Source of the DNA: Dictyostelium discoideum
Lineage: Eukaryota
Assembly: GCA_000004695.1 (NCBI GenBank)
Contig: CM000150.2
Location: 2,400,001-2,464,000, forward strand
Length of the DNA stretch: 64,000 bases
Direction of reading: 5' to 3'
In this document: positions 1-64,000 of the stretch, piece after piece
Layout: each line of letters starts with the position of its first letter
How positions within the stretch are numbered: position 1 is the stretch's first letter
The notes under the pieces: generated by a model
Databases searched by the model: none
What the model saw: the letters and a program-made list of their open reading frames with translations, nothing else
Told to the model about the DNA's origin: nothing
Translations under genes and position numbers: made by a program

Positions 1-2819
1 ATTCATCACCATTACAACTTAAACATGATTTTCCCGATCACATCATCTCTGTCACCAAACGAGGAAATGGTGTAATCATCATTAACCATAACCCAAACAC
101 ACTCAAACTCAAACACATATCAACAATTGATGGTAGAGCTATTTTAGCAGACGTTATATTTCCAAATCAATTACCAATTGGTATTCTTGGAATTTACGCA
201 CCAGCATCAAATAATACCATCAAAAAGAATTCATATGCAACTTCACTACAAACACTTCTCCACAACCACTCAACAAACCCAATACCAAACCAATCCCAAC
301 ATGTATCTATTATCGCAGGAGATTTCAACTGTATCCACAACGACAATTCACTATTAGATGATATTATCCAATCCTACACATACCAACACCATCTAATTGA
401 TCAAGGTGAATTTAAAAACACTCCAACTCATACACATGGTAACAGATTAGATAGAATATATACTCAATACAATAGAATAGACCCTGAAAATATATATACT
501 CAAGTCCACCAAATTCCATCTTCATTATCAGATCATAATCCAATATCAACAACATTTTCTTCACCTTTTCAAATAAATAAACATAAGAAAAGATGGATAT
601 TATCACCTGGTACTGCAAATGACCATGAAGCAATCAATATTATCAATCATTTAATAACTAATCACAATAACACATCAATCAATCAATTTACAAATTGGTC
701 AAAAGTAAAATCAAAAATTATTAAAACTCTAAAAAACTATCAATATAACAAAGACAAACAAACTCAACGTGCAAAACAAATACTATTAGAAAAAGCAGCA
801 AAATTCAAACATCTTGAAGAACAATGCATCGCTGAATACAATATTATATGTAACAAAAACAAATTACATCAAAACCACACAAACATATTAAAAAAACATA
901 TAAATGGAGAAATACCTAGCAAGTATCTATCAGCAATACTAAACAAAAGATCAAAAGATGCAAAAATTGAATCAATCCAATATGGTAACATCATTACATC
1001 CGACCCCGACCAAATTGAAAATGCGTTTGTTGAATTCTACACAAATCTATATAGCTTACAAATATGTTGTCCAATTACTCACCAGCTCATGCTAAACACA
1101 TGGCCCATCATAAAAAATGAATATTGGAATGGTTTAGACTCACCATTTATACAAGATGAAGTTGAAGCTGCAATTAAAACCTGTAACCCCAACAAATCAC
1201 CCGGTCCAGATGGCGTTACAAATGCATTCTACATTAATCATTTAAACCAAGTTAAACCAATTCTCACTACATTATTCAACGATATACTAGAAAATCCTCA
1301 CCACATCACAACAGAATTCACAGAAGGTCTTATACACACAATATACAAGAAAGGCAACCCCTTACTCATATCAAATCGTCGTCCCATTACACTTCTAAAC
1401 ACTGATTACAAGATCCTCTCAAAAGTAATCAATGCACGTCTTCTGAGAATACTTCCTTTCATCATCAACAACAACCAAACTGGTTTCGTACCCCACAGAT
1501 TCATCATAGACAACATCATCAACATCAATGAATTAATCAACTACCTCAAATCTAAAAACCTCCCTGGTATCATCACACTATTTGACTTCTTTAAAGCATT
1601 TGATTCTATCTCTCACGATAGCATTAAAAGAACATTAATTCATATTGGTATACCAATAAAATTAATAAATTTAATCCACAAGCTATTATCTGACTCACAA
1701 GCAAAAATTTCAATTAATGGTAAAACGACCAGAAAATTCGATATTAAAAGAGGTGTAAAACAAGGTGACCCAATCTCAGCCACTTTATTTGTAATTGTAA
1801 TTGAAATATTAGCAAGAACAATAAATGCAGACAATTCAATAATTGGATTACCAATTTCACCCAATCCACAAATTAAAATTAAATTTACCCAATTTGCAGA
1901 CGACTCTACAACATACAACATCAACTACGAACAACAACAACAATCAATCAAACATTTCGATAATTTCTGCGCTTCAACATCATCATCATTAAATTTTGAC
2001 AAAAGTGCAATAATAGAAATCAACCCCCACAAAATCACTGATAAACACATAATAAACAACATTCCACAATCAAAAAGAATTCCAATAACCAAAAAAGATC
2101 AATCAGAAAGAGTTCTTGGCTATTTCTTTAATCATAATGGTTTACATAGGAAATTACCAGAAACAATGAAAACACTGATTAAATCATTAGTGCTATGGAA
2201 AACTAGTGGCACAACATTAAAAACAAAAACAACCATCATAAACACCTACTCACTATCACCAATAACATATTTATCATACCTTGAAGAATTTACAAAAGAT
2301 GAAGAAATTCAAATTAATAAATTAATCTCATGGTTTATGAATTCTCCCGCAAATTCTGAATCACCAACTCTCGATACCAATTCCATTGAAAAAAACACAT
2401 CAACCATCCATTCACGTGCAAAAATACCTTTGATGTGTTATGATAGATCATTAAAACCATTAAAAGAAGGTGGTTGGGGTATGTGGAATATACAATTACG
2501 ACAAGTTGCTCAAAAGATTTGGATATACAACAGATTTTTACAAATGCATAAATCTGCAAACAATTCAATATACATGATAAGTTGGATGGATCAAATCATC
2601 AACAAATCAATCTCTTCTCCATACCTTATAAAAATCAAAAAAGAATGGGAAAACTATGCAACTCAAATTGGACATCTAAAAGATAAAGTTCAAATCCTAC
2701 AACCAATATTAACAAAAAACCAACCCTCTCAAACATTAAACACAAATAATATTTCACTACCACCAACACTCAAAGAAATCTACTCGACAATACTAAACAA
2801 TCACCAATGCAAATCAAAA
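1..2819 (+). CDS. Non-LTR retrotransposon ORF2 fragment (AP-endonuclease domain, then reverse transcriptase), probably the TRE5-A family. The 5' end is cut by the window edge and the 3' end is lost in the N gap.
   Basis: There is a continuous frame from base 3 with no stop. Residues include IIAGDFNC and SDHNPIST (endonuclease/exonuclease/phosphatase motifs), then the RT core (NRRPITLLNTDYKILSK, FDFFKAFDSISHD, RGVKQGDPIS, QFADDS). The ORF track only begins at the first ATG (1089), but the frame is open upstream. The RT is the same subfamily as the 25800-27457 copy and differs from the TRE3-type ORF2s. Confidence 0.75.
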
Positions 2820-2919
2820 NNNNNNNNNNNNNNNNNNNNNNNNNNNNNNNNNNNNNNNNNNNNNNNNNNNNNNNNNNNNNNNNNNNNNNNNNNNNNNNNN
2901 NNNNNNNNNNNNNNNNNNN
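2820..2919. other. Assembly gap (100 N)
   Basis: A run of n characters. The flanks are retroelement ORFs on opposite strands, so the gap joins two different element copies. Confidence 0.95.
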
Positions 2920-3725
2920 GGTGGTTCGATAGGTTTTTCTGATTTTGTTTTAATTTCTTGATTGTTTATCGATTGTGTATTGATCTCATTCTCTATTCTT
3001 GTTAGTTCATCTACGTTTTCTAGTGATGCTTCTATTACCTTTTGAGCTGTATCATCTAGGGCCATAAATGTTTTATCATTAGATGAGGATGTGATTGGTG
3101 GGATAATGATTGTTCTTTTTCCTTGTTTTGGTATTTGTTCTGATGTAGATTGTGGTTGTTGTTCATCTGATTGTTTTTTATTTTTGTTTTCTTCTTGATT
3201 TTCTGGTAATGAGGTTTGATCTCTCCATCCTTTGTTGGAGTGTCCAATTAATGTTAGATTGTCTAGTTCAATGATAGTGTCAAATTCTTCTACGACTCTT
3301 TTCACTGTTTTGATAATTAGAGTTTCGCCTTTAATTTCTGATTTAATTAGTTTACATCCTTCATTTTCTATTACCCATTCTATTTCTGTGAGTGATTTAT
3401 ACCAATCAAAATCTGTATACATATTTTTTGGTCTTATAGTGGTTATAAATTGTCCTTTTAATTCTGCATCAAACATATTTACAAAATAGATTACTGTACT
3501 AATACTGTCTGTGAGAATTTTGAATGTATTATTACTTTTGATTAAAACATCTTTTTTGTCCAAACTTTTTTCTAAATCTTTTTTTATTTTATCGTCTGGT
3601 TCGTGATTGATGTTTATGACGTATTTGAATTGTTTTTTTTTTAATTGAGTTTTATCCACAATTTCGCTTATTTTTTGTAGGCATTTGTGTTGCTTAATAT
3701 TTGTGGTGTTGTTTGTGATTTTCAT
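2920..3725 (-). CDS. TRE5-A-type ORF1 (MKITNNTTNIKQHKCLQKISEIV...), C-terminal end lost in the N gap
   Basis: The same ORF recurs at 25241-25771 (C-terminal part ending ...EPPSPYNTPIK). Its first ~90 codons are also present in each B-module copy (12385-12660, 27593-27865). The track ORF 2814-3725 runs through the Ns. Confidence 0.6.
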
Positions 3726-3802
3726 TTTATTTTCTTTCTATCTTTTTTATTTTTCTTTAAAAAGTTAAAAATCTGGAAATTTTCTAATTAACTTGGTTCC
3801 CA

Positions 3803-3848
<46 letters not shown>

Positions 3849-3851
<3 letters not shown>

Positions 3852-4690
3852 TCTTTTTTATATGAAAAATGAAATAATCAAAAAAAGAGATTGTTGTTGT
3901 TGTTTGTTTTTTTCGATCTGATTATTTTTTGCTTTTTTTTTGAAAATTTTGCTACGCAAAATTCTCAAAACGAAACAAATAATAAATTACAATAAAGTAA
4001 AAAGATGGCTTTTTAAAATAGTTTATTTATTTATTTATTTGTTTTTTAAGTCTTTTTTATATGAAAAATGAAATAATCAAAAAAAGAGATTGTTGTTGTT
4101 GTTTGTTTTTTTCGATCTGATTATTTTTTGCTTTTTTTTTGAAAATTTTGCTACGCAAAATTCTCAAAACGAAACAAATAATAAATTACAATAAAGTAAA
4201 AAGATGGCTTTTTAAAATAGTTTATTTATTTATTTATTTGTTTTTTAAGTCTTTTTTATATGAAAAATGAAATAATCAAAAAAAGAGATTGTTGTTGTTG
4301 TTTGTTTTTTTCGATCTGATTATTTTTTGCTTTTTTTTTGAAAATTTTGCTACGCAAAATTCTCAAAACGAAACAAATAATAAATTACAATAAAGTAAAA
4401 AGATGGCTTTTTAAAATAGTTTATTTATTTATTTATTTGTTTTTTAAGTCTTTTTTATATGAAAAATGAAATAATCAAAAAAAGAGATTGTTGTTGTTGT
4501 TTGTTTTTTTCGATCTGATTATTTTTTGCTTTTTTTTTGAAAATTTTGCTACGCAAAATTCTCAAAACGAAACAAATAATAAATTACAATAAAGTAAAAA
4601 GATGGCTTTTTAAAATAGTTTATTTATTTATTTATTTGTTTTTTAAGTCTTTTTTATATGAAAAATGAAATAATCAAAAAAAGAGATTGA
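3849..4690. repeat. 199-bp tandem repeat, about 4.2 units (A-module array of TRE5-A)
   Basis: The unit aagtcttttttatatgaaaaatgaaataatc... restarts at 3849, 4048, 4247, 4446 and 4645 (period 199). The same unit in reverse complement is found at 12003-12290 and 24915-25250. Confidence 0.85.
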
Positions 4691-4736
4691 AAATAAATAA
4701 ATAAATAAATTGTTTTAATCTCAAAAATTCAAAAAT

Positions 4737-4808
4737 GGCTCCTTAGCATAGTGGTATTGCGCTTCCCTAGTAAGGAAGAGGTCATGAGTTCGATCCTCAT
4801 AGGAGCCT
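4737..4808 (+). tRNA. tRNA-Thr (anticodon AGU)
   Basis: GGCTCCT/AGGAGCC acceptor stem; A box TAGCATAGTGG; anticodon stem CTTCC/GGAAG with loop CTAGTAA; T arm ATGAG-TTCGATC-CTCAT (B box GGTCATGAGTTCGATCC). Folded by eye. Confidence 0.8.
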
Positions 4809-4820
4809 TTTAAACCAAAG

Positions 4821-4847
4821 GGATAAAAATCGCAGGTTCGATTCTAG
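4821..4847 (+). promoter_or_regulatory. External B box (exB) about 25 bp downstream of tRNA-Thr
   Basis: ggataaaaatcgcaGGTTCGATTCtag matches the B-box consensus GGTTCGANTCC without a tRNA body. Dictyostelium tRNA genes commonly carry an extra B box downstream. Confidence 0.5.
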
Positions 4848-4931
4848 TTCAAAAATATTCTGAACCTATTCATTTTTAAATTTAAATTAAAATTAATAAA
4901 ACTAGTTTTATTATTGGTTATTTCCTAAAAT

Positions 4932-7386
4932 AAGCATGGGATATCAAATTAAAACTCCACCTGCATCAAGAAACACCAAGCAAATACCTCACAAGTATCC
5001 TTAAATCCAGAGCCAAAGATAAATCAATATTCCAAATAAAAGATAAAGATAATAAGACCATATCAGATAAAGAGAACATAGCAAAAAGATTTGTTGAATT
5101 CTATCAAGATCAATATGAAGAGAAAGAAGATAACGAAGAAACCCACAAGAAGTTATTAGAAAAATGGGAAGTAGACGTTGATTTAATCAAGAAACTCGAG
5201 ATAGACAGACCGTTAAGAATACATGAAGTGACCAAAGCAATCAAAACTTCAAGTATCCACAAATCTCCAGGTTTAGACGGTATCAATGCACTATTCTACA
5301 AGTACCACATCAACTCAATAGCAAGAATATTGACTATAGCTTTCAACGACCTCCTCACAAATAAGAAAGAAATCCCCACAAAATTCAAAGAAGGAGTAAT
5401 AACAACAATATTCAAAACAGGAGATGAACTAAACATTTCAAATAGAAGACCAATCACCCTTCTCAATACAGATTACAAAATTTTAAGCAAAATTCTCAAC
5501 AGTAGATTATTAGATATCACCAGTAAAATTATCAACAAATTTCAAAACGGCTTTGTTCCAAACAGGTTCATCCAAGACAATATTCAGATCATGAAGGAAG
5601 TAATAGAAATAAGTAACAAAAGAAAGAACAATACACTCATTACCTTTTACGATTTTAACAAAGCATTCGATTCAATCAGCCACAAGAGTATCACAAGAAC
5701 ATTAGAGCATATTGGTATCCCCCCAAAATTCACAGCGATCCTACTAAACCTACTCAAAGATACTAAAAACAAAATAAAGATCAACGACTTTTTAGTCAAT
5801 GGAATAACAATCAGAAGAGGAACAAAACAAGGAGACCCAATATCACCAACAATCTTTGCTCTAGTTTTAGAACCACTTCTAATAGATATCATCAATGATA
5901 ATACAATCAAAGGCTTCACTCTACCAAATTCCAAATCATTAAAACTCACTGCATTTGCTGACGACATAGCAACATTTACAAACTCCACAGAAGAACTAAT
6001 GAAAATTAATACTAAAATCCAAAAGTACTGCTCAGCAACATCATCATCGTTAAACAAAGAGAAAACAGTAATGATAGCAATAGGAGATAAACCACACGAT
6101 CTACCATTCCAAGAGAGTACAGTCCCAGAAAGATATCTTGGCCTCAATTTCACCAAAACAGGTTTAAATTCAAAATACAACACTTTAATCCAAGAAATGA
6201 AAAACAATCTAATCAAATGGAAATCACAAGCAATAACGATGAAGGCAAAGATGACAATTCTCAAAACATACGTTCTATCCAAATTAACATACCATCAATA
6301 CATGGATAATCTAAATGAAGAACAAATTGAGGAAATCAATAACATGACCAGATGGTTCTTATTCTCCTCAGTTAAGAATACATATACAGAAGAGAGAAAA
6401 TACAAAACTATGATGAAAATAGACAGAGCATATGCAGATTGGAAAGAAGGAGGCATAAAATTATGGGATATAGAACTAAGACATATAGCATTCAAAATCT
6501 GGTACATGAACAGGCTACTCCATAACAACTACAACAACAACAACAATACCTTACAAGAATGGTACATGGAGCAATTAAGTAGAAAAAAAGCCCACACTTC
6601 AACCCTCAACGATATGTGCAGACACTGGGGTGTATTCAGAGTCAAATTTTACCAAAACCATCCAAAGATAAATGAACTTCCAGGCTGTATAAGAAACGAC
6701 AATGACGAACCACTAAAACTAAAAGAAATTTACGAACTCATGATCAAAGACAGACACCCAACACCAAGAAGAACAGAATGGCAGAAGTTATGGGCGGTGA
6801 GATACAACACAGCAATACCCAAAGTATTCATAAACATCAACAGCATTTCTCACCAAAAAGGTAGAAACACCCTCTTCAGATTCTTCTCAAGATCACTTCC
6901 AGGTATCAACCACGAAAGAGACACCAGATGCAAGATCTGTGGCCACCTATTCAGAGACCCTTATTCTCACCTCTTCACTCTATGCCAAGATATCCTAGAT
7001 ATTGAAAAAACCATCATATCAACAGTTAACAAATTATCATTCATCAAAATCCACAGATGGTCAATGGAAACCTTAGACATATCAAAATACAACAGAACTG
7101 AGAGAATCTTCCCCAATCTCATAGGAATAATAGCACACCAATTATGGAAGATAATCTGTCACAAATTGTTCAACACTGATGAAAGCAAACCAGAGCCAAA
7201 ATTCGAGCAAAAGGTCATAGAAACAGAATTACTAAATCTCATCGAAACTGAAAAATTCATCACACTAAAGAAAATCAAACACGACGAAGCAATACTAAAA
7301 AACACCAATCAAGATCTTCACAAATACAAATTCAACAAAGCCTGGCAAACCCCAGTAGTTCCGAACCCTCTTCCAATTTAAGTAGT

Positions 7387-7427
<41 letters not shown>

Positions 7428-7542
7428 GTTTAAAAAATTTAATACAATTGAATAATAAAAATAAAATCGTTTAACAAACACCGCCGAAAAGACACAAGGA
7501 CATTCCTTGAAGGTCTGATCACAGGTAAAAAAAAAAAGGTTA
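4932..7542 (+). mobile_element. TRE3-type non-LTR retrotransposon, 5'-truncated copy (2.6 kb). It carries the ORF2 RT plus C-terminal CCHC finger, an internal A-run, a ~130-bp C-module-like 3' UTR and terminal oligo(A). It is flanked by a 16-bp target-site duplication.
   Basis: ggttatttcctaaaat occurs at 4916-4931 and again at 7543-7558. The element ends ...ccaatttaagtagtagta(A)28 ...aaggacattccttgaaggtctgatcacaggta(A)11. It lies 124 bp downstream of tRNA-Thr (about 85 bp downstream of the exB box) in the same orientation, which is the TRE3-like position. Confidence 0.7.
4934..7381 (+). CDS. ORF2 fragment (reverse transcriptase + C-terminal zinc finger) of the TRE3-type element
   Basis: The frame is open from 4934 (after a TAA). 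It is about 70% identical in protein sequence to the complete 1149-aa ORF2 at 20227-23676. Motifs: HKSPGLDGINA, NRRPITLLNTDYK, FYDFNKAFDSISH, TKQGDPISP, FADD, and the C-terminal CKICGH...H...C finger. The track start at 5228 is a GTG. Confidence 0.7.
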   Translation, partial: AWDIKLKLHLHQETPSKYLTSILKSRAKDKSIFQIKDKDNKTISDKENIAKRFVEFYQDQYEEKEDNEETHKKLLEKWEVDVDLIKKLEIDRPLRIHEVTKAIKTSSIHKSPGLDGINALFYKYHINSIARILTIAFNDLLTNKKEIPTKFKEGVITTIFKTGDELNISNRRPITLLNTDYKILSKILNSRLLDITSKIINKFQNGFVPNRFIQDNIQIMKEVIEISNKRKNNTLITFYDFNKAFDSISHKSITRTLEHIGIPPKFTAILLNLLKDTKNKIKINDFLVNGITIRRGTKQGDPISPTIFALVLEPLLIDIINDNTIKGFTLPNSKSLKLTAFADDIATFTNSTEELMKINTKIQKYCSATSSSLNKEKTVMIAIGDKPHDLPFQESTVPERYLGLNFTKTGLNSKYNTLIQEMKNNLIKWKSQAITMKAKMTILKTYVLSKLTYHQYMDNLNEEQIEEINNMTRWFLFSSVKNTYTEERKYKTMMKIDRAYADWKEGGIKLWDIELRHIAFKIWYMNRLLHNNYNNNNNTLQEWYMEQLSRKKAHTSTLNDMCRHWGVFRVKFYQNHPKINELPGCIRNDNDEPLKLKEIYELMIKDRHPTPRRTEWQKLWAVRYNTAIPKVFININSISHQKGRNTLFRFFSRSLPGINHERDTRCKICGHLFRDPYSHLFTLCQDILDIEKTIISTVNKLSFIKIHRWSMETLDISKYNRTERIFPNLIGIIAHQLWKIICHKLFNTDESKPEPKFEQKVIETELLNLIETEKFITLKKIKHDEAILKNTNQDLHKYKFNKAWQTPVVPNPLPI

Positions 7543-7941
7543 TTTCCTAAAATGGATAAACTTTAATTAAGAAAACTTTAAACTGTCTTCATCAAAAATC
7601 ACATCAGGCAAATTAAAAATATTAAAAATCAAAAAATCAACGACTATTCTATACCAAACACAGTTTTACCAAAACAGAGTATTTGTAGATCAATTTATTT
7701 AAGATATAGTAACTCTAAAATAATATAGCATACTATTTTATTATTGAAATATTTAATTAACTAATCCTATAAATTTAAAAATATAAATAAACAAAATAAA
7801 CAACATTTGGAGCTTCTACAAATCTAGAAAATAATTAATCTAAAAAAAAAAAAAAAATAAAATAAACTTTGGTTAAGTCAATGCTAAAAAAAAAAATCAA
7901 ACCAAATGAAGGATACCACTTTAAAACTAAAAAATATTCAT

Positions 7942-7978
<37 letters not shown>

Positions 7979-8348
7979 ATATTTTTTAATTTTTTTTTTT
8001 TTTTAATAAAAATTTTCAAAGAATTAACCCAATCACACATGTCCCAAAATTATTATGACAATACAGACTTTCTTTCTTTCACATTCTAAAATGAAATCGA
8101 ATTAATTTCATTCTTTTTGATAATGGTTTATTTTCGATGTTTTGATTTTATTTTTATATTTAAACTCTTTAATAATTTTAATTTTTATTAATCAATCAAA
8201 CATAAATTTAATATATACATATAATAAATATAAATAATTATAAATTAATAAATAATAATATTAAAAAAATCATATATTAATAATATAAATAAATAGCCAT
8301 AAATTAAAAATCATTTTTTTAAAAAAAAATATATATTTAAAAAAAAGA

Positions 8349-8934
8349 ATGACAAAATTAAAAGTTGGAAATATTGCACCAGATTTTGAAGCTAAAAATT
8401 ATTTAGGTCAAACAGTTACATTAAAAGAATTTAAAGAAAAGAGTCAACCAATCGTTTTATATTTTTATCCAAAAGATAATAGTCCAGTATGTACAAAAGG
8501 TAAGTCAATTTATATTAAATGTTTTTTTTTATTTTTTTTTTTAAATTACTAATAATAAATAACCTTTTTAATATAATAATTCATACATACATACAAACAC
8601 ACACATATATATCAATATAGAGAGTTGTGAATTTAGAGATAAATATCAAAAGTTTATAGAAGCAGGCGCAGAAGTAATCGGAGTCAGTAGCGATGGTGAG
8701 GATAGTCATAAATCATTCGTTTCAAAATATTCATTACCATTCACATTATTAACAGATAAACATAGTAAATTAGCCAAGTTATATGGTGTCAACGGTATAT
8801 TATTACCAGGTAGAAAAACATTTATAATTGATAAACATGGTATTATAGCTGGTATTCATGATGGTTTACTCAGCTCAACTTCTCATATCGATGAATCTTT
8901 AAAAATAATTGAAAAATTAAAATCACAAATCTAA
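8349..8934 (+). CDS. Peroxiredoxin of the BCP/PrxQ type (thioredoxin fold), copy 1. Two exons: join(8349..8499,8621..8934).
   Basis: [50 protein letters not shown], then [48 protein letters not shown].... This is the BCP signature (P..D.TPVCT.E...FRD). Intron 8500-8620 (gtaagt...atatag), phase 1. Confidence 0.75.
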
Positions 8935-9081
8935 ATAATAATTTTTATAATAAATTGTACATGCCCACCCACCTTTGTAATTTTTTTTTATAATAAATTG
9001 TAAATTTTTACGTTTTATAATAACTCCAATATTTCTTAAAGTTTAAATAATTTATTTAAAAGTTTTTTAAAAAATTTAAAA

Positions 9082-9116
<35 letters not shown>

Positions 9117-10093
9117 ATATTTAAAACATAAAGTTCTTCTGAAAGCCTGTAAAGGTTTTGAAAAGTTATATGGTAACAATTGTTATTATTTTTAGATTTG
9201 TTTTTTCTTTAAAAGTTCATAACTAAATCTAATCTTTTGAGTGTTGTAATATAATTGTGTAATAATTAAATTGTTACAATAAAATAATGTTTTATCAACA
9301 TATTAAATTAGATATAATCTCGCTCTCAAACTAAAATAATTTATGATTATAATTAGACTTTTCTCACCTAGGTGGGAAAAAGCCACTTGGTGAGTTTTTA
9401 ATGTCGATTGAAAAACTTATAAACATAATTTCAAATCTCAAATATAAAAAGTAAAAATTTTCAATAGTAAAAGACATTCATAATAAATTTTAGATTTTGT
9501 CGATAACATCAACTTATTACTTTATTTTTATTTATATATATTTATTTATTTATTTTAATTTTATTTTTCTATTACAAGATTCTGATAAAACATGAGCAAT
9601 AATTTAGGCGAGTATTTTTAACTAATTTTATTTAACTAATAAATCATTTATATAAATTATTGTGTTAATGTTCAACATTTGAGGGTATATTTGATAAATC
9701 CTGAAATTAAAAGATAACTAACCAAAAAATTTATAATTTTAAAAAAGAGAGGGAAGAAGAGCAACTAAATTATTTATTAATAATAACACAAACCTACTCT
9801 AATAGATCAAATTACAAAAACATTATTATTTTCATCTTTTTTAAATACCTTTTTTTTTTTTTTTGGAATATTTAAAAAAAAAAAAAAAGATAAATAATGT
9901 TTTGCGTTTGATGTATTAATACACAAAATCACAGAAATATTTTTGAATTTTTTTTTTTTTCAATATTTCATTCCTAATTTTTTACTTCTTTTTAATTAAA
10001 ACCATCATTTTTTAACTTTTGGTGGCACTAATGATGGCACCAATGCCAAAAATCTTTTATTAGTTTTTTTAAAGAAATTTCATTATCTTTTCT

Positions 10094-10208
10094 TTTTTTT
10101 TTTTTTTTTACCTGTGATCAGACCTTCAAGGAATGTCCTTGTGTCTTTTCAGCGGTGTTTGTTAAACGATTTTATTTTTATTATTCAATTGTATTAAATT
10201 TTTTAAAC

Positions 10209-10254
<46 letters not shown>

Positions 10255-10847
10255 ACTACTTAAATTGGAAGAGGGTTCGGAGCTGCTGGAGTTTGCCAGG
10301 CTTTGTTGAATTTGTATTTGTGAAGATCTTGATTGGTGTTTTTTAGTATTGCTTCGTCGTGTTTGATTTTCTTTAGTGTGATGAATTTTTCAGTTTCGAT
10401 GAGATTTAGTAATTCTGTTTCTATGACCTTTTGTTCGAATTTTGGCTCTGGTTTGCTTTCATCAGTGTTGAACAATTTGTGACAGATTATCTTCCATAAT
10501 TGGTGTGCTATTATTCCTATGAGATTGGGGAAGATTCTCTCAGTTCTGTTGTATTTTGATATGTCTAAGGTATCCATTGACCATCTGTGGATTTTGATGA
10601 ATGATAATTTGTTAACTGTTGATATGATGGTTTTTTCAATATATAGGATATCTTGGCATAGAGTGAAGAGGTGAGAATAAGGGTCTCTGAATAGGTGGCC
10701 ACAGATCTTGCATCTGGTGTCTCTTTCGTGGTTGATACCTGGAAGTGATCTTGAGAAGAATCTGAAGAGGGTGTTTCTACCTTTTTGGTGAGAAATGCTG
10801 TTGATGTTTATGAATACTTTGGGTATTGCTGTGTTGTATCTCACCAT
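10094..10847 (-). mobile_element. TRE3-type element, 5'-truncated 0.75-kb copy (ORF2 C-terminus + C-module-like 3' end + oligo(A)), with a 15-bp TSD
   Basis: RC of the same 3' end as 7260-7542 (cctgtgatcagaccttcaaggaatgtccttgtg...). T-run at 10094-10111. TSD tttcattatcttttc at 10079-10093 and 10848-10862. Confidence 0.7.
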
Positions 10848-10899
10848 TTCATTATCTTTTCAGTTACAATAAAAAATTAAAAAAAAAAAATTAAAAAAA

Positions 10900-11870
10900 T
10901 TTTTTTTTTTTTTTTTTTTTTTGATATAAATAAACTATTGTAGTATACAATTAGTATGTTATTTTTATTTATTTATTTTAGGTTTTTTAGTTTTTGTGAA
11001 TTTAAAATAGTATGTTATTTTAGATTAGGTAATTAATAATTAATTGGTGGTGTAATTGTTGGAATTGGTTCATTAGTGTTTATGCTCCATTCTTTTTTAA
11101 ATTTTTTGATGGTTTCGGACCATTGGGTTTCTTTTTGAGTTTTTGTGAGGTTGTTTTTAATTGAGAATTGGTTAAAGTTTGATAACCTTTTTGAATATTC
11201 CAATCTTATTAGCTTGTGCCATTTTGATTTTAATATATCATAATCTAGTGTTGTGTTGTTTATTTGGTTGTTCCAATTGTCAATTGATTGAGTTATATTG
11301 ATGTCAAATAATGATTTGCATAACCATATCCATATTTGGTGAATAACTAATGAGATTATGTTCCAATATGCATGTGTTCTGACTAGATCAAGATTTGTGT
11401 TTATATAATTCCAGTTGAACCTGTATTTTTTATATTGTGCGTTTTCTGCAAAATGAAAATTAATATTGATAGTTGGATCTGGTTTAAATGCTTTGTTGTT
11501 TGTTTGTGGTTTATAAATGAGTGTGTATAATTTTGTTGTTTGGTTTTTTGTTAGTGACCAGTTTTTGTTTCCATTGCAATTTTTATATATAAAATATTTT
11601 AATTTGTCGTGGTTAATGAAGTTGATTGTGTGCTGGCAATTGAAAAACAAATGACCATAGGGATCATTATTCATTTCATTGTTGCAAATGGGGCAAACTT
11701 TGTTGTGTAGATGATTAATCGGAAGACATCTAGCATGGAATCTTTGCATTGTATCTCGGCCTTTTGGATCTTTTAATTTTTGAATTTTGACAAAAAGTTG
11801 GTCGTATGTGTATTTCCATAATAGTTGTATTGATTGTTGGTAATTAAAAAAAAAAAAATCCTCTAAAAAA
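10900..11870 (-). mobile_element. 3' fragment of a distinct TRE-family element (ORF2 C-terminal zinc-finger region ...NEPIPTITPPINY*, ~110-bp 3' UTR, oligo(A)). It starts about 28 bp downstream of tRNA-Trp in the same orientation.
   Basis: Residues KGRDTMQRFHARCLPINHLHNKVCPICNNEMNNDPYGHLFFNC and HQIWIWLCKSLFD are homologous to the Zn-finger/C-terminal region of the TRE3-type ORF2s but clearly a different subfamily. The T-run at 10900-10921 is the poly(A) tail. Track ORF 11033-11932 runs on spuriously through the tRNA. Confidence 0.55.
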
Positions 11871-11873
11871 GAC

Positions 11874-11960
11874 AGACCCCTCAGGGAGTTGAACCCTGGA
11901 CCAACTGCTAACTTCTTACGTTTTGGAGACAATTACAATAAACCACTATGCTAAGGAGTC
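11874..11960 (-). tRNA. tRNA-Trp (anticodon CCA) with a ~13-nt intron 3' of the anticodon loop
   Basis: RC sequence: GACTCCT TA GCATAGTGGTTTAT TGT A ATTGT CTCCAA [AACGTAAGAAGTT] A GCAGT TGGTC CAGGG TTCAACT CCCTG AGGGGTC T. The acceptor stem pairs (with one G-U). The T arm carries a B box. A TTTTTT terminator lies immediately downstream (11867-11873). Confidence 0.7.
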
Positions 11961-12002
11961 ATTGAAAACCAAATGGTTGACACACTTTGATAACCCGCCA
12001 TT

Positions 12003-12272
12003 TATTTCGATCGATCGAAAAAAACAAACAACAACAATCTCTTTTTTTGATTATTTCATTTTTCATATAAAAAAGACTTAAAAAACAAATAAATAAATAA
12101 ATAAACTATTTTAAAAAGCCATCTTTTTACTTTATTGTAATTTATTATTTGTTTCGTTTTGAGAATTTTGCGTAGCAAAATTTTCAAAAAAAAAGCAAAA
12201 AATAATCAGATCGAAAAAAACAAACAACAACAATCTCTTTTTTTGATTATTTCATTTTTCATATAAAAAAGA

Positions 12273-12308
<36 letters not shown>

Positions 12309-12748
12309 GGAACCCAAGTTAATCAGAAAATTTCCAGATTTTTAACTTTTTAAAGAAAAATAAAAAAAATAGAAAGAAAATAAGATGAAAATCACAAACA
12401 ACACCACAAATATTAAGCAACACAAATGCCTACAAAAAATAAGCGAAATTGTGGATAAAACTCAATTAAAAAAAAAACAATTCAAATACGTCATAAACAT
12501 CAATCACGAACCAGACGATAAAATAAAAAAAGATTTAGAAAAAAGTTTGGACAAAAAAGATGTTTTAATCAAAAGTAATAATACAATTCAAAATTCGAAA
12601 CAAAAAAAAAAAAAAAAAAAAAAAAAAGGTAAACCAACCCCTCTTTTAGAGACCCTGTAAAAAAAAAAAAAATAAAATAAAATGAGATCTAGCATCTCAA
12701 GGAGAAGCAAATAATAATTGCGTTATCCAATTCAAAAAAAAAAAAAAA
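12003..12748 (+). mobile_element. TRE5-A-type non-autonomous internal-deletion derivative: A-module x1.4, oligo(A), B-module (with the first ~90 codons of ORF1), A-run, C-module, oligo(A). It is 42 bp upstream of tRNA-Trp, head-to-head.
   Basis: A-module (reverse form) 12003-12290; A-run 12291-12311; cctgggaacccaagttaatcag...ATG MKITNN... 12312-12620; ggtaaaccaacccctcttttagagaccctgtaa + A15 + ataaaataaaatgagatct...ttatccaattc + A18, ending ~12748. The same B+C block terminates the full copy at 27521-27968. Confidence 0.6.
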
Positions 12749-13343
12749 TTTATATTTTTGTGGGTGACATGCTTTATATAGGTGAATACAATTACAATAA
12801 ACCACTATGCTAAGGAGTTATTGAAAACCAAATGGGTTAAACTCTTCGATTAAATTATCAAAATATAAAAAGCTAAGTTAAATATAAAAATAAATTAAAA
12901 TATACTTGTTAACTAAATTGCATTAGACCACTTTCCTTACACATGTAAAGAATGCTCTATTTCCTGCCCACAGCTTCTTGAATGAAAAAATTTAACCACG
13001 GGAGTTATGAATAAATATCTTGAATTCATTGAAACTGATAAAATCTAATTGTGTCTGGGAAGGTTGAACAGAATTTTGAATTCAAAATTAATATTATAAC
13101 TATAATTAATAAATAAAAAAATAAATAGATAATTAAAATTATAAAATACTTTAAGAATATATATAATTTCTAAAAGTAATTTTAGAAATAATAATTATAG
13201 GAATGAACCATCTTCGATACAATTTAATAAGTGTAATGAATACTCTAATACTTTACATGACACTTTAAATATTAATTTACACTTACTACTACTTTCCTTG
13301 AAAAAATGAAATAAACATCTTTGGGTTATTCCCTAAAAAGAAG

Positions 13344-13461
13344 ACACCTTAGCAAAGTGTATAACCCATTTGGTTTTCGATGACACCCAAGCAAAGTTTT
13401 TTACCCATTAGGTTATCTATGACAGTTTAGCGAAGTGTATTACCCATTTAGTATTCCTTAA
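13344..13461 (+). repeat. Three tandem ~39-bp units, each built from the first ~17 nt of tRNA-Ser (A box TTAGCAAAGTGG) plus the ~22-bp 5' leader (cccatttggttttcgat)
   Basis: gacaccttagcaaagtgtataacccatttggttttcgat / gacacccaagcaaagttttttacccattaggttatctat / gacagtttagcgaagtgtattacccatttagtattcctta. Compare the true gene at 14193-14235. RC copies at 27969-28082 and 24874-24914. Confidence 0.6.
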
Positions 13462-13466
13462 CAACT

Positions 13467-13870
13467 TTTTTTTGAATTGGATAACGCAATTATTAGTTGC
13501 TTCTCCTTGAGATGCAAGATCTCATTTTATTTGTAGTTTTTTACAGGGTCTCTAAAAGAGGGGTTAGTTTACTTTTTTTTTTTTTTTTTTTTTTGTTTCA
13601 AATTTTGAATTGTATTATTACTTTTGATTAAAACATCTTTTTTTCCCAAACTTTTTTCTAAATCTTTTTTTATTTTATCGTCTAGTTCGTGACTGATGTT
13701 GATGATATATTTGAATTGTTTTTTTTTATTTGAGTTTTATCCACAATTTCGCTTATTTTTTGTTGGCATTTGTGCTTAACTTGGTTGCCAGGTTTTTTTT
13801 TTTTTTTTTTTATTTTTTTTTTTTTTTTAGTCTTTTTATATGAAAAATGAAATAATCAAAAAAAGATACC
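13467..13870 (-). mobile_element. TRE5-A-type B-module + C-module fragment with the last 35 bp of an A-module (minus orientation), carrying a small deletion at the ORF1 start
   Basis: RC of the C-module (13475-13560), T-run, RC of the B-module/ORF1 start with an internal deletion (cctggcaaccaagttaag|cacaaatgcc), T-run 13789-13835, then the A-module end aagtctttttatatgaaaaatgaaataatcaaaaaaag. Confidence 0.5.
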
Positions 13871-14176
13871 TCCACCAAAGAATAAGTAACACTCCTACTT
13901 CATATATAAAACTGTGGGAAGAGGAACTCAAAAACAACAACAACAACAAAACAACAACAACAAAACAAAATCAACTACACTGGCAATGCAAGCAAGCATG
14001 GACCCAATTAAAAACTCCACAAAATAAACAAACACACTACGAAAACCTCCCAAAATTAAAAAAAATATACGAGGATATGATGACAACCCAATCTCCAGAA
14101 CACAACAAATTCATACCAACTCCTGGCCAAAAAGAAATAATTACCAAAATTAATAGCAAACACCTTCCTTTCCCTT
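13871..14176 (+). pseudogene. Internal TRE5-A-type ORF2 fragment (~100 codons, YLHQRISNTPTSYIKLWEEEL...KHLPF), fused to the A-module on its 5' side and to the tRNA-Ser leader on its 3' side at short microhomologies
   Basis: ~95% identical to 26563-26875 of the ORF2 copy. The 5' junction is at aaaaaaaga|tacctcc (shared aaga). The 3' junction is at cacctt|cc.. vs caccttagcaaagt. Track ORF 13840-14178 begins in the A-module (MKNEIIKK). Confidence 0.55.
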
Positions 14177-14215
14177 GACAACTTAGCAAAGTATTTTACC
14201 CATTTGATATTCGAT

Positions 14216-14296
14216 GACACCTTAGCAAAGTGGTTAATGCGGCGCCCTGCTAAGGCGTTCTCTTCGGAGGCGCAGGTTCGAACCCTGCAGGTGTCG
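14216..14296 (+). tRNA. tRNA-Ser (anticodon GCU), with a long variable arm
   Basis: GACACCT TA GCA AAGTGGTTAA TGC G GCGCC CTGCTAA GGCGT TCTCTTCGGAGGC GCAGG TTCGAAC CCTGC AGGTGTC G. The G73 discriminator is typical of tRNA-Ser. Confidence 0.85.
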
Positions 14297-14321
14297 AATT
14301 TTTAACTTCCAAACCTGAATA

Positions 14322-14341
14322 ACAGGTTCGATTCCTGTTGT
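14322..14341 (+). promoter_or_regulatory. External B box downstream of tRNA-Ser(+)
   Basis: aacaGGTTCGATTCCtgtt, about 26 bp after the tRNA 3' end. Confidence 0.45.
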
Positions 14342-14516
14342 ATTATATACAAAATAATTCTCGATAACAGCTAAATTTTCATGGGTGCAAGAATTAAAAA
14401 TAATATAAATAATTAATAAATTAGTAATCAAATCTATAATTTAAAAATAAAAACTAATTAACAAGATTAACAAATCGGAACAGATTTTATATAAATTTTT
14501 TGTTTATGAGCACAAT

Positions 14517-14636
<120 letters not shown>

Positions 14637-14817
14637 AAAAATTTTACAGCTTTTAATGAAAATGATCTTAAAACTTTAAAATCTTTAGATGATAAACTAT
14701 TAATATTAATAATTTACCTGCTGGTTATATTTGCAATAGAAAATCTGAAATATGTGTATTATTAAAACATCAATAACCACAGAAGGTATATCAAATATTA
14801 GAGAAGTTATATTAAAA

Positions 14818-14856
<39 letters not shown>

Positions 14857-14957
14857 TAAAAAAGTGATTAAAAAAAAAAATAAAAATAAAAATAAAATAA
14901 ATAAATCTAATTTTATTAAAAAAAATATAGAAAAAAGAATTTAAAAGTGGTTATTTC

Positions 14958-15180
14958 AAAAGAAAATGTAGTAATATGATATGTATCATAACCCAATCCA
15001 ATTGTAAGAAAGGAAAGATTTATCTAAGCACTATATCATTTAGAAAAATTAATGTTCATATCAAAACTATCATATCCAAAGGGAAATAAAAAATGATCAA
15101 TATTAATCTATTGTCAGAGAAAGGAAAGATTTATCTATGCACTATGACATTACGAAAATATATGGCCATATAACTCCCTA
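14958..15180. repeat. Left arm of a ~225-bp inverted-repeat pair. Its partner is at 17566-17785 and the arms are about 90% identical.
   Basis: aaaagaaaatgtagtaatatgatatgtatcataacccaatc...cagagaaaggaaagatttatctatgcactatgacattacgaaaatatatggccatat is the reverse complement of 17566-17785. Each arm has an internal ~35-bp direct repeat (aaaggaaagatttatcta[a/t]gcactat). Confidence 0.6.
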
Positions 15181-15580
15181 AAAAAAAATTCAATAAAGTT
15201 TATTGAATAAACCTTAGAATTTTTAAATAAAACAGCATTTCAAAAAACAAATTTAATTAAAATTAAATAATAAAATAAAATAAATAAAAAAATAAATATT
15301 TGAAAAAAATAATACATATTTTCATTAAAGTTTTGAAAAAACATAAAATTCTTTTCACACATTCTAAAATGAAATCGAACCAATTTTTTCTTTAGGATGA
15401 TAGTTTGTTTTGATATTTTAAATTTATTTTTAATATTTAAACTCTTTGATTTTAATTTTTGTTAATCAGTTAAACATAAATTAATATAAATATAAATAAT
15501 TATAAATTAATAAATAATATAAATAATCATAAATTAAAAATCATTTTTTTTTTAAAAAAAAATATATATATAAAAAAAGA

Positions 15581-15866
15581 ATGACAAAATTAAAAGTTGG
15601 AAATATTGCACCAGATTTTGAAGCTAAAAACTATTTAGGTCAAACAGTTACATTAAAAGAATTTAAAGAAAAGAGTCAACCAATCGTTTTATATTTTTAT
15701 CCAAAAGATAATAGTCCAGTATGTACAAAAGGTAAGTCAATTTATATTATTACATAATTCAATAAACTTAAATGTTTTTTTTTTTAATATACTAATAATA
15801 AAATAACCTTTTAAATATAATAAAATTACCAACATACATACATACATACATACATACATACATACA

Positions 15867-15899
<33 letters not shown>

Positions 15900-16221
15900 C
15901 AATATAGATAGTTGTGAATTTAGAGATAAATATCAAAAGTTTATAGAAGCAGGCGCAGAAGTAATTGGAGTCAGTAGCGATGGCGAAGATAGTCATAAAT
16001 CATTCGTTTCAAAATATTCATTACCATTCACATTATTAACAGATAAACATAGTAAATTAGCCAAATTATATGGTGTCAATGGTATATTATTACCAGGTAG
16101 AAAAACATTTATAATTGATAAACATGGTATTATAGCTGGTATTCATGATGGTTTACTCAGCTCAACTTCTCATATCGATGAATCTTTAAAAATAATTGAA
16201 AAATTAAAATCACAAATCTAA
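15581..16221 (+). CDS. Peroxiredoxin of the BCP/PrxQ type, copy 2. Two exons: join(15581..15731,15908..16221).
   Basis: The exons are nearly identical to copy 1. The intron is longer because of a (CATA)n expansion at 15841-15896. The ~100-bp upstream promoter region (..cacattctaaaatgaaatcga..) is also shared. Confidence 0.75.
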
Positions 16222-16809
16222 ATAATAATTTTTATAATAAATTGTACATATCCACTTATCATTGTATATTTTTTTTGTTTTATAATAATTCACCAATTAA
16301 TATCAATAATTCTTTAATTTTAAATAAATTATTTAAAATATTTAATAAAAAATAAATAATAAACCAAATCAATAATTATATTCTCTTTTAAAAATAATTA
16401 TAAAAAATGAATGGTAAATAATAAAATACTTAAAGTCTACTTTTTCTTAAGAAATTCATATTGATGGGAGTTGGCGGATAAAATACATAAAAGATTTGGA
16501 AGAGTTTTATTTTTGATTATTTTTTTTTTTTTTTTTTTTTGGTATTTGAATCCAAGAACATTAACAAACCATTTTATCTATGAATTAAAGATTTTTTTAA
16601 AATAAATTAAAACAGTTAAAAAAAAAAAAAAGTTTGAAAATTTAAAAATATTTATTCAAAGAAAGAATTTAAAAGAATTAAAATTATTTTTTTTATTGGT
16701 TTTTTATTGGTTTTTTTTTTTTTTTTTTTTTTTTTTGATATCGAATAGTTTTTATATTTATTTTTAATTTTTTAGTTTAAAAATTTTTTTTTTTTTTTTT
16801 TTACACTAA

Positions 16810-17466
16810 ATGAAAGAAAAAACTACAGCAACAACAACAACAACAACAATACCAACAAGGAATGCAGATGATGATTATGAATTAATTAAAGTTTTAATGT
16901 TGGGTGATTATAAAACTGGTAAAGGTTCAGTTTTAAGAAGATACCATTATAATGAATTTGAATTAGGAGTATCATCAATTGGTGTTGATTTTGTTATAAG
17001 AGATTATGGTATTGTAAATGGTAAATATTATAAAATTCAAATTTGGGATGCAAATAGTTGTGAAAGGTTTAGATCAATAACACAAGCCTATTATAGAGGT
17101 GCACATGGTTTTATGTTATTATATGATTGTACCAATCAAGAATCATTTAATAATTTACAATTTTGGATCAATGAAATTATAAATAAATCACCAAATTCAA
17201 ATAATTCAACAATTGTTATCATTGGTAATAAATGTGATTTAGTTAATGATATTAAAATTGATCCAATAAAATCTAAACTATTTTGTGATTCAAAATCAAT
17301 AACTTCATTTCAAAATGTTTCTGCCAAAGATTCTATCAATATAAACGAACCATTTGAAATTTTATTTAAACAAATAATTGAAAAAGGTCATTCACAAACA
17401 ATTTCTCCAAAACTAATAAAACAAAGATATGAAAACAATAATAATAAATCATGTAATATTTTATAA
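16810..17466 (+). CDS. Rab-family small GTPase-like protein (218 aa) with non-canonical G1 and G3 motifs and a C-terminal CNIL (CaaX-like) box
   Basis: LIKVLMLGDYKTGKGSVLRRY (P-loop GDYKTGKGS instead of GDSGVGKS), IGVDF, IQIWDANSCERFRSITQAYYRGAHGFMLLYD (DANSC replaces DTAGQ), GNKCDL (NKxD), VSAKD (SAK), ends ...KSCNIL. Confidence 0.65.
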   Translation: MKEKTTATTTTTTIPTRNADDDYELIKVLMLGDYKTGKGSVLRRYHYNEFELGVSSIGVDFVIRDYGIVNGKYYKIQIWDANSCERFRSITQAYYRGAHGFMLLYDCTNQESFNNLQFWINEIINKSPNSNNSTIVIIGNKCDLVNDIKIDPIKSKLFCDSKSITSFQNVSAKDSININEPFEILFKQIIEKGHSQTISPKLIKQRYENNNNKSCNIL

Positions 17467-17565
17467 TTTGTAAAAAAAAAGTTATTTAATTTTAATTAAA
17501 TTTGTTTTTGAAATGTAATTTTATTTGAAAATTCTTTTTAGGCTTATTGGAAAATTTAGGGGGGG

Positions 17566-17785
17566 GAATGATATGGTCATCTATTTTAGTAATGTCATAG
17601 TGCATAGATAAATCTTTCCTTTCTCTGACATTAGATTAATATTGATTATCATTTTTTATTTCCCTTTGAATATGATAGTATTGGTATGAATAATAACTTT
17701 TCTAAATGGTATAGTGCATAGATAAATCTTTCCTCTACCAATTAGATTGGGTTATGATGCATGTCATATTACTACATTTTCTTTT
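17566..17785. repeat. Right arm of the inverted-repeat pair (partner at 14958-15180)
   Basis: Reverse-complement match to the left arm. The pair brackets BCP copy 2 and the Rab-like gene. Confidence 0.6.
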
Positions 17786-18343
17786 TCCTTTATTTTTTAA
17801 AAATAAAATTAGAAAATTTATTTTTTTTTTTTTTTTTTTCACTTTTTTTAACTTTTTATTTACCTTTTTTTTCTATATAATTCTATCTTAAATCTTTTAA
17901 TATCTTTTTTTTTTTGAAATAATACTATTTCATTTTATTTGTTTTGATTTTTTGGTTTGGAGTGAAAAAAAAAAAATAAAAAAAAAAAAAAAGTCTATTT
18001 ATACTCTGATAAAAATTTTTATTATTTCCTATTTAAAATTATTTAGATTTGTCCTAAAAAGGAGTTTTTACTTTTTTTTTTTTTTTTTTTTTTTTTCCTA
18101 TTTTTTTATCAATCAAAAAAATTTCTAAATTGGAAAATAATAGATCTATTATTAATTAATATTAATAATAAAAATGGTAAAATAGGAAAACTAATTTAAT
18201 TTTAATTTTTTTTTTTATTCTTAATCTCCCCATACACCATTTATCAACATTCAAATTCTTTTTCAAATGATAAACCAATAAAAAAAAATAAAAAAAAAAT
18301 AAAAAAATAAAAAAAAAATTAAATAAATTATACAGATGCAATA

Positions 18344-18396
<53 letters not shown>

Positions 18397-18675
18397 GTTT
18401 AATAATTTTTATTAATTTTAGTAATTAAAAACTTCTGGGATATTCTCCTCTATTATTTGATAAGCCATCTGTGAGTGTTTTAATGATATCTTAAATCTTT
18501 TCACTGTAAATATTTATTGATTCCATTAATATTATGATTATCCAAACTTATTAAAAAGATAAAAAAGATAAAAAAAATTGTTAAATTTATAGATAAATTA
18601 TATATAAATTAAAAAAAAGATAAAAAAAGATAAAAAAAGATAAAAAAAGATAAAAAAAGATAAAAAAAGATAAAA

Positions 18676-19003
18676 TTTTTTTTTTTTTTTATTGTAAAGT
18701 AATATACCTTTTGCTTAATGTTTATTTATTTTTTATTTTTTAGTTATTTTTTTTAGAAGTTTATGAGTTGGAATGAGTTGTCGATGTGTGAAGCTTTCCA
18801 GGATTGTTTGAATTTGTTGATCCAGTTAGTGCAGTGTTGGTTTCTTGTGGTGAAGTTGTGTTTTGGAAAGTTCAAGGTTGATGATTCCGAGCCATTTTTT
18901 GTTTATTATTTCGTTTTTTATTAGTTCTTGAAGTGATTCAATTTTGTCTGATTGTGAGATGGTGGGGTTGAATTGAATTTTGCATATCCATACCCAAATG
19001 AAG
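18676..19003 (-). mobile_element. 3'-terminal fragment of another TRE-family element (ORF2 C-terminal ...FIWVWICKIQFNPTISQSDKIESLQELIKNE..., 3' UTR, oligo(A)). It is truncated by the next insertion.
   Basis: The RC translation is similar to the C-terminal HQIWIWLCK-type region of TRE ORF2s. T-run 18676-18690. The neighbouring element's TSD lies inside it. Confidence 0.4.
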
Positions 19004-19118
19004 TTTTTTTTTTTTTTTTACCTGTGATCAGACCTTCAAGGAATGTCCTTGTGTCTTTTCGGCGGTGTTTGTTAAACGATTTTATTTTTATTATTCAATT
19101 GTATTAAATTTTTTAAAC

Positions 19119-19164
<46 letters not shown>

Positions 19165-20027
19165 ACTACTTAAATTGGAAGAGGGTTCGGAATTGCTGGG
19201 GTTTGCCAGGCTTTGTTGAATTTGTATTTGTGAAGATCTTGATTGGTGTTTTTTAGTATTGCTTCGTCGTGTTTGATTTTCTTTAGTGTGATGAATTTTT
19301 CAGTTTCGATGAGATTTAGTAATTCTGTTTCTATGACCTTTTGCTGGAATTTTGGCTCTGGTTTGCTTTCATCAGTGTTGAACAATTTGTGACAGATTAT
19401 CTTCCATAATTGGTGTGCTATTATTCCTATGAGATTGGGGAAGATTCTCTCAGTTCTGTTGTATTTTGATATGTCTAAGGTATCCATTGACCATCTGTGG
19501 ATTTTGATGAATGATAATTTGTTAACTGTTGATATGATGGTTTTTTCAATATATAGGATATCTTGGCATAGAGTGAAGAGGTGAGAATAAGGGTCTCTGA
19601 ATAGGTGGCCCCAGATCTTGCATCTGGTGTCTCTTTCGTGGTTGATACCTGGAAGTGATCTTGAGAAGAATCTGAAGAGGGTGTTTCTACCTTTTTGGTG
19701 AGAAATGCTGTTGATGTTTATGAATACTTTGGGTATTGCTGTGTTGTATCTCACCGCCCATAACTTCTGCCATTCTGTTCTTCTTGGTGTTGGGTGTCTG
19801 TCTTTGATCATGAGTTCGTAAATTTCTTTCAGTTTTAGTGGTTCGTTATTGTCGTTTCTTATACAGCCTGGAAGTTCATTTATCTTTGGATGGTTTTGGT
19901 AAAATTTGACTCTGAATACACCCCAGTGTCTGCACATATCGTTGAGGGTTGAAGTGTGGGCTTTTTTTTTACTTAATTGCTCCATGTACCATTCTTGTAA
20001 AGTATTGTTGTTGTTGTAGTTGTTATT
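19004..20027 (-). mobile_element. TRE3-type element, 5'-truncated ~1-kb copy, with a 13-14-bp TSD. It is inserted into the older TRE fragment.
   Basis: Same 3' end as 10094-10847 and 7260-7542. T-run at 19004-19019. TSD tacccaaatgaag at 18991-19003 and 20028-20040. ORF2 C-terminal 287 aa (track 19170-20033). Confidence 0.7.
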
Positions 20028-20196
20028 ACCCAAATGAAGTGGAATATGATGGAGGTGTAGATTTTTTTTTTTTTTACCTAAAAGCGGTGTATTGTTATAT
20101 TTTATTACATTTTTAAATTTTTAGATTTTTAAATTTTTAAATTTTTATATTGTTATATGTTGATATTTTTGGTTATATTATGATTACTACTACTTG

Positions 20197-20226
<30 letters not shown>

Positions 20227-20227
<1 letters not shown>

Positions 20228-23200
20228 TATAATGGAATTGGGTTTGGAGTGTTCGGGTTATGCCATGATGTGTTGAAGTTGATTATTAATTGGTCTCTGT
20301 TATTTAATTTGTATATTGTTTCACTCCTTTCGATCTTCTTTATTAAAATGAATTTCTCTATTTTAATTAAGTTGGTTAGTTCTTTTTCAATTAATGTTGG
20401 ATCAAATGAGGGTGGAGTTTTAGATTCGTCTTGATTGAATAGTTTGTGACAAATTATTCTCCATAGTTGATGTATAATTATGCCGATTAAATTTGGGTAG
20501 ATTCTTTCTTTTTTATTTGTTTTGCTAATATCTAGTGAATTGAGATCCCAATTTCTGATCTTGAAGAATGAGAGATTGTTGAATGTTGAAATTATTATGT
20601 TTTCTATTTCTTTTACTTGCATACAGTCTATAAAAAGGTGAGTGTATGGGTCACGGATTATATTGTTACAGATTTTGCATGGTACGTTACGTTCATAGTT
20701 GATTCCAGGAAGTGACCTTGAGAAAAATCTGAATAGTGTATTTCTACCTTTTTGATGTGATATGTGGTTGATATGTTGGAAGATGGATGGTATGTTGATG
20801 TTATTTATTGAAATTAGATTTTTTTGTCCATCTGTTTTTCTTATTGATTTGTATTTGTGAGTGATTAACATGTTATAGATTTCTTTAAGTTGAAGTGGCT
20901 TTTTGTTTTGACCTTTGATACAATCAGGTAGTGATTTTAGTTTATTGTGTTGTGGTGCAAAGTTGTTTCTAAAATCTTTCCATCTGTCTACCATCTCTCT
21001 TAATCCAATTGATATATATTTGCTGTTGCTGATTTGTTCCATATACCATTCTTGTAGTATGTTGCATGCTTTTATCTTGATAATGTGTAATAATCTATTC
21101 ATGTTCCAAACTTTGAATGCTACTTGTCTGATACCTAAGTCCCACATCTTAATTCCACCTTCTTTCCAATCACCGTATGCTCTATCCATTGTCATTAATG
21201 TTCTATATTTATGTTCTTCTGTGTATGTATTTTTAATTGCGGAGAAGAGGAACCATTTAATGATATTGTTTAGTTCAGTAATGTGTGATTCATTTAGTGA
21301 GTCTAGATATTGATGGTAGGATAATCTCGATAGCGCATATGTTTTGACAATTGTCATCTTTGCTCTTATTGTAGTTGCTTGACTTTTCCAATTGTTTAAG
21401 CTATCTTTGATTGAGTTGATGATTGATGTGATTTTTGAATTGAGGCCCACTTTCGTGAAATTGAGACCCAAGTATCTTTCTGGAGCTTCACTAATCTTAA
21501 ATGGGAGGTTTGGTGGTATATTACCAATGCATATCATAACAGTTTTCTCTTGATTAAGTTTTGAAGATGTACCTAGACAGTAGTTGTTGATTTTGTCCAA
21601 TACTAATTTTAATTCTTCTGCTGAGTTGTTGAAAGTTGACATATCATCTGCGAATGCTGTTAGCTTGATTCTTTTCTGGTCTGATAATTTAAATCCTTTA
21701 ATTTCGATTTCTTTAAGTATATCAATTAGTAGTGCTTCCATTACAAGTGCAAATATTGTTGGTGATAATGGATCTCCTTGTTTTGTGCCTCTGTTAACTG
21801 TAATGTGTCCCACCAGGAAGTCATTTATCTTGATCTTATTCGTTGTTTCTTTTAATAGATTCATTATTAATTCTACTATCGTTTTTGGTATGCCAATGTG
21901 GCTCAATGTTCTTCTGATACTTTTGTGGCTAATTGAGTCGAAAGCTTTGTTGAAATCGAAGAATGTGATTAACGTAGTACTATTTCTTGATTTGTTTGCT
22001 CTTTCGATTACCTCCTTCATTATTTGAATATTATCTTGGATGTAACGATTTGGAACAAACCCATTTTGAAATTTGTTTATTATTTTCTTTGTAACTGCAA
22101 GTAAACGGTTGTTGATGATCTTACTTAATAGTTTGTAGTCCGTATTGAGTAGAGTAATTGGTCTTCTATTAGCTATTTGTAGTTCGTCTCCTTTCTTGAA
22201 TAGTGTTGTGATAAATCCTTCTTTGAAGTTGGGATTGATTTCTTTTTGATTAGTTAATGTATCATTAAATACTTTTGCTAAGATTGTTGAAAGTGATGCA
22301 GAGTGGTTTCTATATAATGCAGCATTGATTCCATCTAGTCCTGGAGATTTGTGTGGATTAGAATTTTTAATTGCATTATTGACTTCTTTTGGTGTGATTG
22401 CACTATCTAATGATAGTCTGGAAATGTATTGTTTGTCCACTATCCATTTATCCAATAGTTCCTTGTGTTTACTTTCATTATCTGGTTTTTCATCGTATTG
22501 TTCTTGATAGAATTCTAAGAAGCATTTGGCTATTTCAACTTTTTCTGATACAATTGTTCCATCTTTATTTTTAATTTGGAATATGGATCTGTCCTTTTTC
22601 CTTTTCTTTAGTTTACTTGTTAGATATCTACTTGGAGTTTCTTGGTTTAAGTGAAGTTTCAATTTGGTTTCCCATTGTTTATTTGCTTCTTCTTCTTTCA
22701 ATAACTCTTCCATTTCGTCTTCTAGTTGCTTTCTTTGACCAGGGTATAAATCTTCTCTTTCAATTAATCTATGTAACCTACTCTTCTTTTTGTTTTTTTC
22801 CTTTTTTATCAAGTTCTGTTGCTTTTTGAGATGGTGCCTGATTGTATAATTCTTAAAGTGGATCCAGTCATCTAGTGTGTTGATGTATTGTTTGTTGTTT
22901 TCTATGATTTGCGAGATTTCTTCATGAATTGTTGGATCAGCCAATGTTTCTTTGCATAATGTCCACGGGAGTTTTTCAATTTTGATGTTGTTGATGTTGA
23001 TATCGTTTGCGCTATTGTTATTCATTTTTAAATCTATTGAAATAGGTGTGTGGTCAGATTTGTTGTAAATATCTTCATGCACCCTTAGCGGGTTTGAACC
23101 CACCATTGTTGGTTTACAATAAATTCTGTCCAATCTGCTATTAGATCTTGAAAAAGTTGCGATATTGTTGTTTGCACCTATATCTTTCAGGTTGCTTTCT

Positions 23201-23676
23201 TCAATTATACTTCTGATACCAATACCATAGTGTGAATTGTTGTTGTGGTCTGCATTAAAGTCACCTGCAATGATGTCATGTTTGATTTTTTGATCTTTAA
23301 TGAGATTCTTTGCTGCTATAATGAATGCATTTCTTCTAGGTATTGATGCTGGGGCATAAATTAAAAGGATGTTGATGTTGATATACGAATTGAATTTAAC
23401 TGATAATATTCTACCTTCTGTATCTTTGAAATTTACTGTTAGATAGCCAGTGCTTAAATTTCTATTCTCTATTGATACACCAGTGCCTTTACCGTTTCCA
23501 TGATCTATCCTTTCATAGTTGAACATTGATTTATAATGATTGAATGTTGAACCGTTTGTTTCTGTAAGTAATGTGATTTGGGGACCTATTCTCTTGATCG
23601 TTTCTTCAGCTTTTTTATTTGAGAGAGGGCTTGAACTACCTCTGCAATTCCATAATAAAATTTTTAATTTTTCCAT
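20227..23676 (-). CDS. ORF2 (1149 aa) of the TRE3-type element: AP-endonuclease, reverse transcriptase, C-terminal CCHC zinc finger
   Basis: MEKLKILLWNCRGS...(APE: GDFNADHNN, SDHTPIS), HKSPGLDGINAALY, NRRPITLLNTDYKLLSK, FFDFNKAFDSISH, TKQGDPLSP, FADD, ...PCKICNNIIRDPYTHLFIDC. Single uninterrupted ORF. Confidence 0.8.
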
Positions 23677-23883
23677 CCTCTTGATAGGGTTGGGTTACCA
23701 TTTGGTGGTTGACCACCACTTGGTTTTGTTTGTGTAGTAATATTGTTTGTTGTATTTGAGTTGTTTAATTTATTTGTGATGATTGTTTTGTTGTTGTTGT
23801 TGACATTTTTGTCGTTGTTATTATTGCTGTTGTTATTATTATTGTTGTTGTTGTTGGAGTTATTGGAGTTATTGGAGTTATTG

Positions 23884-23945
<62 letters not shown>

Positions 23946-24404
23946 TTGTATTATATTTGTATTATTGTTAGGTTGATTGGTTGTTGTTTGTTTTTTGTTT
24001 TTCTTTTTAGCTTCCTCCCTATCTTCTCTACTAATAGATTCACAGAAGTATACTTTAATTTGATTGTTGTTGTTTTTATATGATTGAATTTGATTATTGA
24101 TTATATTTGTATTTGTTGATTTGTTGAATAGTATTATTGCTGAATATCTGTGCACATCATTCATAATTTTAACGTTGCATTCATCAACTTCCTCTGCTTC
24201 TACTCCCATGTTTGTTTGTACATCTTCTTTTGTTATTGCTTTTGTTATATTTTTTGTGAAGGTATGGAAGTGGAGGTAGTGGTGATTAGGAAAGTATGGG
24301 ATGAATCTTTGAATTCTATATATTCCATCCTCATCCTTTATTTGAAATGTGCAAAATGAATCGTGTAGATGTTTCAAATTTTCTTTTAGAATTCTACCCA
24401 ACAC
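23664..24404 (-). CDS. ORF1 (246 aa) of the TRE3-type element, with N-rich low-complexity C-terminal half
   Basis: MLGRILKENLKHLHDSFCTFQIKDEDGIYRIQRFIPYF.... It lies directly upstream of ORF2 and overlaps it in a different frame, as is typical of non-LTR elements. Confidence 0.5.
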
Positions 24405-24551
24405 TGTTATACCTTTTGATTTTCTAATTATTGTTTTATCTTTGAGGAGTGTATTGTCAATGAATTTGAGAGTATTACTATTTAATTCTGCTGTATTTGG
24501 GTAGTATAGTCTGATTTTATATGTTGAGTTATTTAGTAATTCTTCATTGAA

Positions 24552-24554
<3 letters not shown>

Positions 24555-24605
<51 letters not shown>

Positions 24606-24627
24606 TGTGATCAGACCTTCAAGGAAT
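24555..24627 (-). mobile_element. Nested, extremely 5'-truncated TRE3-type insertion (only the last 27 bp of the 3' module plus ~48 A), flanked by a 13-bp TSD, inside the 5' UTR of the full-length element
   Basis: T48 + ttacctgtgatcagaccttcaaggaat, which is the RC of ...attccttgaaggtctgatcacaggtaa + poly(A). TSD cttcattgaatac at 24542-24554 and 24628-24640. Confidence 0.55.
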
Positions 24628-24706
24628 CTTCATTGAATACAAATTTGTTACTGATGAGATTGAAAAAGTTATTGTTCATTTTTTTTTTTTTTTTTTTTAT
24701 TTTTTT

Positions 24707-24753
<47 letters not shown>

Positions 24754-24792
24754 TATTTTATTACGTGATAAAAAAAAGATAAAAAGATAGAT

Positions 24793-24873
24793 CGACACCT
24801 GCAGGGTTCGAACCTGCGCCTCCGAAGAGAACGCCTTAGCAGGGCGCCGCATTAACCACTTTGCTAAGGTGTC
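24793..24873 (-). tRNA. tRNA-Ser (anticodon GCU), second copy
   Basis: Exact reverse complement of the 14216-14296 gene. The 5' leader cccatttggttttcgat is conserved. Confidence 0.85.
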
Positions 24874-25240
24874 ATCGAAAACCAAATGGGTAATACACTT
24901 CATTTAACCAAATGTGTAAAGGAGATCGAAAAAAAACAAACAACAACAACAATCTCTTTTTTTGATTATTTCATTTTTCATATAAAAAAGACTTAAAAAA
25001 CAAATAAATAAATAAATAAACTATCTTAAAAAGCCATCTTTTTACTTTATTGTAATTTATTATTTGTTTCGTTTTGAGAATTTTGCGTAGCAAAATTTTC
25101 AAAAAAAAGCAAAAAATAATCAGATCGAAAAAAAACAAACAACAACAACAATCTCTTTTTTTGATTATTTCATTTTTCATATAAAAAAGACTTAAAAAAC
25201 AAATAAATAAATAAATAAACTATCTTAAAAAGCCATCTTT

Positions 25241-25771
25241 TTACTTTATTGGTGTATTGTATGGAGATGGTGGTTCAATAGGTTTTTCTGATTTTGTTTT
25301 AATTTCTTGATTTTTTATCGATTGGGTATTGATCTCATTCTCTATTCTTGTTAGTTCATCTACGTTTTCTAGTGATGCATCTATTACCTTTTGAGCTGTA
25401 TCATCTAGGGCCATAAATGTTTTATCATTAGATGAGGAGGTGATTGGTGGGATAATGATTGTTCTTTTTCCTTGTTTTGGTATTTGTTCTGATGTAGATT
25501 TTGGTTGTTGTTCATCTGATTGTTTTTTATTTTTGTTTTCTTCTTGATTTTCTGGTAATGAGGTTTGATCTCTCCATCCTTTGTTGGAGTGACCAATTAA
25601 TGTTAGATTGTCTAGTTCAATGATAGTATCATATTCTTCTACGACTCTTTTCACTGTTTTGATAATTAGAGTTTCGCCTTTAATTTCAGATTTAATTAGT
25701 TTACATCCTTCATTTTCTATTACCCATTCTATTTCTGTGAGTGATTTATACCAATCGAAATCCGTATACAT
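25241..25771 (-). pseudogene. Inverted 3' segment of TRE5-A-type ORF1 (…MYTDFDWYKSLTEIEWVIENEGCKLIKSEIKG…EPPSPYNTPIK*) inside the rearranged copy
   Basis: 94% identical to 2920-3470. The breakpoint at ~25800 runs into the plus-strand ORF2. Confidence 0.55.
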
Positions 25772-25799
25772 ATTTTTGGTCTTAGAGTGGTTATAAATT

Positions 25800-27457
25800 G
25801 TCCTTTTAAACTACCACTCAAAATGGTCCTCACAATAATGAACTTACTCAATGAATCAGAAACATCAGTGTACATCAATAACTCATTATCTAAAAGCTTT
25901 ACATCAAAAAGAGGAACCAAACAAGGTGATCCTATCTCTCCCACTATCTTCGCATTAGTGGTTGAATGCATGGCAACTACTATAATAAATGACCGCTGCA
26001 TCAATGGTGTAACCAAAGAAACCATTAAAATACTACAGTTCGCCGATGATACAGCAACAATAGCATACAACTTTATGGACCATTTCCTCATGAATGAATG
26101 GATCAAGAAGTTTTGCCAAGCAACCAGCGCAAAAATAAACCAAACCAAATGCTCGTGTATCACTTTCAAATGGAACACCAGAACGCTATACACCGTCATA
26201 AAATCAAACGAAAGGTACCTCGGCTTTGACTTCAACAATAAGGGTATCAAATCCAAAATCAATACAATCTCAGACAACATCAGAGCTAAACTAGTAACAT
26301 GGAACTCAACTTCATCAACCTATATGGGCAGACTCATAATGGCAAAAACATATGCACTATCTCAGTTAACGTTCCACACTTACATCAACACCACACCACA
26401 ACACAATAGTATTGAAAATAACATCGTAAAATTCGTTTTCAACACAAAATCTAAAAACTCTCTTTCACTACAAAGAAGACAAAACAACTATATCAATGGT
26501 GGCCTAAACTTATGGAACCTGAAGACAAGAGAACTAGCACAGAAAGCATGGTTATTCGAAAGATACCTCCACCAAAGAGTAAGTAACACTCCTAGTTCAT
26601 ATATAAAACTGTGGGAAGAGGAACTCAAAAACAACAACAACAACAAAACAACAACAAAACAAAATCAACTACAACTACACTGGCAATGCAAGCAAGCATG
26701 GACCCAATTAAAAACTCCACAAAATAAACAAACACATTACGAACACCTCCCAAAATTAAAAAAAATATACGAAGATATGATGACAACTCAATCTCCTGAA
26801 CACAACAAATTCATACCAACTCCTGGCCAAAAAGAAATAATGACCAAAATTAATAGCAAACACCTTCCATTTAAAGAAATCAAAAAAATAATAAACATGA
26901 AAGGTAGAGATCTATTATGGAGATACACACTGAAAGCACTACCAAAAATATACAACATGCCATGCCAACAGTGTGGGGAAGATGAGACCTCAGAACATAT
27001 ATTCTTCAACTGCAAAGCCCACATCAAAAACACACAAGAAATCTTCAACTACACCCTAACTAAGTGTGGACACACCACTCACACCTGGAATGTGAAGATT
27101 TTAAACCATCTACAAATTGCACTAGTAGCCAATTTAATAGCTATTATATTCGATAAAATCTGGCACAAAAGAAATAAACTCATTCACGATGAAAAAGAAA
27201 TAATAATTCACAGACAACAAGTCATACGTGAACTAATTAAAACACAAAGAGCTGCATGGGACAGGACACAAGCGGTTATAAACAAAACATTAAGAATCAA
27301 ATCAAAGCAACGGCCAGAAGAACAAAATAAATTAGACTCACTAATCTCGCTAAAGCTATTACAATTTAGCAGACAATGGAACTCACCTCTTCACGCAATA
27401 GAACTTCCTAAACATCTCAAAAAATACAATAATTCACTCAGTACTTTCTATAAATAA
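25800..27457 (+). CDS. TRE5-A-type ORF2, 3' part (RT C-terminal region and C-terminal domain with a Cys/His cluster)
   Basis: SKRGTKQGDPISPTIFALVVE, QFADDTATIA, ...NMPCQQCGEDETSEHIFFNCKAH. Same subfamily as 1-2819 and 13871-14176. Confidence 0.7.
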
Positions 27458-27516
<59 letters not shown>

Positions 27517-27968
27517 GGAACCCAAGTTAATCAGAAAATTTCCAGATTTTTAACTTTTTAAAGAAAAATATAAAAAATAGAAAGAAAATAAAATGAAAAT
27601 CACAAACAACACCACAAATATTAAGCAACACAAATGCCTACAAAAAATAAGCGAAATTGTGGATAAAACTCAATTAAAAAAAAAACAATTCAAATACGTC
27701 ATAAACATCAATCACGAACCAGACGATAAAATAAAAAAAGATTTAGAAAAAAGTTTGGACAAAAAAGATGTTTTAATCAAAAGTAATAATACAATTCAAA
27801 ATTCGAAACAAAAAAAAAAAAAAAAAAAAAAAAGTAAACTAACCCCTCTTTTAGAGACCCTGTAAAAAAAAAAAAAAAATAAAATAAAATGAGATCTAAC
27901 ATCTCAAGGAGAAGCAACTAATAATTGCGTTATCCAATTCAAAAAAAAAAAAAAAAAAAAAAAAAAAA

Positions 27969-28082
27969 CCAAATGTGTAATACACTTTGCTAAGGTGTCA
28001 TCGAAAACCAAATGGGTAATAAACTTTGCCAAGGTATCATCGAAAAATATTTGGTGATACACTTCGCTAAGGTGTCATTGAA
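27969..28082 (-). repeat. Three tandem ~39-bp tRNA-Ser leader/A-box units in reverse orientation, abutting the poly(A) end of the TRE5-A copy
   Basis: ccaaatgtgtaatacactttgctaaggtgtcatcgaaaaccaaatgggtaataaactttgccaaggtatcatcgaaaaatatttggtgatacacttcgctaaggtgtcattg is the RC of the unit seen at 13344-13461. Confidence 0.55.
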
Positions 28083-28474
28083 AAATAAACCACCACAAGA
28101 CTAATTTTTTAATTAATAATTTTTTTTTTAATTGTTTTATTGTTTTTTTTTTTTTTTTTTTTAAGACTGTGGCGCTGACTATAATAATTTTTGAACCTTT
28201 ATTGAAATATAATTAAAAAAATACAAAAAATAAAAATAATTAGTAAAGTGACTGTTTTTTTATTTTTATAAAAATATTTTATAATATAAGTTGTTTTCTT
28301 TATTTATTTGTTTATTTATTTATTTTAATTTTTTTTTATTTTAAAAAAAAAAAAGTTTAAAACTTTTAAAATTATTTAAACTTTAAGAATTATTGGAGTT
28401 ATTTGGAATATTATAAAACAAAAAAAAATTACAAAGGTGGGTGGATATGTGCAATTTATTATAAAAATTATTAT

Positions 28475-29089
28475 TTAGATTTGTGATTTTAATTTTTCTA
28501 TTATTTTTAAAGATTCATCGATATGAGAAGTTGAGCTGAGTAAACCATCATGAATACCTGCTATAATACCATGTTTATCGATTATAAATGTTTTTCTACC
28601 TGGTAATAATATACCGTTGACACCATATAATTTGGCTAATTTACTATGTTTATCTGTTAATAATGTGAATGGTAATGAATATTTTGAAACGAATGATTTA
28701 TGACTATCTTCGCCATCGCTACTGACTCCAATTACTTCTGCGCCTGCTTCTATAAACTTTTGATATTTATCTCTAAATTCGCAACTCTCTATATTGATAT
28801 ATGTATGTGTGTAGGTATGTATGTATGTATGTTGGTGATATTATTATATTTAAAAGGTTATTTATTATTAGTATATTAAAAAAAAAGAAAAAAAACATTT
28901 AAGTTTATTGTATTATGTAATAATATTAACTAACTTACCTTTTGTACATACTGGACTATTATCTTTTGGATAAAAATATAAAACGATTGGTTGACTCTTT
29001 TCTTTAAATTCTTTTAATGTAACTGTTTGACCTAAATAATTTTTAGCTTCAAAATCTGGTGCAATATTTCCAACTTTTAATTTTGTCAT
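28475..29089 (-). CDS. Peroxiredoxin of the BCP/PrxQ type, copy 3. Two exons: complement(join(28475..28788,28939..29089)).
   Basis: Reverse complement of copies 1 and 2, with the same exon lengths (151 and 314 nt) and a phase-1 intron (acttac..ctatat on the plus strand). The upstream promoter block is also conserved (29330-29400). Confidence 0.75.
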
Positions 29090-29714
29090 TCTTTTTTTTA
29101 TATATATATTTTTTATTTTTTTTTAAAAATGATTTTTTAATTTATGATTATTTATTACTGATTATTAATTTATGATTATTTATTAGTGATTATTAATTTA
29201 TGATTTCTATTTAATACTATTATTTGTTAATTTATATTTATTATATGTATAAATTAATTTATATTTGATTGGTTAATAAAAATTAAAATTATTAAAGAGT
29301 TTAAATATTAAAAATAAATTCTAAACATTGAAAATAAACCATCGTCGAAAAGAATGAAATTTATTCGATTTCATTTTAGAATGCGAAAGAAAGAAAGTCT
29401 GTGTGTATCGTCATATTAATTTTGGGACAGGGTGTGATCACGTTAATTCTTTGAAAATAATTATGGAAAAAAAAAAAAAAAAAATAAAAAAATAAAAATA
29501 AAAAAAATTTTGGCTTGGAACTCTTTTTTATTTTTTTAATACTTTTTTTATTTAATAATATTTTATTTTATTTTATTTTATTTTATCTTATTTTATTTAT
29601 TAATATTTTTTTTTTTTTTTTTTTTTTATTATTTTTATTATTAGAAATACATTAAGTATAATTATTATATTATTATATTATTATTATTATTATTTTTTAT
29701 TTTTTTTATTTTTT

Positions 29715-30311
29715 TTACACAATTTGAAGTTCTTTATTTTGATCTAATGAAGCAGTTTTACCATTTAATAATTTTAAAGAATCTATACCATAACCATATA
29801 AATAAAGTTCTAAATTTTTTTTACAGGATTCACTTGCTTCATTTATATCAAAAGCTTTTAAAATGAGATCAATTTTATTTAATTTTTTACCATCAATAAC
29901 AACGAAATCATTTGTAAAACCATCCAATAGAGTTGATAAAATATAATAACTAAAATAATTAGTATCCATTGATGGAAATTGAGGATTATTTGGAGTTCTT
30001 TCAATATGTGAAATTAATAATTGTTTTTGAGTGATTTCACTACCATCAATTGGTGATTGAAATGAATCTTGATTTAATTCATTCAAAATTAAATAAGTTA
30101 CCAAATATGCATTTGAAAGTTTATTACAAATAACACCATGAGTTTGCATTAATCTTTTTGCAATATCAATTTTATCCAATGTATCACCAAGTAATTCAAC
30201 TTTTTCATTATTACGCATTGCAGATACTAATTTAAATAATGAATCTTCAACAACATATTTATTTTCATTTTTTTCAATAATTTTAATTAATTTCTCTAAA
30301 AAATTAAATAA
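29715..30311 (-). CDS. Hypothetical protein, paralog of the downstream gene. The frame is open upstream of the track start (30218) and the 5' end or first intron is unresolved.
   Basis: ...KYVVEDSLFKLVSAMRNNEKVELLGDTLDKIDIAKRLMQTH...IDGKKLNKIDLILKAFDINEASESCKKNLELYLYGYGIDSLKLLNGK aligns with 30403-31239 (..EYKVESILKGIEEYP...IKGKSLNKLDLVLLSLDK...IQNYMIAYGVQSISLLNGV). Confidence 0.4.
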   Translation of the reverse strand, partial: LFNFLEKLIKIIEKNENKYVVEDSLFKLVSAMRNNEKVELLGDTLDKIDIAKRLMQTHGVICNKLSNAYLVTYLILNELNQDSFQSPIDGSEITQKQLLISHIERTPNNPQFPSMDTNYFSYYILSTLLDGFTNDFVVIDGKKLNKIDLILKAFDINEASESCKKNLELYLYGYGIDSLKLLNGKTASLDQNKELQIV

Positions 30312-30402
30312 AAAAAAAAAAAAAATAAAAAAATAAAAAAAATTTAAAAATTAATTAATTAATTATTGTGTGAAAATTATTCAAGTTTGTACACTTTTCA
30401 AC

Positions 30403-31239
30403 TTATATATATATATATACATTACTTTTTGTTGAAATTGAAATCTTTTTTGGAACAAATAATTTTTTATTCATATTTTTTTTAAAATTAATTTCACCAA
30501 CACCATTTAAAAGTGAAATGGATTGAACACCATATGCAATCATATAATTTTGAATCATTTCTAGTGAGAATGTATTTGTATTATCTTTATCCAATGATAA
30601 TAAAACCAAATCTAATTTATTTAAAGATTTACCTTTGATATCAATAGTTTCATTTAGAAATCCTTTTAATAAATTACAAAGCTCATAATAATTATAAGAG
30701 ATGAATTCTAAATCTGCATTTGGTTGATTCTCTTGATACTCTATGGTTTTAATTAATAAATATTTTAAATCAACTTCTTTACCATCTAATAATTTAATTG
30801 AACTTTCTTTCATTTCCAATAATTTCGTATAAAGAAAATAATAATAAAATGCTGAATTTGGATATTCTTCAATTCCTTTTAAAATACTTTCAACTTTATA
30901 TTCTTCTTCTTGATTTTTACCAATATTAAAATTAATTTTATTATAATTTTTAAATTTTTTATTTGTTGAATTTGTTGAATTAATTGAATTAGTTGTTGTT
31001 GTTGTTGTTGTTGTTGTAGTTGTAGTTGTTGGATTTTTTGTTGAATAATTTAAACCATTATTATTATTATTATTATTATTTTGATTTTTATTATTTTGAT
31101 AATTTTGATTATATTTATTCCATTGGCAATAATATTTATTATTAATATTATTTAAAATATTCGAATTTTTATTTGATGAAACCAATGTTGATCTATTTAA
31201 AAACTTTAAAGTTTTATTTGATACTATTGATTTAATCAT
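30403..31239 (-). CDS. Hypothetical protein (278 aa) with an N/T-rich N-terminal region, tandem paralog of 29715-30311
   Basis: Single ORF. Homology to its neighbour over ~150 aa. No domain recognised by eye. Confidence 0.45.
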   Translation of the reverse strand: MIKSIVSNKTLKFLNRSTLVSSNKNSNILNNINNKYYCQWNKYNQNYQNNKNQNNNNNNNNGLNYSTKNPTTTTTTTTTTTTTNSINSTNSTNKKFKNYNKINFNIGKNQEEEYKVESILKGIEEYPNSAFYYYFLYTKLLEMKESSIKLLDGKEVDLKYLLIKTIEYQENQPNADLEFISYNYYELCNLLKGFLNETIDIKGKSLNKLDLVLLSLDKDNTNTFSLEMIQNYMIAYGVQSISLLNGVGEINFKKNMNKKLFVPKKISISTKSNVYIYI

Positions 31240-31262
31240 TTTTCAATGAGAAAGAGATTTGT

Positions 31263-31300
<38 letters not shown>

Positions 31301-31764
31301 AAATTAAAAAAAAAAAAAATTATTAAAAAAAAAATAAAAAAAAAAAAAATGAAATTAAAAAAAAAAAAAAATATCTCAAGCAAAACAAAAAATTTGAACA
31401 TCAAAACAAAACTTTTTAAATTAAAATTTTTTAATTAAAAATAATCTAAAAATTATAAAAAAAAAATAAAATAATTAAAAAAATAAATAATTATTATTAT
31501 TAATTATTTATTTTTTTAATTATTTTATTTTTTTTTATAATTTTTAGATTATACAAAGTGATGAAGAGGTCAAGTATAGAGAATATGCAACCTCTGCCAC
31601 TCTTACTACCAATACATCAAATAAACAACCAATTCAACCCAATAATAATAATAATAAATAATAATAATAATTTTAATTATTTTTTTTTTTTATTTTTAAA
31701 AAGCTCTTTTTTATTATTTTTTTTTTTATTTTTAGAATAATTATAAAATTTTTTTTCAAATTAT

Positions 31765-33282
<1,518 letters not shown>

Positions 33283-33848
33283 TTATACTTTTTGTGAAAT
33301 AAATTTAACAAAAAAAAAAAAAAAAAAAAAAAAATTTTATTTTATATTGAAAAACGCGTTCGAAAAAAAAAAAAAAAAAAAAAAAAAATTAAAAAAAATT
33401 AAAAAAAATTAAAATTTTTAAATTCAAATCGAAAAACGTTGCCGGAAGTGAGAAAAAATTTTTAAAAATATAATTACGAAACAAAAATATCACATAAAAT
33501 TCATTAAAATATATCAACTTTTTTTTTTAAAAAATTATTAATAAAATCCTTTTTTTTATTTTTTTTTTATTTTTTTTTTTTTTTTTCAATCAGTCGGTTT
33601 TATATAATTTTTATCGTTTTAAAATTAAGTGTGAAGTTAAATAAAAATAAATAAATTTTTTTTTTTTTTTTTTTTTTTCAGCGTGGGGATAAAAATAGAT
33701 AATAAATAAAATAAAAAAAAAAAAATAAAATAAAAATAAAAAAATAAAAATAAAAAAATAAAAATAAAAATAAAAATAAAAATAAAAAATACAGTTTTAA
33801 TAAAAATAAAAATAAAAATAATTTAAACTTTTAGTTTTTTTAAATTTA

Positions 33849-33893
<45 letters not shown>

Positions 33894-34344
33894 ATTACTT
33901 CATATTTTATTTAATATTTGTCAGAAACAAACTCTATTGATTCATTTGAATATCTTTGGATGAGGATAATAATAGATTTTTTAAATTACTATTAAAAGTA
34001 TGAATTTGATCGAATTTATACTTCATAAAAATAAATATAATATGGTAGATTTGGATATTTAAATATATAAATGCAGATCATAGTATTTCTTGTACCAAAA
34101 AATTGAATAATATAGCCAGAGTTTTTTATTGAATAGCAAAATTAATAATAAAAGCATTTAAAGGATTTGTATAAAAAAATTTAAAATAGATAAATAAAAT
34201 AAAATAATAAAAAAAAAAATAGTTTAATTTAATTTATCAAAAAATGAATAAAACAACAATAATAATAATAATAAAGAAATAAAAATAAAGATAAAAATAA
34301 AAACTATTAATAGTTCTCTTTAAATGTGGTTTAAGATTTTTTTT

Positions 34345-34394
<50 letters not shown>

Positions 34395-34575
34395 AGCGTT
34401 ATGTTATGGTTTGACCAAATTTCATTTTTTTTGTTTTTTTTTTTTTTTTTTTTTTTTTTTTTGATTTTTTTTATTTTTTTATTTTTATTTTTAATATAAT
34501 AAAAATATGGATCAAACAAAATAAAATATTATCGTTATTATTTTTTTTTTTTTTTTTCAACAAATTTGTGTTTAG

Positions 34576-34608
<33 letters not shown>

Positions 34609-34614
34609 AAAAAT

Positions 34615-35023
34615 ATGAATCAACAACAGATTGTTAATGATCAAGTTTTAGACAATATATCTAGGTCACAAGATAAAAATGTTTTAAAAGATTTTTTAAA
34701 AAAGGGAGATTTATCAACCACTAAAAATAGTAGAAATCAAACATTACTTCATTTAATTGCAATGAATGATAATATGGTTGCATTGAAATTTTATTTAAAA
34801 AAAAAATATGTTGTTTTCAAAGGTACAAACATTGTTGTAGATCAAAGAGATAAAGATGGTTATACTCCATTACATTGTGCAGTTAATCAAGGTTCATTTG
34901 AAATTGCTAAAAAATTCCTTTCAAGAGGTTCTGATCCAAATGCAAGGACTGAATCTGGTTCAACACCATTACATTTATTATCAAAGTAATTATATAAAAT
35001 AGAATTAATCTAAAATAATTATA

Positions 35024-35117
<94 letters not shown>

Positions 35118-38100
35118 TTTTTTATTTTTTTTATAGATTTTGTCATTCAAATAAATCAATTAAATTAGCAAAGAAATTAATTGATTATGGGGCATATATA
35201 AACCATAAAGATAGTAAACAAGAGACACCATTACATAGAGCTACAATGTTAAATGATAATTATGATTATTTGAAATTATTATTACATCATGGTGCAAATC
35301 CAAATATTGTTAATAAAAGAGGTAGAACATGTCAACACATTTCAATTGAACAGGGTAAGGTTGATTTGTTGGAGTTATTTTTAATGTATGGTGCAGATTT
35401 TAATAAATCGACATCAATGTTACCATCACCAATTGAAATGGCTTATCAATCGGTATTTCCATCAATTAAACAATTCTTTTTAAATAGAGTTTCAACAAGA
35501 GGTGAGAATATTTTAATGATTGAAAAAGCTGTGTTTTTAGGTAAACCAATTTCAAATTTCGTTCAAAATGGTGACTCTTTCACAACTGGTACTTCAACTC
35601 AACTTTATACTGGTAAATTATATATTACAAATTATAGAATAGTTTTTAAAATTGATCAAATTCAAAATAATCAAATAGCTTCACCACAATCTTCAATTTC
35701 AACTCAAACAACATCATCATCAACATCATCACCATTAATTATAATACCATCAATAACTGTAAATAATAATCAACAACTACTACTATCACCATCACCATTA
35801 GCATCACCATCATTTAAACAACAACCACAATTACAATTAAATTCATCAACATTATCAACATCGTCAACAGGTTCTACATCATCAATGGCAACATTAGTAA
35901 ATACTTCCAATACTACCACACCTACCACCAATAATACAATAATTAATAATGATTTTCCATTGCTTGAAGATGAAGAGGAATCAATACCATTATTATCAAT
36001 TTTAAATTTAAGAACTGATGATGATAAGGATAATCAAACTGGTGATTTAGATTCTTCAAATAATAAGGAAAATATAATTGTACCAAATTCTGATCTTAAT
36101 TTTTCACATGAAAATATAGTTGATGATTGTCTAGTTAGCTCAACAATATCATCATCAAATGTACAAAATAATAATAATAACAATAATAATAGTAGTAGTA
36201 GTAGCGGTAGTAATAGTAATCATAATAGTATAACACAAAGTGCATCATCAATTTTAAATACAATAATTCATTTTAATAAAAATATTGGAGGAAGTTTATC
36301 AATTATATCTCACAATAATAATAATAATAATAGTCCAAATAGTAATAATCCAAATAATAATAATCTAAATAATAATAATAATAATCATTTATCAACACCA
36401 CCATTATCACCATCACAATCAAATTCATCATTTATTAACGATAATCAACAACAACAAAAACAAGATATAACAATGAATTATCAATTAATAAATATTGAAA
36501 CAAAAGATTTTAAACAATTTAAATTATATTTTTTATCATTATATGTTAGAGATAAAATTATGGAATTAATAAGTTATCATTATAAAGAGAAAATCGAAAG
36601 ATTAATTAAAGTTGAAAATCAAAATAAATCAATTCAAAAGAAAATAGCGGAAGAACATATTCAAATGCATGATGAATCTAGAATTCAACATATTGATCGT
36701 TATGAAAGTTATGGTGTTTTTGAGGAAAGTACACCATTTTTATTTGCATATCTTTATAAACCAATTTTTAATTTTTCATCATCACAATCACCATCACCAT
36801 CATTATCATCATCATCAAATTTATCAAATTCAGTAATAAGTAATAATAGTTTTAATAATAATCAAAATAATCAAAATAATCAAAATAATAATAATAATTT
36901 TATAAATGGTTGGGAAATTTATAATCAAAAGAAAGAATATTTAAGATTTAATATTAACATTGATGAAAATAATAATAGTAATTGTTATTGGAGAGTGACA
37001 TCAATTAATAAAGAATATAAAATGTGTTCAAGTTATTCAAGTAGTTTAGTTGTTTTATCAAAAACATTGGATAAAGATTTAGAAAAGATATTTTCATTTC
37101 GTAGTAAAGGTCGTATACCATCATTATCATGGAAAGATCCAAATTCAAATGCATCCATTAGTAGATGTAGTCAACCATTGGTTGGTATTGAGAGGTCACG
37201 TTGTCCAGAGGATGAATTATATTGTAGTAATTTAGCATTAAGTGCACCATCTAAAACATTATATCTAATTGATGCTAGACCCAAATTGAATGCCTATGCA
37301 AATACTGCAAACGGTGCTGGCTTTGAAAATATTCATAATTATCCAAATTGTAAATTGGTTTTTATGAATATTCCAAATATACATGTAATTAGAAAAAGTT
37401 TAGAGAAATTAACATCATCAATGAGATCTTCAACTCGTGATAAAGATCATACTGAAAGCACCGATATGAGATGGTGGGGTTGCATTGAAGAAACCGGTTG
37501 GATATCACATATTAAATCAATTTTGGAAGCTGCTACATTCTCTGCCGATTTAATTTTAAAAGGTAATAGTATACTAGTTCATTGTAGTGATGGTTGGGAT
37601 AGAACTCCACAAATTACTTCATTAACTCAAATTCTATTGGACCCCTATTATCGTACTATTGTTGGTTTTCAAGTATTAATAGAGAAGGAGTGGCTTAGTT
37701 TTGGTCATAAATTCTCTTTACGTCTTGGTCATTTACCTGGTAATGAAGAAGAGAGATCTCCAATTTTTCAACAATTTTTAGATTGTTGTTTTCAATTGTG
37801 TAGTCAATTCCCTTTACTTTTCGAATTCACACCAACATTGCTACTCTTTATATCAGATAATATTCATAGTTGTAAATATGGTACTTTCTTAAATAATTGT
37901 GAAAAAGATAGAGTTCAAGATCAAGTTAAATTTAAAACTACTTCAATTTGGTCTGAAGTTCATTTTAATATTCATAAATTTTTAAATCCTTATTATAATC
38001 CTCAAGATATTCAATCAATTAAACCAAAATTATATTCACGTTGTTTAGAACTTTGGAAAGCTTGTTATATGAGAGTTGAATCAAAAGATTTTTGGATGCA

Positions 38101-38410
38101 TAGTAATTGGTTATTACATAATTCAACTTTTAATTTTCAAAATAATCAAAATAATCAAAATAATAATAATACTAAAAATAATTTAAGTAAATTATTTTTA
38201 CAAAATCAACATCAACATAAAAATCAACAACAACAAAATAGTGATAGTACTAGAGCATCAATTTCATCAATTTCTTCAAGTAATAGTTATAATAATGATA
38301 CTACACCTGCTCATTGGATACCGCAAAATAAACATTCCCAAACTCAACATTCACCAATACTAGCATCTCATAGACCTACTTCAATTATTAATGATTTAAA
38401 AGATATTTAA
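34615..38410 (+). CDS. Ankyrin-repeat / GRAM-domain / myotubularin-family phosphoinositide 3-phosphatase with a long low-complexity linker. Two exons: join(34615..34985,35137..38410).
   Basis: Ankyrin repeats (..DKDGYTPLHCAVNQGSFEIAKKFLSRGSDPNARTESGSTPLHLLSK | FCHSNKSIKLAKKLIDYGAYINHKDSKQETPLHRA..). GRAM-like region GENILMIEKAVFLGK...LYTGKLYITNYRIVFK. Phosphatase active site VHCSDGWDRTPQITS (CX5R intact). The intron is (AAT)n-rich, donor aa|gtaatt, acceptor ttatag, phase 2. Confidence 0.75.
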
Positions 38411-38500
38411 AAAATAAAATAATAAAATAAAAAAAAAAAAAAAAAAAAAGTAATACTTAAATATTAAAAGTAAAAAATTTAATTTTTATTTTATTTCAAT

Positions 38501-39236
38501 TCATTTTTTAATTGAAAGAAAAGATTTAAAAATAATTTCAATTGCATGAGCACCAGGATCCATAATATGTGAAGTTCTTTCACCCAAATAAGATGAACGA
38601 CCTTTTTTTGCAATCATTTCAATTGTACTTTCAGAACCTAATTGAGCCTCTTTTGAAGCAAGTTTTAAAGTATTTAATAAATCAAACGATGATGAAGAGT
38701 TTTCATTATCTTTACAACATTGATTAATTTTATTAATTGCTGGTATTAATGAATCTAACATTGTACAATCACCAATATCAGCTTTACCTAATTCTTTAAT
38801 TGCATTAACTGCATCAATTAATGATAAACCCCAATCATTGGTTGAAATTTGGTTTTTTCCATTTACTGTTGATCTTTCATATAAACTATTTGAAAGTCTA
38901 AGGAAAAAGATTGAATAAAAAAGTCCACTTGATCCACCAATTAATTCTTGAATAATTAATGATATTTTTCTAAATGTATAACATGGTTTATCAAATGGAA
39001 TTGTATCAATGGATTTTTTAATTGATTTCGATAAATTCTCTAATGTTGTACCTAAATCACCATCACCAACTTGTTTATCTAAATCTGTTAATTTATTTGA
39101 ATTCTCAATTAATGAATTACATCCCAATAATACAATTTCTTTTAATATTTCTCCATTTTCTTTTGAAATTGTTATTGATTTTAAATTATCATCTTAAAAA
39201 AAAAAAAAAAATTATTAATAATTATTATTTGTTTGG

Positions 39237-39286
<50 letters not shown>

Positions 39287-39749
39287 AAAAAAAGACTTTA
39301 CATTTAATTTCATGTGAATCATTTTCATCTAAAGTTAAAATTGAATCTTCTTTATTTTTATATGGTTTTAAAACACTATTTGGCCAACCCATTGCATTTG
39401 TTTTAAGATCAATTCTAAATTATTTTAAATATAAAATATTAATAGTCAGGTATATTATATATTTATAAAAAGAGTATAGAATATATTTAGATGTATTATA
39501 TATATACAAACAAATTAATTATTTGATTATTTTTAATTAATAATAAAGATATACTAATTCCAGCCATTTCTAATGATGTCATTAAAGTTCCAGTAATTAA
39601 TCTTTCAACAGTAAAACCTTTTTCATGTAAATAATTTAAACAATCATTTGTAGCAATTGCCATTTCCATATTAGTGGTACTACCTAAATTATTAATTAAT
39701 ACAATTAATGATTTGTCTTCACCATCACTACCACAAGAAATGCCACAAC

Positions 39750-39819
<70 letters not shown>

Positions 39820-40458
39820 TGAATAGGGTAAAATTTTAAGTAAATTATCAATTAATGATTTAATAATTTGTTTTGAAGGTTTTAATTCAACTTTTTCAAT
39901 ACCAAATTCACCATGAATACCTAAACCAATTTCCATTTCTTTTTCATTTAATGTGAATGATGGTGAACCAACTGATGGAATGATACAAGATGATAGACCA
40001 ACACCCATAGTTACTAAATTTAATGATTTGGATGGTGATATATATTTATTATAAAATTTTAAAATTTCATCAATTGATTTACCTTGTTCAGCTAAACCTC
40101 CTAAAATTTTATGAACTAAAACTGTACCTGCAATACCTCTTCTATTTGTAATTGATTTATATTTATCTCTAATATCTTGGATATTATCATTATTATCATT
40201 TGAAAATTCATTTAATTTCATAAGAATTGAAGAAATATCGTCATCAACGGTTATAATTTCAACTCTAATATCTGGTAGTTGACTTTTACACATTTCCCTT
40301 GCAATACTAAATGAACCATTATCACCCATATAGTTTTTTACAATTAATATACAACCCATTTTACCTGCAACTGATTTAATAGCCATAAAAATTTGTTTTG
40401 CACTTGGTGATGCAAATACATCACCACAAACTGCACCTATTTTTATTTTTGTTTGTTT

Positions 40459-40495
<37 letters not shown>

Positions 40496-40838
40496 GATAA
40501 GTGAAATGAATACATTACATAAAATAAATTATAAAAATGTATACAAACCTGTTAACATAGCATTTCCAATATATCCAATATGTGCTGGTTCATGTCCACT
40601 TCCACCTCCCGAAATAAGTGTTACTCTATCTTTTCTGTATTATTTATTTTTAAAGATTAATGAATGAATGAAAAAAAAATAAAAAAAAAAAAAAAAATTA
40701 TATTTACATTTGTGAATAGTCAGATCTTACTACTACATTAAAATTTCCTTTAAGTTTTAATAAATCTCTTGATGATTGAGTAAAACCATCAATCATCTCA
40801 GAGACTACATTTTGTGGATTGTTAATAATTTTTTTCAT
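38501..40838 (-). CDS. Dihydroxyacetone kinase / triokinase (Dak1 + Dak2 domains). Five exons: complement(join(38501..39192,39302..39414,39512..40436,40549..40634,40708..40838)).
   Basis: Exon 1 [19 protein letters not shown]...; exon 2 [28 protein letters not shown] (the DhaK GGGSGHEP motif); exon 3 [12 protein letters not shown]...[21 protein letters not shown]; exon 4 linker; exon 5 ...[17 protein letters not shown]... (the DhaL DxxxGDGD motif). Every donor is GT and every acceptor is AG, and the phases are consistent. The coordinates were derived by hand. Confidence 0.7.
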
Positions 40839-41697
40839 TTTTTTTTTTTTTTATTAGGTGTCAAACCAGTTTGGAGTTGGCCAAATTAAATCAAAATATT
40901 TTTTTTTTTTTTTTTTTTTAGGTTTTGTTTTTTAAAAAAAAAAAAAAATTAAGGTGAAAATATTTTGTGGGCTAAAAGAGAATAATATTTTATTTTATTT
41001 TTTTTTTTTTTTACCAAAAGCACAAAACCTTTTTTTAAAATAATTTACACTTAATATTTTTTGACTTTTGCTGGTGTATCAAATTATTTTTATTTTTGAC
41101 TATTAATGTTCGTCGAAAAAATAATTATAGTAATAATAAATAAGAATTAAATTAATAATAAAAAATATAATATTATAAAAAAACATTTTGTTACTAATAA
41201 TAGTAATAATAAAAATAATAATAATAAAAATAAAAATGACAATATAACAAAAAAAAAAAAAAATAAAACCTAAAACCATTTTTTTATTTTTTTTTTTTAA
41301 TTTCACCTGTAATATTTTATTCTTTGATCCAAAAGTAGTTTAGGGTTTTAATAAATTAAATTAATCTCCTTTTTTTTTAAATAAAAAATATATAAAAAAA
41401 TAAAAATAAAAGGAATCTGATTAATTAATTTTACTTTTTTTTCTTTTATTTTTTTTTTTATTTTTTTTTTTTTCAATAATAATAAAAATAATAAAAAAAA
41501 TAATAAAATTAGATCGTTTCATTAAAAAAGATTCTATTTTAAGAACATCTGGAAACTGCGAATCATTTTTCTTTTTTTATTATTTTTTTTTTTAAACAAT
41601 AAAAATATAAGAATTTTTAGTGGTCTAAAATTCTAAAAAACCAGGTTTTATCTGTTTTTTTTCTCATTTTCCAATTTTTTATTATTTTTTTTTTTTA

Positions 41698-41740
<43 letters not shown>

Positions 41741-41756
41741 ACATAAATACACAAAC

Positions 41757-41791
<35 letters not shown>

Positions 41792-42106
41792 CAAATAAAA
41801 AAAAAAAAAAAAAAAACAAATATTTTTTCTATCATAATTTTTTTAAATGAATCATCTGATACCGCAGTTTAATAGTAAAAATAATAATATATTAATAATT
41901 CCAACAAATATTATTGATACTTCATTTTCTGTTGGTTAAAATAGTACAATTAATAAATAACTTATTCAAATAAATATTTTTTTTTTTTTAAAAAAAAAAA
42001 AAAAACATTAAACAACAAGAGCTATCAAAATATAAAAACAAAAATAAAAAATAAAAAAAAAAAATAAAAATAAAAGTACCAGATATATTAAAAAATCAAT
42101 TTGTAA

Positions 42107-42198
<92 letters not shown>

Positions 42199-42245
42199 TA
42201 TAAAAAAACAAGCATTCTATTAAATTAATTTCAAAAATTTTAAAA

Positions 42246-42509
42246 ATGTCATCATCATCATCATCATCATTTGGAGAAAATATTAATAATCCATCTCATC
42301 ACCGTCATCACCGTCACCATCACTCGTCAACAAAGAGAAGAAGTGCATCATATTCTTGTTTTAGTTGCCACAAAGACTCAATTCCAATTTTATCTCGTGA
42401 AAGATACTTTAGCACTCAACATTTTTGTTCATTTGGATGTTTTGAAAAATCAAATCAATCTGAAAATTCAACACCTTCTTACAGGTTTAATCCTATTATT
42501 CAAGTTTAA
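42246..42509 (+). CDS. Small His/Ser-rich protein (87 aa) with a candidate FCS-type zinc finger
   Basis: ...YSCFSCHKDSIPILSRERYFSTQHFCSFGCFEK, i.e. C-x2-C...H-FCS-x2-C, which resembles MYM/FCS fingers. Short ORF in an AT-rich intergenic region, so it could be spurious. Confidence 0.35.
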   Translation: MSSSSSSSFGENINNPSHHRHHRHHHSSTKRRSASYSCFSCHKDSIPILSRERYFSTQHFCSFGCFEKSNQSENSTPSYRFNPIIQV

Positions 42510-42605
42510 AATTTAAAATTTTTTTTTTTTTTTTTATAAAAAAAAGTTACATATAAAAATAAAAAAGATACATATAAAAAAAAAATAAAATAAGTTTTAT
42601 TTATT

Positions 42606-43928
42606 TTATTCTAATTTTTTTTGTTTTTTTGATAATCTTTCTTCATTTTCATCACCTTTGATTTCTTTTTCTTCACCAAAATTTCTTTTTTGATTTTTTT
42701 CATTATTATTTTGATTATTATTTTCATTATTATTTTGAATATTATTATTTTCATTATTATTTTGAATATTATTATTTTTAGTATCATCACTATTATTTTC
42801 ATTATTATTATTATTATTATTATTTTGATTATTATTTTGATTATAATTATTTTCAAAGTTTTTAGGAATATTTAAATAATATTGTAAATATTGATCGTTA
42901 ATGATATTGATTGAATCGGATTCAACTAAAGAGATAATTGGATAATTAAAAGATAGTGTATAGGATTTACCAGAACAAGTGTTATTTTTAATAAATTCTA
43001 AAATTTCATTTCCATAGATTAACATTTCATCTTTATTCCAATTTATAGCTTGATTTGGTAGATCATGAGTATTAAAGTTTAAACATTTTTTTAAAAAGAA
43101 ATCATCATTTCTAATACCTAAAAAAATCTTTGAAACACCTGCAATATATGCTTGAAACCAAATTCTAATTAATTTTTTTGATCTAAATTGATAATTTGCT
43201 TTACTATCTTCAATATCTCTTGAAGTTTTTAATTCTACATAATCATCAATATTATAATTTTCATCATCATCATCATTATTATTATTTTCATTATTATTAT
43301 TATTTTGATTATTATTATTATTTTGAATTGATTTTTTCCAACAATCAATTTCACATGCTAAAATAAAATTATTATTAAATAATTTTGATTGAATGATTGA
43401 ACAATATTTATGTTTATTATCATTTGGATTGTTATTATTATCAATTGTTGAAATCTTTTCAAAATAATTACCAGAATACATTGATTTTAAATGAAAATTT
43501 TTAAGTTGATGAAAATCTTGCGTTGGATTATCCATACCTAAATGAATTGTTGAATTGATTCTTTGAACTTGTATATTCCATTTTTCACTATCATACATTG
43601 ATTCGAATAACTTTCTAAATGAATTTCTAAAAGAGATGAAATTAGATTTGCTGACATCATGTTTTGTTTCAATTAATTTATTCAATACTAATGAAAGTGG
43701 TGTTTGAGAATCTGATTCAATACTATCTGGACCTTGAAATCCAACTAATAAATCACTATCAATAGTTGGGTTTTTAAATTTTTTTAATTTAGCTGGGAAT
43801 AATTGATTTCCTTCATATGAAAATCTTGTAATTTCTAATGGTTTTGTAATTGTTATTGGTGATTTATTAAAGCTTCTTTGTTTTTTAATAAAATTAATTA
43901 ATCCTATTACATTTAAAGTTTGTTTCAT
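42606..43928 (-). CDS. Rai1/Dom3Z (DXO) family decapping exoribonuclease-like protein (440 aa) with N-rich inserts
   Basis: By memory of the family: ...FILACEIDCWKK..., ...KLIRIWFQAYIAGVSKIFLGIRNDDFFLKKCLNFNTHDLP resembles the conserved Rai1 block (..W.QS.L.GVP.I..GFRD..G.L). Single exon. Not checked by alignment. Confidence 0.45.
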   Translation of the reverse strand: MKQTLNVIGLINFIKKQRSFNKSPITITKPLEITRFSYEGNQLFPAKLKKFKNPTIDSDLLVGFQGPDSIESDSQTPLSLVLNKLIETKHDVSKSNFISFRNSFRKLFESMYDSEKWNIQVQRINSTIHLGMDNPTQDFHQLKNFHLKSMYSGNYFEKISTIDNNNNPNDNKHKYCSIIQSKLFNNNFILACEIDCWKKSIQNNNNNQNNNNNENNNNDDDDENYNIDDYVELKTSRDIEDSKANYQFRSKKLIRIWFQAYIAGVSKIFLGIRNDDFFLKKCLNFNTHDLPNQAINWNKDEMLIYGNEILEFIKNNTCSGKSYTLSFNYPIISLVESDSINIINDQYLQYYLNIPKNFENNYNQNNNQNNNNNNNNENNSDDTKNNNIQNNNENNNIQNNNENNNQNNNEKNQKRNFGEEKEIKGDENEERLSKKQKKLE

Positions 43929-44311
43929 TTTGTTTTTTTTTTTTTTTTTTATATGAAACTATTGAATTATAAAAAATAAAAAAAAAATAAAAAAAAACAA
44001 AACCAAAAGAAATTCAAATGCGCAACCAAAAGTAAAATTAAAAGGTAAAAAAAAAAAAAATTCACAAACTCTTTAAGGGGAGACCAAGAGAAAAAAAAAA
44101 GAGATGATCAATAAATTAGGAAAATAAAATAAAAATTTATTTAATAAAAATAAAAAAAAAAAAAAAACGGTGTGCTTTTTTTAAAATTTATTAATTTTTT
44201 ATTTTTGTAACAAATGCGTAATGATAAAAATAGAATTTTTTTTTTTTTTTTTTTAATAATTAATTATTAATTAAATAATAATTTTTAATTTGTAATCTTT
44301 TTTTTTTTATT

Positions 44312-45271
44312 TTAAACTCTAATAGCAGAAGATGATTGAACTACATTTGGTTTTGTTGTTTCAATTTCAAAGCTTTCAGAATCATCAATAGATTTATCGT
44401 TTTCATCTTTTTTAGAGATTTGATCATTTGATGATAAGCCTAATAGATTAGAAACGTAAGCTTTTGGTGATTGCCAAAAACTTGTTGATCTATTTAATGA
44501 TTGTTGTTGTTGTTGTTGATTTGCTGAAACTATATTTACAGTTGTAGATGGCTGTGGTGAATTTGAAGATTCAAATAAAGTTGAAGCTTCTCTTGGTAAT
44601 GGATACTTTGAAATTGGAATAAAAGTATTTGGAGCATCGGCAGTTGATAAAATACCAGCATCAACAGTTGAAGAAGATTGTGAAAGTTTATCGACTAAAG
44701 AACCTTTAGCGGTGGGTGTAGTGGTGGTTGAATTTGGTTCACTGGCAGAGGAGTATTGTTGTTGTTGTTGTCTAATTGTATTGAATTGGGGATAGATAAT
44801 TTGTGTGGGTGGTGATAGACCACTATTTATCTGTTGGAGTGTGAAAGTTTCAATCACCTTCTCCATTTGTTTAATCTTTTCATCACGTTCAAAAATACCA
44901 CGTTCCATCACTCTCATTTGGTCCATTAACGCCTTCATTTTCAATTCATTGGTTTGATTACTTTCTGATGTACCCATTTGCTGAAAATAAGTTGTATCTT
45001 GATTTGGGTCCCATTGTAATTGTAATAATAGATCTTCTCTCTCTGTTAATAATTTACGATTAAATTCAATCTCTTTTAATTTATCTTTATAACGTTCTTC
45101 TAATTTATTATGATCCTCTTGTAATTCAAAATATTCTTCTCTTATATCTCTAATAGTATCAATTAATTCTTCTTTACTAAGATGATAAATTCCTAAAAAT
45201 TCATCTTCTTCATCAATAATAATTTCTTCTTCATCTTTTTTATTATTATTATTATTATTATCTTTTGTCAT
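44312..45271 (-). CDS. Coiled-coil protein (319 aa), function unknown
   Basis: Single ORF. Heptad-like K/E-rich region (..EEYFELQEDHNKLEERYKDKLKEIEFNRKLLTEREDLLLQ..) and a Q/S/T-rich tail. Confidence 0.5.
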   Translation of the reverse strand: MTKDNNNNNNKKDEEEIIIDEEDEFLGIYHLSKEELIDTIRDIREEYFELQEDHNKLEERYKDKLKEIEFNRKLLTEREDLLLQLQWDPNQDTTYFQQMGTSESNQTNELKMKALMDQMRVMERGIFERDEKIKQMEKVIETFTLQQINSGLSPPTQIIYPQFNTIRQQQQQYSSASEPNSTTTTPTAKGSLVDKLSQSSSTVDAGILSTADAPNTFIPISKYPLPREASTLFESSNSPQPSTTVNIVSANQQQQQQSLNRSTSFWQSPKAYVSNLLGLSSNDQISKKDENDKSIDDSESFEIETTKPNVVQSSSAIRV

Positions 45272-45905
45272 TTTTTTTTTTTTTTTTTTTTTTTTTAATG
45301 GGTAAAGATTATTTTTATTTTTTAAAAATTGTTTTGATTATTTTTTTTTTTTTTTTATAGTATTTAGTGAATGGTTTAATTTAATATGTAATTATTATAT
45401 AAATGTGTATTTATAAATGATAGAAAAATAAAATATAAAAATGTTTTAAAAAAAAAAAAAAATTAAAAATAAATAAAAAAAAAAAAATAAATAAAAAAAA
45501 AGTAACTTATTTAATTTGGTAATTATTAAAATAAATAAAAAAAAAAAAAAAACAATAAAAATAATTAAAAAATTATATCAATTTTGAAAAATAAATAATA
45601 TATATTAAAAACACCACAAACACAATTTTGTGTGGGGGGAGGGGGTAAATTGAAATTATTATTCTAATTATTGCTACCGATGTGAGCGAAAAAAATTTTA
45701 AAACACAACTATGTGTGTCATAAAAAAAATAATAAAATAAAATAAAAAAAAAAATAAAAAAAAATAAAATTAAAAATAACCCTTTTTTGGATATTAAAAA
45801 AATAAAAAATAAAAATACCCCTTTTTTTTGGATATTAAAAAAATAAAACAAAAATAATAAAATTTTTTTGAAAAATAACTATATATATATCAAAAATAAT
45901 TGATT

Positions 45906-46880
45906 TTATTGATTAGGATTTGAAGGTTCAGTTTCATTTGTAATTGGATTAGTTGTAGTAGGATTTTGTTGATTTGATTGATCAGGGAAAGAAGTTGTTG
46001 ATAAAGTTGATGAGGTTATTGAATCAGTGATTGAATTTGTATTATTTGTATTATTTGAATCGGTGGTTGTTGTTGTTTCACCAGAACCATCAATAATTGG
46101 ATTTAAATTATCTTTATTTTCATTGTTACTATCAATTACTTCCAAGATGAAATTATGATTTGTATAGATACAGATATCAGCTGCAATTTTCATTGATCTT
46201 CTTGCGATTTCTTCAGGATCTAAATCTGGTACGGTTAGGAGGGCACGAGCAGCAGATAATGCAAAATCACCACCACTACCAATTGCGAGGATACCATCGT
46301 TTGGTTCTAAAACGTCACCATTACCATCGATATTTAATGTGATATCTTTATCGGCTACGATTAATGATGCTTCCAATCTTCTATAGTATTTATCAGTTCT
46401 CCATTGTTGTGCTAATTCAACACAACTCTTTAAGAGTAAACCACGATGTTCTGTTAATTTTCTTTCTAATAATTCAAAGAGTGTAAATGCATCTGCAACT
46501 GATCCTGCAAAACCTGCAATGATTTTACCATCTGATAACTTTCTAATCTTTTTTGCATTTGGTTTGACAATCGAGTGACCAAGTGTAACTTGACCATCAC
46601 CAATAATAACAACTTTACCATTTCTTCTAACTGATAAAATTGTAGTTGCTTTCATTCTATATGGATCAGAATGCATTGATCCTGCACCTGCACCAAGACC
46701 CCAATATTGTGGTGGTGGAAGTGGTGCTCCACCTGTATAATATCCACTTGTACCCGAACTTAATTTACTACTTTCAACTACAACATTACTTATATTACTA
46801 TTTCCTAAATTACCAATTATTGGACTTTTTTGTAATGATGGTATTAAATATTTACTTGATAATTTTGAAAAATTAAACAT
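45906..46880 (-). CDS. hslV: HslV (ClpQ) ATP-dependent protease proteolytic subunit, mitochondrial-type, with an N-terminal presequence and a C-terminal T/N-rich extension
   Basis: ...[10 protein letters not shown]|[62 protein letters not shown]...[18 protein letters not shown]...[13 protein letters not shown]. Very close to bacterial HslV (TTIVSVRRNG..VIAGDGQ.TLG...). The catalytic Thr follows a ~75-aa presequence. Confidence 0.85.
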
Positions 46881-47180
46881 TTTTAAAATATGTTTATATT
46901 TGTAAAAAAAAAAATAAAAGAAAATGAAAATGAAAAAAAAAAAAAAAAAAAAAAAAAAATAAAATTTTCAAAAAAGTTTTTTTTTTAATTTAATTTATTT
47001 TATTTTGTTGCAGATTTCAATTATTTAAACAGTCCAAAATGTATATAAACTTTATTTTTTACCCAAAATGGTCAGATATATATTTTCAAGAAAATAGTAA
47101 ATTATCAATTTTTAAACTTTTAATTTTTGACTAATATTATTATTTATTTGATTTTTTTAAATTATTTTCAATTTCTTTAA

Positions 47181-48351
47181 TTAATTTTGTATCTTTGAAA
47201 AATCAATAACAATGCCACTTAGATGGTCAACTAAATTAATTTTAAAATTTGGACACATATTTGGTTGAATATTATAATTATTCCAATCAAAATATAAGAC
47301 ATTTAATCCAGTTGGTTCATTATTTGAATCTAATTCAATTGTTGAGTTTGGAATTAATGGTAATTGATTATCTGATTTAGGTGATAAACAATAATAATAA
47401 CAACCACCACGAGATGAATTTGAACCAATTCCATCAACTAATAAAGCAGTTTTAACACCAAAATTTATCCAATCAAATACTTTTCTTTTACAATAATTTA
47501 ATGAATCACCTTTTGATCTACATTCTAAAATAAAATGATTTGGTATTAACTTTTTAAATTTGATTTTATCATTATCATTTTCATTATAATTATCAGTATC
47601 ATTTTCATTTTCATTATCAGTTTCATAAAAAACTATATCTGGTTTCCTAAAATTTTTATTTTTTTTAGTTTTTAATTTTTATAATAATTAATTATTATTT
47701 TAATTTTTATATTATTTATAAATATAATAAATACCTAATACCAGAAGGAAGTAAATAAAATAAATTTGAATTTAAAATGAATTTACCTTTTAAATTATCT
47801 ATTGAAATTAATGAATTATTTAATTGATTATATAAATCAGAAATTTGAATATTAATATTAAATGAAATTAATCTAATATAAAGAATTGTTTTATTTAATG
47901 TTGTAATATGAAGATCTTTATTATTTGAGATTATTTTTTTAATTGATATTTGATTTGAACTAAAAAATGGTAACAAATTTGAGAAATATATAAAAGTTGA
48001 TGATGGTACTCCAATTAATGTATCATTAACAAATGAATTTCTATTTTCATTGGTTTCATTAAATTTTTTAAATTGTTTATTTGTTATTTTAAATGGTAAA
48101 TTAATTGAATATAAAAGTTTATTAAATTCATCTTCTTTTTCATTTTGTAAAATAATTTTATCATAATCAAAATCATTACTATTATTAATTATTTCATATC
48201 CTTTACTATATTGATTTGAAAAAACTAAAATTAAATTAATTAATAATAATTTTTTTTTTTTTTCATACAAAACAAATAACAAAAGAAATACTTTACAAAA
48301 TTTAATTTTTTTAATTATTCTTTTAAATTTAAATATTATCTTTTTACACAT
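47181..48351 (-). CDS. Uma2-family (DUF820) PD-(D/E)xK nuclease-like protein. Two exons: complement(join(47181..47646,47735..48351)).
   Basis: Exon 2 encodes ..RKPDIVFYETDN...KKLIPNHFILECRSKGDSLNYCKRKVFDWINFGVKTALLVDGIG.., matching the Uma2 pattern (PD..v.E..S......K...Y...GV.EYW.vD). Intron 47647-47734 (donor ag|gtattt, acceptor ttttag). Exon 1 is N-rich with no recognisable domain. Confidence 0.5.
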
Positions 48352-48674
48352 TCTATAACTTGTATTCTTAATTAAAATAAAAAAAAATAATTTTAAATTT
48401 ATTTTTATATATTATTTTTTTTTTTTTTTGTAATTTAAAAAGAAAGATCAAAAATTGGTTTTTTTTTTTTTTTATACTTTTTAAGTATTTTTTTTTTTTT
48501 GGAAATTAAAATTAAATGTTGAAAATAAATAAAATCAATAAAAGGAAATTTTTTTAAATCGAAATTTTAAAGATATTTTTTTATTTTTATTTTATAATTT
48601 TATAATACAAGTTCCTTTTTTATATTTTTTTTTTTTTGTTACAAAAAAAAAAATAAAAAAAATAAAATAATTGA

Positions 48675-48908
48675 TCAATCTCTAACCCTTGAAAAAACAA
48701 CGATGATTACAACCAAGGTTATCATAATTAAGATACAGGCAAAAATTAAAAGACAGTTTTTTTTAATACACAATGATACTGATAATTGCTCTTCTTTTAT
48801 TTCTTTGAAATCGGTTCCACTTTCATTTGAAACATCCAATGAAATTATATCATTTTTGTTTATAACAGTATTATTTTTTTCTTTTTCAATTTCAATAATT
48901 TCACCCAT
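48675..48908 (-). CDS. Possible small tail-anchored membrane protein (77 aa)
   Basis: Acidic N-terminus and a single C-terminal hydrophobic segment LLIFACILIMITLVVIIVVF. No other support. Confidence 0.25.
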   Translation of the reverse strand: MGEIIEIEKEKNNTVINKNDIISLDVSNESGTDFKEIKEEQLSVSLCIKKNCLLIFACILIMITLVVIIVVFSRVRD

Positions 48909-49020
48909 TTCCTTTTTTTTTTTTTTTTTTTTTTTTTTTCTTTTTAAGAATTATTTTATTAAAAATTGTTTTTTTTAATTATTTATTAATTGTTTGGTTG
49001 TAATTAAATTTAAATTTTTT

Positions 49021-49145
<125 letters not shown>

Positions 49146-49935
49146 ATTATTAATATTATTTTAAAAATAAAAATTAAATAATAAAATAAAAAATAAGGAC
49201 AATAAATAAATAAAAAAAAATAAAATAAAATAAAACAAAATAAAAAAAAAAAAAAAAAAAAAAAAAAAGTAGTTTTGAATCTTTTTGAAGGTGATTGGTT
49301 TTTGTGTGAATGGTAATCATTTTTTTTATTTTGTAGAGTTAATTCAAATGGGAGTTATAAAAATATATTTTTTATTATTATTTTTTTTATTTTTATTATT
49401 TTTATTATTTTATTTTATACGAAAGGAATATTAGATGGCAAAAGAAATCAATGATTTTAGTTTGAGTAGGACAATTTGTGTGTTAGAAATGTATAAAAGT
49501 ACAAAAAACTAACACACACACCATGTGTTTTTTTGATTGAAAGATTCAATCACAATTTGAGTTTTAAAAGAAAATCACAAAATATTATGTTTTTATTTTT
49601 ATTTTTTTTTTTTTCTAACCACTTTTACACCCCTAATCAAATAGATTTATCATTATAAAACTGTTCTTTTATTATTTTTTTTATTTTTTTAAAAAATAAA
49701 CAATTTAAATTTTCCTTTCTATACTAATATTATTTCCTTTTTTTTTTATTTATAATTATTTTTTGGAAAAGTCAAACTTAATAGATTAATTATTATTATT
49801 ATAATTATAATTATTATTTTTATTATATTGTTATATTAATTATTTGTTATAATTATATATAAATTAATTTTATTTTAAATTTTAAATTTTTTTTTTATTT
49901 TTATTTTTTTTTTTTTAAAATTATTTTAATTTTAT

Positions 49936-51471
<1,536 letters not shown>

Positions 51472-51691
51472 TTAAATATATATATATATACAAAAGTGTA
51501 ATTAACCAATTGTTGAAAATTAAAAAATGAAAAAAAAAAAATAAAATAAAAAAAAATAAAAAAAAAAAAAAAAAAATAAATAAAAAAAAAAAAAAAAAAA
51601 AAAAATAAAAATAAAATTTGGAGAATAGGTTTTTTTTTTGTTTTAATTGAATAAAATTTTATAATTCCAAAAAAAAAGTAACAATTTTGGT

Positions 51692-51818
51692 TTAATCTTT
51701 ATTTTTTAATTTTCTTGGTATTCTACCAGGTCTTTTTGGGGTTGGAGTTGGTGCAGTTTCTTCATCGCTTAAGGGAGATGAGATTTGATCTTTGGAAGTT
51801 TCAATTGTACCATTGGTG

Positions 51819-51862
<44 letters not shown>

Positions 51863-53840
51863 TGAAGTTGAAATTGCATTTTGAACTTGACTAACGATAT
51901 CATTTTTGAAATCAGACATAAAAGATTCCAAATTATCCAATTTACTCTCGACACTAAAAATTTTATTAGATAAAGCATCAATTGGATAAAGTTTTTTCAT
52001 AAATGCTCCACCTACACTTGAACCAGAGGTAGAGTTTGAACTATTTTGTTGATTCGATGATTGTTGGCCAGATTGTTGTTGCTGCTGATTATTTTGTTGT
52101 TGTTGATTTAATTGTAATTGTAATTGTAATTGTTGAGTTTGTTTTTGTTGAATATCATCACCCAACTTTTTAACGTTATCGAAAAGTTTTGAAAAGTTAT
52201 CGCTTGTATACAAATGATTATTATAATAGGTGGTTGCATTTGCACCGATTGAACCTTTAAGATTTTTAATTTCAGACATAATTTGATCCAATTTAAAGTT
52301 TTGATTCGATTCAATTGAACGTACATCATTCTTTACTTGTTGAATATCATTTTTAAATGAACCTAATTGACCTTGAACATTATCCAACAATGAGGAGAAA
52401 CCATCCAAAATACGATTTTCAAAGTTATTCATTCTCTTTATGATATCTTCATTCAGTTTCTTATCTAACAATGCGAATCTCTTATCCATTTCACTCTCTG
52501 ATTTCTTCCATAAATAATCATGTTTACCCAATACATCCTTTTTCAAATTATGGACTTCATTCTTTAATGAATCCATTTCTTTTCTTTTATTTTCCGAATT
52601 CTTACTATGTGAACTATTTTTCTTTTGAATTTCTGTCATCAATGAAAAACTACTCTTTGTAATTAATTCTTTAAATTTATTAAAATCACCTGTTAAATCT
52701 GTTTGTTGATTATTATTATTATTATTATTTTGACTATTATTATTATTATTATTATTTCTATTTAATATTCTATTTTCATTTGACTTATTAGATATGTTTG
52801 AAACAGTAGTTGTGGTGGTTGGTGGTATTGTTGTTGATGATGATGATAAAGGAACAACTGATTTTTCATCCTTTTCAATTGCTTTTTCAATAGCATTTGA
52901 TGATGAATCAATTTTAGTTTCTGAAATAATTGGAGTAGTATTTGTACTACCAAATTGATTTGAATTTTGTACAGGTTCTTCATTTTGTTGACTATTTTCT
53001 TTTTGTTGACTATCTTCTTTTTGTTGTTCTGTTGATTCAATGAAATCTTTGTTTTCCTCAGTTGGCATATCAATTGATTCAATCTTATCCTTATTTTCAT
53101 TATCTTCATTATTATTGATATTATCAATGATTGTTAAATTATCGTTGCTTTGATTGTTTTCATAGTTGTTATTATTAATATTATTAATATTATTATCATC
53201 ATCATTATTACTATTATTGTTATTAATATAATAATTATTATTATCATTAACTTCTTGACCATTTTCATCTTTCATTTGATCATTTTCTTGTTGATTTTCG
53301 TCAATGACAGGATTGAGATCATAATTATCAGTTTTAACATCAACATTCATATCATCAAATTCTTGATAAACATTTTCTTCATTATCATCTTTTTGACTGT
53401 TATTATAATCATTATTGTTATTACCAATATTATCATCATTGCTATTTTTCACACTACTATTATTTTCATTATATTCCATATCCATATTATAATTATTATT
53501 ATTAATACTATTTCTATTACTATTATTGATATTATTACTGTTATAATCTTTATCTCTATCATCATTATCAGATTTATTATCAATGAAATCGTTATCGTCA
53601 TTGAAACTACTAGTTTTAGTTAAAGAAATTGATGGTGTATCATTGATGGTATTATCATTTGACAAAATAGAAATTTGTCTCTTATTCGAGTCCAAATCTT
53701 CAGCCGAGCTATTAATTAATCTACTACTATTTACATTTGCTGAGATTGAAGAAGAGTTTAACCTTTCATTATTTCTTGATCTTGATCTCGATCTTGTTCT
53801 TGATCTTGATTTTGATCTATCTCTATCTTTTTCATTATCG

Positions 53841-53876
<36 letters not shown>

Positions 53877-54775
53877 GTAATATTATTATTGTTATTATTA
53901 TTATTATTATTATTGTTATGATAATGATAATTATTATTATTATTATTATTGCCATTATAGCTGTATCTCTTATTGTTAATATTATTATTATCATAAGATT
54001 TATTATTATTATAATTGTTGTTATAATTATTATTATTATAACCACCGACTGTATTTCTTCTATTATTATAATTATTATTTATGTTATTATTATTTTTATA
54101 GTTATTATTATAGTTGCTATTACTATTATTACTACTATTACTATTATTAGTATGATAATGTGGATCTTTGGTTGGAGTTAGTCTTGATCTTGAATTACTT
54201 CTAGATCTTGATCTACCACGACTTGAAGAACCATTAACCAACCCATTTGGAGGACTTTTACTTCTTTCTCTACCTCTATCAACATAATTTGAAGAGTTTC
54301 TTAAATTATTATTGTTGTTATTTGATTTATAATTACTATTATAATTATTGTTATTATTATTATTATTATTATTATAACCATTATTGTTATAATTAGTATC
54401 ATCTCTAGTTGTGCCTCTTTCTTTATAATTATTTAAATATGACGATGAAAAATAACTATTATTATTACTATTATTGTTACTATTATTATTATTGTTATTA
54501 TTAATATTGCTATTATAACTATTATTATTATTATTATTATTATAATTATATTTATTTGGACTTCTTGATCTACTTCTTTCATTATCATTTTCATATCTTA
54601 TTCTTTTTCTACTTGGTGAAGCTGATCCTTTTTTTCAATGATCAAGTATTGAATTAAATTTGAATTTGAATTAAATTGAAAGGAAGAGGGTAAAGAAGAG
54701 GAATAAATAATAAAATAAATAATAAATTAAATAAAATAAAAAATTTTTGAAATTAGTTCCATGAATATTGTAAAT

Positions 54776-54808
<33 letters not shown>

Positions 54809-55913
54809 ATAATTATAAATGATATGAGAATGTAATGTAAAATGATAATGATAATGGAATGATAATGAATAACAACAAAATCTTCAAATAACATTTTTTT
54901 TTTTTTTTTTTTTTTGAAATGAGAGAAATGATAATTTTTTTTTAAAAATAAAACATACTTGTTCTACCTCTTGAAGGTGAATAACCACGAGAACCTGGAG
55001 CATTTGCATAGTTAACTTTTAAAAATTTACCATGAAAATCCCATTGATGATACTTATCGATTGCTTTTTCAGCATCTTCACTTGATTGATACTCAATGAA
55101 TGCAAAATATTTCTTTTCATCGAAATGACTTTTCATAATTGGACCAATTTCTTGAAACAATTGTAATAATTCACTTGGTGATGTATTTTCACTATAACCA
55201 CCAACATATAATCTTGACTTAGGAAAGTTACTATTTACACTAAAATAAGATGAATTATTATTATTATTGTTGTTGTTATTATAACTATTATTATTATGAT
55301 TGTCATATGGTTTTGAGTAACTATTACTATTTGATAATGATGATGATGATGAGTTTGTTGAATTATTAGAATCATTGCTATCATAATTATAATTAAAATT
55401 ATTTGGTTTGGCTGGATTCTTATAAGATGAAGCATAATCTATAAATAATTTCTTTCCTTTGAAAGTAGCTTTATTTAATGATTCTTTAGCTTCATCGGCT
55501 TGTTCAAGTGTTTCATATTCCTATAGATTAGAAAAAGAAAAAAAAAAAAGAAAAAAAAAAGAGAGAGGAGAGATAAAATAAAAATAAAAAAAAAAAAAAA
55601 GAGAGATAAAAAAAAAAATAAAAATAAAAATAAAAATTTTACGTTAATTTTTTTTTTTTTTTTTTTTTTTTCTCCATAAAAAAAAAAAAAAAAAAATACT
55701 TACGACAAATGCATATGGTCCTTTTGGATGAGTTTCAACAATTGAATGATTTTTGATTTTACCATACTTTGAAAATAAGTCAAGAAAATCTCTTTCATTG
55801 ACAGGTCTATCGATATTTCTAATATAGAGATTTGAAGCTGGAGGATGAGGTTTAGTTTTATCTTGAATCTTATGAGAGTTCTTATATTTATTATATTTAT
55901 AATCACTATCCAT
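51692..55913 (-). CDS. RNA-binding protein with two N-terminal RRMs, an RS-rich region, a very long N-rich tract, and C-terminal coiled-coil and Q-rich region. Three exons: complement(join(51692..54627,54959..55520,55704..55913)).
   Basis: Exon 1 MDSDYKYNK...LYIRNIDRPVNERDFLDLFSKYGKIKNHSIVETHPKGPYAFV, donor gtaagt, 183-bp intron, acceptor ctatag. Exon 2 EYETLEQADEAKESL...RLYVGGYSENTSPSELLQLFQEIGPIMKSHFDEKKYFAFIEYQSSEDAEKAIDKYHQWDFHGKFLKVNYANAPGSRGYSPSRGRT, donor a|gtatgt, 331-bp intron. Exon 3 starts ga|tcagcttcaccaagtagaaaaag.. (RSASPSRKRIRYENDNERSRSRSP...) in the same phase as the 849-aa track ORF. The track ORF's own start is a TTG. The 3-exon model is inferred, not proven. Confidence 0.5.
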
Positions 55914-56627
55914 TTTTATTCGTAAAATTGTAATCAATTGGATTGATAATTTAAATTGTAATTGAATGAAAATAATTTCGATAATAATAATGAAAAAAAA
56001 AAAAAAAAAATGGAATTTGTTTTTTTATTTTATTTTTTTTTTACGAAATAATGAAACAATTTAAAATTTTTTTGTAGTTGTTTTCAATTTAAATTGTTCT
56101 TTTGTAATTGTGTTTTTTTGTTGAAAAGAATTGAAATTGATTTTTAAAATCTTTTAATTGTTTTTTGTTTTTAAAGATCCAAAAAAAAAAAAAAAAAAAA
56201 AAGAAATTAATTGAACAAATGATTTATTTCACACGTTTGTATTTAATTTGAAAAATTCTATACTTGGTTGCTTGCTATTTATAGATCTCTTTATTATACA
56301 AATATTTGTATTTGTTATTTATTTCTGTGGAAAAGAGTAAGTCAAACAATGACTTTTTTTTTTTTTTTTTTTCAAAAAAAAGTAAAAAATTGAAAAATTT
56401 TAAAAAAAAAAAAAAAAAAAAAAAAATAAAAATAAAAATAATAATTGAATTGTAACTGCAAATGAAAATAAATAAAAATAAAAATAAAAAATAAAATAAA
56501 AAATTAAAAATAATAATAAACAATTGTTTTTATTTATTAATATAATTTAAAAATAGTTATTGTTGAATTTTATTTTTATTTTTTTATTTTATTTTTTTTT
56601 TTTACTAAAAAATCCATACCGGTAAAA

Positions 56628-57286
56628 TTAAATTGGAGTTGGATTATTTATATTGGAATTATTTGAAACATTAGAATTATTATTATTATTATTTAGATTA
56701 TTATTATTATTATTGTTTGGATTAGAAGTATTTCCAGTATTATTAGAATTATTTGAAGGTGAAACTGAAGATTGTTGAACAGCTTTAATAATTTCGGATT
56801 GCAAATTACGTAAAGATTGTAAATCATCTCTTTTTTCTGGAAAATAAGATAAAAATTCATTTAAACTTTCAACTGAAGCACTTAGAATATGAAGATGTGG
56901 AGCCAAAGCGGCCGATGAAGATTTACTTAATTGTCTCTTCATTTTAAGTATTACTTTGAAAACACCATGTTTGAAGAGATTGAAATAGAATAATGTTGCC
57001 AATTGTGATGGTAATTGACCAACTTGTTTCTTTAAACCATATAATACCAATTCATTTGTTATATGATGAAGATCAAATAAAAGTTTTTGGTAAGATTCAT
57101 GGAATATTGATTGTTGATGATGTTGATCATTTGATGGTGATGGCGATTCATTATCGTTATCATTCTCTAAAATATCAAATATATTTTCCAATTCTTTTAA
57201 TTCCTCATTTGTAAGTTTAGTTGATCCAAATATTCCACTTGTAGTTGAAATATTTGTATTTATTATTGAACTATTTCCACTACTAC

Positions 57287-57329
<43 letters not shown>

Positions 57330-60300
57330 GTTGTTATTATTGTTATTGCTATTACTAATTACAGAACTATTTGAAATTATATTACCACTTGCAACTGTAG
57401 AATTATTTCCACCAATATTAGATGACACTGATGAAGATGATGATGATGAAGAAGATGATGATGATGATATAGTATTTTGAATTGGTGCATTCCAATTTGA
57501 ATCAGAATTTGTAATTAAAGATAATAAAGAAGAAGATTTCATTAATAAAGAATTTTGTGAACTATTTAAACCACCTGAACTATTTAATTGTTGTTGTTGT
57601 TGTTGTAATTGATGTTGAAGTTGTTGTTGCTGTTGTTGTTGTTGTTGTTGTTGTAATTGTTGTTGTAATTGTTGTTGTAATTGTTGTTGTTGTTGTTGTA
57701 ATTGTTGTTGTTGATTATTAGTTTGAATACAATAGAGATAAAGACTATACCAAAACTTTTTAAATTTACGAATGAATTTAGTGATCAATTGCTCCAATGA
57801 TCTATAATGATAACCACCTTTCAAACCTGAACTTGCAGAGAATGAAGTCAATTGACCAGTGGTAATACGTAATGAGATTACATATTTCTCAGTTAAACTA
57901 TGTTTATTATAAACGATGATATGCTCTTCCAAGTATTTCTCTTTCAACAATAGATTAGTATGTTCTAGGATCGCTGGAATATTTGGACGAACTGTAATAC
58001 AACTAGATGTCATTGGATCAATTGAAATTACACCATTACTTGGTGGATCAATAATAAAGAAGATTGTATTTGCTTTAACAACAATTGATAATGGGTCACT
58101 AAAACTATTATAAATTGAAATCTCTCTAATAATTTGTGAACTACCACTTGAATCATCAAATTCAAAATCAACTTTTTTACTACCACTAGTACCTGTACTC
58201 ATTGATGATTTACTAGATGTTGTTGTCATTGTTGTATTTGTTGATGTTGTTGTTGTTGTTGTTGTGGTTGCTGCTATATTTGGTTCATTTGATTTTCTAA
58301 TCTCATCTTTATTTAAAATAAAATTACTATCATTTAGTTGTTGTTGTTGTTGTTTTTCTTTTTCTTTTTCTTTTTCTTTATCTTTTTCTTTTTCTTTATC
58401 TTTTTCATCTTTCATAATGATTTTACCTTTAAAAACTATATTTTGATCAGATAATTTCATTTGTGGATATCTACAAGTTGCTGATAGTGTAATGATTTGT
58501 TGATAATCACGAATTAATCTACAATTTAAAAAGATTTTAATATCTTTTTGAGTGAAAGATGTATTGTTTGTAGGATTTGATGAAGATGGAACATGGAAAT
58601 AAACGAAAACTTTAACTTGACTATTTGGTTCTACATAGAGTGTATTGAATTGACGTAAATAGGAACGAGATAATGAGAAACAAACTTCGGTTGGATCATT
58701 TGGTGATAAAGAAGTACTTAGCATGAAATCCAATGGCATTGAAGAAGAATTTGAAACAATGAATGATCTATCGGTATAGGTGATATTATAGAAAACGTCA
58801 CCCAAATTGATTATTGGTGCCGAGTTTTGTTTACCTTCAACCAAAACACTGAAATGTGAATTTTGTTTAACAACGACATCAAATGTGATTTGAATGGTTT
58901 TGATATCAGCTGGATTATTACGATTTTCAATGATTAGATAAGTGGAATACATATCGATACGTTTTGTTGAAAAGTTCACTGTGATAATATGACGACCATG
59001 TGGTTCGATTTTACCAGAGTTTCTACTTAAATTTAACCAAGTATCATCATTATCTTTCATAGAGTAAATTGAATATTCAACTGGTTTAACTGATAAATTC
59101 TCTAATGTTAATTCCCATGGTATTGATCCAGATGAAAACTCTTGTTGACTTAGATGAATTTCATAACAATTCTTTAATCTTTGAATTGGTGTACAACCCC
59201 TTAATGATAATTTTGGTAATTTATTTAAATTTATAATTGATCCTGTTGAAATTGGATCATTAACTATAATTGGTGTAATAATTTGATTATTAATATTATT
59301 ATTATTTGATGTTGTAGTTATTGTTGATGATGATGATGTTGAAGTAGTTGCAATTGGTTGAGTGTTATTTATAATTGAACCATCTTTATTATTAGATAAT
59401 AATGAAATATCATTAATATTTGAACTATTTGGAATTGATTGTGAACTAATTGTAATTGGTGTTGATACTGATGATGTTGATGGTGTATTATTATTTGATA
59501 ATAATTGTTGTTGTTGTTGTTGTTGTTGTAATTGTTGTTGTTGTTGTTGTTGTTTTAATTCACTTAAATTTGAAGATGGTGAGGTTGGATTTGGAATTGG
59601 TTTATAATTACCAACTAAATTAATATTAACTTTTTGAGTTTCATTATTTAAAGTATCTAAAGCAGTTACAATTACAACAAAAGATGAAGAAGGTGGTATA
59701 TCATCAATACCATTTAAATCGATAACAACATTAACATTCATTAGTTCATTTGGTGGTATTTCACCCTCTTCTGGGGATAATTTTACACAACTTGTTGGTA
59801 ATAACCATTGATTTTGATTGAAAACCGATTCAACTTTAAATGTTAATGAATAATGACTACTGGTATTCTTAATTTTGAAATAATCATCCAATGTTGTCAA
59901 GAGAGATTGTTCTTCACCCTCTTTATTTGTGATACGAGAGATAACATTGAAATTCAAACGATTAATTGATAGAGAGAAATAATGGCCAGGTAAGATTGTA
60001 CCTTTCAATGGAATCACCTCGATTGGATAAATTGAAGTATTCAAAATGATCTTACCAAATGTTGTTAATTCTTCAAATGATCTTTCACGTAGTTTTGAAT
60101 CTGGACGTGGTCTAGCACGAATTCTAACTTCAATCACTTCTTGTGGACGTAATGAAAATGATGGTATTGGTGTATTTGATGTTTTGTGAACTAATTCCAC
60201 CATAATTAACTCTGAAAATTGTGGTAATAAATCAACTTCAGTTTGAATTTTCAATGATTTATTAGATGTATTTTCAATTGTAAACCATTCATCAGATTGA

Positions 60301-63300
60301 GATGATGCACCAACTAATGGAGGATGATAAATACATGGTAATATAATATCACCATTATTAGTTGAATTATTATTATTATTATTATTATTACTATTATTAA
60401 TGCTACCACTAACAATAATACTACTACTATTTCCACTATCACCACTACCACTACCAACAATATTATTAGCTAATGTTGGTGAAGCTGTTAATGATGGTGT
60501 ATTTACAGTAGAGGTTGCTGTTGTTGTTGTTGTTGTTGTTGTTGTTGCTGGAGTACTTGTTAAACGACCAAAATTTAAAACTCTAAAAGTATGATATAAT
60601 TGGAAATTAACAGACATTGTATTAAATTCATTCATAACATTTTCAAATTGAATTGGATAAGTTATTGGGCCAGGTTGAGTTTGTTCAATCTTTGTTGGAT
60701 CAATACCAATAATAATTTGTTTTGATTCTGATGATGGAATTTCAAATTCAATAACAATTGATTCTTCTTCTTCCTCTTCTTTTTCTTTTTGTTGTTGTTG
60801 TTGTTGTGGTTCTTTTCTATCATTTAAAATTTCATTAACACCATCATCTTTTTCTTTAATTAATTTATTACTACTATTATTATTAATTGATTTTTTAATT
60901 CTTGGTAAAATTATTTTATTTGAAGATGAAGATGGTGAAGTTAAATTTGAATGATTTGGATGATTTAATAAAACTCTAATTGATTTTGAAGGAAGTGATC
61001 TAACACGAATGACTAATGGAATCTCTGAAAGATTTCTAATTTCAATAGTAGTGAAAATTTCTTTCCAAGAATTTTCATAACCAACTCTACCAATATCAAT
61101 TGTATTATTATTAATAATAACACTATTTTGATGAGTATTATTATTTTGATCATTTACAAATAAAATTTCACCCATCATTGACATACAATAACTACCAGTA
61201 ATTGAAACTAATTTTGAAATATGAGTTTTACCTTCACCAGGTGCAATTGGATAATGAGTTGAATCTGATCTTTCGAAAACAAGTGTACCTTGAAATTTGA
61301 CTTTACGACCTTTACATAACATTAACTTTTGTTTTGGTGTTATGATTGTATCAGGTTGTGGTGGTTGTGGATAAGCTATGACTTTTTGTTCACTTGAAAG
61401 TACGAATGGTTTTGCACATAATCTCATTGACTTTCTACGATCACCCATTGATTGAGATTTAATCATTTGTAACTCTTCAATTGTTGGTTCATGAAGGAAG
61501 AGATAAATGTTTATATTTGATTTTGGATAGATACGAATATCATACTTGAGATAATTTCTCATTGTGAATTGTTTTTGTTGATATAATTGATCCGATGCAC
61601 TTAATGAACCTTGATCGATCAAGTATTGTTGTGGTGTTATAACGAATGATAATAACTTTCTATCACCGGCAGCAATCTTTTCATTCCAAGATATTGGACT
61701 AACATAGATATCGTCGAATCTTAACATATCACCGCCACCATTCATATTGATTGGTAAATTTGTAGTTAATGAAGAATCGTCAACCAATAAACGTATATTG
61801 ATTTCAAGTTTTTGACCTGAACAACTTAGATTGGTAATGATAATTCTCTCTTCATATAAACCATAAATTGAAGCTACCAAAGAGAAATGAATCTTTTCCT
61901 TTGAGAGTGGATGACTAACTTCACTACCCTCCAATGAACCTTCCAATTTCGAAGATAATTTCAAATTCTTACTATGAGTGATTTGATAATTCAATGGTAA
62001 CAAAGTTGAAACATTTGAGATTGTAAATGATGATGAAATGGTTTCACCCAATTGTCTAGTTGATCCTAAATCAATCATATTCTTTGCAACTCTTAAAATA
62101 CTCTTACCAACAATCGATGTGAATTTTATAGTATTCTCATAGAGTAAATTATGATCTTGATCATGTACTTTGATTCTAATACCACCAATTAATTCTCTAC
62201 AATGACCATCTACATAATTTTCACTGGTCATACTTGGTCTTAAACAAATTTGAACCACTGATTTTTCATAACCACTCAAGAATAAATTATCGGCTGGCTT
62301 TGATAATCTATCATCAACAAATACAAATACCTGTTGAGTTAAATTTGATTTCATAGAGATATACAATGATTTACCCGATAAATTATCCAATCTAAATGGT
62401 AACACCTTTGAGAATTTCTGTGATTTATCATAATAACAATTTCCAAAATCTAAAATTTGTGTTGATGGTAAATCTGGGAATACTAAATATTGTGGTGGTC
62501 TTGGACTTAATGCAACCAATAATAAACTTTCAAAATGATATTGTGTTGATGTAACTACAATCGTATGAGTTTGTTTACCTGGTATTTGTGGTTGACAAAT
62601 TACTTCAATTAATCTTTTACCATATGGTTCAATTATACCTGATTTCTCTTTTAATATTAAAACATTTTTACTTGAATTATTATTTGAATTTGTTGTTGTT
62701 GTTGATGTTGATGATGTTGTTGTTGATGTTGTTGATGTTGATGATGATGTTGATGATGGTTTTGGTGGTTGTTTTACATTAATATCAAATGGAACTTTAT
62801 GACCAGTATGGTTTGTAATTGTAAATCTAAATGTAATATCTTCATAAATTCTAACTTCACCTAAATCAATTTTACCTGGTGAAATTGTAAGAGCTGTTGA
62901 ATTTGTAGTTGTTGAGGAAGATGAAGAAGAAGAAGTTGCTTTTGAAGCTGTTGGTTTAAAAATTGAAGTTGTACTTGATAAAATATTATTTGAGAAACTT
63001 GGTGAAGATGGTGGAGGTGGTGATGAAGGTATAACTCTTGAACTACCACTACCAAATGGAATTGGTGATGATGATGTAAAATGTTGTGGTTTAAATGGTG
63101 AGAATGAAGGTAATTGATTATCAGGTACAGTATTTGCACTATTGATTGCATTTGATGAAAGATAATTTTGACGATAAGTTTCTTCATCGAAACAAACTGT
63201 TGAAATATAATTAATCTTTTTAGTGACATCAATATTCTTTGATTCATAAATTAATATTGAACCATTACCATCCTCTTTACCATACCATTGTTTTTTAGTA

Positions 63301-64000
63301 CCTGGTTTTGGTACTGGTGAGAAATAAACCAAAACATTTTGAATACCACCACCTTCAACTTCAAATGTAATTGAATTATCACCAATTTTACAAAATTGTT
63401 TCTTTTCTAATTGTTGTTGAACTGGTGGCGTTGTTGTTGCTGTTGTTGTTGTTGTTATAGCTTGTTGTTGTTGTTGCTGTTGTTGTTGTTGTTGTTGTTG
63501 TTGCTCAACAATTAAAGCTTTTTCAATATTTGATTCATTATTTTCATTATCATCAATTGGTGTTGGTGAAGTTGCTCTAGAGATTGGGTTTGGTGTGATT
63601 GAACCTGAATTTCTTAATTTTTCGATTTGCATATTAATTTTTAAAGCTTTTTCATGTTGACCTTTTCTACGACAAATTTTTAATTTTCTTTCTAAAAGAT
63701 CAATTTCCATTTCAGTTTCTTTAGAGATACTAAAAGCAGATTTCTCTTCAAGTTTAAAGTATAATTTGTTTAAACAAGATTCAAAAGAGGAAGGATTATC
63801 ATCAATGATTTTAAAGATACGACGTTGATTACTAGTGTTTGTGAGTGTGATACGTTTTGTGATTGATTTACCTTTGATCATGACTACACCGAAATCTATA
63901 TCCAAAGTATTGAGAAAGAAATGTCTTGGTTTCTTTACGTTTGCTTTAATATGAACTATTTGATTATTACATTGATCATAAACATTCTCAATGATTAATT
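56628..64000 (-). CDS. Giant low-complexity protein (at least 2457 aa) with multiple ASH/MSP-like (PapD-like Ig-fold) repeats, poly-Q/N/T/S tracts and a KEKD repeat. The 5' end lies beyond the window.
   Basis: Repeated ~100-aa modules each begin with [ILV][DN][FL]G.V and contain [FI].[IV].N.S: FGVVMIKGKSITKRITLTNTS, IDLGEVRIYEDITFRFTITNHT, LDFGNCYYDKSQKFSK, IDLGSTRQLGETISSSFTISNVS, IDIGRVGYENSWKEIFTTIEIRNLS, INLGDVFYNITYTDRSFIVSNSS. The frame stays open to base 64000. The track start at 63905 is a TTG. Confidence 0.6.

Follow-up and report, generated by a model that had tools for sequence, protein, structure and literature searches.

The ex-B box of Dictyostelium tRNA genes is a single, widespread element. 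The retrotransposon TRE5-A, built as AB-ORF1/ORF2-BC with modules in the order A(n)-B...B-C (PMC3159450, PMC5391098, PMC9012585), inserts upstream of tRNA genes at 47+/-3 bp and in a fixed orientation (PMC5391098, PMC3159450), with about 80% of insertions falling within 47+/-3 bp (PMC5391098). The target-site duplications published for TRE5-A measure 10-16 bp (PMC9012585). The Dictyostelium A-box consensus is TRRYNNARYNG, starting at +8, and a G at position 18 is required (PMC5391098).

The window analysed here is a stretch of 64,000 nucleotides of the Dictyostelium discoideum AX4 genome (GCA_000004695.1, contig CM000150.2, positions 2,400,001 to 2,464,000) in which the 5' boundary of tRNA-Ser(GCU) genes is repeated in tandem beside the poly(A) tails of TRE5-A elements. 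We consider it very probable that the repeats form a lineage-restricted minisatellite that was seeded at the tRNA 5' boundary, pre-dates TRE5-A, and has since undergone copy-number change and, probably, homogenisation of its units. The features are collected in Table 1, with the published AX4 chromosome 1 coordinates of TrpCCA-3, SerGCU-1 and SerGCU-2 taken from the S2 Table of PMC5391098; once 2,400,000 is subtracted, they correspond to the tRNA positions in the window. ARAGORN places the two tRNA-Ser(GCT) genes at 14215-14297(+) and 24792-24874(-). Our analysis of the AX4 SerGCU genes covers two, SerGCU-1 and SerGCU-2, of a set with roughly ten further members. ARAGORN labels the gene at 11874-11960(-) as Leu(caa), which is a mislabel; its sequence reads as a tRNA-Trp(CCA) with an intron and agrees with the published TrpCCA-3, so that the identity given to it in the original prediction is upheld by both.

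Table 1. Features of the window that bear on the repeat arrays (positions are those of the window).
Feature	Position	Strand	Basis and remarks
tRNA-Thr(AGT)	4737-4808	+	ARAGORN
tRNA-Trp(CCA) with intron, TrpCCA-3	11874-11960	-	sequence reading; published 2411874-2411960
Ser-type 'CAAAGTG + leader' segment directly 5' of tRNA-Trp	11961-11989	-	profile positions 11-39, E 1e-4
Short TRE5-A derivative upstream of tRNA-Trp, A-A-B-C + poly(A), no ORFs	12013-12748	+	self-BLAST, sequence
tRNA-Trp partial copy, nt 1-36 (12784-12819) + leader (12820-12850)	12784-12850	-	BLAST
Locus 1 pseudo-units U1-U3, 3 x 39 bp	13343-13459	+	TRF; profile E 3e-13 to 4e-10
Locus 1 distal target-site duplication copy TATTCCTTAACAAC	13452-13465	+	11/14 match to 14169-14182
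Locus 1 old TRE5-A remnant	13466-13874	-	self-BLAST
Locus 1 inverted TRE5-A ORF2 fragment, joined to remnant 5' end	13862-14168	+	94-95% to 26559-26871
Locus 1 proximal target-site duplication copy TTTCCCTTGACAAC	14169-14182	+	insertion point 47 nt upstream of tRNA +1
Locus 1 pseudo-unit U4, abuts gene directly	14177-14215	+	profile E 1.3e-10; 15/17 to tRNA nt 1-17
tRNA-Ser(GCU), SerGCU-1	14216-14297	+	ARAGORN; Rfam tRNA 61 bits; published chr1 2414216-2414296
tRNA-Ser(GCU), SerGCU-2	24792-24873	-	ARAGORN; Rfam tRNA; published 2424793-2424873
Locus 2 proximal flank, 46 nt	24874-24919	-	sequence reading; profile
Locus 2 rearranged TRE5-A	24920-27968	+	self-BLAST map, ORFs, sequence
Locus 2 distal array: U3 5' part, then U2, U1	27969-28076	-	17-mer matches; profile

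TRF detected in the window a period of 39 bp at 13343-13456, with 2.9 copies, no indels and the consensus GACACCTTAGCAAAGTGTATTACCCATTTGGTTTTCGAT, which is made up of the 17-mer GACACCTTAGCAAAGTG (tRNA-Ser nt 1-17) and the 22-nt leader TATTACCCATTTGGTTTTCGAT found directly 5' of the gene. A profile built from eight units returned, in a search of the window, matches with E-values from 3e-13 to 1e-4; at the Ser loci these lie at 13343-13459 (three units), 14177-14215, 27966-28076 (three units) and 24874-24901. Beyond the Ser loci the profile matches are confined to two Trp-linked sites (11961-11989 and 12820-12848), both of them 29-nt 'CAAAGTG + leader' segments, one 5' of tRNA-Trp and the other 5' of its partial copy. 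The exact motif CCATTTGGTTTTCRAT is present five times in all, 5' of the Trp gene, of one Ser gene and of the Trp partial copy, and also within pseudo-units; the other Ser gene has a two-mismatch variant directly upstream, and the motif was not found upstream of tRNA-Thr. The original description of the repeats thus stands in its essentials: the units consist of tRNA-Ser nt 1-17 plus leader (here delimited at 22 nt), all the copies it listed are present at coordinates that differ by a few bases at most, the leader motif marks the Ser genes (in one case with two mismatches) and the Trp gene and spares Thr, and the units, which lie outside TRE5-A sequence, are tRNA-derived rather than internal to the element.

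In a window of 24% G+C with abundant simple repeats, likeness among the units could be put down to chance or to the low complexity of an AT-rich genome. However, GACACCTTAGCAAAGTG at up to three mismatches was matched 12 times in the window where shuffles gave an expectation of 0.03, the profile E-values reach as low as 3e-13, and the units are phased with the gene at exactly 39 nt, so that such an explanation has next to no probability. When the unit junction GCRAAGTKTWTYACCCATTTRG was used to scan metagenomes it gave three matches, all of which we rejected as chance, as they lie in G+C-rich, apparently non-dictyostelid contigs without a tRNA.

At locus 1, the SerGCU-1 locus, the array is split by an element composed of two parts. 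The remnant begins with a poly(A) tail (8 T on the + strand), followed by a C-module, a B-module, an A-rich run and a 35-nt piece of A-module; in self-BLAST, 13466-13857 matched 12741-12337 at 86% and 13601-13857 matched 3516-3773 at 84%. The sequence to which the inverted fragment corresponds (26559-26871) falls within the ORF2 reading frame at 25787-27457, and the whole element (13466-14168) has about 85% identity to other TRE5-A copies. The incomplete match between its two target-site duplication copies fits with this age. The final 6 nt of the distal copy TATTCCTTAACAAC are the start of unit U4, and removal of the element together with one duplication copy restores an array of four 39-nt units whose phase runs exactly into the gene.

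Locus 2, the SerGCU-2 locus, has the same organization. Its proximal flank comprises the leader (24874-24895), a GAAGTG remnant of U4 (24896-24901) and the 3' part of the U3 leader, inside which lies the 12-nt duplication CCAAATGTGTAA, identical at both ends of the element (24908-24919 and 27969-27980). The element contains 1.65 A-modules, an inverted 5' fragment of ORF1 (25252-25809), the 3' part of ORF2, a B-module, a C-module and poly(A), and its 5' end (the A-modules) points toward SerGCU-2(-). Reconstruction by hand, without the element and one duplication copy, gave units of 38, 39, 37 and 28 nt. In a second strain (L004), 99.4% identical, the structure is as in the window.

A third split array was found outside AX4, in a D. 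cf. discoideum lineage (L009) whose locus is syntenic with locus 2, the array coming after EF1alpha and AhpC, in that order. Syntenic loci were fetched through the neighbouring EF1alpha and RabT proteins; the EF1alpha search was dominated by universal homologues, and its Dictyostelium cluster served for synteny. Here four 39-nt units are split by a different, short form of TRE5-A bounded by an exact 15-nt duplication, GTTTTCAATGACACC, and removal of the element with one duplication copy again leaves four units of 39 nt that are exactly in phase with the gene. Because both the duplication and the form of TRE5-A differ from those at locus 2, this insertion is independent of the AX4 insertions. 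An element of roughly 400 bp with TG...CA ends is also present at -13 in L009.

The three insertions are alike in geometry. The distance from element to tRNA +1 is 47 nt at locus 1, 46-47 nt at locus 2 and 48 nt in L009; in all three the 5' end points toward the tRNA gene, the target-site duplications are 12-15 bp long and lie inside the arrays, and the poly(A) stands directly against the duplication. These insertions are therefore canonical. Since the 3' end of TRE5-A always faces away from the tRNA gene, the upstream part of a split array comes to adjoin the poly(A), and the roughly three units found there, together with the 1 to 1.3 units at the gene, are the halves of one pre-existing array.

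These junctions bear directly on two ways in which TRE5-A itself could have made the units. First, the units could be template-switch or 3'-transduction products, with the TRE5-A reverse transcriptase copying pre-tRNA or flanking transcripts, as might be suspected from arrays that abut poly(A) tails. However, at three of three junctions the sequence next to the poly(A) is already target DNA, in the form of the target-site duplication, with nothing in between, and no second poly(A) was found beyond the arrays at any of them. In addition, the 22-nt leader keeps its genomic order, the units continue in phase into the gene across the element, and arrays also occur without TRE5-A. We judge this origin extremely improbable, and the suggestion of template switching in the original prediction has to be given up.

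Second, the units could be oversized target-site duplications left by repeated TRE5-A integrations, or by repair of staggered endonuclease breaks without an insert. One observation leans toward such an origin. In L019, from the D. discoideum assembly GCA_054859385.1, a 22-nt, 5'-truncated TRE5-A insertion upstream of tRNA-Trp carries a 15-nt duplication, AAAAAAAGATGACTC, that includes the Trp leader and tRNA nt 1-5; breaks made by TRE5-A can therefore copy the tRNA 5' edge at a small scale and at the normal duplication length. However, a period of 39 bp lies outside the published range of 10-16 bp (PMC9012585), and the window elements have their own duplications of 12-14 bp inside the arrays. 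The repeats that flank the elements are thus the short ones, while the 39-bp units run head-to-tail on one side, and no TRE5-A sequence lies between four head-to-tail units. Nor are the units confined to sites that hold an element, as the next comparison makes plain, and we regard an origin as oversized duplications, as originally proposed, as very unlikely.

An empty-site comparison, recommended at the outset, was made possible by the same GCA_054859385.1 assembly. In L007/L019, two tandem units stand directly 5' of tRNA-Ser(GCU) and no TRE5-A sequence was found upstream of the gene. The distal flank of L007 aligns with that of AX4 locus 1 at 77% (z about 6) and meets the array at the same CTAAAAAGAA boundary, which makes L007/L019 a true empty site. 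With the distal flank shared, the unit count is four at AX4 locus 1 and two in L007; copy number varies between lineages. In D. citrinum (L018), by comparison, units and the CCCATTTGG leader are both missing from the two tRNA-Ser(GCU) genes. A sequence upstream of D. citrinum gene 1, ACAAAATGTATTAT, was considered as a unit junction and rejected, since it agrees at 11 of 14 positions and is unsupported by the profile search. The arrays do not extend beyond the D. discoideum species complex, and the evidence from L007, L009, D. citrinum and the Trp locus of L013 (described below) together establishes that they pre-date the AX4 insertions: the arrays are older than, and independent of, TRE5-A. 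Of the reported link between units and TRE5-A 3' ends, the adjacency is real (the poly(A) abuts the array), but the TRE5-A-free array of L007 removes a causal role for the element, and the association is incidental.

For the preferred minisatellite, the order of events is as follows. A 39-bp stretch of a tRNA-Ser(GCU) gene, reaching from -22 to +17, was duplicated in tandem before TRE5-A arrived, presumably through slippage in replication or through unequal exchange at this 5' boundary. TRE5-A then inserted at its usual distance of about 47 nt from the real gene, on the upstream side and with its 5' end toward it, cutting the array so as to leave about one unit with the gene and about three at the poly(A) of the element. 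The repeats have what a minisatellite (unit length 10-100 bp) should have, namely four units head-to-tail and in register at a constant period of 39, and a copy number that changes at one locus (four at AX4 locus 1, two in L007). Descent of the four Ser loci from a single ancestral locus is probable, and effectively one origin has then been sampled.

The tRNA-Trp gene offers a related case. Its partial copy was recovered by BLAST (12788-12850 against 11929-11991, 63 bp at 90%) beyond the short TRE5-A derivative; the copy of leader and nt 1-36 described in the original prediction is thus confirmed, although it lies 35 nt past the poly(A) and not directly against it. No convincing target-site duplication was found for the derivative, the best match being ATTTAT, and the derivative may be a recombinant between B-modules. 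In the D. cf. discoideum L013, the orthologous partial copy (nt 1-35, 35/35 identical) lies 123 nt upstream of the gene and no TRE5-A is present. With the derivative taken out, the spacing of the AX4 copy is about 123 nt before subtracting any target-site duplication. The partial copy is absent from the Trp genes of D. citrinum, D. firmibasis and D. dimigraforme. By analogy with the Ser loci, we envisage that about 123 bp were partially duplicated once, at an earlier time, with the TRE5-A derivative later parting the copy from the gene. A third, degenerate copy of the Trp 5' end at about 12925-12945 was rejected, since its local score of 12 does not differ significantly from the 10.7+/-1.5 of shuffled sequence.

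A different account of the repeats would make them functional Pol III cis-elements, either decoy or auxiliary A boxes for TFIIIC or TTTT stop modules, kept by selection. Each unit agrees with the A box at 10 of 11 positions and contains a TTTT run, several units are identical to the gene at 17/17, and the array shared by AX4 locus 2 and L009 is far better conserved than either of its flanks. However, none of the 14 Ser units has G18: the units stop at +17 and position 18 is T throughout, so that the A-box consensus is incomplete in 14/14, and several Ser units are also altered at T8 or A9. There is no B box in or between the units, whether at 30-60 bp downstream of the A box or elsewhere, and Rfam tRNA matches are to the real genes only. 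The spacing of all three TRE5-A insertions is set by the real gene and not by a pseudo-unit, an indirect indication that TFIIIB is placed only at the real gene. Finally, the units at AX4 locus 1 and L007 are no better conserved than their flank, the Ser(GCU) genes of D. citrinum have neither units nor leader motif, and copy number ranges from 2 to 4. We therefore regard a Pol III function as quite unlikely, and the units appear to have no required function.

A broader possibility, still unlikely, is that the arrays are non-neutral, and that processes of Pol III or of TRE5-A acting at the 5' edge of the tRNA created them, keep them, or both. If breaks staggered about +1 were repaired with little or no insert, the leader would be duplicated together with the tRNA start, and the units could then persist through an effect on TFIIIB/TFIIIC placement or on the termination of Pol III 5' of the gene. 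A small-scale example of such a staggered-break duplication is the one of 15 nt in L019.

The likeness of the units bears on homogenisation and also on selection, for which the evidence is mixed. Leader variants are common to the units of an array and differ between lineages, with CGAT in AX4, CAAT in all L009 units and in the gene, and CCCAAAAA in L007, in a sample of four arrays that are all related by descent. The most distal units (AX4 L1-U1 and L009-U1) match the gene at 17/17, and interior units have three mismatches. Between AX4 locus 2 and L009, the arrays agree at 121 of 141 aligned positions (z about 20), while both flanks are at the level of shuffles, with sensitive BLAST of the distal flanks returning low-complexity noise only; this contrast could reflect selection rather than homogenisation, or indels in the flanks. 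Between AX4 locus 1 and L007, units agree at about 69% and the flank at 77%. For the minisatellite that we favour, likeness among units was probably kept by unequal exchange or by gene conversion against the conserved gene.

Several consequences follow for the study of TRE5-A. What had been supposed to be new activities of the element (giant duplications, template switching, decoys) amounts to ordinary insertion into a repeat that was already in place. That repeat is a small curiosity in itself, being a minisatellite, found at a pair of paralogous loci, in which each unit reproduces the 5' boundary of a tRNA gene; we found no published description of these repeats in a literature search that did not cover the 1991 survey of Dictyostelium tRNA flanks. 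The arrays also constitute a natural experiment, with incomplete A-box copies at distances of 39, 78 and 117 bp on the upstream side of a live TRE5-A target, and existing integration libraries could reveal whether an A box alone repositions TFIIIB. Among the published TRE5-A(bsr) junction reads (SRP098685), 6166 from the 100G library belong to SerGCU-2. For the mapping of TRE5-A junction reads, SerGCU-1, SerGCU-2 and TrpCCA-3 call for caution.

Comparison with described systems places the elements and the repeats in different categories. The elements share position, orientation, duplication length and modules with canonical TRE5-A (DRE) integrations and show nothing unusual, whereas the pseudo-units are target DNA, outside the element and its duplication. 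LINE-1-type non-LTR elements, through 3' transduction or long duplications, likewise leave host sequence beside a poly(A); here, in contrast to 3' transduction, there is no second poly(A), the duplications are of ordinary short length, and arrays also occur without an element. The ex-B box downstream of Dictyostelium tRNA genes, of which GGTTCGATTC at 14325-14334 and 4835-4844 are examples in the window, likewise repeats an internal promoter element for Pol III outside the gene, but the units here are tandem, hold an incomplete A box, and belong to one gene lineage (Ser-GCU) and a Trp neighbour. The short tandem repeats of the Entamoeba tRNA arrays (PMC2652664) are likewise head-to-tail repeats of tens of bp beside tRNA genes, with a copy number that varies between lineages and a likeness that is greater within an array than across lineages. 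The Entamoeba repeats lie between whole genes and, going by the abstract, are not tRNA-derived, whereas the unit described here is the 5' boundary of the tRNA gene itself (leader plus nt 1-17), with the last repeat running into the functional gene.

In the Ser/Trp region, another D. discoideum genome (GCA_054859385.1; loci L007 and L019) carries only one tRNA-Ser(GCU) (L007 19777-20060) where AX4 carries two (compared over AX4 14216-24873). The upstream flank of this single gene is that of AX4 locus 1 (SerGCU-1), and its downstream flank resembles that of locus 2 (SerGCU-2). Additionally, the Ser and Trp genes share one orientation in L007/L019, whereas they are divergent in AX4. Together, the mixed flanks and the co-oriented genes suggest that the AX4 lineage underwent an inversion or a duplication through recombination between inverted tRNA-Ser copies.

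The Trp leaders also differ between lineages. In AX4, the Trp gene and its partial copy both carry the Ser-type leader, CAAAGTG followed by CCATTTGGTTTTCAAT (at 11961-11989 and 12820-12848, respectively), while the orthologous Trp copies of D. cf. discoideum (L013 17708-17740) have another leader in common, AAAATTTCAAA. This difference suggests that the nearby Ser array converted the Trp upstream region in the AX4 lineage. ARAGORN in bacterial mode labelled the AX4 gene tRNA-Leu(caa), but its true identity is tRNA-Trp(CCA); it has no match to the Rfam tRNA model at the gathering threshold.

Insertions close upstream of tRNA genes are found in other lineages as well. A truncated TRE5-A lies ~19 nt upstream of tRNA-Trp in L019, outside the published TRE5-A integration window of 23-211 bp. 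It has 8 additional nt at its 5' junction and a 15-nt target-site duplication, AAAAAAAGATGACTC, that spans the leader and tRNA-Trp nt 1-5. In L009 (D. cf. discoideum), a ~400-bp element sits within the leader of the tandem pseudo-unit U4, 13 nt upstream of tRNA-Ser(GCU); where it lies and how it is built are both consistent with a solo LTR of the DGLT-A type ('H3R').

Features of the AX4 window and of loci from other genomes (L-prefixed)
Feature	Position	Strand	Description
TRE5-A A-module array	3823-4689		4.4 tandem copies, 199 bp each, 98-99% identical
TrpCCA-3, tRNA-Trp(CCA)	11874-11960	-	short intron 3' of anticodon
Truncated TRE5-A	L019 13470-13545	-	22-nt C-module end (5'-truncated) + T10
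~400-bp element	L009 16566-16962		TG...CA termini, 4-bp TAGT duplication
Extra B-box-like GGTTCGATTC	14325-14334		~27 nt downstream of tRNA-Ser (SerGCU-1)
Extra B-box-like GGTTCGATTC	4835-4844		~27 nt downstream of tRNA-Thr
Inverted ORF2 piece	13862-14168		Ser-linked TRE5-A, locus 1
Inverted ORF1 5' part	25252-25809		Ser-linked TRE5-A, locus 2
AhpC/TSA peroxiredoxin paralogues (3)	7830-9128, 15349-16381, 28292-29642		~83% identical

Upstream of tRNA-Thr(AGT) (gene start 4737), pseudo-units are absent, and the A-module array ends 47 nt before the gene. TRE3-like sequence, 68% similar to 20197-22684, begins ~120 nt downstream, at 4928. SerGCU-2 lacks a downstream extra B-box-like sequence. The AhpC/TSA paralogues are scattered among the AX4 tRNA/TRE clusters; other lineages (L006, L007, L013) carry 3-5 copies, some of them in head-to-tail runs in which the copies are spaced ~1.7 kb apart.

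A 100-N assembly gap (2820-2919) falls within a TRE5-A ORF1 region; beside it, the opposite strand carries an ORF for reverse transcriptase (1089-2942). In both Ser-linked TRE5-A copies, an internal fragment is inverted and lies on the 5' side of the element or close to it, and at locus 1 the source region of this fragment is missing from the A-B-C remnant itself. These fragments resemble the twin-priming-type 5' inversions of LINE elements.

Follow-up and report, generated by a model that had tools for sequence, protein, structure and literature searches.

The 64-kb stretch of Dictyostelium discoideum DNA that we analyzed (hereafter the window) carries, at positions 12783–12850 on the minus strand, an unannotated truncated copy of a tRNA-Trp gene, which is a known kind of relic. 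This copy and the functional tRNA-Trp gene are separated by a TRE5-A retrotransposon. We consider that it is probably a dead 5′ relic, left by a local duplication or an unequal exchange that was older than the TRE5-A insertion and independent of it. The other interpretation, in which the two copies form a long target-site duplication (TSD) of the element, is not supported by the sequences that we compared.

The functional tRNA-Trp(CCA) gene is located at 11874–11960 (minus strand). It was recovered by ARAGORN, by the Rfam tRNA model (RF00005, 44.3 bits), and by a B-box scan, which places a B-box-like sequence, GGTTCAACTCC, near 11885–11895. ARAGORN mislabels the gene as Leu-caa in the window and returns Trp-cca for the identical gene in strain ACTFIR (GCA_054859385.1, locus L005), a genome that is 88–93% identical to the window in alignable parts. 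As placed from the sequence, exon 1 occupies 11923–11960, a 13-nt intron 11910–11922, and exon 2 11874–11909. The leader between the gene and the TRE5-A element extends over 11961–12012 (minus strand), or over 48 nt only if an extra GATC at 12009–12012 is counted to the element, and its positions −1 to −39 form a degenerate 39-bp unit made of a T17-like part, GGCGGGTTATCAAAGTG, and of L22, TGTCAACCATTTGGTTTTCAAT. The gene-side copy of the repeat, delimited like the distal one by a repeat search and a register-locked identity table, covers tRNA nt 1–37 and leader −1 to −31 (11924–11991, minus strand); the last 21 nt of the leader (11992–12012) have no counterpart beside the distal copy. On the downstream side, other retroelement fragments adjoin the gene, at 11033–11749 (minus strand) and at 10094–10845, so that the tRNA-Trp gene has elements on both sides. 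A 238-aa ORF found downstream of the gene possesses a C-terminal Cys/His motif and resembles the end of a TRE3-type ORF2.

Aligned with 11924–11991, the distal copy is identical at 60 of 68 positions (88%). Within tRNA nt 1–32, 31 of the 32 nucleotides are conserved, the sole change being G1>A, and the leader −1 to −31 conserves 26 of its 31 nucleotides, i.e., five differences. The next five nucleotides (nt 33–37) are identical at three positions, and their membership in the copy is only possible. The initial annotation had counted six substitutions, which is correct for the 63-nt string 12788–12850 compared pairwise and in register with 11929–11991 (one in tRNA nt 1–32 and five in the leader), but the intervals that it gave, 12786–12850 and 11925–11990, are 2–4 nt off these limits. 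The homology stops abruptly inside the anticodon loop, and may end 1 nt short of the exon–intron border. Upstream of an intact A box (TTAGCATAGTGG), the copy shows the leader motif TTTAACCCATTTGGTTTTCAAT, followed by the tRNA-like 5′ end AACTCCTTAGCATAGTGG. No 3′ half was found, no B-box match is present within 150 nt (with up to two mismatches), and the copy elicits neither an ARAGORN call nor an Rfam match at E ≤ 1. It therefore associates a homology to one specific tRNA gene with the loss of the 3′ half and of the B box, as a truncated tRNA gene copy does. Since TFIIIC binding and TRE5-A targeting depend mainly on the B box (PMC5391098), a fragment possessing an A box only, with neither B box nor 3′ half, should be inert, i.e., unable to attract TFIIIC/TFIIIB efficiently or to yield a tRNA.

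Several trivial origins were considered and rejected. The exact 31-nt core of the repeat, ACAATTACAATAAACCACTATGCTAAGGAGT, is found in the window only at 11929–11959 and 12788–12818, and 100 shuffles gave no match to it, even with three mismatches; this null expectation and the 88% repeat exclude chance similarity. A metagenome scan for the same 31-mer returned no match. An assembly artefact is excluded by GCA_054883475.1 (locus L002), an independent D. discoideum assembly, 99.7% identical to the window over 20.7 kb, which displays the same arrangement and differs only in two homopolymer lengths inside the TRE5-A element. A larger segmental duplication, which the initial annotation had named among the findings that would speak against its reading, was not found and is excluded as well. 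Indeed, the homology is confined to about 68 nt and falls to the background level within 10 nt on either side, the identity in register being 5/21 for leader −32 to −52 and 8/35 for tRNA nt 38–72. Lastly, the copy is unlikely to be a retro-copy of a tRNA half or of the 5′ exon, because it includes at least 31 nt of upstream leader; its position, antisense to TRE5-A and on the 3′ side of the element, also disfavors such an origin. D. discoideum is without processed pseudogenes, and TRE5-A requires its own C-module hairpin (PMC3159450). The presence of the upstream leader and this absence of processed pseudogenes argue for an origin at the DNA level. Hence, with its 60/68 identity, its 31-nt exact core, and its recovery in a second assembly, the partial duplicate first noticed (5′ half plus leader) is real.

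As also noticed at first, the two copies flank a TRE5-A A-B-C derivative on opposite sides. This non-autonomous element, 736 bp long (12013–12748, plus strand), is oriented with its 5′ end toward that of the tRNA. Along the plus strand, it is composed of one and a third A-modules (12013–12208, then a partial second one at 12209–12275), an A-run (12276–12304), a B-module-like part which includes the ORF1 start (12305–12601), a second A-run (12602–12627), a C-module (12628–12733), and a poly(A) of 15 A's (12734–12748), these module borders being approximate. With an A-module at its 5′ end, a B-module, and a C-module plus oligo(A) at its 3′ end, it belongs to the A-B-C class of TRE5-A, whose module scheme is AB-ORF1/ORF2-BC (PMC3159450). 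The 5′ end, at 12009/12013, is located 48–52 nt from tRNA nt 1 (11960), in opposite orientation, and not at the 42 bp first reported. The element thus shows the placement at about 47 bp upstream, with its 5′ end toward the tRNA 5′ end, that is typical of TRE5-A, which integrates 47 ± 3 bp from tRNA genes in a strictly orientation-specific manner (PMC5391098).

The sequence of the element is very close to that of its relatives. Its parts show 96–100% identity to TRE5-A copies located elsewhere in the window or in locus L003, i.e., 99–100% to the A-modules at 3894–4689, 96% to 3518–3845, 97.9% to 27484–27955, and 97.5% to L003 7129–7598, and only 3–5 substitutions per 475–605 nt (1% or less) separate it from its closest sister copies. 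The 3894–4689 copy itself (minus strand), upstream of the tRNA-Thr gene at 4737–4808, shows a TRE5-A 5′ end with four tandem A-modules at a 199-bp period, and its body runs into an assembly gap (N run 2819–2919).

According to the initial annotation, the element was bracketed by its own duplication of about 65 bp. The Trp repeat does share with TRE5-A TSDs the general geometry, namely direct repeats flanking a TRE5-A which is located upstream of a tRNA gene, about 50 bp away, and whose 5′ end points toward this gene; nevertheless, the proposal fails on abutment, divergence, length, and membership in a repeat family. The TSDs of TRE5-A at 33 de novo loci measure 10–16 bp (PMC9012585); a real TSD of this kind touches the element and has the same age as the insertion, whereas the Trp repeat measures 63–68 nt, stands off the element on both sides, and is far more diverged than the element. 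On the 5′ side, 21 unrelated nucleotides (11992–12012) intervene. On the 3′ side, the copy had been described as lying directly after the poly(A), but the end of the poly(A) is followed by 34–39 unrelated nucleotides (12749–12787). As for age, the two leaders differ at 5 of 31 positions (16%), against 1% or less between the element and its sisters; the binomial probability of at least five differences in 31 is 1.4 × 10−5 to 7 × 10−3 at a per-site divergence of 1–4%.

A giant TSD of the present TRE5-A, produced by nicks staggered by about 65–80 nt into the tRNA gene, consequently seems highly improbable to us. Both copies do have the same orientation on opposite sides of an element which shows no convincing short TSD, and extra nucleotides are known at TRE5-A 5′ junctions (PMC3159450). 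However, this scenario requires about 21 untemplated nucleotides at the 5′ junction in addition to the 34–39 extra ones after the poly(A); it leaves a 16% divergence in the neutral part of copies that surround an element diverged by 1% or less; it departs from the 10–16-nt TSDs seen both at the other insertions that we examined and at the 33 published de novo events (PMC9012585); and the leader of the distal copy is as similar to the units of the tRNA-Ser arrays described below as to its supposed twin. The only candidate for a TSD proper to the element is weak and of low complexity: ATTTAT[A]TTT, 8–9 nt, formed by TTTATATTT at the start of the spacer and ATTTATTT at 12000–12007. The lack of a clean TSD counts against the reading that we prefer, i.e., an older relic; the flank may have been rearranged later.

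Three other TRE5-A insertions have both flanks readable, and their TSDs are ordinary ones of 10–12 bp. A 3-kb TRE5-A (24924–27968), located 50 bp upstream of a tRNA-Ser(GCU) gene at 24792–24873 (minus strand; Ser2), has a 12-bp TSD, TTACACATTTGG in the tRNA sense, at 24908–24919 and 27969–27980. A TRE5-A at 13466–14168 (minus strand), upstream of the tRNA-Ser(GCU) gene at 14216–14297 (Ser1), has a TSD of about 10 bp that can be reconstructed as CCTT[G/A]ACAAC. The third, a 5′-truncated TRE5-A upstream of a tRNA-Met gene in L003, has a 12-bp TSD, TTAATAAATATA, and no tRNA fragment is present past its poly(A).

The two Ser elements are rearranged internally. In the Ser1 element, a 5′-truncated A-B-C part (13466–13866, minus strand) is joined to 13867–14168 (plus strand), which is a 302-nt piece of ORF2 running in the other direction and matches 26564–26868 at 95% identity; this structure resembles a 5′ inversion of the twin-priming type. 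In the Ser2 element, an ORF1 fragment (176-aa ORF, 25241–25771, minus strand) is carried on the strand opposite to that of the A-modules, the ORF2 part, and the poly(A), an orientation which corresponds either to an internal inversion or to a composite of two copies.

The surroundings of the Trp and Ser genes contain a family of 39-bp repeats, each unit consisting of the first 17 nt of a tRNA, A box included, and of a 22-nt leader (..ACCCATTTGGTTTTCRAT). Four or five of these units are found upstream of each tRNA-Ser(GCU) gene. At Ser1, three tandem units (tRNA-Ser 17 nt plus 22-nt leader; 13343–13459, plus strand, from the repeat search and the sequence) form the distal part of the array of the gene at 14216–14297, from which the TRE5-A at 13466–14168 separates them, and a fourth unit (14177–14215) abuts this gene. 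At Ser2, about three tandem units (27969–28085, minus strand) follow just past the poly(A) of the element, and the gene side of the array covers 24874–24919. At both Ser genes, TRE5-A is inserted inside the array, about 45–50 bp from the true gene. A search with the 21-mer ACCCATTTGGTTTTCGATGAC, allowing up to three mismatches, recovers seven sites in the window for none expected, all of them Trp or Ser units. They comprise the two Trp copies, the two tRNA-Ser(GCU) genes, and further sites on the poly(A) side of the TRE5-A associated with each of these Ser genes.

With its 22-nt motif preceding a tRNA-like 5′ end that contains an A box, the distal Trp copy belongs to the same family. This motif matches the Ser unit u1 at 20 of 22 positions and the real Trp leader at 19 of 22, and the 39 nt upstream of the Trp fragment match the Ser units at 28–29 of 39 positions and the real Trp leader at 27 of 39. 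Since the leader is as close to the Ser units as to the Trp leader, only the 32-nt tRNA part is specific to Trp. In a survey of the 19 tRNA genes present in all the loci compared, upstream copies of the first 17 nt (up to three substitutions) were found only at the Trp gene of the window and at Ser(GCU) genes; the 11-nt copy at the tRNA-Thr gene of L005, described below, is under this length threshold.

The 39-bp units also exist outside the window. In L005, two Ser units (about 11749–11830) directly adjoin the Ser gene, and no TRE5-A intervenes; D. cf. discoideum (L010) has units at a 39-bp spacing (11862–11978 and 12539), and its Ser gene has an LTR-like element 11 bp upstream. Such units are absent at two D. 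citrinum Ser(GCU) loci. As judged from this distribution, the 39-bp arrays do not depend on TRE5-A. Within each genome, moreover, the Trp leader resembles the Ser-array unit of the same genome: 11961–11999 and 13343–13381 of the window share ..CCATTTGGTTTTCAAT, and the L005 Trp leader (13462–13560) and Ser units (11749–11790) share ..C[T/C]CAAAAA..GAT. This likeness suggests concerted evolution or gene conversion between neighboring upstream regions. A literature search for a 5′-flank consensus, for "ex-B", or for TRE5-A.3 found nothing in the collection of papers that it covered.

Another element end, ..GAAGTTGGAATACGACGTTCATTACA, is located 11–13 nt upstream of tRNA-Ser, tRNA-Gly, and tRNA-Phe genes in D. 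cf. discoideum (L010, about 12570–12966; L011, upstream of 13353; L008, upstream of 7665; L009, upstream of 4639). It may be the LTR of a DGLT-A-like, i.e., Ty3-like, tRNA-targeting retrotransposon, which it fits.

From these data, we infer a recombinational origin of the copy and an order of events, the latter being deduced from geometry and from divergence, that is, from small mismatch counts. The region between the divergently oriented tRNA-Trp and tRNA-Ser(GCU) genes would have been built from the 39-bp repeat family. An unequal exchange or a local duplication in this zone would have copied the leader and the first 32–37 nt of the Trp gene, generating a unit of the 39-bp type with a longer tRNA part (32–37 nt); alternatively, a full tandem copy of the Trp gene may have arisen and been truncated afterwards. 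The copy would then have drifted. In a third step, a non-autonomous TRE5-A, mobilized in trans, would have used target-primed reverse transcription (TPRT) to insert at the TFIIIB-defined site, 48–52 bp upstream of the gene, and this insertion between the gene and the relic would have placed them 0.74 kb apart.

The fragment could, with a lower probability that we nonetheless judge appreciable, be the remnant of a complete second tRNA-Trp gene. In this scenario, a tandem pair existed, the upstream copy lost everything from about nt 33–38 onward by deletion or by local inversion, and TRE5-A came between the two. Near-identical tRNA pairs do occur here, as the two tRNA-Ser(GCU) genes of the window, 10 kb apart, are such a pair; the region is rearranged relative to L005, with an inverted Trp gene and an inverted Ser pair flanking the prxB-Rab segment; the abrupt end of the homology in the anticodon loop looks like a deletion breakpoint; and the absence of a clean TSD at the Trp element is compatible with a later loss of flanking DNA. 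On the other hand, no trace of a 3′ half (8/35 in register) and no B box within 150 nt are left, and, as the Ser genes show, copies in this region usually arise already partial, as tandem units of 17 nt and a leader. This second-gene origin and the preferred reading, a relic of local duplication or unequal exchange, disagree on a single point, namely how the copy came to be partial.

The spacer between the poly(A) and the distal copy, TTTATATTTTTGTGGGTGACATGCTTTATATAGG, comprises 34 nt (12749–12782), or 39 nt when counted to the exact core at 12788. It shows no relation to the tRNA, to the element, to the rest of the window, or to the 11 other loci compared, and a sensitive BLAST of the AT-rich spacers against other loci returned low-complexity noise only. 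A 3′ transduction, also considered as its source, found no support within the window and the 11 loci, where the spacer has no second copy.

Events at tRNA 5′ ends are visible in strain ACTFIR. Its Trp gene (L005, 13375–13461, minus strand) has a micro-insertion upstream (13462–13516), composed of about 23 nt of the end of a TRE5-A C-module and 10 A's, with a 15-nt TSD, AAAAAAAGATGACTC, that includes tRNA nt 1–5; this insertion, about 10–18 nt upstream of the tRNA, is far closer than the canonical 47 bp. At the tRNA-Thr gene (15352–15423, minus strand), the upstream region (15424–15635) contains at 15605–15635 a distal copy of the ancestral leader and of tRNA nt 1–11, and an AT-rich insert of about 176 nt lies between 16-nt repeats, AAAATGGCTCCTTAGC, which include these tRNA nt 1–11. 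An insertion seems to have entered the 5′ end of this gene, which its TSD then restored; the insert has no matching element in the loci compared.

In a similar way, the Trp repeat may have been the TSD of an older, now unrecognizable micro-insertion (an abortive retroelement) at the tRNA 5′ end, the spacer of about 40 nt being what remains of the insert, but we regard this as rather improbable. The ACTFIR duplications at Trp (15 nt, nt 1–5) and at Thr (16 nt, nt 1–11) show that such events happen, and without the present element the Trp copies would be only about 40 nt apart. However, the required TSD of 65–70 nt is four times the 10–16 nt of TRE5-A (PMC9012585), and the spacer, with neither poly(A) nor poly(T), is unlike the TRE5-A 3′ end or any element compared. 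It is also conceivable, although about equally doubtful, that one recurrent process, i.e., retroelement integrations, or breaks caused by them, at or near tRNA 5′ ends that duplicate the leader and the tRNA 5′ end, produced both the Trp fragment and the 39-bp arrays. If so, the 15- and 16-nt duplications of ACTFIR would represent the small end of a spectrum, and the 65-nt Trp repeat its large end.

No empty-site allele, with the fragment beside the gene and no element, was found among the assemblies examined; the exact protein matches of the window's own genes lead only to GCA_054883475.1, which carries the same TRE5-A insertion. In L005, the Trp gene is present, the sequence upstream of it cannot be aligned with the window, and the 32-nt fragment is absent in 20 kb. 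This absence means that the fragment is either specific to the lineage of the window or lost in L005. No Trp gene was found within 10 kb in L006 (D. citrinum), and the L010 sequence stops before the Trp locus, 633 nt after its last peroxiredoxin gene. Furthermore, the Trp gene is inverted relative to the Thr and peroxiredoxin (prx) genes in the window compared with L005, and this difference in gene order implies a history more complex than a single duplication. More generally, 4737–29500 of the window, where an inverted tRNA-Ser(GCU) pair flanks a peroxiredoxin-B/Rab (prxB-Rab) segment and where three to four peroxiredoxin paralogues are found, appears, relative to L005 and L010, as a rearrangement hotspot around tRNA genes and retroelements. 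In the same segment, a match to Rfam mir-297 at 15835–15899 (39 bits, far under the gathering score of 90) was rejected as a miRNA; it is actually a (TATG)n microsatellite in a peroxiredoxin gene intron.

The arrangement recalls several known systems. LINE-1-type elements generate unusually long TSDs, of tens to hundreds of bp. Such TSDs would surround a poly(A) retroelement with long direct repeats, as here, but they begin immediately behind the poly(A) and their two copies are initially identical, and neither holds at the Trp locus. Bacterial genomic islands inserted at tRNA genes leave an intact tRNA on one side and a partial copy on the other. The same disposition is reported for the Dada DNA transposons of eukaryotic tRNA and snRNA genes (PMC3706591). 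In these systems, the element itself is described as supplying or restoring the tRNA part, with repeats that adjoin its ends; at the Trp locus, on the contrary, a TPRT retrotransposon is located 48–52 bp outside the gene, and neither repeat reaches it. There is also a likeness with eukaryotic tRNA pseudogene fragments, which have no 3′ half or B box, are missed by tRNA finders, and lie near an intact paralogue. The Trp fragment differs from them in that it carries the upstream leader, as expected for a DNA-level copy, and belongs to a local 39-bp family. According to the tRNAscan-based annotation, D. discoideum has just three tRNA pseudogenes, and no Trp pseudogene is among them (PMC13063481).

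In conclusion, this analysis removes an apparent exception to the rule of 10–16-bp TSDs for TRE5-A and reveals an unannotated tRNA-Trp fragment in a Dictyostelium region that is prone to rearrangement and rich in tRNA genes and retroelements; taken alone, the fragment matters little. The fixed distance that TRE5-A keeps is measured to the intact gene, not to the units that have an A box only, and this constitutes a natural illustration of the published conclusion that a B box is required for targeting. More noteworthy than the Trp fragment itself are the tandem 39-bp arrays that precede tRNA-Ser(GCU) genes in three lineages of the D. discoideum complex.

What the first reader, a model, noticed from the sequence alone, without database searches (positions are those of the whole stretch)
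14958..17785. A ~225-bp inverted-repeat pair brackets a 2.4-kb segment carrying a peroxiredoxin copy and a Rab-like gene
14958-15180 and 17566-17785 are reverse complements at about 90% identity, and each contains an internal ~35-bp direct repeat. The enclosed segment holds BCP copy 2 and the divergent Rab-like gene. The structure resembles either terminal inverted repeats of a DNA transposon or foldback element that captured host genes, or the footprint of an inversion-duplication. It is not explained by the retroelement annotations above.
Basis: seen in the sequence. Interest (0 to 1): 0.55.

Follow-up and report, generated by a model that had tools for sequence, protein, structure and literature searches.

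The report
Inversion scar flanking BCP2 and rabT2
The inverted repeat is real but is not a transposon end: it is the visible core of a roughly 1.2-kb inverted duplication of the DNA just downstream of the rabT2 gene, most likely left behind when a 2.2-kb piece of Dictyostelium discoideum chromosome 1 carrying one peroxiredoxin gene and rabT2 was flipped.

Summary
In detail: 14958-15270 and 17785-17482 are reverse complements (84% over 318 columns, E~1e-77; core about 90%), and each has an internal ~111-bp tandem half-repeat. The window is D. discoideum (AX4-type) chromosome 1, and the 'Rab-like' gene is exactly RabT2. In three other D. discoideum-complex assemblies the arm occurs once, directly 3' of rabT2, and its first ~75 bp also follow the paralogue rabT1. 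The enclosed genes and the right arm are present where the left arm is absent, which rules out a TIR or foldback transposon. There is also no TSD and no transposase. The stated arm ends are not real ends: homology continues about 110 bp outward. tRNA-Ser(GCT) genes with the same upstream ~39-bp arrays lie in mirror positions on both sides. Relative to L002 and L005, BCP2-rabT2 is inverted with respect to both outer flanks. Each repeat copy keeps one ancestral neighbour and has one novel junction, and the two novel junctions are the two sides of one inter-BCP spacer broken at an (AAAT)n tract. This is the signature of an inversion made by staggered breaks with duplication of breakpoint sequence (Ranz et al. 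2007). It is ordinary in kind but a clean example, sitting in a rearrangement-prone tRNA, retroelement and BCP-array region.

The parts
14856..15270 (-). Derived copy; it reads as rabT2 3' flank on the minus strand.
   Evidence: 84.5% identical to the right copy over 374 aligned positions, and 79-86% to the single copies in L004, L005 and L002. The inner end breaks from rabT2 homology at 15270/15271.
15271..15354 (+). Novel junction 1: (AAAT)n tract plus spacer piece 'F' of an ordinary inter-BCP spacer, joined directly to the left copy. At 15346 a further ~580-bp spacer deletion is bounded by ATTCTTT.
   Evidence: 15278-15354 is 92% identical to a piece found after BCP copies in L002 (6407-6485) and L005 (1358-1436), with weaker matches (83-87%) after the other BCP copies. 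All other BCP upstream regions carry ~580 bp that BCP2 lacks.
15581..16221 (+). BCP copy 2 (154-aa AhpC/TSA peroxiredoxin; exons 15581-15731 and 15908-16221; intron with (TACA)n). Part of the inverted segment.
   Evidence: Gene model; Pfam AhpC-TSA E=3e-40; collinear with the rabT2-proximal BCP of L002, L004 and L005.
16810..17466 (+). rabT2 (218 aa, identical to AX4 RabT2 Q55EF0). Part of the inverted segment.
   Evidence: Exact-sequence look-up; Pfam Ras E=8e-38.
17482..17885 (+). Parental rabT2 3' flank, with a 25-bp deletion at ~17781.
   Evidence: Contiguous with the rabT2 stop codon and with the downstream spacer, exactly as in L002, L004 and L005. The first ~75 bp are shared with the rabT1 3' flank.
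17886..19003 (+). Spacer downstream of rabT2; the part up to ~18330 is the ancestral spacer (right copy of the duplicated unit continues here). The rest, up to 19003, is A/T-rich repeats.
   Evidence: Collinear with L002, L005 and L004 spacers to ~18330.
19004..24752 (-). Non-LTR retroelement block inserted 3' of the right tRNA-Ser, splitting the right copy. ORF 20227-23676 encodes endonuclease plus reverse transcriptase.
   Evidence: Self-similarity to other element copies; Pfam RVT_1 and Exo_endo_phos. L002 11286-11594 corresponds to window 18093-24721.
24753..24900 (-). Right tRNA-Ser(GCT) (24792-24874) with its 3' flank and first upstream ~39-bp unit. Orthologue of the tRNA-Ser downstream of rabT2 in the other strains.
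   Evidence: ARAGORN and Rfam; a match to L002 spans the tRNA and both flanks (L002 11594-11756 = window 24721-24881, 86%; the flank sequence is largely A/T-rich).
27965..28084 (-). Right array of ~39-bp units (first ~18 nt of tRNA-Ser plus spacer). Outer end of the right copy.
   Evidence: Separated from the tRNA by retroelements at 24923-27960.
28085..28350 (.). Novel junction 2: 216 bp of unmatched filler (to 28292) joined to the (AAAT)n tract of the BCP3 3' flank. This is the other side of the broken inter-BCP spacer.
   Evidence: Homology to L002 and L005 tRNA-upstream sequence stops at the array. 28295-28420 matches BCP 3' flanks of L002 and L005.
28292..29481 (-). BCP copy 3 unit, contiguous with the EF1-alpha-side flank. 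Orthologue of the outermost BCP of the tandem array.
   Evidence: L002 3373-5934 aligns continuously to window 31515-28888.
14822..14855 (+). A33 run at the outer limit of recognisable left-copy homology.
14298..14821 (+). Segment X: unmatched sequence that replaces the ancestral spacer in the left copy. Contains a (TAA)n run. Origin unknown.
   Evidence: No informative 14-mer shared with the window or any locus; no convincing reading frame.
14176..14297 (+). Left tRNA-Ser(GCT) (14215-14297) with its first upstream ~39-bp unit. Mirror image of the right tRNA-Ser.
   Evidence: (14189-14297 vs 24900-24792, 96%).
13302..13449 (+). Left array of ~39-bp units (13343-13449) preceded by the unique 43-bp 'cont' motif (13302-13344) that also follows the array in L002 and L005. 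This is the ancestral outer adjacency of the left copy.
   Evidence: 'cont' occurs once in the window, once in L002 (11827-11869) and once in L005 (11908-11950), 88% identical, and nowhere else held.
7990..9239 (+). BCP copy 1 unit on the tRNA-Thr side. Orthologue of the inverted BCP copies of L002 and L005.
   Evidence: L005 15360-17221 is collinear with window 9239-4714 in reverse.

Best explanation
The two arms are the sequence-complex core of an inverted segmental duplication. The duplicated unit is the stretch that follows rabT2 in related genomes: from about 16 bp after the stop codon, through about 1 kb of spacer, to the convergent tRNA-Ser(GCT) gene and its upstream ~39-bp array (about 1.15 kb in L002). 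In the AX4-type haplotype, the ~2.2-kb segment BCP2-rabT2 lies between the two copies and is inverted relative to both outer flanks. The most likely mechanism is a single inversion made by staggered breaks. One break fell in the (AAAT)n tract between two tandem BCP copies. The other was a pair of staggered breaks on either side of the rabT2-3'-flank-to-tRNA-Ser unit. Fill-in and end-joining then left that unit at both ends of the inverted segment in opposite orientation. Shown here: the repeat; its single-copy state and position in three other genomes; the inversion relative to both flanks; one ancestral adjacency and one novel junction per copy; and both novel junctions lying in one inter-BCP spacer. 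Inferred: that one event produced all of this, and that the repeat has no function of its own. The copy still attached to rabT2 changes about half as fast as the other, which suggests the parental sequence is a constrained rabT2 3' UTR or terminator region. After the event, both tRNA-Ser copies were hit independently by tRNA-targeted retroelements. The left copy also lost its spacer to an unrelated 0.5-kb segment. The stated confidence (0.7) covers 'inverted duplication of the rabT2 3' flank tied to a local inversion'. That it is host sequence and not a transposon I hold at about 0.9. That a single staggered-break event produced it I hold at about 0.55-0.6.
For: (1) The arm is single-copy and directly 3' of rabT2 in L002 (10678-10971), L004 (10668-10960) and L005 (10667-10983). 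(2) L002 1-5934 (EF1-alpha-side flank) matches window 35315-28888 reversed, and the L002/L005 tRNA-Thr flank matches window 4879-4714 reversed, while rabT2 and the adjacent BCP match in forward orientation. (3) The right copy runs straight on from the rabT2 coding sequence and into the spacer shared with all strains. The left copy breaks at 15270/15271 into (AAAT)n plus the inter-BCP spacer piece F. (4) The left copy keeps the unique 43-bp 'cont' motif beyond the tRNA-upstream array, as in L002 and L005. The right copy loses homology at the end of the array and is joined, through 216 bp of filler, to the (AAAT)n tract 3' of BCP3. (5) tRNA-Ser(GCT) genes with matching 5' flanks lie in mirror orientation (14189-14297 vs 24900-24792, 96%). 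The left tRNA is 660 bp from the stated arm end, against 695 bp in L002. (6) Size (about 0.4-1.2 kb) and divergence (84.5%) fall within the range reported for inversion-associated duplications in Drosophila: median 321 bp, maximum about 1.9 kb, identity 88 +/- 5% (PMC1885836). (7) The retroelements next to the two tRNA-Ser copies differ, so they inserted after the duplication.
Against: The middle of the left copy (14298-14821, including the tRNA 3' flank) does not match the ancestral spacer, so at least one further event is needed. tRNA-Leu(CAA) at 11874-11960 is in the wrong orientation for any one-step model. The right junction contains 216 bp of unexplained filler. L004 has the window's flank orientation without the left copy, so an orientation change can also arise by another route at this locus. 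The arms differ from each other (13-15%) more than the right arm differs from L002 (6-10%). That requires either faster change in the left copy (relative-rate test 33 vs 17, p about 0.02-0.03) or a duplication older than the split of these lineages. The ~39-bp arrays are not locus-specific, since tRNA-Leu has them too. The whole D. discoideum genome could not be searched.
Confidence: 0.7

Rival explanations
1. Two-step origin. First, the rabT2 core was flipped by homologous recombination between the inverted BCP copies that flank it, as seems to have happened in L004. Separately, a copy of the rabT2 3' flank (with or without the tRNA-Ser) was inserted in inverted orientation upstream of BCP2 by template switching or ectopic double-strand-break repair.
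For: L004 shows the same flank orientation as the window with a normal tandem BCP array and no left copy. Inverted BCP copies flank rabT2 in every strain. Both ends of the recognisable left-copy core (14856-15270) abut sequence that does not match the ancestral spacer. Microhomology-type junctions (AAATAA, ATTCTTT) are present.
Against: It needs more events. It does not explain why the left side carries the unique 'cont' motif and the right side has lost it. It does not explain why the two novel junctions are the two halves of one inter-BCP spacer. The breakpoints lie outside the BCP homology that recombination would use.
Confidence: 0.2
2. The arms are terminal inverted repeats of a DNA transposon (TDD-4/5-like, DDT, thug) or a foldback element that captured BCP and rabT2.
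For: Arm length (about 225-415 bp) and total size (2.8 kb) resemble TDD-4 (3.8 kb, 260-bp TIRs) and TDD-5 (297-bp TIRs) (PMC2836005). The region is full of mobile elements.
Against: The right arm and both inner genes are present in three genomes that lack the left arm. The arm is contiguous with rabT2 and partly shared with the rabT1 flank. Homology runs past the supposed termini. There is no 5-bp or other TSD and no integrase or transposase inside. There are only two copies in 64 kb plus 25.7 kb of the same genome, and none in public metagenome contigs.
Confidence: 0.02
3. The repeated unit is a small functional RNA gene (for example a box C/D snoRNA-like or hairpin RNA) or a regulatory element, present in two inverted copies because both are used.
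For: The core is unusually complex and G+C-richer than the surrounding intergenic DNA. The parental copy evolves more slowly than the relocated one, and its first ~75 bp are conserved next to rabT1. In some copies a UGAUAU...CUGA arrangement with a 4-bp terminal stem can be read (seen directly in the sequence).
Against: No Rfam family reaches threshold, and there are no meaningful sub-threshold hits on the arms. Folding energy is no better than shuffles on either strand (z = 0.15 and 0.91). The consensus fold has 0 compensatory pairs and a positive covariation term. The C-box-like motif is lost in the left copy and the D-box-like CUGA is mutated in L004. The left copy accumulates changes as expected for non-functional DNA.
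Confidence: 0.05
4. Assembly artefact (a fold-back chimera in a long-read assembly).
For: Inverted duplications near repeats are a known failure mode of assemblies (general knowledge).
Against: The arms are 13-15% diverged with several indels and have different flanking sequence, which an artefact would not produce. The junction sequences are specific and interpretable.
Confidence: 0.02

Closest known systems
Inversion-associated inverted duplications (staggered-break model; Ranz et al. 2007, PLoS Biol 5:e152, PMC1885836)
   Same: Ancestrally single-copy, non-repetitive sequence is present in inverted orientation at the two ends of an inverted segment. Each copy keeps one ancestral neighbour and has one novel junction. 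Size and divergence are in the reported range. Only one of the two breakpoints is appreciably duplicated, and the copies decay by substitutions and small indels.
   Different: The inverted segment is tiny (about 2.2 kb, two genes) rather than a cytological inversion. The duplicated unit includes a tRNA gene, which then attracted tRNA-targeted retroelements. Extra changes (segment X, 216-bp filler, tRNA-Leu orientation) are superimposed. The organism is a haploid amoebozoan.
Inversions by recombination between inverted segmental duplications
   Same: rabT2 sits between inverted BCP peroxiredoxin arrays in all strains, and its orientation relative to the flanks differs among strains (L002, L005 vs L004, window).
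   Different: In the window the junctions lie outside the BCP homology, in a spacer microsatellite and in the rabT2 3' flank, and are accompanied by a duplication. Simple recombination does not produce that.
TDD-4 / TDD-5 (Ginger2/Tdd) DNA transposons of D. discoideum
   Same: Long inverted repeats of a few hundred bp bracketing a few kb (TDD-4 3,839 bp with 260-bp TIRs; TDD-5 3,783 bp with 297-bp TIRs).
   Different: No integrase-like transposase, no 5-bp TSD, not a unit of presence/absence, no other copies found, and homology runs through the supposed termini.
Template-switch (FoSTeS/MMBIR-type) inverted templated insertions
   Same: A nearby sequence is copied in inverted orientation, with microhomology at junctions (AAATAA; ATTCTTT) and filler DNA.
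   Different: Such events normally add sequence without inverting the intervening single-copy genes. Here BCP2-rabT2 is single-copy and inverted relative to both flanks.

Membership tests
TIR DNA transposon (TDD-4/5, DDT, thug) or foldback element | The whole element (both arms plus interior) is present or absent as a unit at a locus | tested here: not met
   L002, L004 and L005 have the right arm, BCP and rabT2 in the same order but no left arm.
TIR DNA transposon (TDD-4/5, DDT, thug) or foldback element | Target-site duplication immediately outside the arms (5 bp for TDD-4/5, PMC2836005) | tested here: not met
   No direct repeat abuts 14958 and 17785. Only A/T-only 4-6-mers occur at offset positions (e.g. 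TTATTT at -1/+4), as expected in about 80% A+T DNA. The ends themselves are not real, because homology continues about 110 bp outward.
TIR DNA transposon (TDD-4/5, DDT, thug) or foldback element | Encodes, or is mobilised by, a transposase (an integrase-like DDE protein for TDD) | tested here: not met
   The only ORFs inside are AhpC/TSA and Ras-family proteins. Non-autonomous status cannot be excluded by this test alone.
TIR DNA transposon (TDD-4/5, DDT, thug) or foldback element | Arms belong to a dispersed multicopy family | tested here: inconclusive
   Only two copies in the 64-kb window, none in 25.7 kb around rabT1 apart from the shared 41-75-bp 3'-flank piece, and one per locus in three other genomes. 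No hit in metagenome contigs. The complete D. discoideum genome could not be searched with these tools.
TIR DNA transposon (TDD-4/5, DDT, thug) or foldback element | Sequence similarity of the arms to known TDD/DDT/thug termini | not testable with these tools
   No Dictyostelium repeat library is available, and the primary description (Glockner et al. 2001) is not held.
Inversion with breakpoint duplication (staggered breaks) | The segment between the duplicates is inverted relative to the arrangement in relatives | tested here: met
   Both outer flanks of L002 and L005 map to the window in reverse, while BCP2-rabT2 maps forward.
Inversion with breakpoint duplication (staggered breaks) | The duplicated sequence is single-copy in the uninverted arrangement | tested here: met
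   One copy in L002 and L005 (and in L004) within 20-kb loci spanning the whole BCP-rabT2-BCP region.
Inversion with breakpoint duplication (staggered breaks) | Each copy retains one ancestral adjacency and has one novel junction, and the novel junctions share the second breakpoint | tested here: met
   Right copy: ancestral at the rabT2 side, novel at 28085-28292, leading to the (AAAT)n tract of BCP3. Left copy: ancestral 'cont' motif at 13302-13344, novel at 15270/15271, leading to (AAAT)n plus F of BCP2.
Inversion with breakpoint duplication (staggered breaks) | The two copies are collinear along their whole length | tested here: not met
   The left copy has unrelated segment X (14298-14821) where the right copy and all other strains have the ancestral spacer. 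A later replacement must be assumed.
Inversion by recombination between inverted repeats | Breakpoints lie within the pre-existing inverted homologous sequences (here the BCP copies or retroelements) | tested here: not met
   The junctions lie in a spacer microsatellite and in the rabT2 3' flank / tRNA-upstream array, not in BCP homology.
Structured small RNA gene (snoRNA, class I RNA, miRNA-like hairpin) | Match to a curated family, or conserved structure with compensatory changes | tested here: not met
   No Rfam hit on the arms; fold z-scores 0.15 and 0.91; 0 of 60 predicted pairs show compensatory change.

The most novel reading that the evidence does not exclude
The BCP-rabT2 locus may be a recurrently inverting cassette. 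rabT2 lies between inverted peroxiredoxin arrays, and its orientation differs among natural D. discoideum-complex lineages, apparently through at least two independent events with different breakpoints: a plain flip in L004 and a flip with duplication in AX4. The AX4 event placed an antisense copy of the constrained rabT2 3' UTR-like element just upstream of BCP2. Transcription through that copy could produce RNA complementary to the rabT2 3' end and so couple the expression of the two genes.
Probability: 0.12. Interest if true: 0.55.

Novelty: new member of a known kind. Interest (0 to 1): 0.3.

Why it matters
It removes a candidate 'gene-capturing transposon' from the list and replaces it with a concrete, testable history of the locus. 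It gives what may be the first breakpoint-level example in a social amoeba of an inversion that duplicated its breakpoint sequence, a mechanism documented mainly in flies. It shows how a tRNA gene can be duplicated by such an event and then act as a second landing pad for tRNA-targeted retroelements. It also flags the BCP-rabT2 region of chromosome 1 as structurally polymorphic (orientation and BCP copy number) among D. discoideum-complex strains. That matters to anyone using AX4 gene order, or BCP/rabT2 knock-outs, as a reference.

Tried and rejected
(1) RNA gene. An Rfam gathering scan of the window found only tRNAs. An E-value scan of 14700-18100 gave only microsatellite-driven miRNA hits and noise. 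Single-sequence folds of both strands were no better than shuffles. The consensus fold of five copies showed no covariation. A box C/D reading (UGAUAU...CUGA with an AAUG/CAUU stem) was considered, but the C-like box is non-canonical and lost in the left copy, and CUGA is mutated in L004. (2) Origin of the left copy from the paralogous rabT1 locus. rabT1 loci from the same genome (L008) and from L009 share only the first ~41-75 bp of the arm and have no X-like sequence, so this was rejected. (3) 'Shared insertion' TTAATTTTAATTAAA as a wL+wR synapomorphy. Rejected, because rabT1 flanks also have AATTAAATTTG, so L002 and L005 carry a deletion. (4) The ~39-bp arrays as a locus-specific marker. 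Partly rejected, because tRNA-Leu has analogous units. The unique 43-bp 'cont' motif was used instead. (5) Segment X as a gene fragment or known retroelement. It has no convincing frame and shares no k-mer with any retroelement copy held. (6) Literature. Searches for rabT2 and for thug/DDT/Tdd-4 descriptions found nothing usable except TDD-4/5 parameters in PMC2836005, and Glockner et al. 2001 is not held. (7) Dispersed copies. A metagenome-contig scan with a 22-mer conserved in all units found nothing. The bacterial/archaeal, phage, plasmid and E. coli collections are irrelevant to this organism and were not used. (8) The AX4 RabT1 protein (P0003) could not be located in the contig index, and one regex-based scan timed out and was redone with BLAST.
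Full report
OBSERVATION. The inverted repeat is real. The repeat finder returns two collinear ungapped pieces: 15085-15178/17564-17657 (89%) and 15011-15097/17648-17734 (91%). Gapped alignment gives 257/308 identities, E=6e-79. In a self-comparison of the whole window it is the only pair of this sequence (14958-15270 vs 17785-17482, 84%, E=1e-77). Each arm contains the reported internal direct repeat (15007-15047/15118-15158, 88%). That repeat is the best-kept part of an older ~111-bp tandem duplication. Between the arms lie an intact two-exon AhpC/TSA peroxiredoxin (15581-15731, 15908-16221; 154 aa) and a 218-aa Ras-family gene (16810-17466).

IDENTITY OF THE LOCUS. The Rab protein is, residue for residue, RabT2 of Dictyostelium discoideum AX4 (Q55EF0). 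The window matches contig JBTAPE010000039.1 of assembly GCA_054883475.1. The window holds three BCP units (7990-9128 +, 15349-16375 +, 28292-29481 -) and four tRNA genes. These include an inverted pair of tRNA-Ser(GCT) at 14215(+) and 24792(-). There are also many retroelement pieces, including a non-LTR ORF with endonuclease and reverse transcriptase domains at 20227-23676.

COMPARATIVE TEST. I fetched the rabT2 locus from two other D. discoideum assemblies (L002, L005) and from D. cf. discoideum (L004). I also fetched rabT homologue loci from D. citrinum (L003, L007) and D. firmibasis (L006), and rabT1 loci (L008 from the window's own genome, and L009). In L002, L004 and L005 the arm sequence occurs once, starting about 12 bp after the rabT2 stop codon, in the orientation of the window's right arm. 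None of them has a copy upstream of the rabT2-proximal BCP, yet all have BCP-rabT2 in the same order. A transposon that had carried BCP and rabT2 between its ends would be present or absent as a whole, so that reading fails. In addition, the first ~75 bp of the arm region also follow the stop codon of the paralogue rabT1. The proximal arm is therefore an old 3'-flank (UTR-like) feature of rabT genes.

TRUE EXTENT AND ENDS. A five-way alignment shows that the stated arm ends are not boundaries. Inward, the right copy continues into the rabT2 coding sequence like every other strain. The left copy breaks away at 15270/15271. Outward, the left copy continues to match the other strains (…TAACCACTT…TTCTTTTTTCTA…AATAAAATTAGA…TTTACC) as far as an A33 run at 14822-14855. 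The right copy has a 25-bp deletion exactly at 17781 and then resumes the same sequence, staying collinear with the other strains' spacer to about 18330. The recognisable unit is therefore about 415 bp (14856-15270 vs 17482-17885), 84.5% identical over 374 aligned positions. No target-site duplication abuts the stated ends.

THE LARGER STRUCTURE. In L002 and L005 the order is: EF1-alpha-side flank, BCP(+) x n, rabT2(+), arm, ~0.7 kb spacer, tRNA-Ser(-), tRNA-Leu/Trp(-), BCP(-), tRNA-Thr(-). Against the window, L002 1-5934 (EF1-alpha side) aligns to 35315-28888 in reverse. The tRNA-Thr flank aligns to 4879-4731 in reverse. The rabT2-proximal BCP, rabT2 and its 3' flank align forward. So BCP2-rabT2 is inverted with respect to both outer flanks.

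On the left of the window, reading away from BCP2, come in turn: the left arm; a tRNA-Ser(+) 660 bp beyond the stated arm end (695 bp in L002); and its upstream array of ~39-bp units, each made of the first ~18 nt of the tRNA plus a spacer. Beyond the array is a 43-bp motif ('cont', 13302-13344) that also follows the array in L002 (11827-11869) and L005 (11908-11950). This motif occurs nowhere else in the ~250 kb of sequence held.

On the right, the same elements occur in mirror order: arm, ancestral spacer, tRNA-Ser(-) at 24792-24874, and array at 27965-28084. They are interrupted by retroelement blocks at 19004-24752 and 24923-27960. Homology to the other strains stops at the end of the array. 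There, 216 bp of unmatched sequence leads into the (AAAT)n tract 3' of BCP3.

The left copy's inner junction leads into (AAAT)n followed by a spacer piece (15278-15354). That piece is 92% identical to the sequence found after BCP copies in L002 and L005. Thus each copy keeps one ancestral neighbour and has one novel junction, and the two novel junctions are the two sides of a single inter-BCP spacer broken in its (AAAT)n microsatellite.

MECHANISM. This is the pattern predicted by the staggered-break model of inversion. Under that model, sequence lying between a pair of staggered breaks ends up at both ends of the inverted segment in opposite orientation. In Drosophila such duplicates have a median length of 321 bp (maximum about 1.9 kb) and 88 +/- 5% identity (PMC1885836). 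I infer one break in the spacer between two tandem BCP copies, and a staggered pair on either side of the ~1.15-kb rabT2-3'-flank-to-tRNA-Ser unit. The ~2.2-kb BCP2-rabT2 segment was inverted.

Later events are also visible. Different retroelements inserted next to each tRNA-Ser copy, so the insertions post-date the duplication. A ~580-bp deletion upstream of BCP2 is bounded by ATTCTTT. The right arm has a 25-bp deletion.

The left copy has accumulated about twice as many lineage-specific differences as the right (33 vs 17; p about 0.02-0.03). This fits relaxed constraint on the copy detached from rabT2, and some constraint on the parental 3' flank.

WHAT DOES NOT FIT. (a) The 0.5 kb between the A33 run and the left tRNA-Ser (segment X, 14298-14821) is unrelated to the ancestral spacer and to everything else held. 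The left tRNA's 3' flank carries a canonical external B box like D. citrinum tRNA-Ser genes, unlike the right copy and L002/L005. A replacement must be assumed, whether by ectopic conversion from another tRNA-Ser gene or by a retroposed insert ending in poly(A). (b) tRNA-Leu(CAA) at 11874-11960 has the wrong orientation for any one-step model. (c) The filler at 28085-28292 is unexplained. (d) L004 shares the window's flank orientation but has a normal tandem BCP array and no left copy. It looks like a plain flip by recombination between the inverted BCP arrays. This leaves open a two-step route for the window as well, which I rate at about 0.2. (e) The arms differ from each other more than the right arm differs from L002. 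The event is therefore old, of the order of the split between these lineages, or the left copy evolves faster.

RNA AND FUNCTION. Nothing supports an RNA gene in the arms. There is no Rfam match, no excess folding stability and no compensatory substitution in a five-sequence consensus fold. I consider the repeat a structural scar with no function of its own. Its consequences are indirect: a second tRNA-Ser(GCT) gene and retroelement landing site, an altered BCP2 upstream region, and an antisense copy of the rabT2 3' flank upstream of BCP2.

LIMITS. No tool here can search a complete D. discoideum genome or a Dictyostelium repeat library. 'Not dispersed' therefore rests on 64 kb plus 25.7 kb of the same genome, seven 20-kb loci from relatives, and an empty metagenome scan. 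The comparative argument against a transposon does not depend on that search.

VERDICT. The transposon or foldback reading is rejected. The inversion-duplication reading is supported and made specific. The kind of event is known (inversion with breakpoint duplication), and this is a new, well-resolved instance in Dictyostelium. Interest is modest.

Noticed in passing
window 7990-29481; L002, L004, L005 whole loci: The orientation of the rabT2 core relative to the outer flanks differs among D. discoideum-complex assemblies (L002 and L005 one way; L004 and the window the other). BCP copy number varies too: 3 in the window, 4 in L002, 3 in L004 and 8 in L005. L004 appears to be a plain flip between inverted BCP arrays, so this locus has probably inverted more than once.
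   Followed up: partly
window 13343-13449, 14176-14214, 24875-24900, 27965-28084 (tRNA-Ser); 11944-11989, 12803-12837 (tRNA-Leu); L002 11749-11830; L005 11795-11905; L004 16270-16307, 16851-16975: Tandem ~39-bp units, each made of the first ~18 nt of the tRNA plus a spacer, lie upstream of tRNA-Ser(GCT) and tRNA-Leu(CAA). The spacer is strain-specific (TATTACCCATTTGGTTTTC in the window and L004; TTTCACCCAAAAATTTTGC in L002 and L005) but shared between different tRNA genes of one strain. The arrays are split by retroelement insertions. They may be a by-product of tRNA-targeted retroelement activity (flank transduction or repeated target duplications).
   Followed up: partly
window 14298-14855: A 0.5-kb segment downstream of the left tRNA-Ser has no match to anything held. 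It contains a long (TAA)n run and ends in A33 on the plus strand. It replaces the ancestral spacer in this copy only.
   Followed up: partly
window 11874-11960: tRNA-Leu(CAA) lies in the opposite orientation to that expected from L005 (Ser(-)...Leu(-)). This implies an additional local rearrangement between retroelement copies. ARAGORN calls the L002 counterpart tRNA-Trp(CCA).
   Followed up: partly
window 16810-17466: RabT2 has non-canonical nucleotide-binding motifs: P-loop GDYKTGKGS, and switch II WDANSCERF in place of WDTAGQERF (no catalytic Gln and no DxxG glycine). It ends in CNIL (CAAX-like) rather than a Rab-type double-cysteine motif. It may be an atypical or GTPase-deficient Rab.
   Followed up: no
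window 15271-15580: BCP2 lacks about 580 bp of upstream spacer, including a conserved GATCACACATGTCCC motif, that precedes every other BCP copy in the window and in L002, L004 and L005. The deletion is bounded by a 7-bp ATTCTTT microhomology. BCP2 may be regulated differently from its paralogues.
   Followed up: partly
window 15827-15895: A (TACA)n microsatellite inside the BCP2 intron produces spurious sub-threshold miRNA matches (mir-297, mir-1277, mir-3149) in Rfam E-value mode.
   Followed up: yes
window 3823-4689: Four to five tandem copies of a 199-bp unit (98-99% identical) lie immediately upstream of tRNA-Thr(AGT) at 4737, with further copies at 12010-12301 and 24923-25251 upstream of tRNA-Leu and tRNA-Ser. 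This looks like the repeated 5' module of a tRNA-targeted non-LTR element.
   Followed up: no
L003 10001-12802 (D. citrinum): In D. citrinum a rabT homologue is followed by a convergent tRNA-Ser(GCT) about 740 bp downstream, and then by a second, very divergent Rab-like gene. The rabT-tRNA-Ser adjacency is therefore older than D. discoideum, whereas no BCP genes lie nearby in D. citrinum or D. firmibasis.
   Followed up: no

Follow-up and report, generated by a model that had tools for sequence, protein, structure and literature searches.

A TRE5-A.1-derived insertion with an inverted piece of ORF1 upstream of a tRNA-Ser gene of Dictyostelium discoideum

Why does a retrotransposon copy upstream of a tRNA gene of Dictyostelium discoideum carry a part of its first open reading frame backwards, and did this composite arise by one insertion or by two? 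The copy resides in a stretch of 64,000 nucleotides (hereafter the window; assembly GCA_000004695.1, contig CM000150.2, positions 2,400,001 to 2,464,000). Its region 24920-27968 represents a single, very young insertion that descends from TRE5-A.1 (formerly DRE), the autonomous non-LTR retrotransposon that targets tRNA genes and is organized as AB-ORF1/ORF2-BC. The non-autonomous TRE5-A.2 (AB-ORF1-BC) is characterized by a large ORF2 deletion and a 72-bp deletion in BC (PMC3159450). In the copy analyzed here, sense A-modules come first; they are followed by the backwards piece of ORF1 and then by the 3′ half of ORF2 in sense orientation, B, C and poly(A). We read the internal A-run, the terminal poly(A) and the right copy of the target-site duplication directly from the sequence; all features are given below.

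24792-24874, minus strand: tRNA-Ser(GCU) gene, the integration target (ARAGORN)
24908-24919, plus strand: target-site duplication, left copy, CCAAATGTGTAA (identical 12-mer at 27969-27980)
24920-24922, plus strand: 5′ junction, extra AG (24920-24921) before the G of the canonical GAGATCG terminus
24923-25121, plus strand: full A-module (promoter module), 199 bp, 100% identical to full-length copies in L010 and L011
25122-25251, plus strand: second A-module, truncated after position 130 by the left junction, 100% identical to 24923-25052
25245-25251, no strand: left microhomology TTTATTG, 7 bp, A-module 124-130 versus reverse complement of ORF1 nt 824-830
25245-25809, minus strand: internal piece of ORF1 in inverted orientation, nt 265-830 (aa 89-277 of 444)
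25808-25809, no strand: right microhomology AA, 2 bp, reverse complement of ORF1 nt 265-266 versus ORF2
25808-27457, plus strand: sense ORF2 3′ part, last 1,650 nt including the stop, 99.9% identical to L017
27458-27512, plus strand: internal A-run from the ORF2 stop to the 3′ B-module, same layout in full-length copies
27513-27809, plus strand: 3′ B-module, no difference from those of eight other copies (292/292)
27834-27940, plus strand: complete C-module, identity 96-98% to most full-length copies and 94.6% to L017
27941-27968, plus strand: terminal poly(A)
27969-27980, plus strand: target-site duplication, right copy, CCAAATGTGTAA

The initial annotation had described A-modules running straight into reverse-complemented ORF1 sequence and a switch at about 25800 to sense ORF2, followed by B, C and poly(A). 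Both statements held: A-module sequence (24923-25251) passes without a spacer into ORF1 sequence (25245-25809), and the switch was placed at 25808-25810. The alignment to ORF1 that it had suggested for finding the breakpoints located them at nt 265 and 830, and the piece, which had been taken for the ORF1 3′ end, turned out to be 566 nt from the middle of ORF1, abutting the second A-module directly. The supposed ORF1 stop at 25241-25243 belongs to A-module sequence and was created by the junction. It terminates a 176-aa open reading frame on the minus strand (25241-25771), which is 98% identical to residues 102-277 of P0003; the canonical 444-aa ORF1 reads on as ...NTPIK-QHGETK... past this point. 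The start had been set at 24915, but the element proper begins at 24920 and the nucleotides 24915-24919 are part of the target-site duplication.

The A-modules of the copy (329 nt) showed no mismatch to full-length TRE5-A.1 copies, and the complete module at 24923-25121 shares 98.5% identity with the A-module array of window positions 3823-4689. Following TTTATTG, the canonical A-module reads on as TAATTTATT. The ORF2 part is 99.88% identical to L008, L010 and L011, and 548 of 550 residues match residues 431-980 of P0037. Its match to the Pfam family RVT_1 (205 profile positions) begins at position 106; on the full ORF2 the breakpoint falls within RVT_1, and both the endonuclease region and the reverse transcriptase's N-terminal half are gone. 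Another A-run separates B, which ends at 27809, from C, which starts at 27834. The copy opens with A-modules and closes with B, C and poly(A), and both termini are those of TRE5-A. The copy lacks the remainder of the A array, the 5′ B-module and ORF1 nt 1-264, as well as a further 2,289 bp (reference 1223-3511) comprising the 3′ part of ORF1 and the 5′ half of ORF2. The rearrangement pattern is deletion-inversion-deletion and no intact open reading frame is left. As the copy encodes no intact protein, it is incapable of mobilizing itself.

The termini of the composite disclose the hallmarks of a single-unit insertion. [quoted passage not shown] TRE5-A integrates 47±3 bp upstream of tRNA genes with its 5′ end toward the tRNA (PMC5391098), and the copy conforms to this rule in both distance and orientation. 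A single 12-bp target-site duplication encloses the whole composite, as is usual for TRE5-A; the left 12-mer is followed by element sequence, the right one by the flank tacactttgc. In four of nine copies inspected GAGATCG came directly after the flank, and two more exhibited CAGATCG or AAGATCG. Additional nucleotides at the 5′ end are a typical trait of TRE5-A (PMC5391098).

For the left junction a 19-bp inverted microhomology had been claimed. The 19-mer concerned, ccatctttttactttattg, has seven occurrences in the window, all of which fall in A-modules; none is a reverse complement. We determined the lengths of the microhomologies by a three-way comparison of the junction, the canonical A-module or ORF2, and canonical ORF1. 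Since canonical ORF1 and the A-module have just TTTATTG/CAATAAA in common, the left microhomology amounts to 7 bp and not to 19 bp. An overlap of at least 7 bp was obtained in a fraction of 0.0016 of 200,000 random A/ORF1 junctions; the 2 bp at the right junction are within chance (P for 2 bp or more = 0.23). Both junctions are seamless, and the strings CATCTTTTTACTTTATTGGTGTATTGTATGGAGATGG and GGTTATAAATTGTCCTTTTAAACTACCACTCAAAATGGTCC, 40 nt each, span the two breakpoints. Seamless joins, microhomologies of 7 bp and 2 bp and an inverted segment from the same source sublineage together are consistent with template switching at microhomologies.

Since the inverted piece lacks a 3′ end and a poly(A), it cannot be an insertion in its own right. 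A full minus-strand TRE5-A copy, which would have accounted for 25241-25800 in another way, was not found around the piece. The proposal that the composite goes back to a template switch or inversion in one unit rather than to two insertions is supported by the single target-site duplication, the canonical 5′ end and the shared sublineage, yet the evidence originally offered for it (19 bp, ORF1 stop, ORF1 3′ end) was wrong and the two large deletions had been left undescribed.

For the identification of the source lineage, ten full-length loci were reached via the protein cluster member P0047. On the opposite strand, full-length TRE5-A.1 copies match the inverted piece at 99.8% identity. Compared with L008, L010, L011 and L017 it revealed no mismatch and one gap, and the ORF2 part differed from the same four copies by only 1-2 mismatches in 1,650 nt. 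The other eight full-length copies scored (L009, L012-L016) gave one mismatch in ORF1 and 3-4 mismatches in ORF2. As the ORF1 and ORF2 pieces are thus closest to the same four copies, they go back to one young source. A T6 run within the inverted piece is one T short in the window and has its six T in the assembly GCA_054883475.1; L001 equals the reference over the 566 nt of the ORF1 piece (100%). The ORF1 piece is of the TRE5-A.1 type and not of the TRE5-A.2 type (0 versus 13 mismatches). An older ORF1 segment, considered on account of 97.5% identity to the tRNA-Thr copy of the window and to the TRE5-A.2 of L002, was dismissed because full-length TRE5-A.1 gave no mismatches; the 13 differences are those between the TRE5-A.1 and TRE5-A.2 subfamilies. 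The inverted paralogous tRNA-Ser locus 11 kb away was also rejected as a donor, as it contains only old (86-96%) TRE5 pieces and no ORF1. L003 and L006 comprise 5′-truncated copies only, and the relatives in L004 and L005 (81-91% diverged) provided a mere proxy for the right junction. A protein search with the ORF2 N-terminus matched only two small proteins.

The structure of the copy is real and unusual, but the rearrangement affects a single copy of an element that is well known. GCA_054883475.1, an independent gap-free assembly (3.2-Mb contig), is collinear with the window from 15208 to 35690 (20 kb) at 99.2-99.7% identity, differs from it in homopolymer lengths and contains both junction strings exactly. 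In view of this agreement it is barely conceivable that repeat reads were misjoined, even though a 100-N gap (2820-2919) within another TRE5-A copy of the window indicates that such repeats were troublesome in assembly. In the two assemblies the junction-specific 176-aa product (DDB_G0270462) occurs once per genome, being present on two contigs only, which correspond to this one locus in AX4 and GCA_054883475.1, respectively; by comparison, up to 14 contigs carry the ORF1 products of ordinary copies. The protein P0009, a 177-aa ORF1 fragment of D. cf. discoideum, was excluded as the same rearranged form because it starts at the ORF1 N-terminus. Neither junction string was found in 15 other TRE5-A loci. 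The initial annotation had also suggested a search for the same inversion in other copies; about 22 further TRE5-A copies inspected, a sample biased to intact copies, contained no inverted piece, which suggests that such inversion events are rare. At the other tRNA-Ser gene we detected a second composite with a target-site duplication, an inverted fragment and a 5-bp junction microhomology. The locus is flanked by an intron-less Arf gene, whose product is on record only in GCA_054883475.1.

With moderate confidence, we attribute the deletion-inversion-deletion to two microhomology-guided template switches during retrotransposition/reverse transcription. Target-primed reverse transcription would have set the copy 46 bp upstream of the tRNA-Ser gene, and one growing DNA strand would have swapped its template twice, on copies of the same element. 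The first switch would have been guided by the 7-bp TTTATTG/CAATAAA match of the A-module with ORF1, the second would have been a near-blunt 2-bp join of ORF1 with the RT region of ORF2. Two routes are conceivable: during second-strand synthesis the strand may have moved from the cDNA to plus-strand TRE5-A RNA and back, in a twin-priming-like manner, or during first-strand synthesis it may have moved to TRE5-A minus-strand RNA and back. PMC4559204 describes this minus-strand RNA as abundant. We count in favor of template switching the insertion hallmarks, the seamless junctions, the common source, the arm geometry, the supply of minus-strand RNA as a template, the second composite and the reality of the locus. 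The chance-level right junction, the departures from classical twin priming and the rarity of inverted pieces in other copies speak against it. Besides, the near-zero divergence leaves little time for a later rearrangement, whereas errors of reverse transcription arise at birth.

A rearrangement after integration, in which a full-length TRE5-A.1 was inserted and later underwent a switch of the FoSTeS/MMBIR type or multi-break repair, is a serious but rather unlikely alternative. It would have deleted approximately 3.4 kb and left the inverted 566-bp ORF1 piece, possibly as captured filler DNA or cDNA. The product would look no different if replication or break repair had reshaped a full-length copy already in place: the deletion-inversion-deletion, the 7-bp and 2-bp microhomologies and the nearby templated inverted segment fit, and the target-site duplication and canonical 5′ end are equally expected. 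Young TRE5-A copies do recombine as DNA, as seen from the B-to-B tandem arrays in L013 and L014, and genomic TRE5-A rearrangements are frequent (PMC5391098). The time window for such an event, however, was short, the mismatches to active copies being 0/329 in the A-modules, 0/565 in ORF1 and 1-2/1,650 in ORF2. Complex rearrangements at microhomologies are also expected to be much rarer per locus than errors of reverse transcription, which we count against this explanation.

The composite might also stem from two insertions and a deletion, but this appears improbable since three rare or specific steps would be needed. An older copy made by twin priming, consisting of an inverted ORF1 arm and the 3′ half of ORF2 with B and C, would have occupied the usual position, a newer full-length copy would have integrated between it and the tRNA gene re-using the same target bases, and a deletion at the 7-bp microhomology would have led from A-module position 131 of the new copy into the inverted arm of the old one. 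Tandems at one tRNA gene are indeed common (L002, L008, L009, L016; PMC5391098), position-specific integration duplicates the same bases, so that the outer target-site duplications would still match, and the inverted arm and the sense arm taken alone show twin-priming geometry. Yet the ORF1 and ORF2 pieces belong to the same best-matching sublineage, the near-zero divergence is equal in all parts, and twin priming would have to skip 2,289 bp anyway. We regard it as very improbable that the copy arose by retrotransposition from a non-autonomous master that was already rearranged and was mobilized in trans like TRE5-A.2. The A-module promoter and the intact C-module 3′ end, which trans-mobilization needs (PMC3159450), have been kept and the insertion hallmarks are complete. 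A master is opposed by the restriction of DDB_G0270462 to one locus in both assemblies, compared with up to 14 contigs for ordinary ORF1 products, and by the lack of either junction string in the 15 other TRE5-A loci.

The comparison with known systems places the copy close to TRE5-A.1. Its A-modules, ORF1, ORF2 3′ half and 3′ B are 98-100% identical to full-length copies, and C is 96-98% identical to most of them. It also agrees with TRE5-A.1 in its site 46 bp upstream of a tRNA gene toward which its 5′ end points, in the target-site duplication and in the extra 5′ bases. Unlike TRE5-A.1, it is devoid of the 5′ B-module, which carries the ORF1 start, of ORF1 nt 1-264 and 831-1335 and of the ORF2 5′ half; the remaining ORF1 is inverted, whereas the autonomous form has a complete 444-aa sense ORF1, and only the last 549 of about 1,070-1,140 ORF2 codons are left, with a broken RT domain. 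With TRE5-A.2 it shares the internal deletion, the non-autonomous state, the A-module promoter and the C-module end. TRE5-A.2, however, keeps B and a complete sense ORF1, while the copy has half of ORF2, an inverted ORF1 of the TRE5-A.1 type and a full-length BC lacking the 72-bp deletion. A literature search on a "TRE5-A.3" yielded nothing.

5′-inverted LINE-1 insertions were reportedly ascribed to twin priming by Ostertag and Kazazian in 2001. In classical twin priming, the inverted arm lies against the 5′ target-site duplication and few bases are lost at the inversion point. The copy resembles such insertions in that an inverted and a sense 3′ arm are combined in one insertion with the target-site duplication outside, the inverted arm originating from further upstream in the RNA (reference 1222 to 657; sense arm 3512 to the end). 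The polarity of the arms is the same, with the 3′-most base of the inverted arm away from the inversion point, and a priming-type microhomology marks the outer end of the inverted arm. The copy departs from twin-primed LINE-1 in that 329 bp of sense A-modules separate the target-site duplication from the inverted arm and that 2,289 bp are skipped at the inversion point. A literature search on twin priming in Dictyostelium revealed nothing relevant. FoSTeS/MMBIR are DNA-replication events in resident chromosomal DNA that produce deletion-inversion-deletion patterns. The two template switches, the 2-7 bp microhomologies, the short inverted segment templated nearby and the seamless junctions are in line with them, but the substrate here is a retrotransposon at or near insertion, for which the reverse transcriptase is an equally good candidate polymerase.

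If the structure did originate during reverse transcription, TRE5-A would be able to change to a template of the other strand in mid-synthesis and still complete a canonical full-length 5′ end, and behavior of the twin-priming type, known from the mammalian L1, would be shared by a tRNA-targeted element of an amoebozoan. The integration complex would then seem to contain second RNAs, among which the abundant minus-strand RNA is a possible candidate. A long shot is the idea, by analogy with maize Mu killer, that the copy is a natural antisense generator silencing the TRE5-A family in trans from a single locus. From the intact A-module promoter, 566 nt of antisense ORF1 fused to the sense ORF2-BC tail would be transcribed, and this fusion RNA might pair with the ORF1 mRNA of active TRE5-A.1 copies and feed the RNAi machinery. 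A related, similarly remote idea takes the structure for a fossil record of the TRE5-A reverse transcriptase copying the element's own minus-strand RNA. The wider biological importance of a single, dead, single-copy element is small. Nevertheless, the locus is a warning for annotation, since its junction yields the spurious 176-aa "gene" DDB_G0270462, the stop codon of which falls in promoter-module (A-module) sequence.

The window consists of AT-rich D. discoideum DNA with four tRNA genes, each of which (4/4) carries TRE5-type retroelement sequence approximately 45-50 bp upstream. The rearranged element was dissected using the full-length TRE5-A.1 copies of the second assembly (loci L008-L017, GCA_054883475.1) as reference, with coordinates taken from L010 (5609-11270; ORF1, 444 aa, at 393-1727; ORF2 end at 5161).

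Features of the rearranged TRE5-A copy (window positions)
24908-24919: target-site duplication, left copy, CCAAATGTGTAA
24920-24921: two extra bases, AG
from 24922: canonical 5' terminus, GAGATCG...
24923-25121: full A-module, 199 bp
25122-25251: second A-module, positions 1-130 only
25245-25809: reverse complement of ORF1 nt 830 to 265 (reference 1222 to 657)
25808-27457: last 1,650 nt of ORF2, sense (reference 3512-5161)
27458-27512: A-run
27513-27809: B-module
27810-27833: A-run
27834-27940: C-module
27941-27968: poly(A)
27969-27980: target-site duplication, second copy

Its position, orientation, modules and target-site duplication identify the element as a TRE5-A copy. The tRNA-Ser(GCU) gene (24792-24874, minus strand) has the first element base 46 nt away on its upstream side, and the element's 5' end points toward it; distance and orientation agree with the published integration rule of 47 ± 3 bp and strict orientation (PMC5391098). 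Most other full-length copies inspected also start with GAGATCG, plus or minus a few extra bases. Their tandem A-modules range from 2 to ~20 by motif counts, although the copies are nearly identical (L002, L008-L012, L015-L017).

The order of sense A-modules, antisense ORF1 and sense ORF2-B-C-poly(A), described in the initial annotation, proved to be real and, judged by the alignment, is far beyond chance. The inverted piece covers 566 nt at 99.8% identity without mismatches, one T being absent from a T6 run; in the second assembly this run is complete and the piece is 100% identical to the reference. Alignment of the breakpoints to ORF1, suggested in the same annotation, placed the piece at ORF1 nt 265-830 (codon 89 to codon 277). 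Hence it is not the ORF1 3' end, as had been supposed: the 176-aa ORF aligns to residues 102-277 of the 444-aa ORF1, and the TAA at 25241-25243, taken for the ORF1 stop, is A-module sequence, while the canonical ORF1 reads on (...NTPIK-QHGETK...). DDB_G0270462 (25241-25771, minus strand), annotated in strain AX4 on a 4.92-Mb record, is an internal ORF1 fragment of 176 aa beginning at an internal Met and using a stop codon in A-module sequence; it is an annotation artefact of the rearrangement.

Missing from the copy are the remaining A-modules of the array, the 5' B-module containing the start of ORF1 (PMC3159450), ORF1 nt 1-264, and 2,289 bp (reference 1223-3511) that take in the final 505 nt of ORF1 together with the 5' half of ORF2. 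Within ORF2 the break lies inside the RVT_1 domain, and no intact ORF is left. Because two deletions accompany the inverted piece, the event is a deletion-inversion-deletion and not a plain inversion. Unlike TRE5-A.1, the element lacks a 5' B-module and intact ORFs; from the non-autonomous TRE5-A.2 it differs in structure and ORF1 type, BC being full length (PMC3159450). We found no such form described in the literature accessible to us, to which the main TRE catalogue paper did not belong. We regard the copy as a new, single-copy and non-functional structural form of TRE5-A. The intact promoter module might drive an antisense-ORF1 transcript acting on active TRE5-A copies, but we consider this highly improbable.

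The exact 176-aa product was traced to a 3.2-Mb contig of GCA_054883475.1 (L001), which is free of Ns and runs collinear with positions 15208-35690 of the window at 99.2-99.7% identity, the differences being chiefly homopolymer-length changes. The strings spanning the two junctions (37 and 41 nt) were found exactly there and were absent from all other loci fetched. It is very unlikely that the same mis-join arose independently in two assemblies, so a mis-assembly was not borne out. The junction-specific product occurred on only two contigs in the collection, representing one locus in two assemblies; ordinary ORF1 products occurred on up to 14. Neither the same inversion nor any minus-strand TRE5-A piece was found in 15 other loci (~22 copies). 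Within this product search and the loci fetched, the form looks like a single-copy event.

Mismatches of the inverted ORF1 piece and of the ORF2 piece
L008, L010, L011, L017: 0 and 1-2
Other eight full-length copies scored (in L009, L012-L016): 1 and 3-4
TRE5-A.2-type: 13 (ORF1) and not applicable (ORF2)

The A-modules and the B-module were 100% identical to those of full-length copies. Together with the mismatch pattern, this indicates that all parts came from one very young TRE5-A.1 sublineage, which fits a single source molecule. An identity of 97.5% for the ORF1 piece was discarded: the comparison copies, including that at the window tRNA-Thr gene, had a TRE5-A.2-type ORF1.

Since the inverted piece has neither a 3' end nor poly(A), it does not represent a separate insertion, and the whole composite is bracketed by one target-site duplication and has a canonical capped-type 5' end. 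Thus, the proposed template switch or inversion within a single unit was retained, but not the 19-bp inverted microhomology invoked for it; the 19-mer occurs only in A-modules, seven times in the window, with no reverse complement. Three-way comparison with canonical A-module and ORF1 revealed a left junction overlap of 7 bp (TTTATTG, 25245-25251); that of the ORF1/ORF2 junction is 2 bp (AA, 25808-25809). When random junctions of these sequences were simulated 200,000 times, overlaps of at least 7 bp and 2 bp had frequencies of 0.0016 and 0.23, respectively.

Two template changes by a single DNA strand would explain the structure most simply. The first would have led from position 130 of the A-module onto ORF1 nt 830 of an opposite-sense template, guided by the 7 bp; the second, 566 nt later, onto ORF2 at reference 3512, where the overlap is 2 bp. 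During retrotransposition, second-strand synthesis may have left the cDNA for plus-strand RNA and then returned, in a twin-priming-like manner. The polarity of the arms agrees with that in twin priming of L1, but the element departs from twin priming in two defining features: its inverted arm does not reach the 5' target-site duplication, and 2.3 kb are skipped. Alternatively, first-strand synthesis may have moved onto TRE5-A minus-strand RNA, described as abundant in PMC4559204, and back. The same product could form after integration if a full-length copy already in place underwent break repair or replication-based template switching, but the copy has barely diverged from active ones, leaving a short time for later events. 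It could also stem from an old twin-primed copy if a new full-length one landed at the same hot spot and a deletion at the 7-bp microhomology then took place; tandems by repeated insertion are common (L002, L008, L009, L016; PMC5391098). Because of the near-zero divergence, and because reverse-transcription errors come free at birth, we favour, as an inference, an origin of the rearrangement at the reverse-transcription stage, to which we give about an even chance.

The window's other tRNA-Ser(GCU) gene (14215-14297, plus strand) has a second, older composite TRE5 insertion on its upstream side, at 13454-14182 (element ~13466-14169), between the copies of an imperfect target-site duplication (TTCCTTAACAAC / TTCCCTTGACAAC). 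From the tRNA side, an inverted 310-bp ORF2 fragment (13862-14171; 95-96% to TRE5-A.1) precedes a 5'-truncated A(33-98)-B-C element (13866 to 13466; 86-90%); by eye, the two overlap by 5 bp (AAAGA) where they meet. This shows that inverted-fragment chimeras with target-site duplication recur in this family, and speaks to some extent for an origin at the stage of reverse transcription. For the geometry of the second composite to agree with twin priming, ORF2 must have preceded an A-B-C block in the source RNA, as in the BC.ABC subform, or two RNAs must have been used.

An old inverted segmental duplication (~7980-9120 vs 28357-29206, ~88-90% identity) comprises both tRNA-Ser(GCU) genes with the 39-bp repeats upstream of them and adjacent Redoxin/AhpC genes; each of its arms independently gained a TRE5 insertion containing an inverted fragment. 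The repeats, farther upstream of either gene than the TRE5 insertion, amount to some three decayed 39-bp units in tandem (27965-28084 and 13343-13456; TRF copy numbers 3.1 and 2.9), each containing the first ~20 nt of the tRNA (GATGACACCTTAGCAAAGTG) and ~19 nt of upstream flank. A partial 5' self-copy (~12790-12835) is likewise present upstream of tRNA-Leu(CAA) (11874-11960), and a minimal A-A'-B-C element without ORFs (12013-12748) lies 52 bp upstream of this gene.

The minus-strand TRE5-A at tRNA-Thr has 4.4 A-modules (4689-3823), B (3861-3515) and ORF1 of TRE5-A.2 sequence type from 3725, interrupted by an assembly gap of 100 N (2820-2919); left of the gap is an RT-encoding ORF of a different element family (1089-2942, plus strand). 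Downstream of tRNA-Ser(GCU) 24792-24874, a near-complete minus-strand non-LTR element (19170-24540), by its position presumably TRE3-type, contains an intact 1,149-aa endonuclease and RT ORF (20227-23676), to which the RT ORF downstream of tRNA-Thr (5228-7381) is related. In the second assembly, L013 and L014 (CM142511.1, ~3.02-3.04 Mb) hold three or more full-length TRE5-A.1 units in tandem, linked through their B-modules (..B-ORF1-ORF2-B-ORF1-ORF2-B..). Such arrays imply that the 5' and 3' B-modules recombined unequally, and not that insertion was repeated.

Follow-up and report, generated by a model that had tools for sequence, protein, structure and literature searches.

The DNA analysed here, a 64-kb stretch of the Dictyostelium discoideum genome referred to as the window, carries on its minus strand, at positions 45906..46880, a complete single-exon coding sequence for a 324-aa HslV protein. 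The reading frame runs uninterrupted and without intron from the ATG at 46880 down to the TAA at 45906 (stop codon 45908-45906); the start codon lies in an A-rich context, the nearest in-frame stop is located 30 codons upstream, and no in-frame ATG, GTG or TTG that could serve as an alternative start occurs between the two. An earlier interpretation made from the DNA letters (the sequence-only reading) had placed the gene at exactly these coordinates, to which we add the strand that it did not give. The protein is letter-for-letter identical to the product of DDB_G0269282 of D. discoideum AX4 (XP_645845.1, EAL71991.1; UniProt Q55ED6) and, therefore, the single-exon model is the existing public annotation; UniRef100_Q55ED6 bears the name "ATP-dependent protease subunit HslV" and the gene resides on a 4.92-Mb D. 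discoideum contig. A full-text literature search for 'DDB_G0269282' found no paper.

Genomic surroundings of the hslV gene

The average G+C content of the window is ~25%. Its intergenic DNA is extremely rich in A+T, and the spacers on either side of hslV contain 12% and 17% G+C. The GC3 of the hslV coding sequence is 0.126 (0.174 for the core alone), compared with 0.08-0.15 in the neighbouring genes, and its neighbours in the window are eukaryotic genes, namely those for RAI1/Dxo, Dak1/Dak2, a myotubularin-related phosphatase, eEF1A, NKAP and a Rab-like GTPase. The ORFs on either side of hslV, at 44312-45271 (minus strand, 319 aa) and 47716-48351 (minus strand, 211 aa), gave no Pfam match, the former containing poly-Q/N and coiled-coil-like sequence.

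Several other features of the window were recorded. Four tRNA genes (Thr-AGT, Leu-CAA and two Ser-GCT; 4737-4808 and 14215-14297 on the plus strand, 11874-11960 and 24792-24874 on the minus strand) are interleaved with ORFs coding for reverse-transcriptase domains (1089-2942, 5228-7381 and 25787-27457 on the plus strand, 20227-23676 on the minus strand), an AP-endonuclease domain being present in one of these ORFs as well; ARAGORN predicted the Leu-CAA tRNA, which Rfam did not recover at its gathering threshold. We take this whole region (1089-27457) to resemble the known Dictyostelium non-LTR retrotransposons that target tRNA genes. The eEF1A ORF (31765-32949, minus strand) forms a G+C spike at 32-33 kb (0.41 vs about 0.2 around it) and has a GC3 of 0.34 against the 0.08-0.15 of the neighbouring genes, a codon bias presumably linked to high expression; its Pfam match does not start until profile position 44, so that an upstream exon is probable. 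Dak2 and Dak1 domains were found in consecutive ORFs of the same strand (38501-39127 and 39496-40515, both minus), most likely a single dihydroxyacetone kinase gene split by an intron. Finally, a 2425-aa ORF at 56628-63905 (minus strand) showed weak matches to the Ig-like domains of CFAP65 and CFAP74 (30 and 21 bits) and to the ODAD1 coiled coil. CFAP65 and CFAP74 are ciliary proteins and Dictyostelium has no cilia, which makes these matches odd; the ORF probably encodes a generic Ig-like or coiled-coil protein.

Family assignment, catalytic core and HslU pocket

NCBIfam profiles, PDB alignments, AlphaFold and Foldseek delimit an HslV catalytic core with the Ntn-hydrolase fold at residues 79-250 (46131..46646, minus strand), and over these residues the DDB_G0269282 product is a true HslV (peptidase T1B), not a 20S proteasome beta subunit. 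The two NCBIfam HslV equivalog models matched above their cut-offs, NF003964 with 265.9 bits (cut-off 137; profile positions 4-178 of 179) and TIGR03692 with 255.7 bits (cut-off 157.75; positions 1-170 of 171). A sequence search of the PDB returned HslV proteins as its best 14 matches (E = 3e-62 to about 1e-49), headed by those of H. influenzae and E. coli (E = 3e-62 to 1e-60) and with T. brucei HslV among them; the pairing of residues 79-249 with residues 1-172 of H. influenzae HslV makes Thr79 the equivalent of Thr1. Used as a tblastn probe against the window, residues 1-169 of E. coli HslV matched 46646-46140 without gaps (59.8% identity, E = 9e-65, far beyond chance), which bears out the statement of the sequence-only reading that the mature part is nearly collinear with the E. 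coli protein. Its wider claim, that of an HslV encoded in a eukaryotic nuclear genome, is upheld by the equivalog scores, the PDB matches, the exact identity with DDB_G0269282 and the eukaryotic neighbours.

The idea that the protein could instead be a 20S beta subunit or some other proteasome-like homologue (BPH, Anbu) draws on the Pfam search, which gave the generic PF00227 'Proteasome subunit' (88 bits) and nothing beyond it. Against this, the archaeal and bacterial 20S beta models TIGR03634 and TIGR03690 scored far under their cut-offs (36.5 bits for a cut-off of 224 and 21.7 bits for 191.9, respectively), and the 20S beta subunits in the PDB sequence search appeared at E values of at least 5e-4 only, vs 1e-49 to 1e-62 for HslV. 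The same order was obtained with the predicted structure, for which the best 23 Foldseek matches in the PDB were all HslV/ClpQ (TM (target) 0.85-0.90, 52-60% identity, E = 1e-17 to 1e-21; T. brucei 4ho7 included), followed by BPH and 20S beta at E = 1e-10 to 1e-9 and 16-26% identity. Profile, PDB sequence and Foldseek comparisons thus refute a 20S beta, BPH or Anbu identity, whose probability we regard as practically nil. Best matches to 20S beta subunits, which the sequence-only reading had named as the observation that would overturn it, did not occur in either the PDB or the profile searches.

In the AlphaFold2 monomer pLDDT is mostly >90 over residues 79-250 and strands and helices follow the expected order. 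Asp17, Gly45 and Ser124 are residues with catalytic roles in HslV. Such roles are also documented for Thr1, Thr2 and Lys33 (PMC2277460). The catalytic residue map places T79 (46644-46646), T80, D95, K106, K111 (46548-46550), G123 and S202 at the positions of Thr1, Thr2, Asp17, Lys28, Lys33, Gly45 and Ser124, respectively, and all seven are invariant in an alignment of 61 sequences. The same holds for F132, F135 and A157, the counterparts of Phe54, Phe57 and Ala79, which belong to the pocket of E. coli HslV where the C-tail of HslU docks (PMC6429459), with two substitutions elsewhere in the pocket: E192 for Gln114, as in alphaproteobacteria, and Q158 for Lys80. The docking pocket for the HslU C-tail therefore appears, by its residues, to be kept in the Dictyostelium protein. 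In addition, an AlphaFold 3 12-mer of Q55ED6 has been fitted to a star-shaped cryo-EM density, which its authors left unassigned (PMC12828403).

The HslU partner is not encoded in the window, as the sequence-only reading had remarked: a tblastn search with E. coli HslU (a probe validated as full-length HslU by TIGR00390, 791.7 bits) gave E values of at least 0.7 only, no AAA+-type Walker A motif is present in any frame of the 64 kb, and none of the 20 window ORFs scanned (nearly all ORFs of at least 150 aa) has an AAA+ Pfam domain. On the other hand, the HslU-contact residues are not conserved in BPH, an ATPase-independent descendant of HslV (PMC5777263), and HslVU is listed for Amoebozoa and other eukaryotic groups in the summary of Ruiz-González & Marín (2006) provided by PMC2277460. 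Because F132/F135/A157 are invariant, unlike their equivalents in BPH, and because HslVU is summarised as occurring in Amoebozoa, our comparison suggests that a partner has been retained in D. discoideum.

The N-terminal extension and the C-terminal tail

TTILSV begins at residue 79 and the N-terminal extension is thus 78 aa long; the sequence-only reading had rightly assigned the catalytic Thr to this motif, and its presequence of ~75 aa has to be lengthened accordingly. Comparison of orthologues indicates that the extension is composite and not a plain presequence. Its residues 1-35 (46776..46880) make up, by composition, a putative mitochondrial targeting segment with 3 Lys (charge +3), no Asp or Glu and 20% Ser. 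A basic and acid-free stretch of 30 residues opens 7 of the 9 dictyostelid orthologues, the two exceptions resembling one over-extended and one truncated gene model, and the LIPSL motif of this segment (46833-46847) recurs as LIPSL or IIPSL in the HslV N-termini of several dictyostelids. When residues 1-35 were shuffled with their composition preserved, 50-60% of the shuffles (fractions 0.51 and 0.60) reached an Eisenberg hydrophobic moment as high as that of the real segment, and AlphaFold predicted no helix in the N-terminus (pLDDT <= 50), the extension being predicted as disordered.

In the N-terminal 148 residues of the Tieghemostelium lacteum HslV model (P0014, 400 aa), 5 Asp/Glu occur among the first 30, unlike in all other orthologues, and an internal 'MAFVSRFLKTSTS' resembles a true presequence start; on these two grounds the public model probably begins too far upstream.

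The middle of the extension (residues 36-68; 46677..46775) is rich in Gly, Tyr and Pro in the alignment of orthologues and holds two motifs conserved among dictyostelids, GYYTGG (46728-46745) and PQYW (P-x-Q-Y-W; 46701-46712). GYYTGG is identical in Cavenderia (0/2000 shuffles match) and SGYY is common to another dictyostelid (fraction 0.03).

The last ten residues before the core (69-78; 46647..46676) form a propeptide-like segment that aligns with a propeptide of 10-14 residues present in every alphaproteobacterial-type HslV of our set, exemplified by MLEHKDPYQFYA|TT and MTEHHDPIGWHG|TT; propeptides are common among HslV proteins (PMC8665760). All 45 listed non-dictyostelid sequences with an N-extension conform to ...H-x-(D/N)-P-x-x-(W/L/F)-(H/Y)-(G/A)|TT. 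Residue -1 in the 61 N-extended sequences is Gly in 42, Ala in 18 and Ser in 1, Ala being found in nearly all dictyostelids and in some Rickettsiales-like bacteria, whereas positions -2 to -4, aromatic or hydrophobic in the bacterial propeptide, are basic in dictyostelids (RMK, RKK, KKK, QKK). This homology argues that residues 69-78 descend from the propeptide of an alphaproteobacterial HslV; exposure of Thr79 requires that they be cut off.

Beyond the core, residues 251-324 (45909..46130) constitute the T/N-rich C-terminal extension announced by the sequence-only reading, an acidic T/N/S-rich tail of 74 aa with 23% Thr, 22% Asn, 15% Ser and a net charge of -8, for which AlphaFold2 gives a pLDDT of about 50 and hence predicts disorder. 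Every dictyostelid orthologue has such a tail (31-91 residues), bacterial relatives having mostly 0-7 extra residues and a maximum of 27. Within it, the dictyostelid comparison delimits a conserved motif of 13 residues (45993-46031). TSSTLSTT is identical in Polysphondylium violaceum (0/2000 shuffles) and ITSSTLS is found in Tieghemostelium (fraction 0.003); since these strings are common to other dictyostelid genera, the tail is not pure filler. At the aligned tail position Heterostelium, Acytostelium and one EukProt sequence have LDLSQ(A/Q)(P/A)P. A resemblance of this LDLSQ to the HslU C-terminus (...DLSRFIL) was considered and dismissed as too weak, the match spanning three residues.

Origin, maturation and relation to known systems

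HslV orthologues were found in every dictyostelid genus sampled, and those bearing both extensions come from Dictyostelium (six species/isolates), Polysphondylium, Heterostelium, Acytostelium, Tieghemostelium and Cavenderia. Among the best 120 matches all named bacteria are alphaproteobacterial (Sphingomonadales, Acidocella, Rickettsiales MAGs) save one 'Proteobacteria' MAG, and the other named eukaryote in the set is an oomycete (Aphanomyces). The core is 64-70% identical to alphaproteobacterial-type relatives and 59-61% to the HslV of E. coli and H. influenzae. In a neighbour-joining tree (200 bootstraps) dictyostelid HslVs form a clade with 100% bootstrap, and together with all alphaproteobacterial-type sequences they are split from the E. 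coli/H. influenzae pair, again with 100%; the grouping of dictyostelids with Aphanomyces is weak (42.5%). The gene is native to dictyostelids and of alphaproteobacterial type, and hslV has been employed as a nuclear marker gene of mitochondrial derivation (PMC4198247).

Taken together, we favour, with a probability of roughly 0.85, that the gene product is the precursor form of a mitochondrial HslV (ClpQ), the protease component of bacterial-type HslVU, and that the gene, a legacy of the alphaproteobacterium that gave rise to mitochondria, was relocated to the nucleus. The mitochondrial location would follow from the charge and composition of the N-terminus, from mitochondrial ancestry and by analogy with experimental precedents. 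In T. brucei, HslV, HslU1 and HslU2 are mitochondrial, and deletion of their N-terminal signals abolishes this location (PMC2277460); in the HslV of L. major a mitochondrial signal extends up to the 'TTI' motif (PMC6429459); P. falciparum pro-ClpQ (~22 kDa) and mature ClpQ (~18 kDa) belong to a mitochondrial system (PMC3223699); and the mitochondrial proteome of diplonemids includes HslV along with three HslU variants (PMC12699882). Several points tell against a simple mitochondrial precursor: an N-terminal amphipathicity no higher than in shuffled sequence, the lack of a predicted helix in this segment, the detection of the protein in a lysate described by its authors as cytoplasmic, the length of the extension (78 aa, where T. 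brucei has 19) and the conservation of its middle part, unusual in a pure targeting peptide. As to expression, a 2025 study combining shotgun EM and mass spectrometry identified Q55ED6 by 2 unique peptides in high-molecular-weight fractions of a D. discoideum lysate (PMC12828403) and, with the reading frame intact, the gene is thus intact and expressed in D. discoideum. Among the Q55ED6 peptides retrievable from that work, none defines the mature N-terminus, and six predicted tryptic peptides, YLIPSLQK of the presequence included, were not found (PMC12828403).

Two alternatives were weighed against an ancient mitochondrial inheritance and an HslU-dependent mitochondrial function. A bacterial gene gained recently by horizontal transfer, or contamination of the assembly, might be suspected from the high identity of the core to bacterial HslV and from the mere 42.5% bootstrap of the sister relation to Aphanomyces, but the GC3 of the gene is indistinguishable from that of its nuclear neighbours, it sits among eukaryotic genes on a D. 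discoideum contig of 4.9 Mb, the same N- and C-extensions recur in every dictyostelid genus sampled within a fully supported clade, and eukaryotic hslV is treated in the literature as mitochondrion-derived (PMC2277460, PMC4198247). The host-like GC3, the orthologues across genera, the tree and the marker-gene use therefore provide a strong argument against such an origin, which we judge very improbable. Somewhat less remote, though still unlikely, is that HslV acts without HslU or outside mitochondria, its N-extension and tail serving another role, for instance if translation from Met69, which aligns with the start of the bacterial propeptide, yielded a pro-HslV devoid of targeting signal. The lack of an HslU gene in the 64-kb window, the unremarkable N-terminal amphipathicity and the detection of the protein in a lysate termed cytoplasmic (PMC12828403) would fit this proposal. 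However, that lysate also contained mitochondrial matrix enzymes, in complexes such as Odo2 (PMC12828403); Met69 is not conserved beyond the genus Dictyostelium proper, while the reading frame upstream of it is conserved across genera; and HslU independence is at odds with the invariant docking residues, which the ATPase-independent BPH has not conserved (PMC5777263), and with the occurrence of both HslV and HslU in Amoebozoa, as summarised in PMC2277460.

Under the favoured mitochondrial reading, a 34.8-kDa precursor (masses are calculated) would be imported into the matrix by virtue of its basic, acid-free N-terminus and lose the whole 78-residue extension, in one step or two, leaving Thr79 as the free N-terminal nucleophile. 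The mature subunits of ~26.7 kDa with their tail (18.8 kDa for the core alone) would then assemble into a dodecamer of two hexameric rings, to be switched on when the C-tails of the HslU AAA+ hexamer insert in the pockets between HslV subunits; HslU, presumably encoded elsewhere in the genome, would unfold substrates and feed them to HslV at the expense of ATP. The last cut, Ala78|Thr79, might be the work of the mitochondrial processing peptidase; alternatively, HslV might cleave itself autocatalytically, as proteasome beta subunits do. As a general rule, sites with a basic residue at -2 or -3 are favoured by the processing peptidase. A cut by this enzyme is conceivable because dictyostelid HslVs have basic instead of aromatic residues at -2 to -4, a pattern compatible with the evolution of a processing-peptidase site at the old propeptide boundary.

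Propeptides of proteasome beta subunits help assembly or regulate activation. It is tempting to speculate, as a tentative proposal that we hold to be possible and by no means probable, on a three-part precursor made of the targeting segment, the Gly/Tyr/Pro module (GYYTGG...PxQYW) and the basic-ended propeptide, which would mature in two steps and whose module, possibly with TSSTLSTT of the tail, would aid assembly or the control of activation within mitochondria. If true, this architecture would amount to an additional, lineage-specific control over a protease of bacterial origin.

The Dictyostelium protein is itself already known, being named HslV in UniProt, and eukaryotic HslVU has a literature of its own. 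The view of the sequence-only reading that HslVU is rare among eukaryotes was overstated, as HslV and HslU of eukaryotes, Amoebozoa included, have been published since 2002-2006 (Couvreur et al. 2002, Gille et al. 2003, Ruiz-González & Marín 2006, as cited within PMC2277460 and PMC6429459). What our analysis adds is modest: a probably composite N-extension with a retained alphaproteobacterial propeptide, and candidate short motifs in both extensions. HslVU survives from the endosymbiont that became the mitochondrion. Ruiz-González and Marín are said to have concluded in 2006 that it is missing in animals and fungi. As humans do not have it, it is pursued as a drug target in trypanosomatids and Plasmodium (PMC6429459, PMC3223699). 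In T. brucei HslVU controls mitochondrial DNA replication, and the authors of that work asked what HslVU does outside kinetoplastids (PMC2277460). Dictyostelium, a tractable and non-parasitic model with an HslV, could serve to address the mitochondrial role.

Compared with its bacterial counterparts, the Dictyostelium core aligns without gaps to E. coli HslV, the H. influenzae protein having one extra residue (PDB 1E94, 1G3I), and is alike in Thr1/Thr2/Asp17/Lys33/Gly45/Ser124, in predicted fold and in the retention of Phe54 and Phe57, while the 10 residues preceding Thr1 match the propeptide of alphaproteobacterial HslV. It departs from bacterial HslV in the ~68 additional N-terminal residues placed ahead of the propeptide-like segment, in the acidic low-complexity tail of 74 aa that follows the core, in basic rather than aromatic residues at -2 to -4 and in the Gln that replaces Lys80; moreover, the gene is nuclear and monocistronic and does not adjoin hslU. 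With respect to 20S beta subunits, the protein has in common the Ntn-hydrolase fold, the N-terminal Thr freed by propeptide removal and membership of PF00227, and differs in its low structural-match identity (16-26%) and in falling far under the cut-offs of the curated 20S models; HslV rings are hexameric and homo-oligomeric, without alpha rings, and those of the 20S proteasome heptameric (PMC8665760).

The closest known systems are those of other eukaryotes. Like the HslV of T. brucei (PDB 4HNZ/4HO7) and Leishmania and PfClpQ of Plasmodium, the Dictyostelium protein is nuclear-encoded with an N-extension that ends directly before TT, and by analogy it is expected to operate by the same mechanism, as a Thr1 dodecamer activated by HslU. 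The T. brucei protein matches it in sequence at E = 2e-49 and in structure with 52% identity and a TM of 0.88. Unlike T. brucei HslV, whose extension is of 19 aa and whose pocket has the smaller Ile54 and Met57, that of Dictyostelium has an extension of 78 aa with conserved internal motifs and an E. coli-like pocket with Phe54 and Phe57. Its long tail sets it apart from all the non-dictyostelid HslVs compared, which extend at most 27 residues past the core.

Follow-up and report, generated by a model that had tools for sequence, protein, structure and literature searches.

What is the gene on the minus strand of positions 47181-48351 in a 64,000-nucleotide stretch of Dictyostelium discoideum chromosome 1 (hereafter the window; A+T-rich, with 24.5% G+C), and is its likeness to an overwhelmingly bacterial nuclease-like family, Uma2, that of a resident eukaryotic gene? 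By exact look-up the interval is the core of DDB_G0270468 (XP_645846.1 / Q55ED5 cluster), the product of which is currently labelled "hypothetical protein" or "uncharacterized protein" with no domain assigned. The literature searched contained no mention of DDB_G0270468 or Q55ED5, and nothing was found in it on Dictyostelium together with horizontal transfer and "putative restriction endonuclease." The explanation that we favor, with a probability of roughly 75%, is that DDB_G0270468 is a divergent Uma2 gene of a dictyostelid subfamily, encoding a proposed nuclease and derived from a single ancient acquisition. The identity of the gene and its assignment to Uma2, taken together, we hold with considerably greater confidence and regard as highly probable.

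A three-exon model (48351-48297, 48224-47735, 47646-47181) yields exactly the annotated protein P0001 of 336 aa. The sequence comparisons below indicate that DDB_G0270468 is a nuclear, spliced gene with at least three exons and a product of approximately 336 aa. The features of the locus are as follows.

48675..48908, minus strand: upstream 77-aa ORF (MGEII...) with one predicted membrane helix
48297..48351, minus strand: exon 1 in the best-supported model, MCKKIIFKFKRIIKKIKF plus 1 nt; 5′ end uncertain
48225..48296, minus strand: intron 1, 72 bp, GTAAAG...TTTTAG
47735..48224, minus strand: exon 2, dictyostelid-specific N-terminal extension and N-terminal half of the Uma2 domain
47647..47734, minus strand: intron 2, 88 bp, GTATTT...TTTTAG, phase 2, within the Arg182 codon and two residues before PD
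47181..47646, minus strand: exon 3, catalytic half of the Uma2 domain, C-terminal strands and stop codon

The preliminary description of this DNA had placed the ends of the gene correctly (ATG at 48351-48349 and the stop codon TAA at 47183-47181), and the peptide strings that it quoted (RKPDIVFYE, ILECRSKGD and KRKVFDWINFGVKTALLVD) are all found in the minus-strand translation. The spliceosomal intron of 88 bp that it reported (47734..47647, GTATTT...TTTTAG) is also present. Its two-exon structure has to be given up, because there are at least three exons and the 617-nt "exon 1" contains the 72-bp intron 1; nor is that first exon a mere N-rich leader, since half of the Uma2 domain, the N-terminal one, is encoded there. 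Exon 2 carries the extension (LPFKITNKQFKKF...VPSSTF..LLPFF), followed by the LHITTLNKTILYIRL hairpin, one helix and two strands; exon 3 aligns to 1wdj and 6okh when a family profile is compared with the PDB.

The exon-intron structure was examined by comparing the window with the corresponding DNA of D. citrinum, D. cf. discoideum and a second D. discoideum assembly. The lengths in the four genomes are listed below.

Exon 1: 55, 55, 58 and 58 bp, differing by multiples of 3 only
Intron 1: 72, 77, 72 and 91 bp, with differences that are not multiples of 3
Exon 2: 490, 484, 496 and 490 bp, differing by multiples of 3 only, at 88-98% identity
Intron 2: 88, 370, 159 and 91 bp, varying widely, with GT and AG conserved
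Exon 3: 466, 484, 439 and 469 bp, differing by multiples of 3 only

The ATG and the GTA donor of exon 1 are conserved in all four genomes, with an in-frame 3-nt indel. Intron 1 shows 60% identity to D. citrinum and is removed in the models P0001 and P0004; read-through of it is open in the window only because 72 happens to be a multiple of 3. Intron 2, which in D. citrinum is filled with (AAT)n, has a G+C content of 3.4% compared to 14-23% for the exons. It follows the "ag" of an AGG (Arg) codon, such that splicing gives LLPSGI-R-KPDIVF; without splicing the frame meets a stop after 7 more codons. Relative to D. citrinum, substitutions at codon positions 1/2/3 number 30/21/57, the dN/dS is 0.37, and the orthologous proteins are 81% identical. 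The third-position excess and this ratio therefore indicate that the frame is under purifying, if not strong, selection. Short Logan contigs carrying the unspliced ORF P0005 were considered as evidence on splicing and set aside: being collinear with the genome and terminating at homopolymer runs, they are uninformative on the matter.

The splicing of intron 2 is also backed by comparison with more distant genes. A phase-2 intron immediately before the PD motif is found at an identical position and phase in five genes, DDB_G0270468 and four other dictyostelid genes, representing four genera or species groups (the T. lacteum proteins are P0011 and P0015, and that of H. album is P0016).

DDB_G0270468 (intron 2): junction SGI-R-KPD, 88 bp
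T. lacteum DLAC_00546: junction NLV-Y-SPD, 59 bp
T. lacteum DLAC_09083: junction SAI-Y-RPN, 59 bp
H. album PPL_08194: junction NAH-Y-RPD, 56 bp
D. purpureum DICPUDRAFT_152247: junction GYE-R-KPE

Judged from these alignments, the shared position supports intron 2 more strongly than does the splice-site consensus alone. It also shows that, by the time of the common ancestor of these genera, the family was a nuclear gene that carried the intron.

At the 5′ end of the gene the published or read models disagree, and four incompatible versions exist.

Model a (P0001, P0004): MCKK...KIKF, then the 72-bp intron
Model b (P0002, P0003): an upstream exon, MGEII...SVSL, then a long intron
Model c (P0013): a four-exon AX4 model
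Model d: the first exon of the preliminary description, uninterrupted

The upstream ORF of 77 aa is fused to DDB_G0270468 in the annotations P0002, P0003 and P0013. Two other genomes keep it as far as its own stop codon, and there the substitutions by codon position (4/1/10 and 2/1/7) fall mostly in the third. A leader with a membrane helix is absent from all family members having an intact N-terminus (P0006, P0007, P0011, P0012, P0015 and P0016). Because its own stop codon is conserved and no such leader occurs in the relatives, we judge it unlikely that this ORF is the true first exon; its conservation suggests that it is probably a separate small gene. Three gene models are also flagged as inconsistent or wrong: DDB_G0270468 at its 5′ end, D. 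purpureum DICPUDRAFT_152247 and H. album PPL_08194.

Is the product a member of Uma2? When the single protein was compared with Pfam using hmmscan, Uma2 (PF05685) was the top family at 15.2-15.4 bits (E=0.016, or about 0.015), which is below the gathering threshold of 27 bits. Exon 3 alone gave no match in Pfam, the protein gave none in NCBIfam, and in PADLOC no dictyostelid protein was matched, the PDC-S03 models recognizing only the bacterial protein P0017. The HMMER search with PF05685 that the preliminary description had proposed as a check thus falls short for the protein itself (15 versus 27 bits) and succeeds for four of its relatives (P0006, P0007, P0010 and P0011; 30.9-42.7 bits). These score 30.9 (F0ZKV2 of D. 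purpureum), 40.4 (DLAC_07617 of T. lacteum), 42.7 (DLAC_00546) and 33.5 bits (the D. discoideum paralogue).

A profile built from the four orthologues and run against 1.84 billion representative proteins retrieved seven at E<1e-3, all of them dictyostelid or from EukProt: F0ZKV2 (1e-25), DLAC_07617 (9e-11), DLAC_00546 (2e-4), the second D. discoideum gene (2.6e-6) and one EukProt protein were among these. No bacterial protein in this set of 1.84e9 reached E<1e-3. A seven-sequence family profile compared with the PDB matched 1wdj (TT1808 of Thermus) at E=6.2e-12 and 6okh at 6.6e-5, as well as 9y1l and 3ot2; all four are Uma2/DUF820 structures. In hhalign, the dictyostelid family and an independently built cyanobacterial Uma2 alignment were paired at 97.8% probability (E=1.2e-12, 150 columns), with the window protein aligned to Uma2 from DLHITT onward, whereas a profile of the orthologues only reached just 13.6% against bacterial Uma2 and was uninformative. 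The earlier reading of the product as a Uma2/DUF820, PD-(D/E)xK-like protein is therefore upheld by the family profile (1wdj at E=6.2e-12) and remains sub-threshold for the single sequence. We conclude that the window protein is, with support at the family level, a very divergent member of the Uma2/DUF820/COG4636 group of the PD-(D/E)xK superfamily.

Structure prediction (AF2) from eight dictyostelid rows together with the bacterial P0017 (9 sequences) was unusable, with a pLDDT of 42. Using 122 sequences, including bacterial Uma2 proteins, the pLDDT rose to 56 and the pTM to 0.50, the catalytic core being at approximately 70-77. The predicted model has the restriction-endonuclease-like PD-(D/E)xK core fold, and its top seven Foldseek matches are all Uma2 structures, the next having E=0.29. 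This match is partly circular and not independent of the sequence evidence, because the alignment supplied to AF2 contained bacterial Uma2.

Within the domain, the following elements can be located.

47637..47642, minus strand: P184-D185, active-site "PD", aligned with the PD of TT1808 and cyanobacterial Uma2
47556..47621, minus strand: insertion TDNENENDTDNYNENDNDKIKF, acidic and rich in Asn, separating the PD and E-x-R-S strands
47514..47525, minus strand: E223-C-R225-S226, the "EXR" half-motif, aligned to EVRS of TT1808, with Arg at the classical Lys position
47481..47483, minus strand: K237, the "migrated" Lys on the helix following the Glu strand, aligned with K of "KM" in TT1808 and with the cyanobacterial K
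47433..47462, minus strand: NFGVKTALLVD, counterpart of the Uma2 "GV.EYWlVD" strand, with G245 and D253 invariant

The site of COG4636 has been described as "PD-EXX-K," in which Asp and Glu are practically invariant and the Lys has moved into the helix that follows the Glu strand (Feder & Bujnicki 2005, PMC551604). In the "PD-EXK-K" and "PD-EXR-K" variants the classical position is basic as well, and another residue stands in for the usual His (PMC551604). This conserved His, H43 of all3650, gives way to Ser or Thr in the EX(K/R)-K variants (Feder & Bujnicki 2005), and its replacement by Gln was reported in one small bacterial lineage (PMC551604). All four orthologues keep D185, E223, K237 and R225; across the dictyostelid family E223, S226, K237, G245 and D253 are invariant and PD is kept. 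From the alignment, the active-site pattern appears to be an intact example of the known PD-EXR-K variant. The region of the His is a low-confidence alignment in which conservation of that residue is not evident, with a semi-conserved Gln nearby in the dictyostelids (IQIS, TQSA, RQNG).

The hairpin aligned with "ELxDG" of Uma2, which Pfam, hhalign and AF2 alike place at LHITTLNKTILYI, reads HITTLN in the four discoideum-group orthologues, so that Thr replaces Glu, whereas the paralogues and the T. lacteum proteins keep IET or VEL. This substitution alone does not predict inactivity, because that Glu is not included among the near-invariant residues (PMC551604). The acidic insertion varies in length and sequence among the four orthologues, always by multiples of 3 nt, and has a pLDDT <50. 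The C-terminal loops carry the conserved motifs C-YYYC, LPLIP.S and W.N...P..I. Preceding the domain is an extension of about 65 residues with the pattern LP(F/W)xIS..(F/Y).KF ... (V/I)P.(S/A)T.I.(F/L)S.L(L/F)P, for which no match was found in Uma2 or in the PDB. The idea that it is a duplicated Uma2 N-terminus ("KYIDHHCIEVP" resembling "yELidGeivM") was rejected at an hhalign probability of 0.1% and with no match in the PDB.

The gene is embedded in an order (a gene of about 500 aa, DDB_G0270468, an HslV-like gene and a gene of about 320 aa) that is conserved in the four genomes. No other Uma2 paralogue was found within the 64-kb window. Elsewhere, D. discoideum yielded one further member, an intronless paralogue (P0012) in another part of the genome; D. 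purpureum yielded one homologue, T. lacteum three, and H. album a single truncated copy that stops 26 residues after the PD motif. The family member P0009 has SN in place of PD. These sequences make up a small dictyostelid-specific subfamily of Uma2, recovered from Dictyostelium, Tieghemostelium and Heterostelium at about 1-3 copies for each genome. As judged from the alignment, it is defined by the extension, a variable acidic hairpin insertion and the shared phase-2 intron before PD. The conserved gene order in four genomes and the dN/dS of 0.37 against D. citrinum bear out the statement of the preliminary description that this is a bona fide eukaryotic gene.

Where did such a gene come from? 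Of the 435 members of COG4636 known in 2005, 382 were cyanobacterial (PMC551604), and a later survey of the superfamily recorded Uma2 in Bacteria only (Steczkiewicz 2012); in one survey a single Trichophyton protein was the only fungal case. A search with the family alignment supplemented with the bacterial P0017 returned 1691 matches; dictyostelids aside, the best 120 listed are Pfam-Uma2 proteins, and the named ones are cyanobacterial. The family profile scored 48 bits with TT1808 of Thermus and 38 bits with the cyanobacterial P0017, both being of the EX(K/R)-K variant, and the identity of the dictyostelid proteins to bacterial Uma2 members is 17-20%. The deep branches of Uma2 were unresolved in the 2005 study (PMC551604). 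The dictyostelid proteins share derived features (the extension, the intron and the C-terminal motifs) and therefore form one lineage. A bacterial origin of the DDB_G0270468 family is plausible and would be ancient: since the intron was in the common ancestor, any transfer from bacteria must have happened before H. album, T. lacteum and Dictyostelium separated. The simplest reading, we infer, is a single ancient transfer from a bacterium to a dictyostelid. The history that we propose comprises one bacterial acquisition before the dictyostelid groups diverged, followed by gain of the intron, addition of the extension and duplication.

As for function, D185 and E223 would act as ligands of a divalent metal, and K237, from the following helix, and R225, which occupies the classical Lys position, would complete a "PD-EXR-K" site like that of TT1808. 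K237 with R225 could serve as general base or transition-state stabilizer, as modeled for COG4636, and the product may thus carry out divalent-metal-dependent phosphodiester cleavage in nucleic acid. The literature searched holds no demonstrated biochemical activity or role for any Uma2 protein, and the term "nuclease" is therefore a predictive one for the family as a whole. We put the retention of nuclease activity by the DDB_G0270468 product at even odds.

Three other explanations deserve to be weighed against this. One could read the gene as a recent bacterial insertion or a contaminant, given that Uma2 is so overwhelmingly bacterial (382/435 members cyanobacterial, PMC551604; Bacteria only, Steczkiewicz 2012) and that, dictyostelids aside, the best 120 listed of the 1691 matches in the P0017-supplemented search are Pfam-Uma2 proteins, the named ones being cyanobacterial. 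Yet its G+C of 14-23% resembles the surroundings, it has two spliceosomal introns and the same neighbors in four genomes, and the orthologue profile found no bacterial protein better than E=1e-3 among 1.84e9; contamination was rejected on composition, introns and synteny. The intron common to Heterostelium and Tieghemostelium, together with the conserved gene order, effectively refutes recent arrival of any kind. It is also very improbable that we are dealing with a decaying pseudogene or an annotation artefact, that is, a chance ORF of A+T-rich sequence whose motif match is fortuitous. The four incompatible 5′ models would fit such a reading, as would the fact that the Logan contigs with the ORF are unspliced genomic pieces; against it, the frame is kept in four genomes with indels of 3n only, a third-position excess and a dN/dS of 0.37, the protein is 81% identical to that of D. 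citrinum, and the orthologue profile recognizes homologues in D. purpureum (E=1e-25) and T. lacteum (E=9e-11).

More serious, and still unlikely, is a domesticated and catalytically dead Uma2 fold that serves as a nucleic-acid- or protein-binding module. The change of the ELxDG hairpin Glu to Thr in all four discoideum-group orthologues, where paralogues keep IET or VEL, points that way, and so do the weak Pfam score, the fairly relaxed constraint (dN/dS 0.37) and the loss of parts in relatives (SN for PD in P0009, and the H. album copy that ends 26 residues past PD). The hairpin Glu is not required, however, as only D and E are practically invariant in COG4636 (PMC551604), and D185, E223, K237 and R225 are kept in the four orthologues, with E, S, K, G and D invariant family-wide. 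Our preferred reading thus remains a resident, divergent Uma2 gene with an apparently intact PD-EXR-K site. A more speculative extension of it, which we would advance only tentatively, is that a bacterial Uma2 "solo toxin" or selfish nuclease was captured early and domesticated, with gain of an intron, addition of a new N-terminal domain and duplication into paralogues, for a role specific to eukaryotes. Were this the case, the role might be, for instance, degradation of the nucleic acids of prey bacteria, defense against endosymbionts or mobile DNA, or that of a toxin in self/non-self discrimination, and it would open a first route to the function of Uma2 proteins, Dictyostelium being genetically tractable.

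Uma2/DUF820, which numbers thousands of copies in cyanobacteria, is among the largest uncharacterized PD-(D/E)xK families. With this analysis a previously unannotated gene of D. discoideum is assigned to it, and the shared intron shows that Uma2 had settled in dictyostelids before the divergence of Heterostelium, Tieghemostelium and Dictyostelium. DDB_G0270468 is a modest curiosity; it is no new kind of system and overturns nothing. That related dictyostelid proteins bear the Uma2 label in UniProt was already known, and what is new is the recognition of DDB_G0270468 as a divergent member. The subfamily is nonetheless small and tractable, knock-outs and active-site mutants are easy to make, and it offers a possible experimental entry point to the function of Uma2; it also illustrates neatly how a "bacterial" nuclease-like gene can be a long-standing resident.

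Comparison with known systems places the window protein as follows. With the Hjc/Hje archaeal Holliday-junction resolvases and the type II restriction enzymes, which have Lys at the classical D-x-K/E-x-K position, it shares a superfamily relationship via the PD-(D/E)xK core and no sequence-level similarity. TT1808 (1wdj) of Thermus thermophilus, the solved Uma2/DUF820/COG4636 structure discussed in the 2005 paper on COG4636, has the same PD-EXR-K spelling (EVRS...KM). It is a bacterial protein of 187 residues, with no extension and no insertions, at about 17-18% identity to the window protein; the latter adds the extension of about 65 residues plus a leader, an acidic insertion of 20-30 residues, introns and longer C-terminal loops (CYYYC..LPLIPNS..W.N).

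The cyanobacterial Uma2 proteins (e.g., all3650 of Nostoc; P0017-P0130) have a homologous domain, and P0017 and its relatives read E-I-K-S...K, the PD-EXK-K variant that is the sister spelling of EXR-K. In the 2005 paper the cyanobacterial members are presented as hugely expanded, up to 2% of the genes in Gloeobacter, and are read as selfish elements (PMC551604); Makarova et al. list bacterial Uma2 as a "likely solo toxin" (PMC2701414). Unlike these expansions, the dictyostelids have about 1-3 recovered copies in ordinary gene neighborhoods, and neither a selfish element nor a solo toxin is suggested by a eukaryotic host, few copies and a locus that is syntenic in four genomes. By sequence and setting, DDB_G0270468 is thus homologous to the cyanobacterial expansions but does not behave like them.

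F0ZKV2, DLAC_00546, DLAC_07617 and DLAC_09083 belong to the same subfamily and have in common with the window protein the extension motif LP(F/W)xIS..F.KF, the E-x-(R/K)-S...K-M..WI..GV signature and the C-terminal W.N...P..I; the window gene, F0ZKV2, DLAC_00546 and DLAC_09083 also have the phase-2 intron before PD. The relatives that pass the Pfam threshold are named "Putative restriction endonuclease domain-containing protein" in UniProt, whereas DDB_G0270468 and its discoideum-group orthologues, below that cut-off, are "hypothetical" and differ from these annotated relatives in having Thr for the hairpin Glu.

A 77-aa ORF and an HslV-like gene flank the Uma2-like gene DDB_G0270468, and relatives of this gene are found at three further loci.

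Neighbours of DDB_G0270468 and members of its family
48675-48908 of the window, minus strand: 77-aa ORF (MGEIIEIEKEKNN...CLLIFACILIMITLVVIIVVFSRVRD) with one hydrophobic helix
45906-46880 of the window, minus strand: HslV-like protease subunit gene, a single ORF of 324 aa, next downstream of the Uma2-like gene
3001-3972 of L006 (D. discoideum GCA_054859385.1): P0012, 323 aa, intronless, second D. discoideum family member
about 3001-3917 of L013 (D. purpureum GL871060.1): DICPUDRAFT_152247 (P0006), annotated protein of 217 aa
about 2900-3448 of L007 (Heterostelium album GL290990.1): PPL_08194 (P0016), the N-terminal half of the family with the conserved intron

The 77-aa ORF upstream of DDB_G0270468 is probably a gene in its own right that encodes a small membrane protein. 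In two other Dictyostelium genomes it is conserved right through to the stop codon that ends it, and most of the changes fall in third positions. All or part of this ORF has been fused to DDB_G0270468 in three of the annotations of that gene (P0002, P0003 and P0013) and in a protein from another species (P0008). Upstream of the ORF lies a long trinucleotide-type simple repeat (48994-49164), two frames of which translate as poly-Leu or poly-Tyr. The short Logan contigs of the DDB_G0270468 locus are delimited by long A/T homopolymer runs at ~46925-46960 and ~48620-48650. Elsewhere in the window ARAGORN calls four tRNA genes (4737-4808, 11874-11960, 14215-14297 and 24792-24874), of the types Thr-AGT, Leu-CAA and, in two copies on opposite strands, Ser-GCT.

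Intron 2 of DDB_G0270468 (47734-47647) is 88 bp long, versus ~370 bp in the aligned D. citrinum orthologue (L001), where an (AAT)n microsatellite accounts for almost all of the growth; in the D. cf. discoideum orthologue it measures 159 bp. The family's conserved intron is present in the closest D. purpureum relative of the intronless P0012, which suggests that this paralogue has lost the intron or is a retro-copy. A shorter form of P0012 (P0010) scores above the Pfam Uma2 cut-off.

DICPUDRAFT_152247 is less close to DDB_G0270468 than to P0012, the intronless paralogue in D. discoideum, and does not adjoin the HslV gene. Some 65 conserved residues (YNKNLNIEYYSNSIIYIKE...LLPNGYE) are left out of its annotated protein; the genomic DNA that encodes them stays open in frame as far as a GTAA donor, which lies where the family has its conserved intron, so the published model probably contains a splicing error. 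PPL_08194 appears to be a copy that is truncated or in decay: its frame meets a stop 26 residues past the RPD motif, and tblastn detected no E-x-R-S/K half downstream of that stop.

The HslV-like protein is extended at its N-terminus and has a tail rich in Thr and Asn. In three other genomes its orthologues contain the Pfam Proteasome domain (PF00227), and their position adjoining the Uma2-like gene is unchanged.
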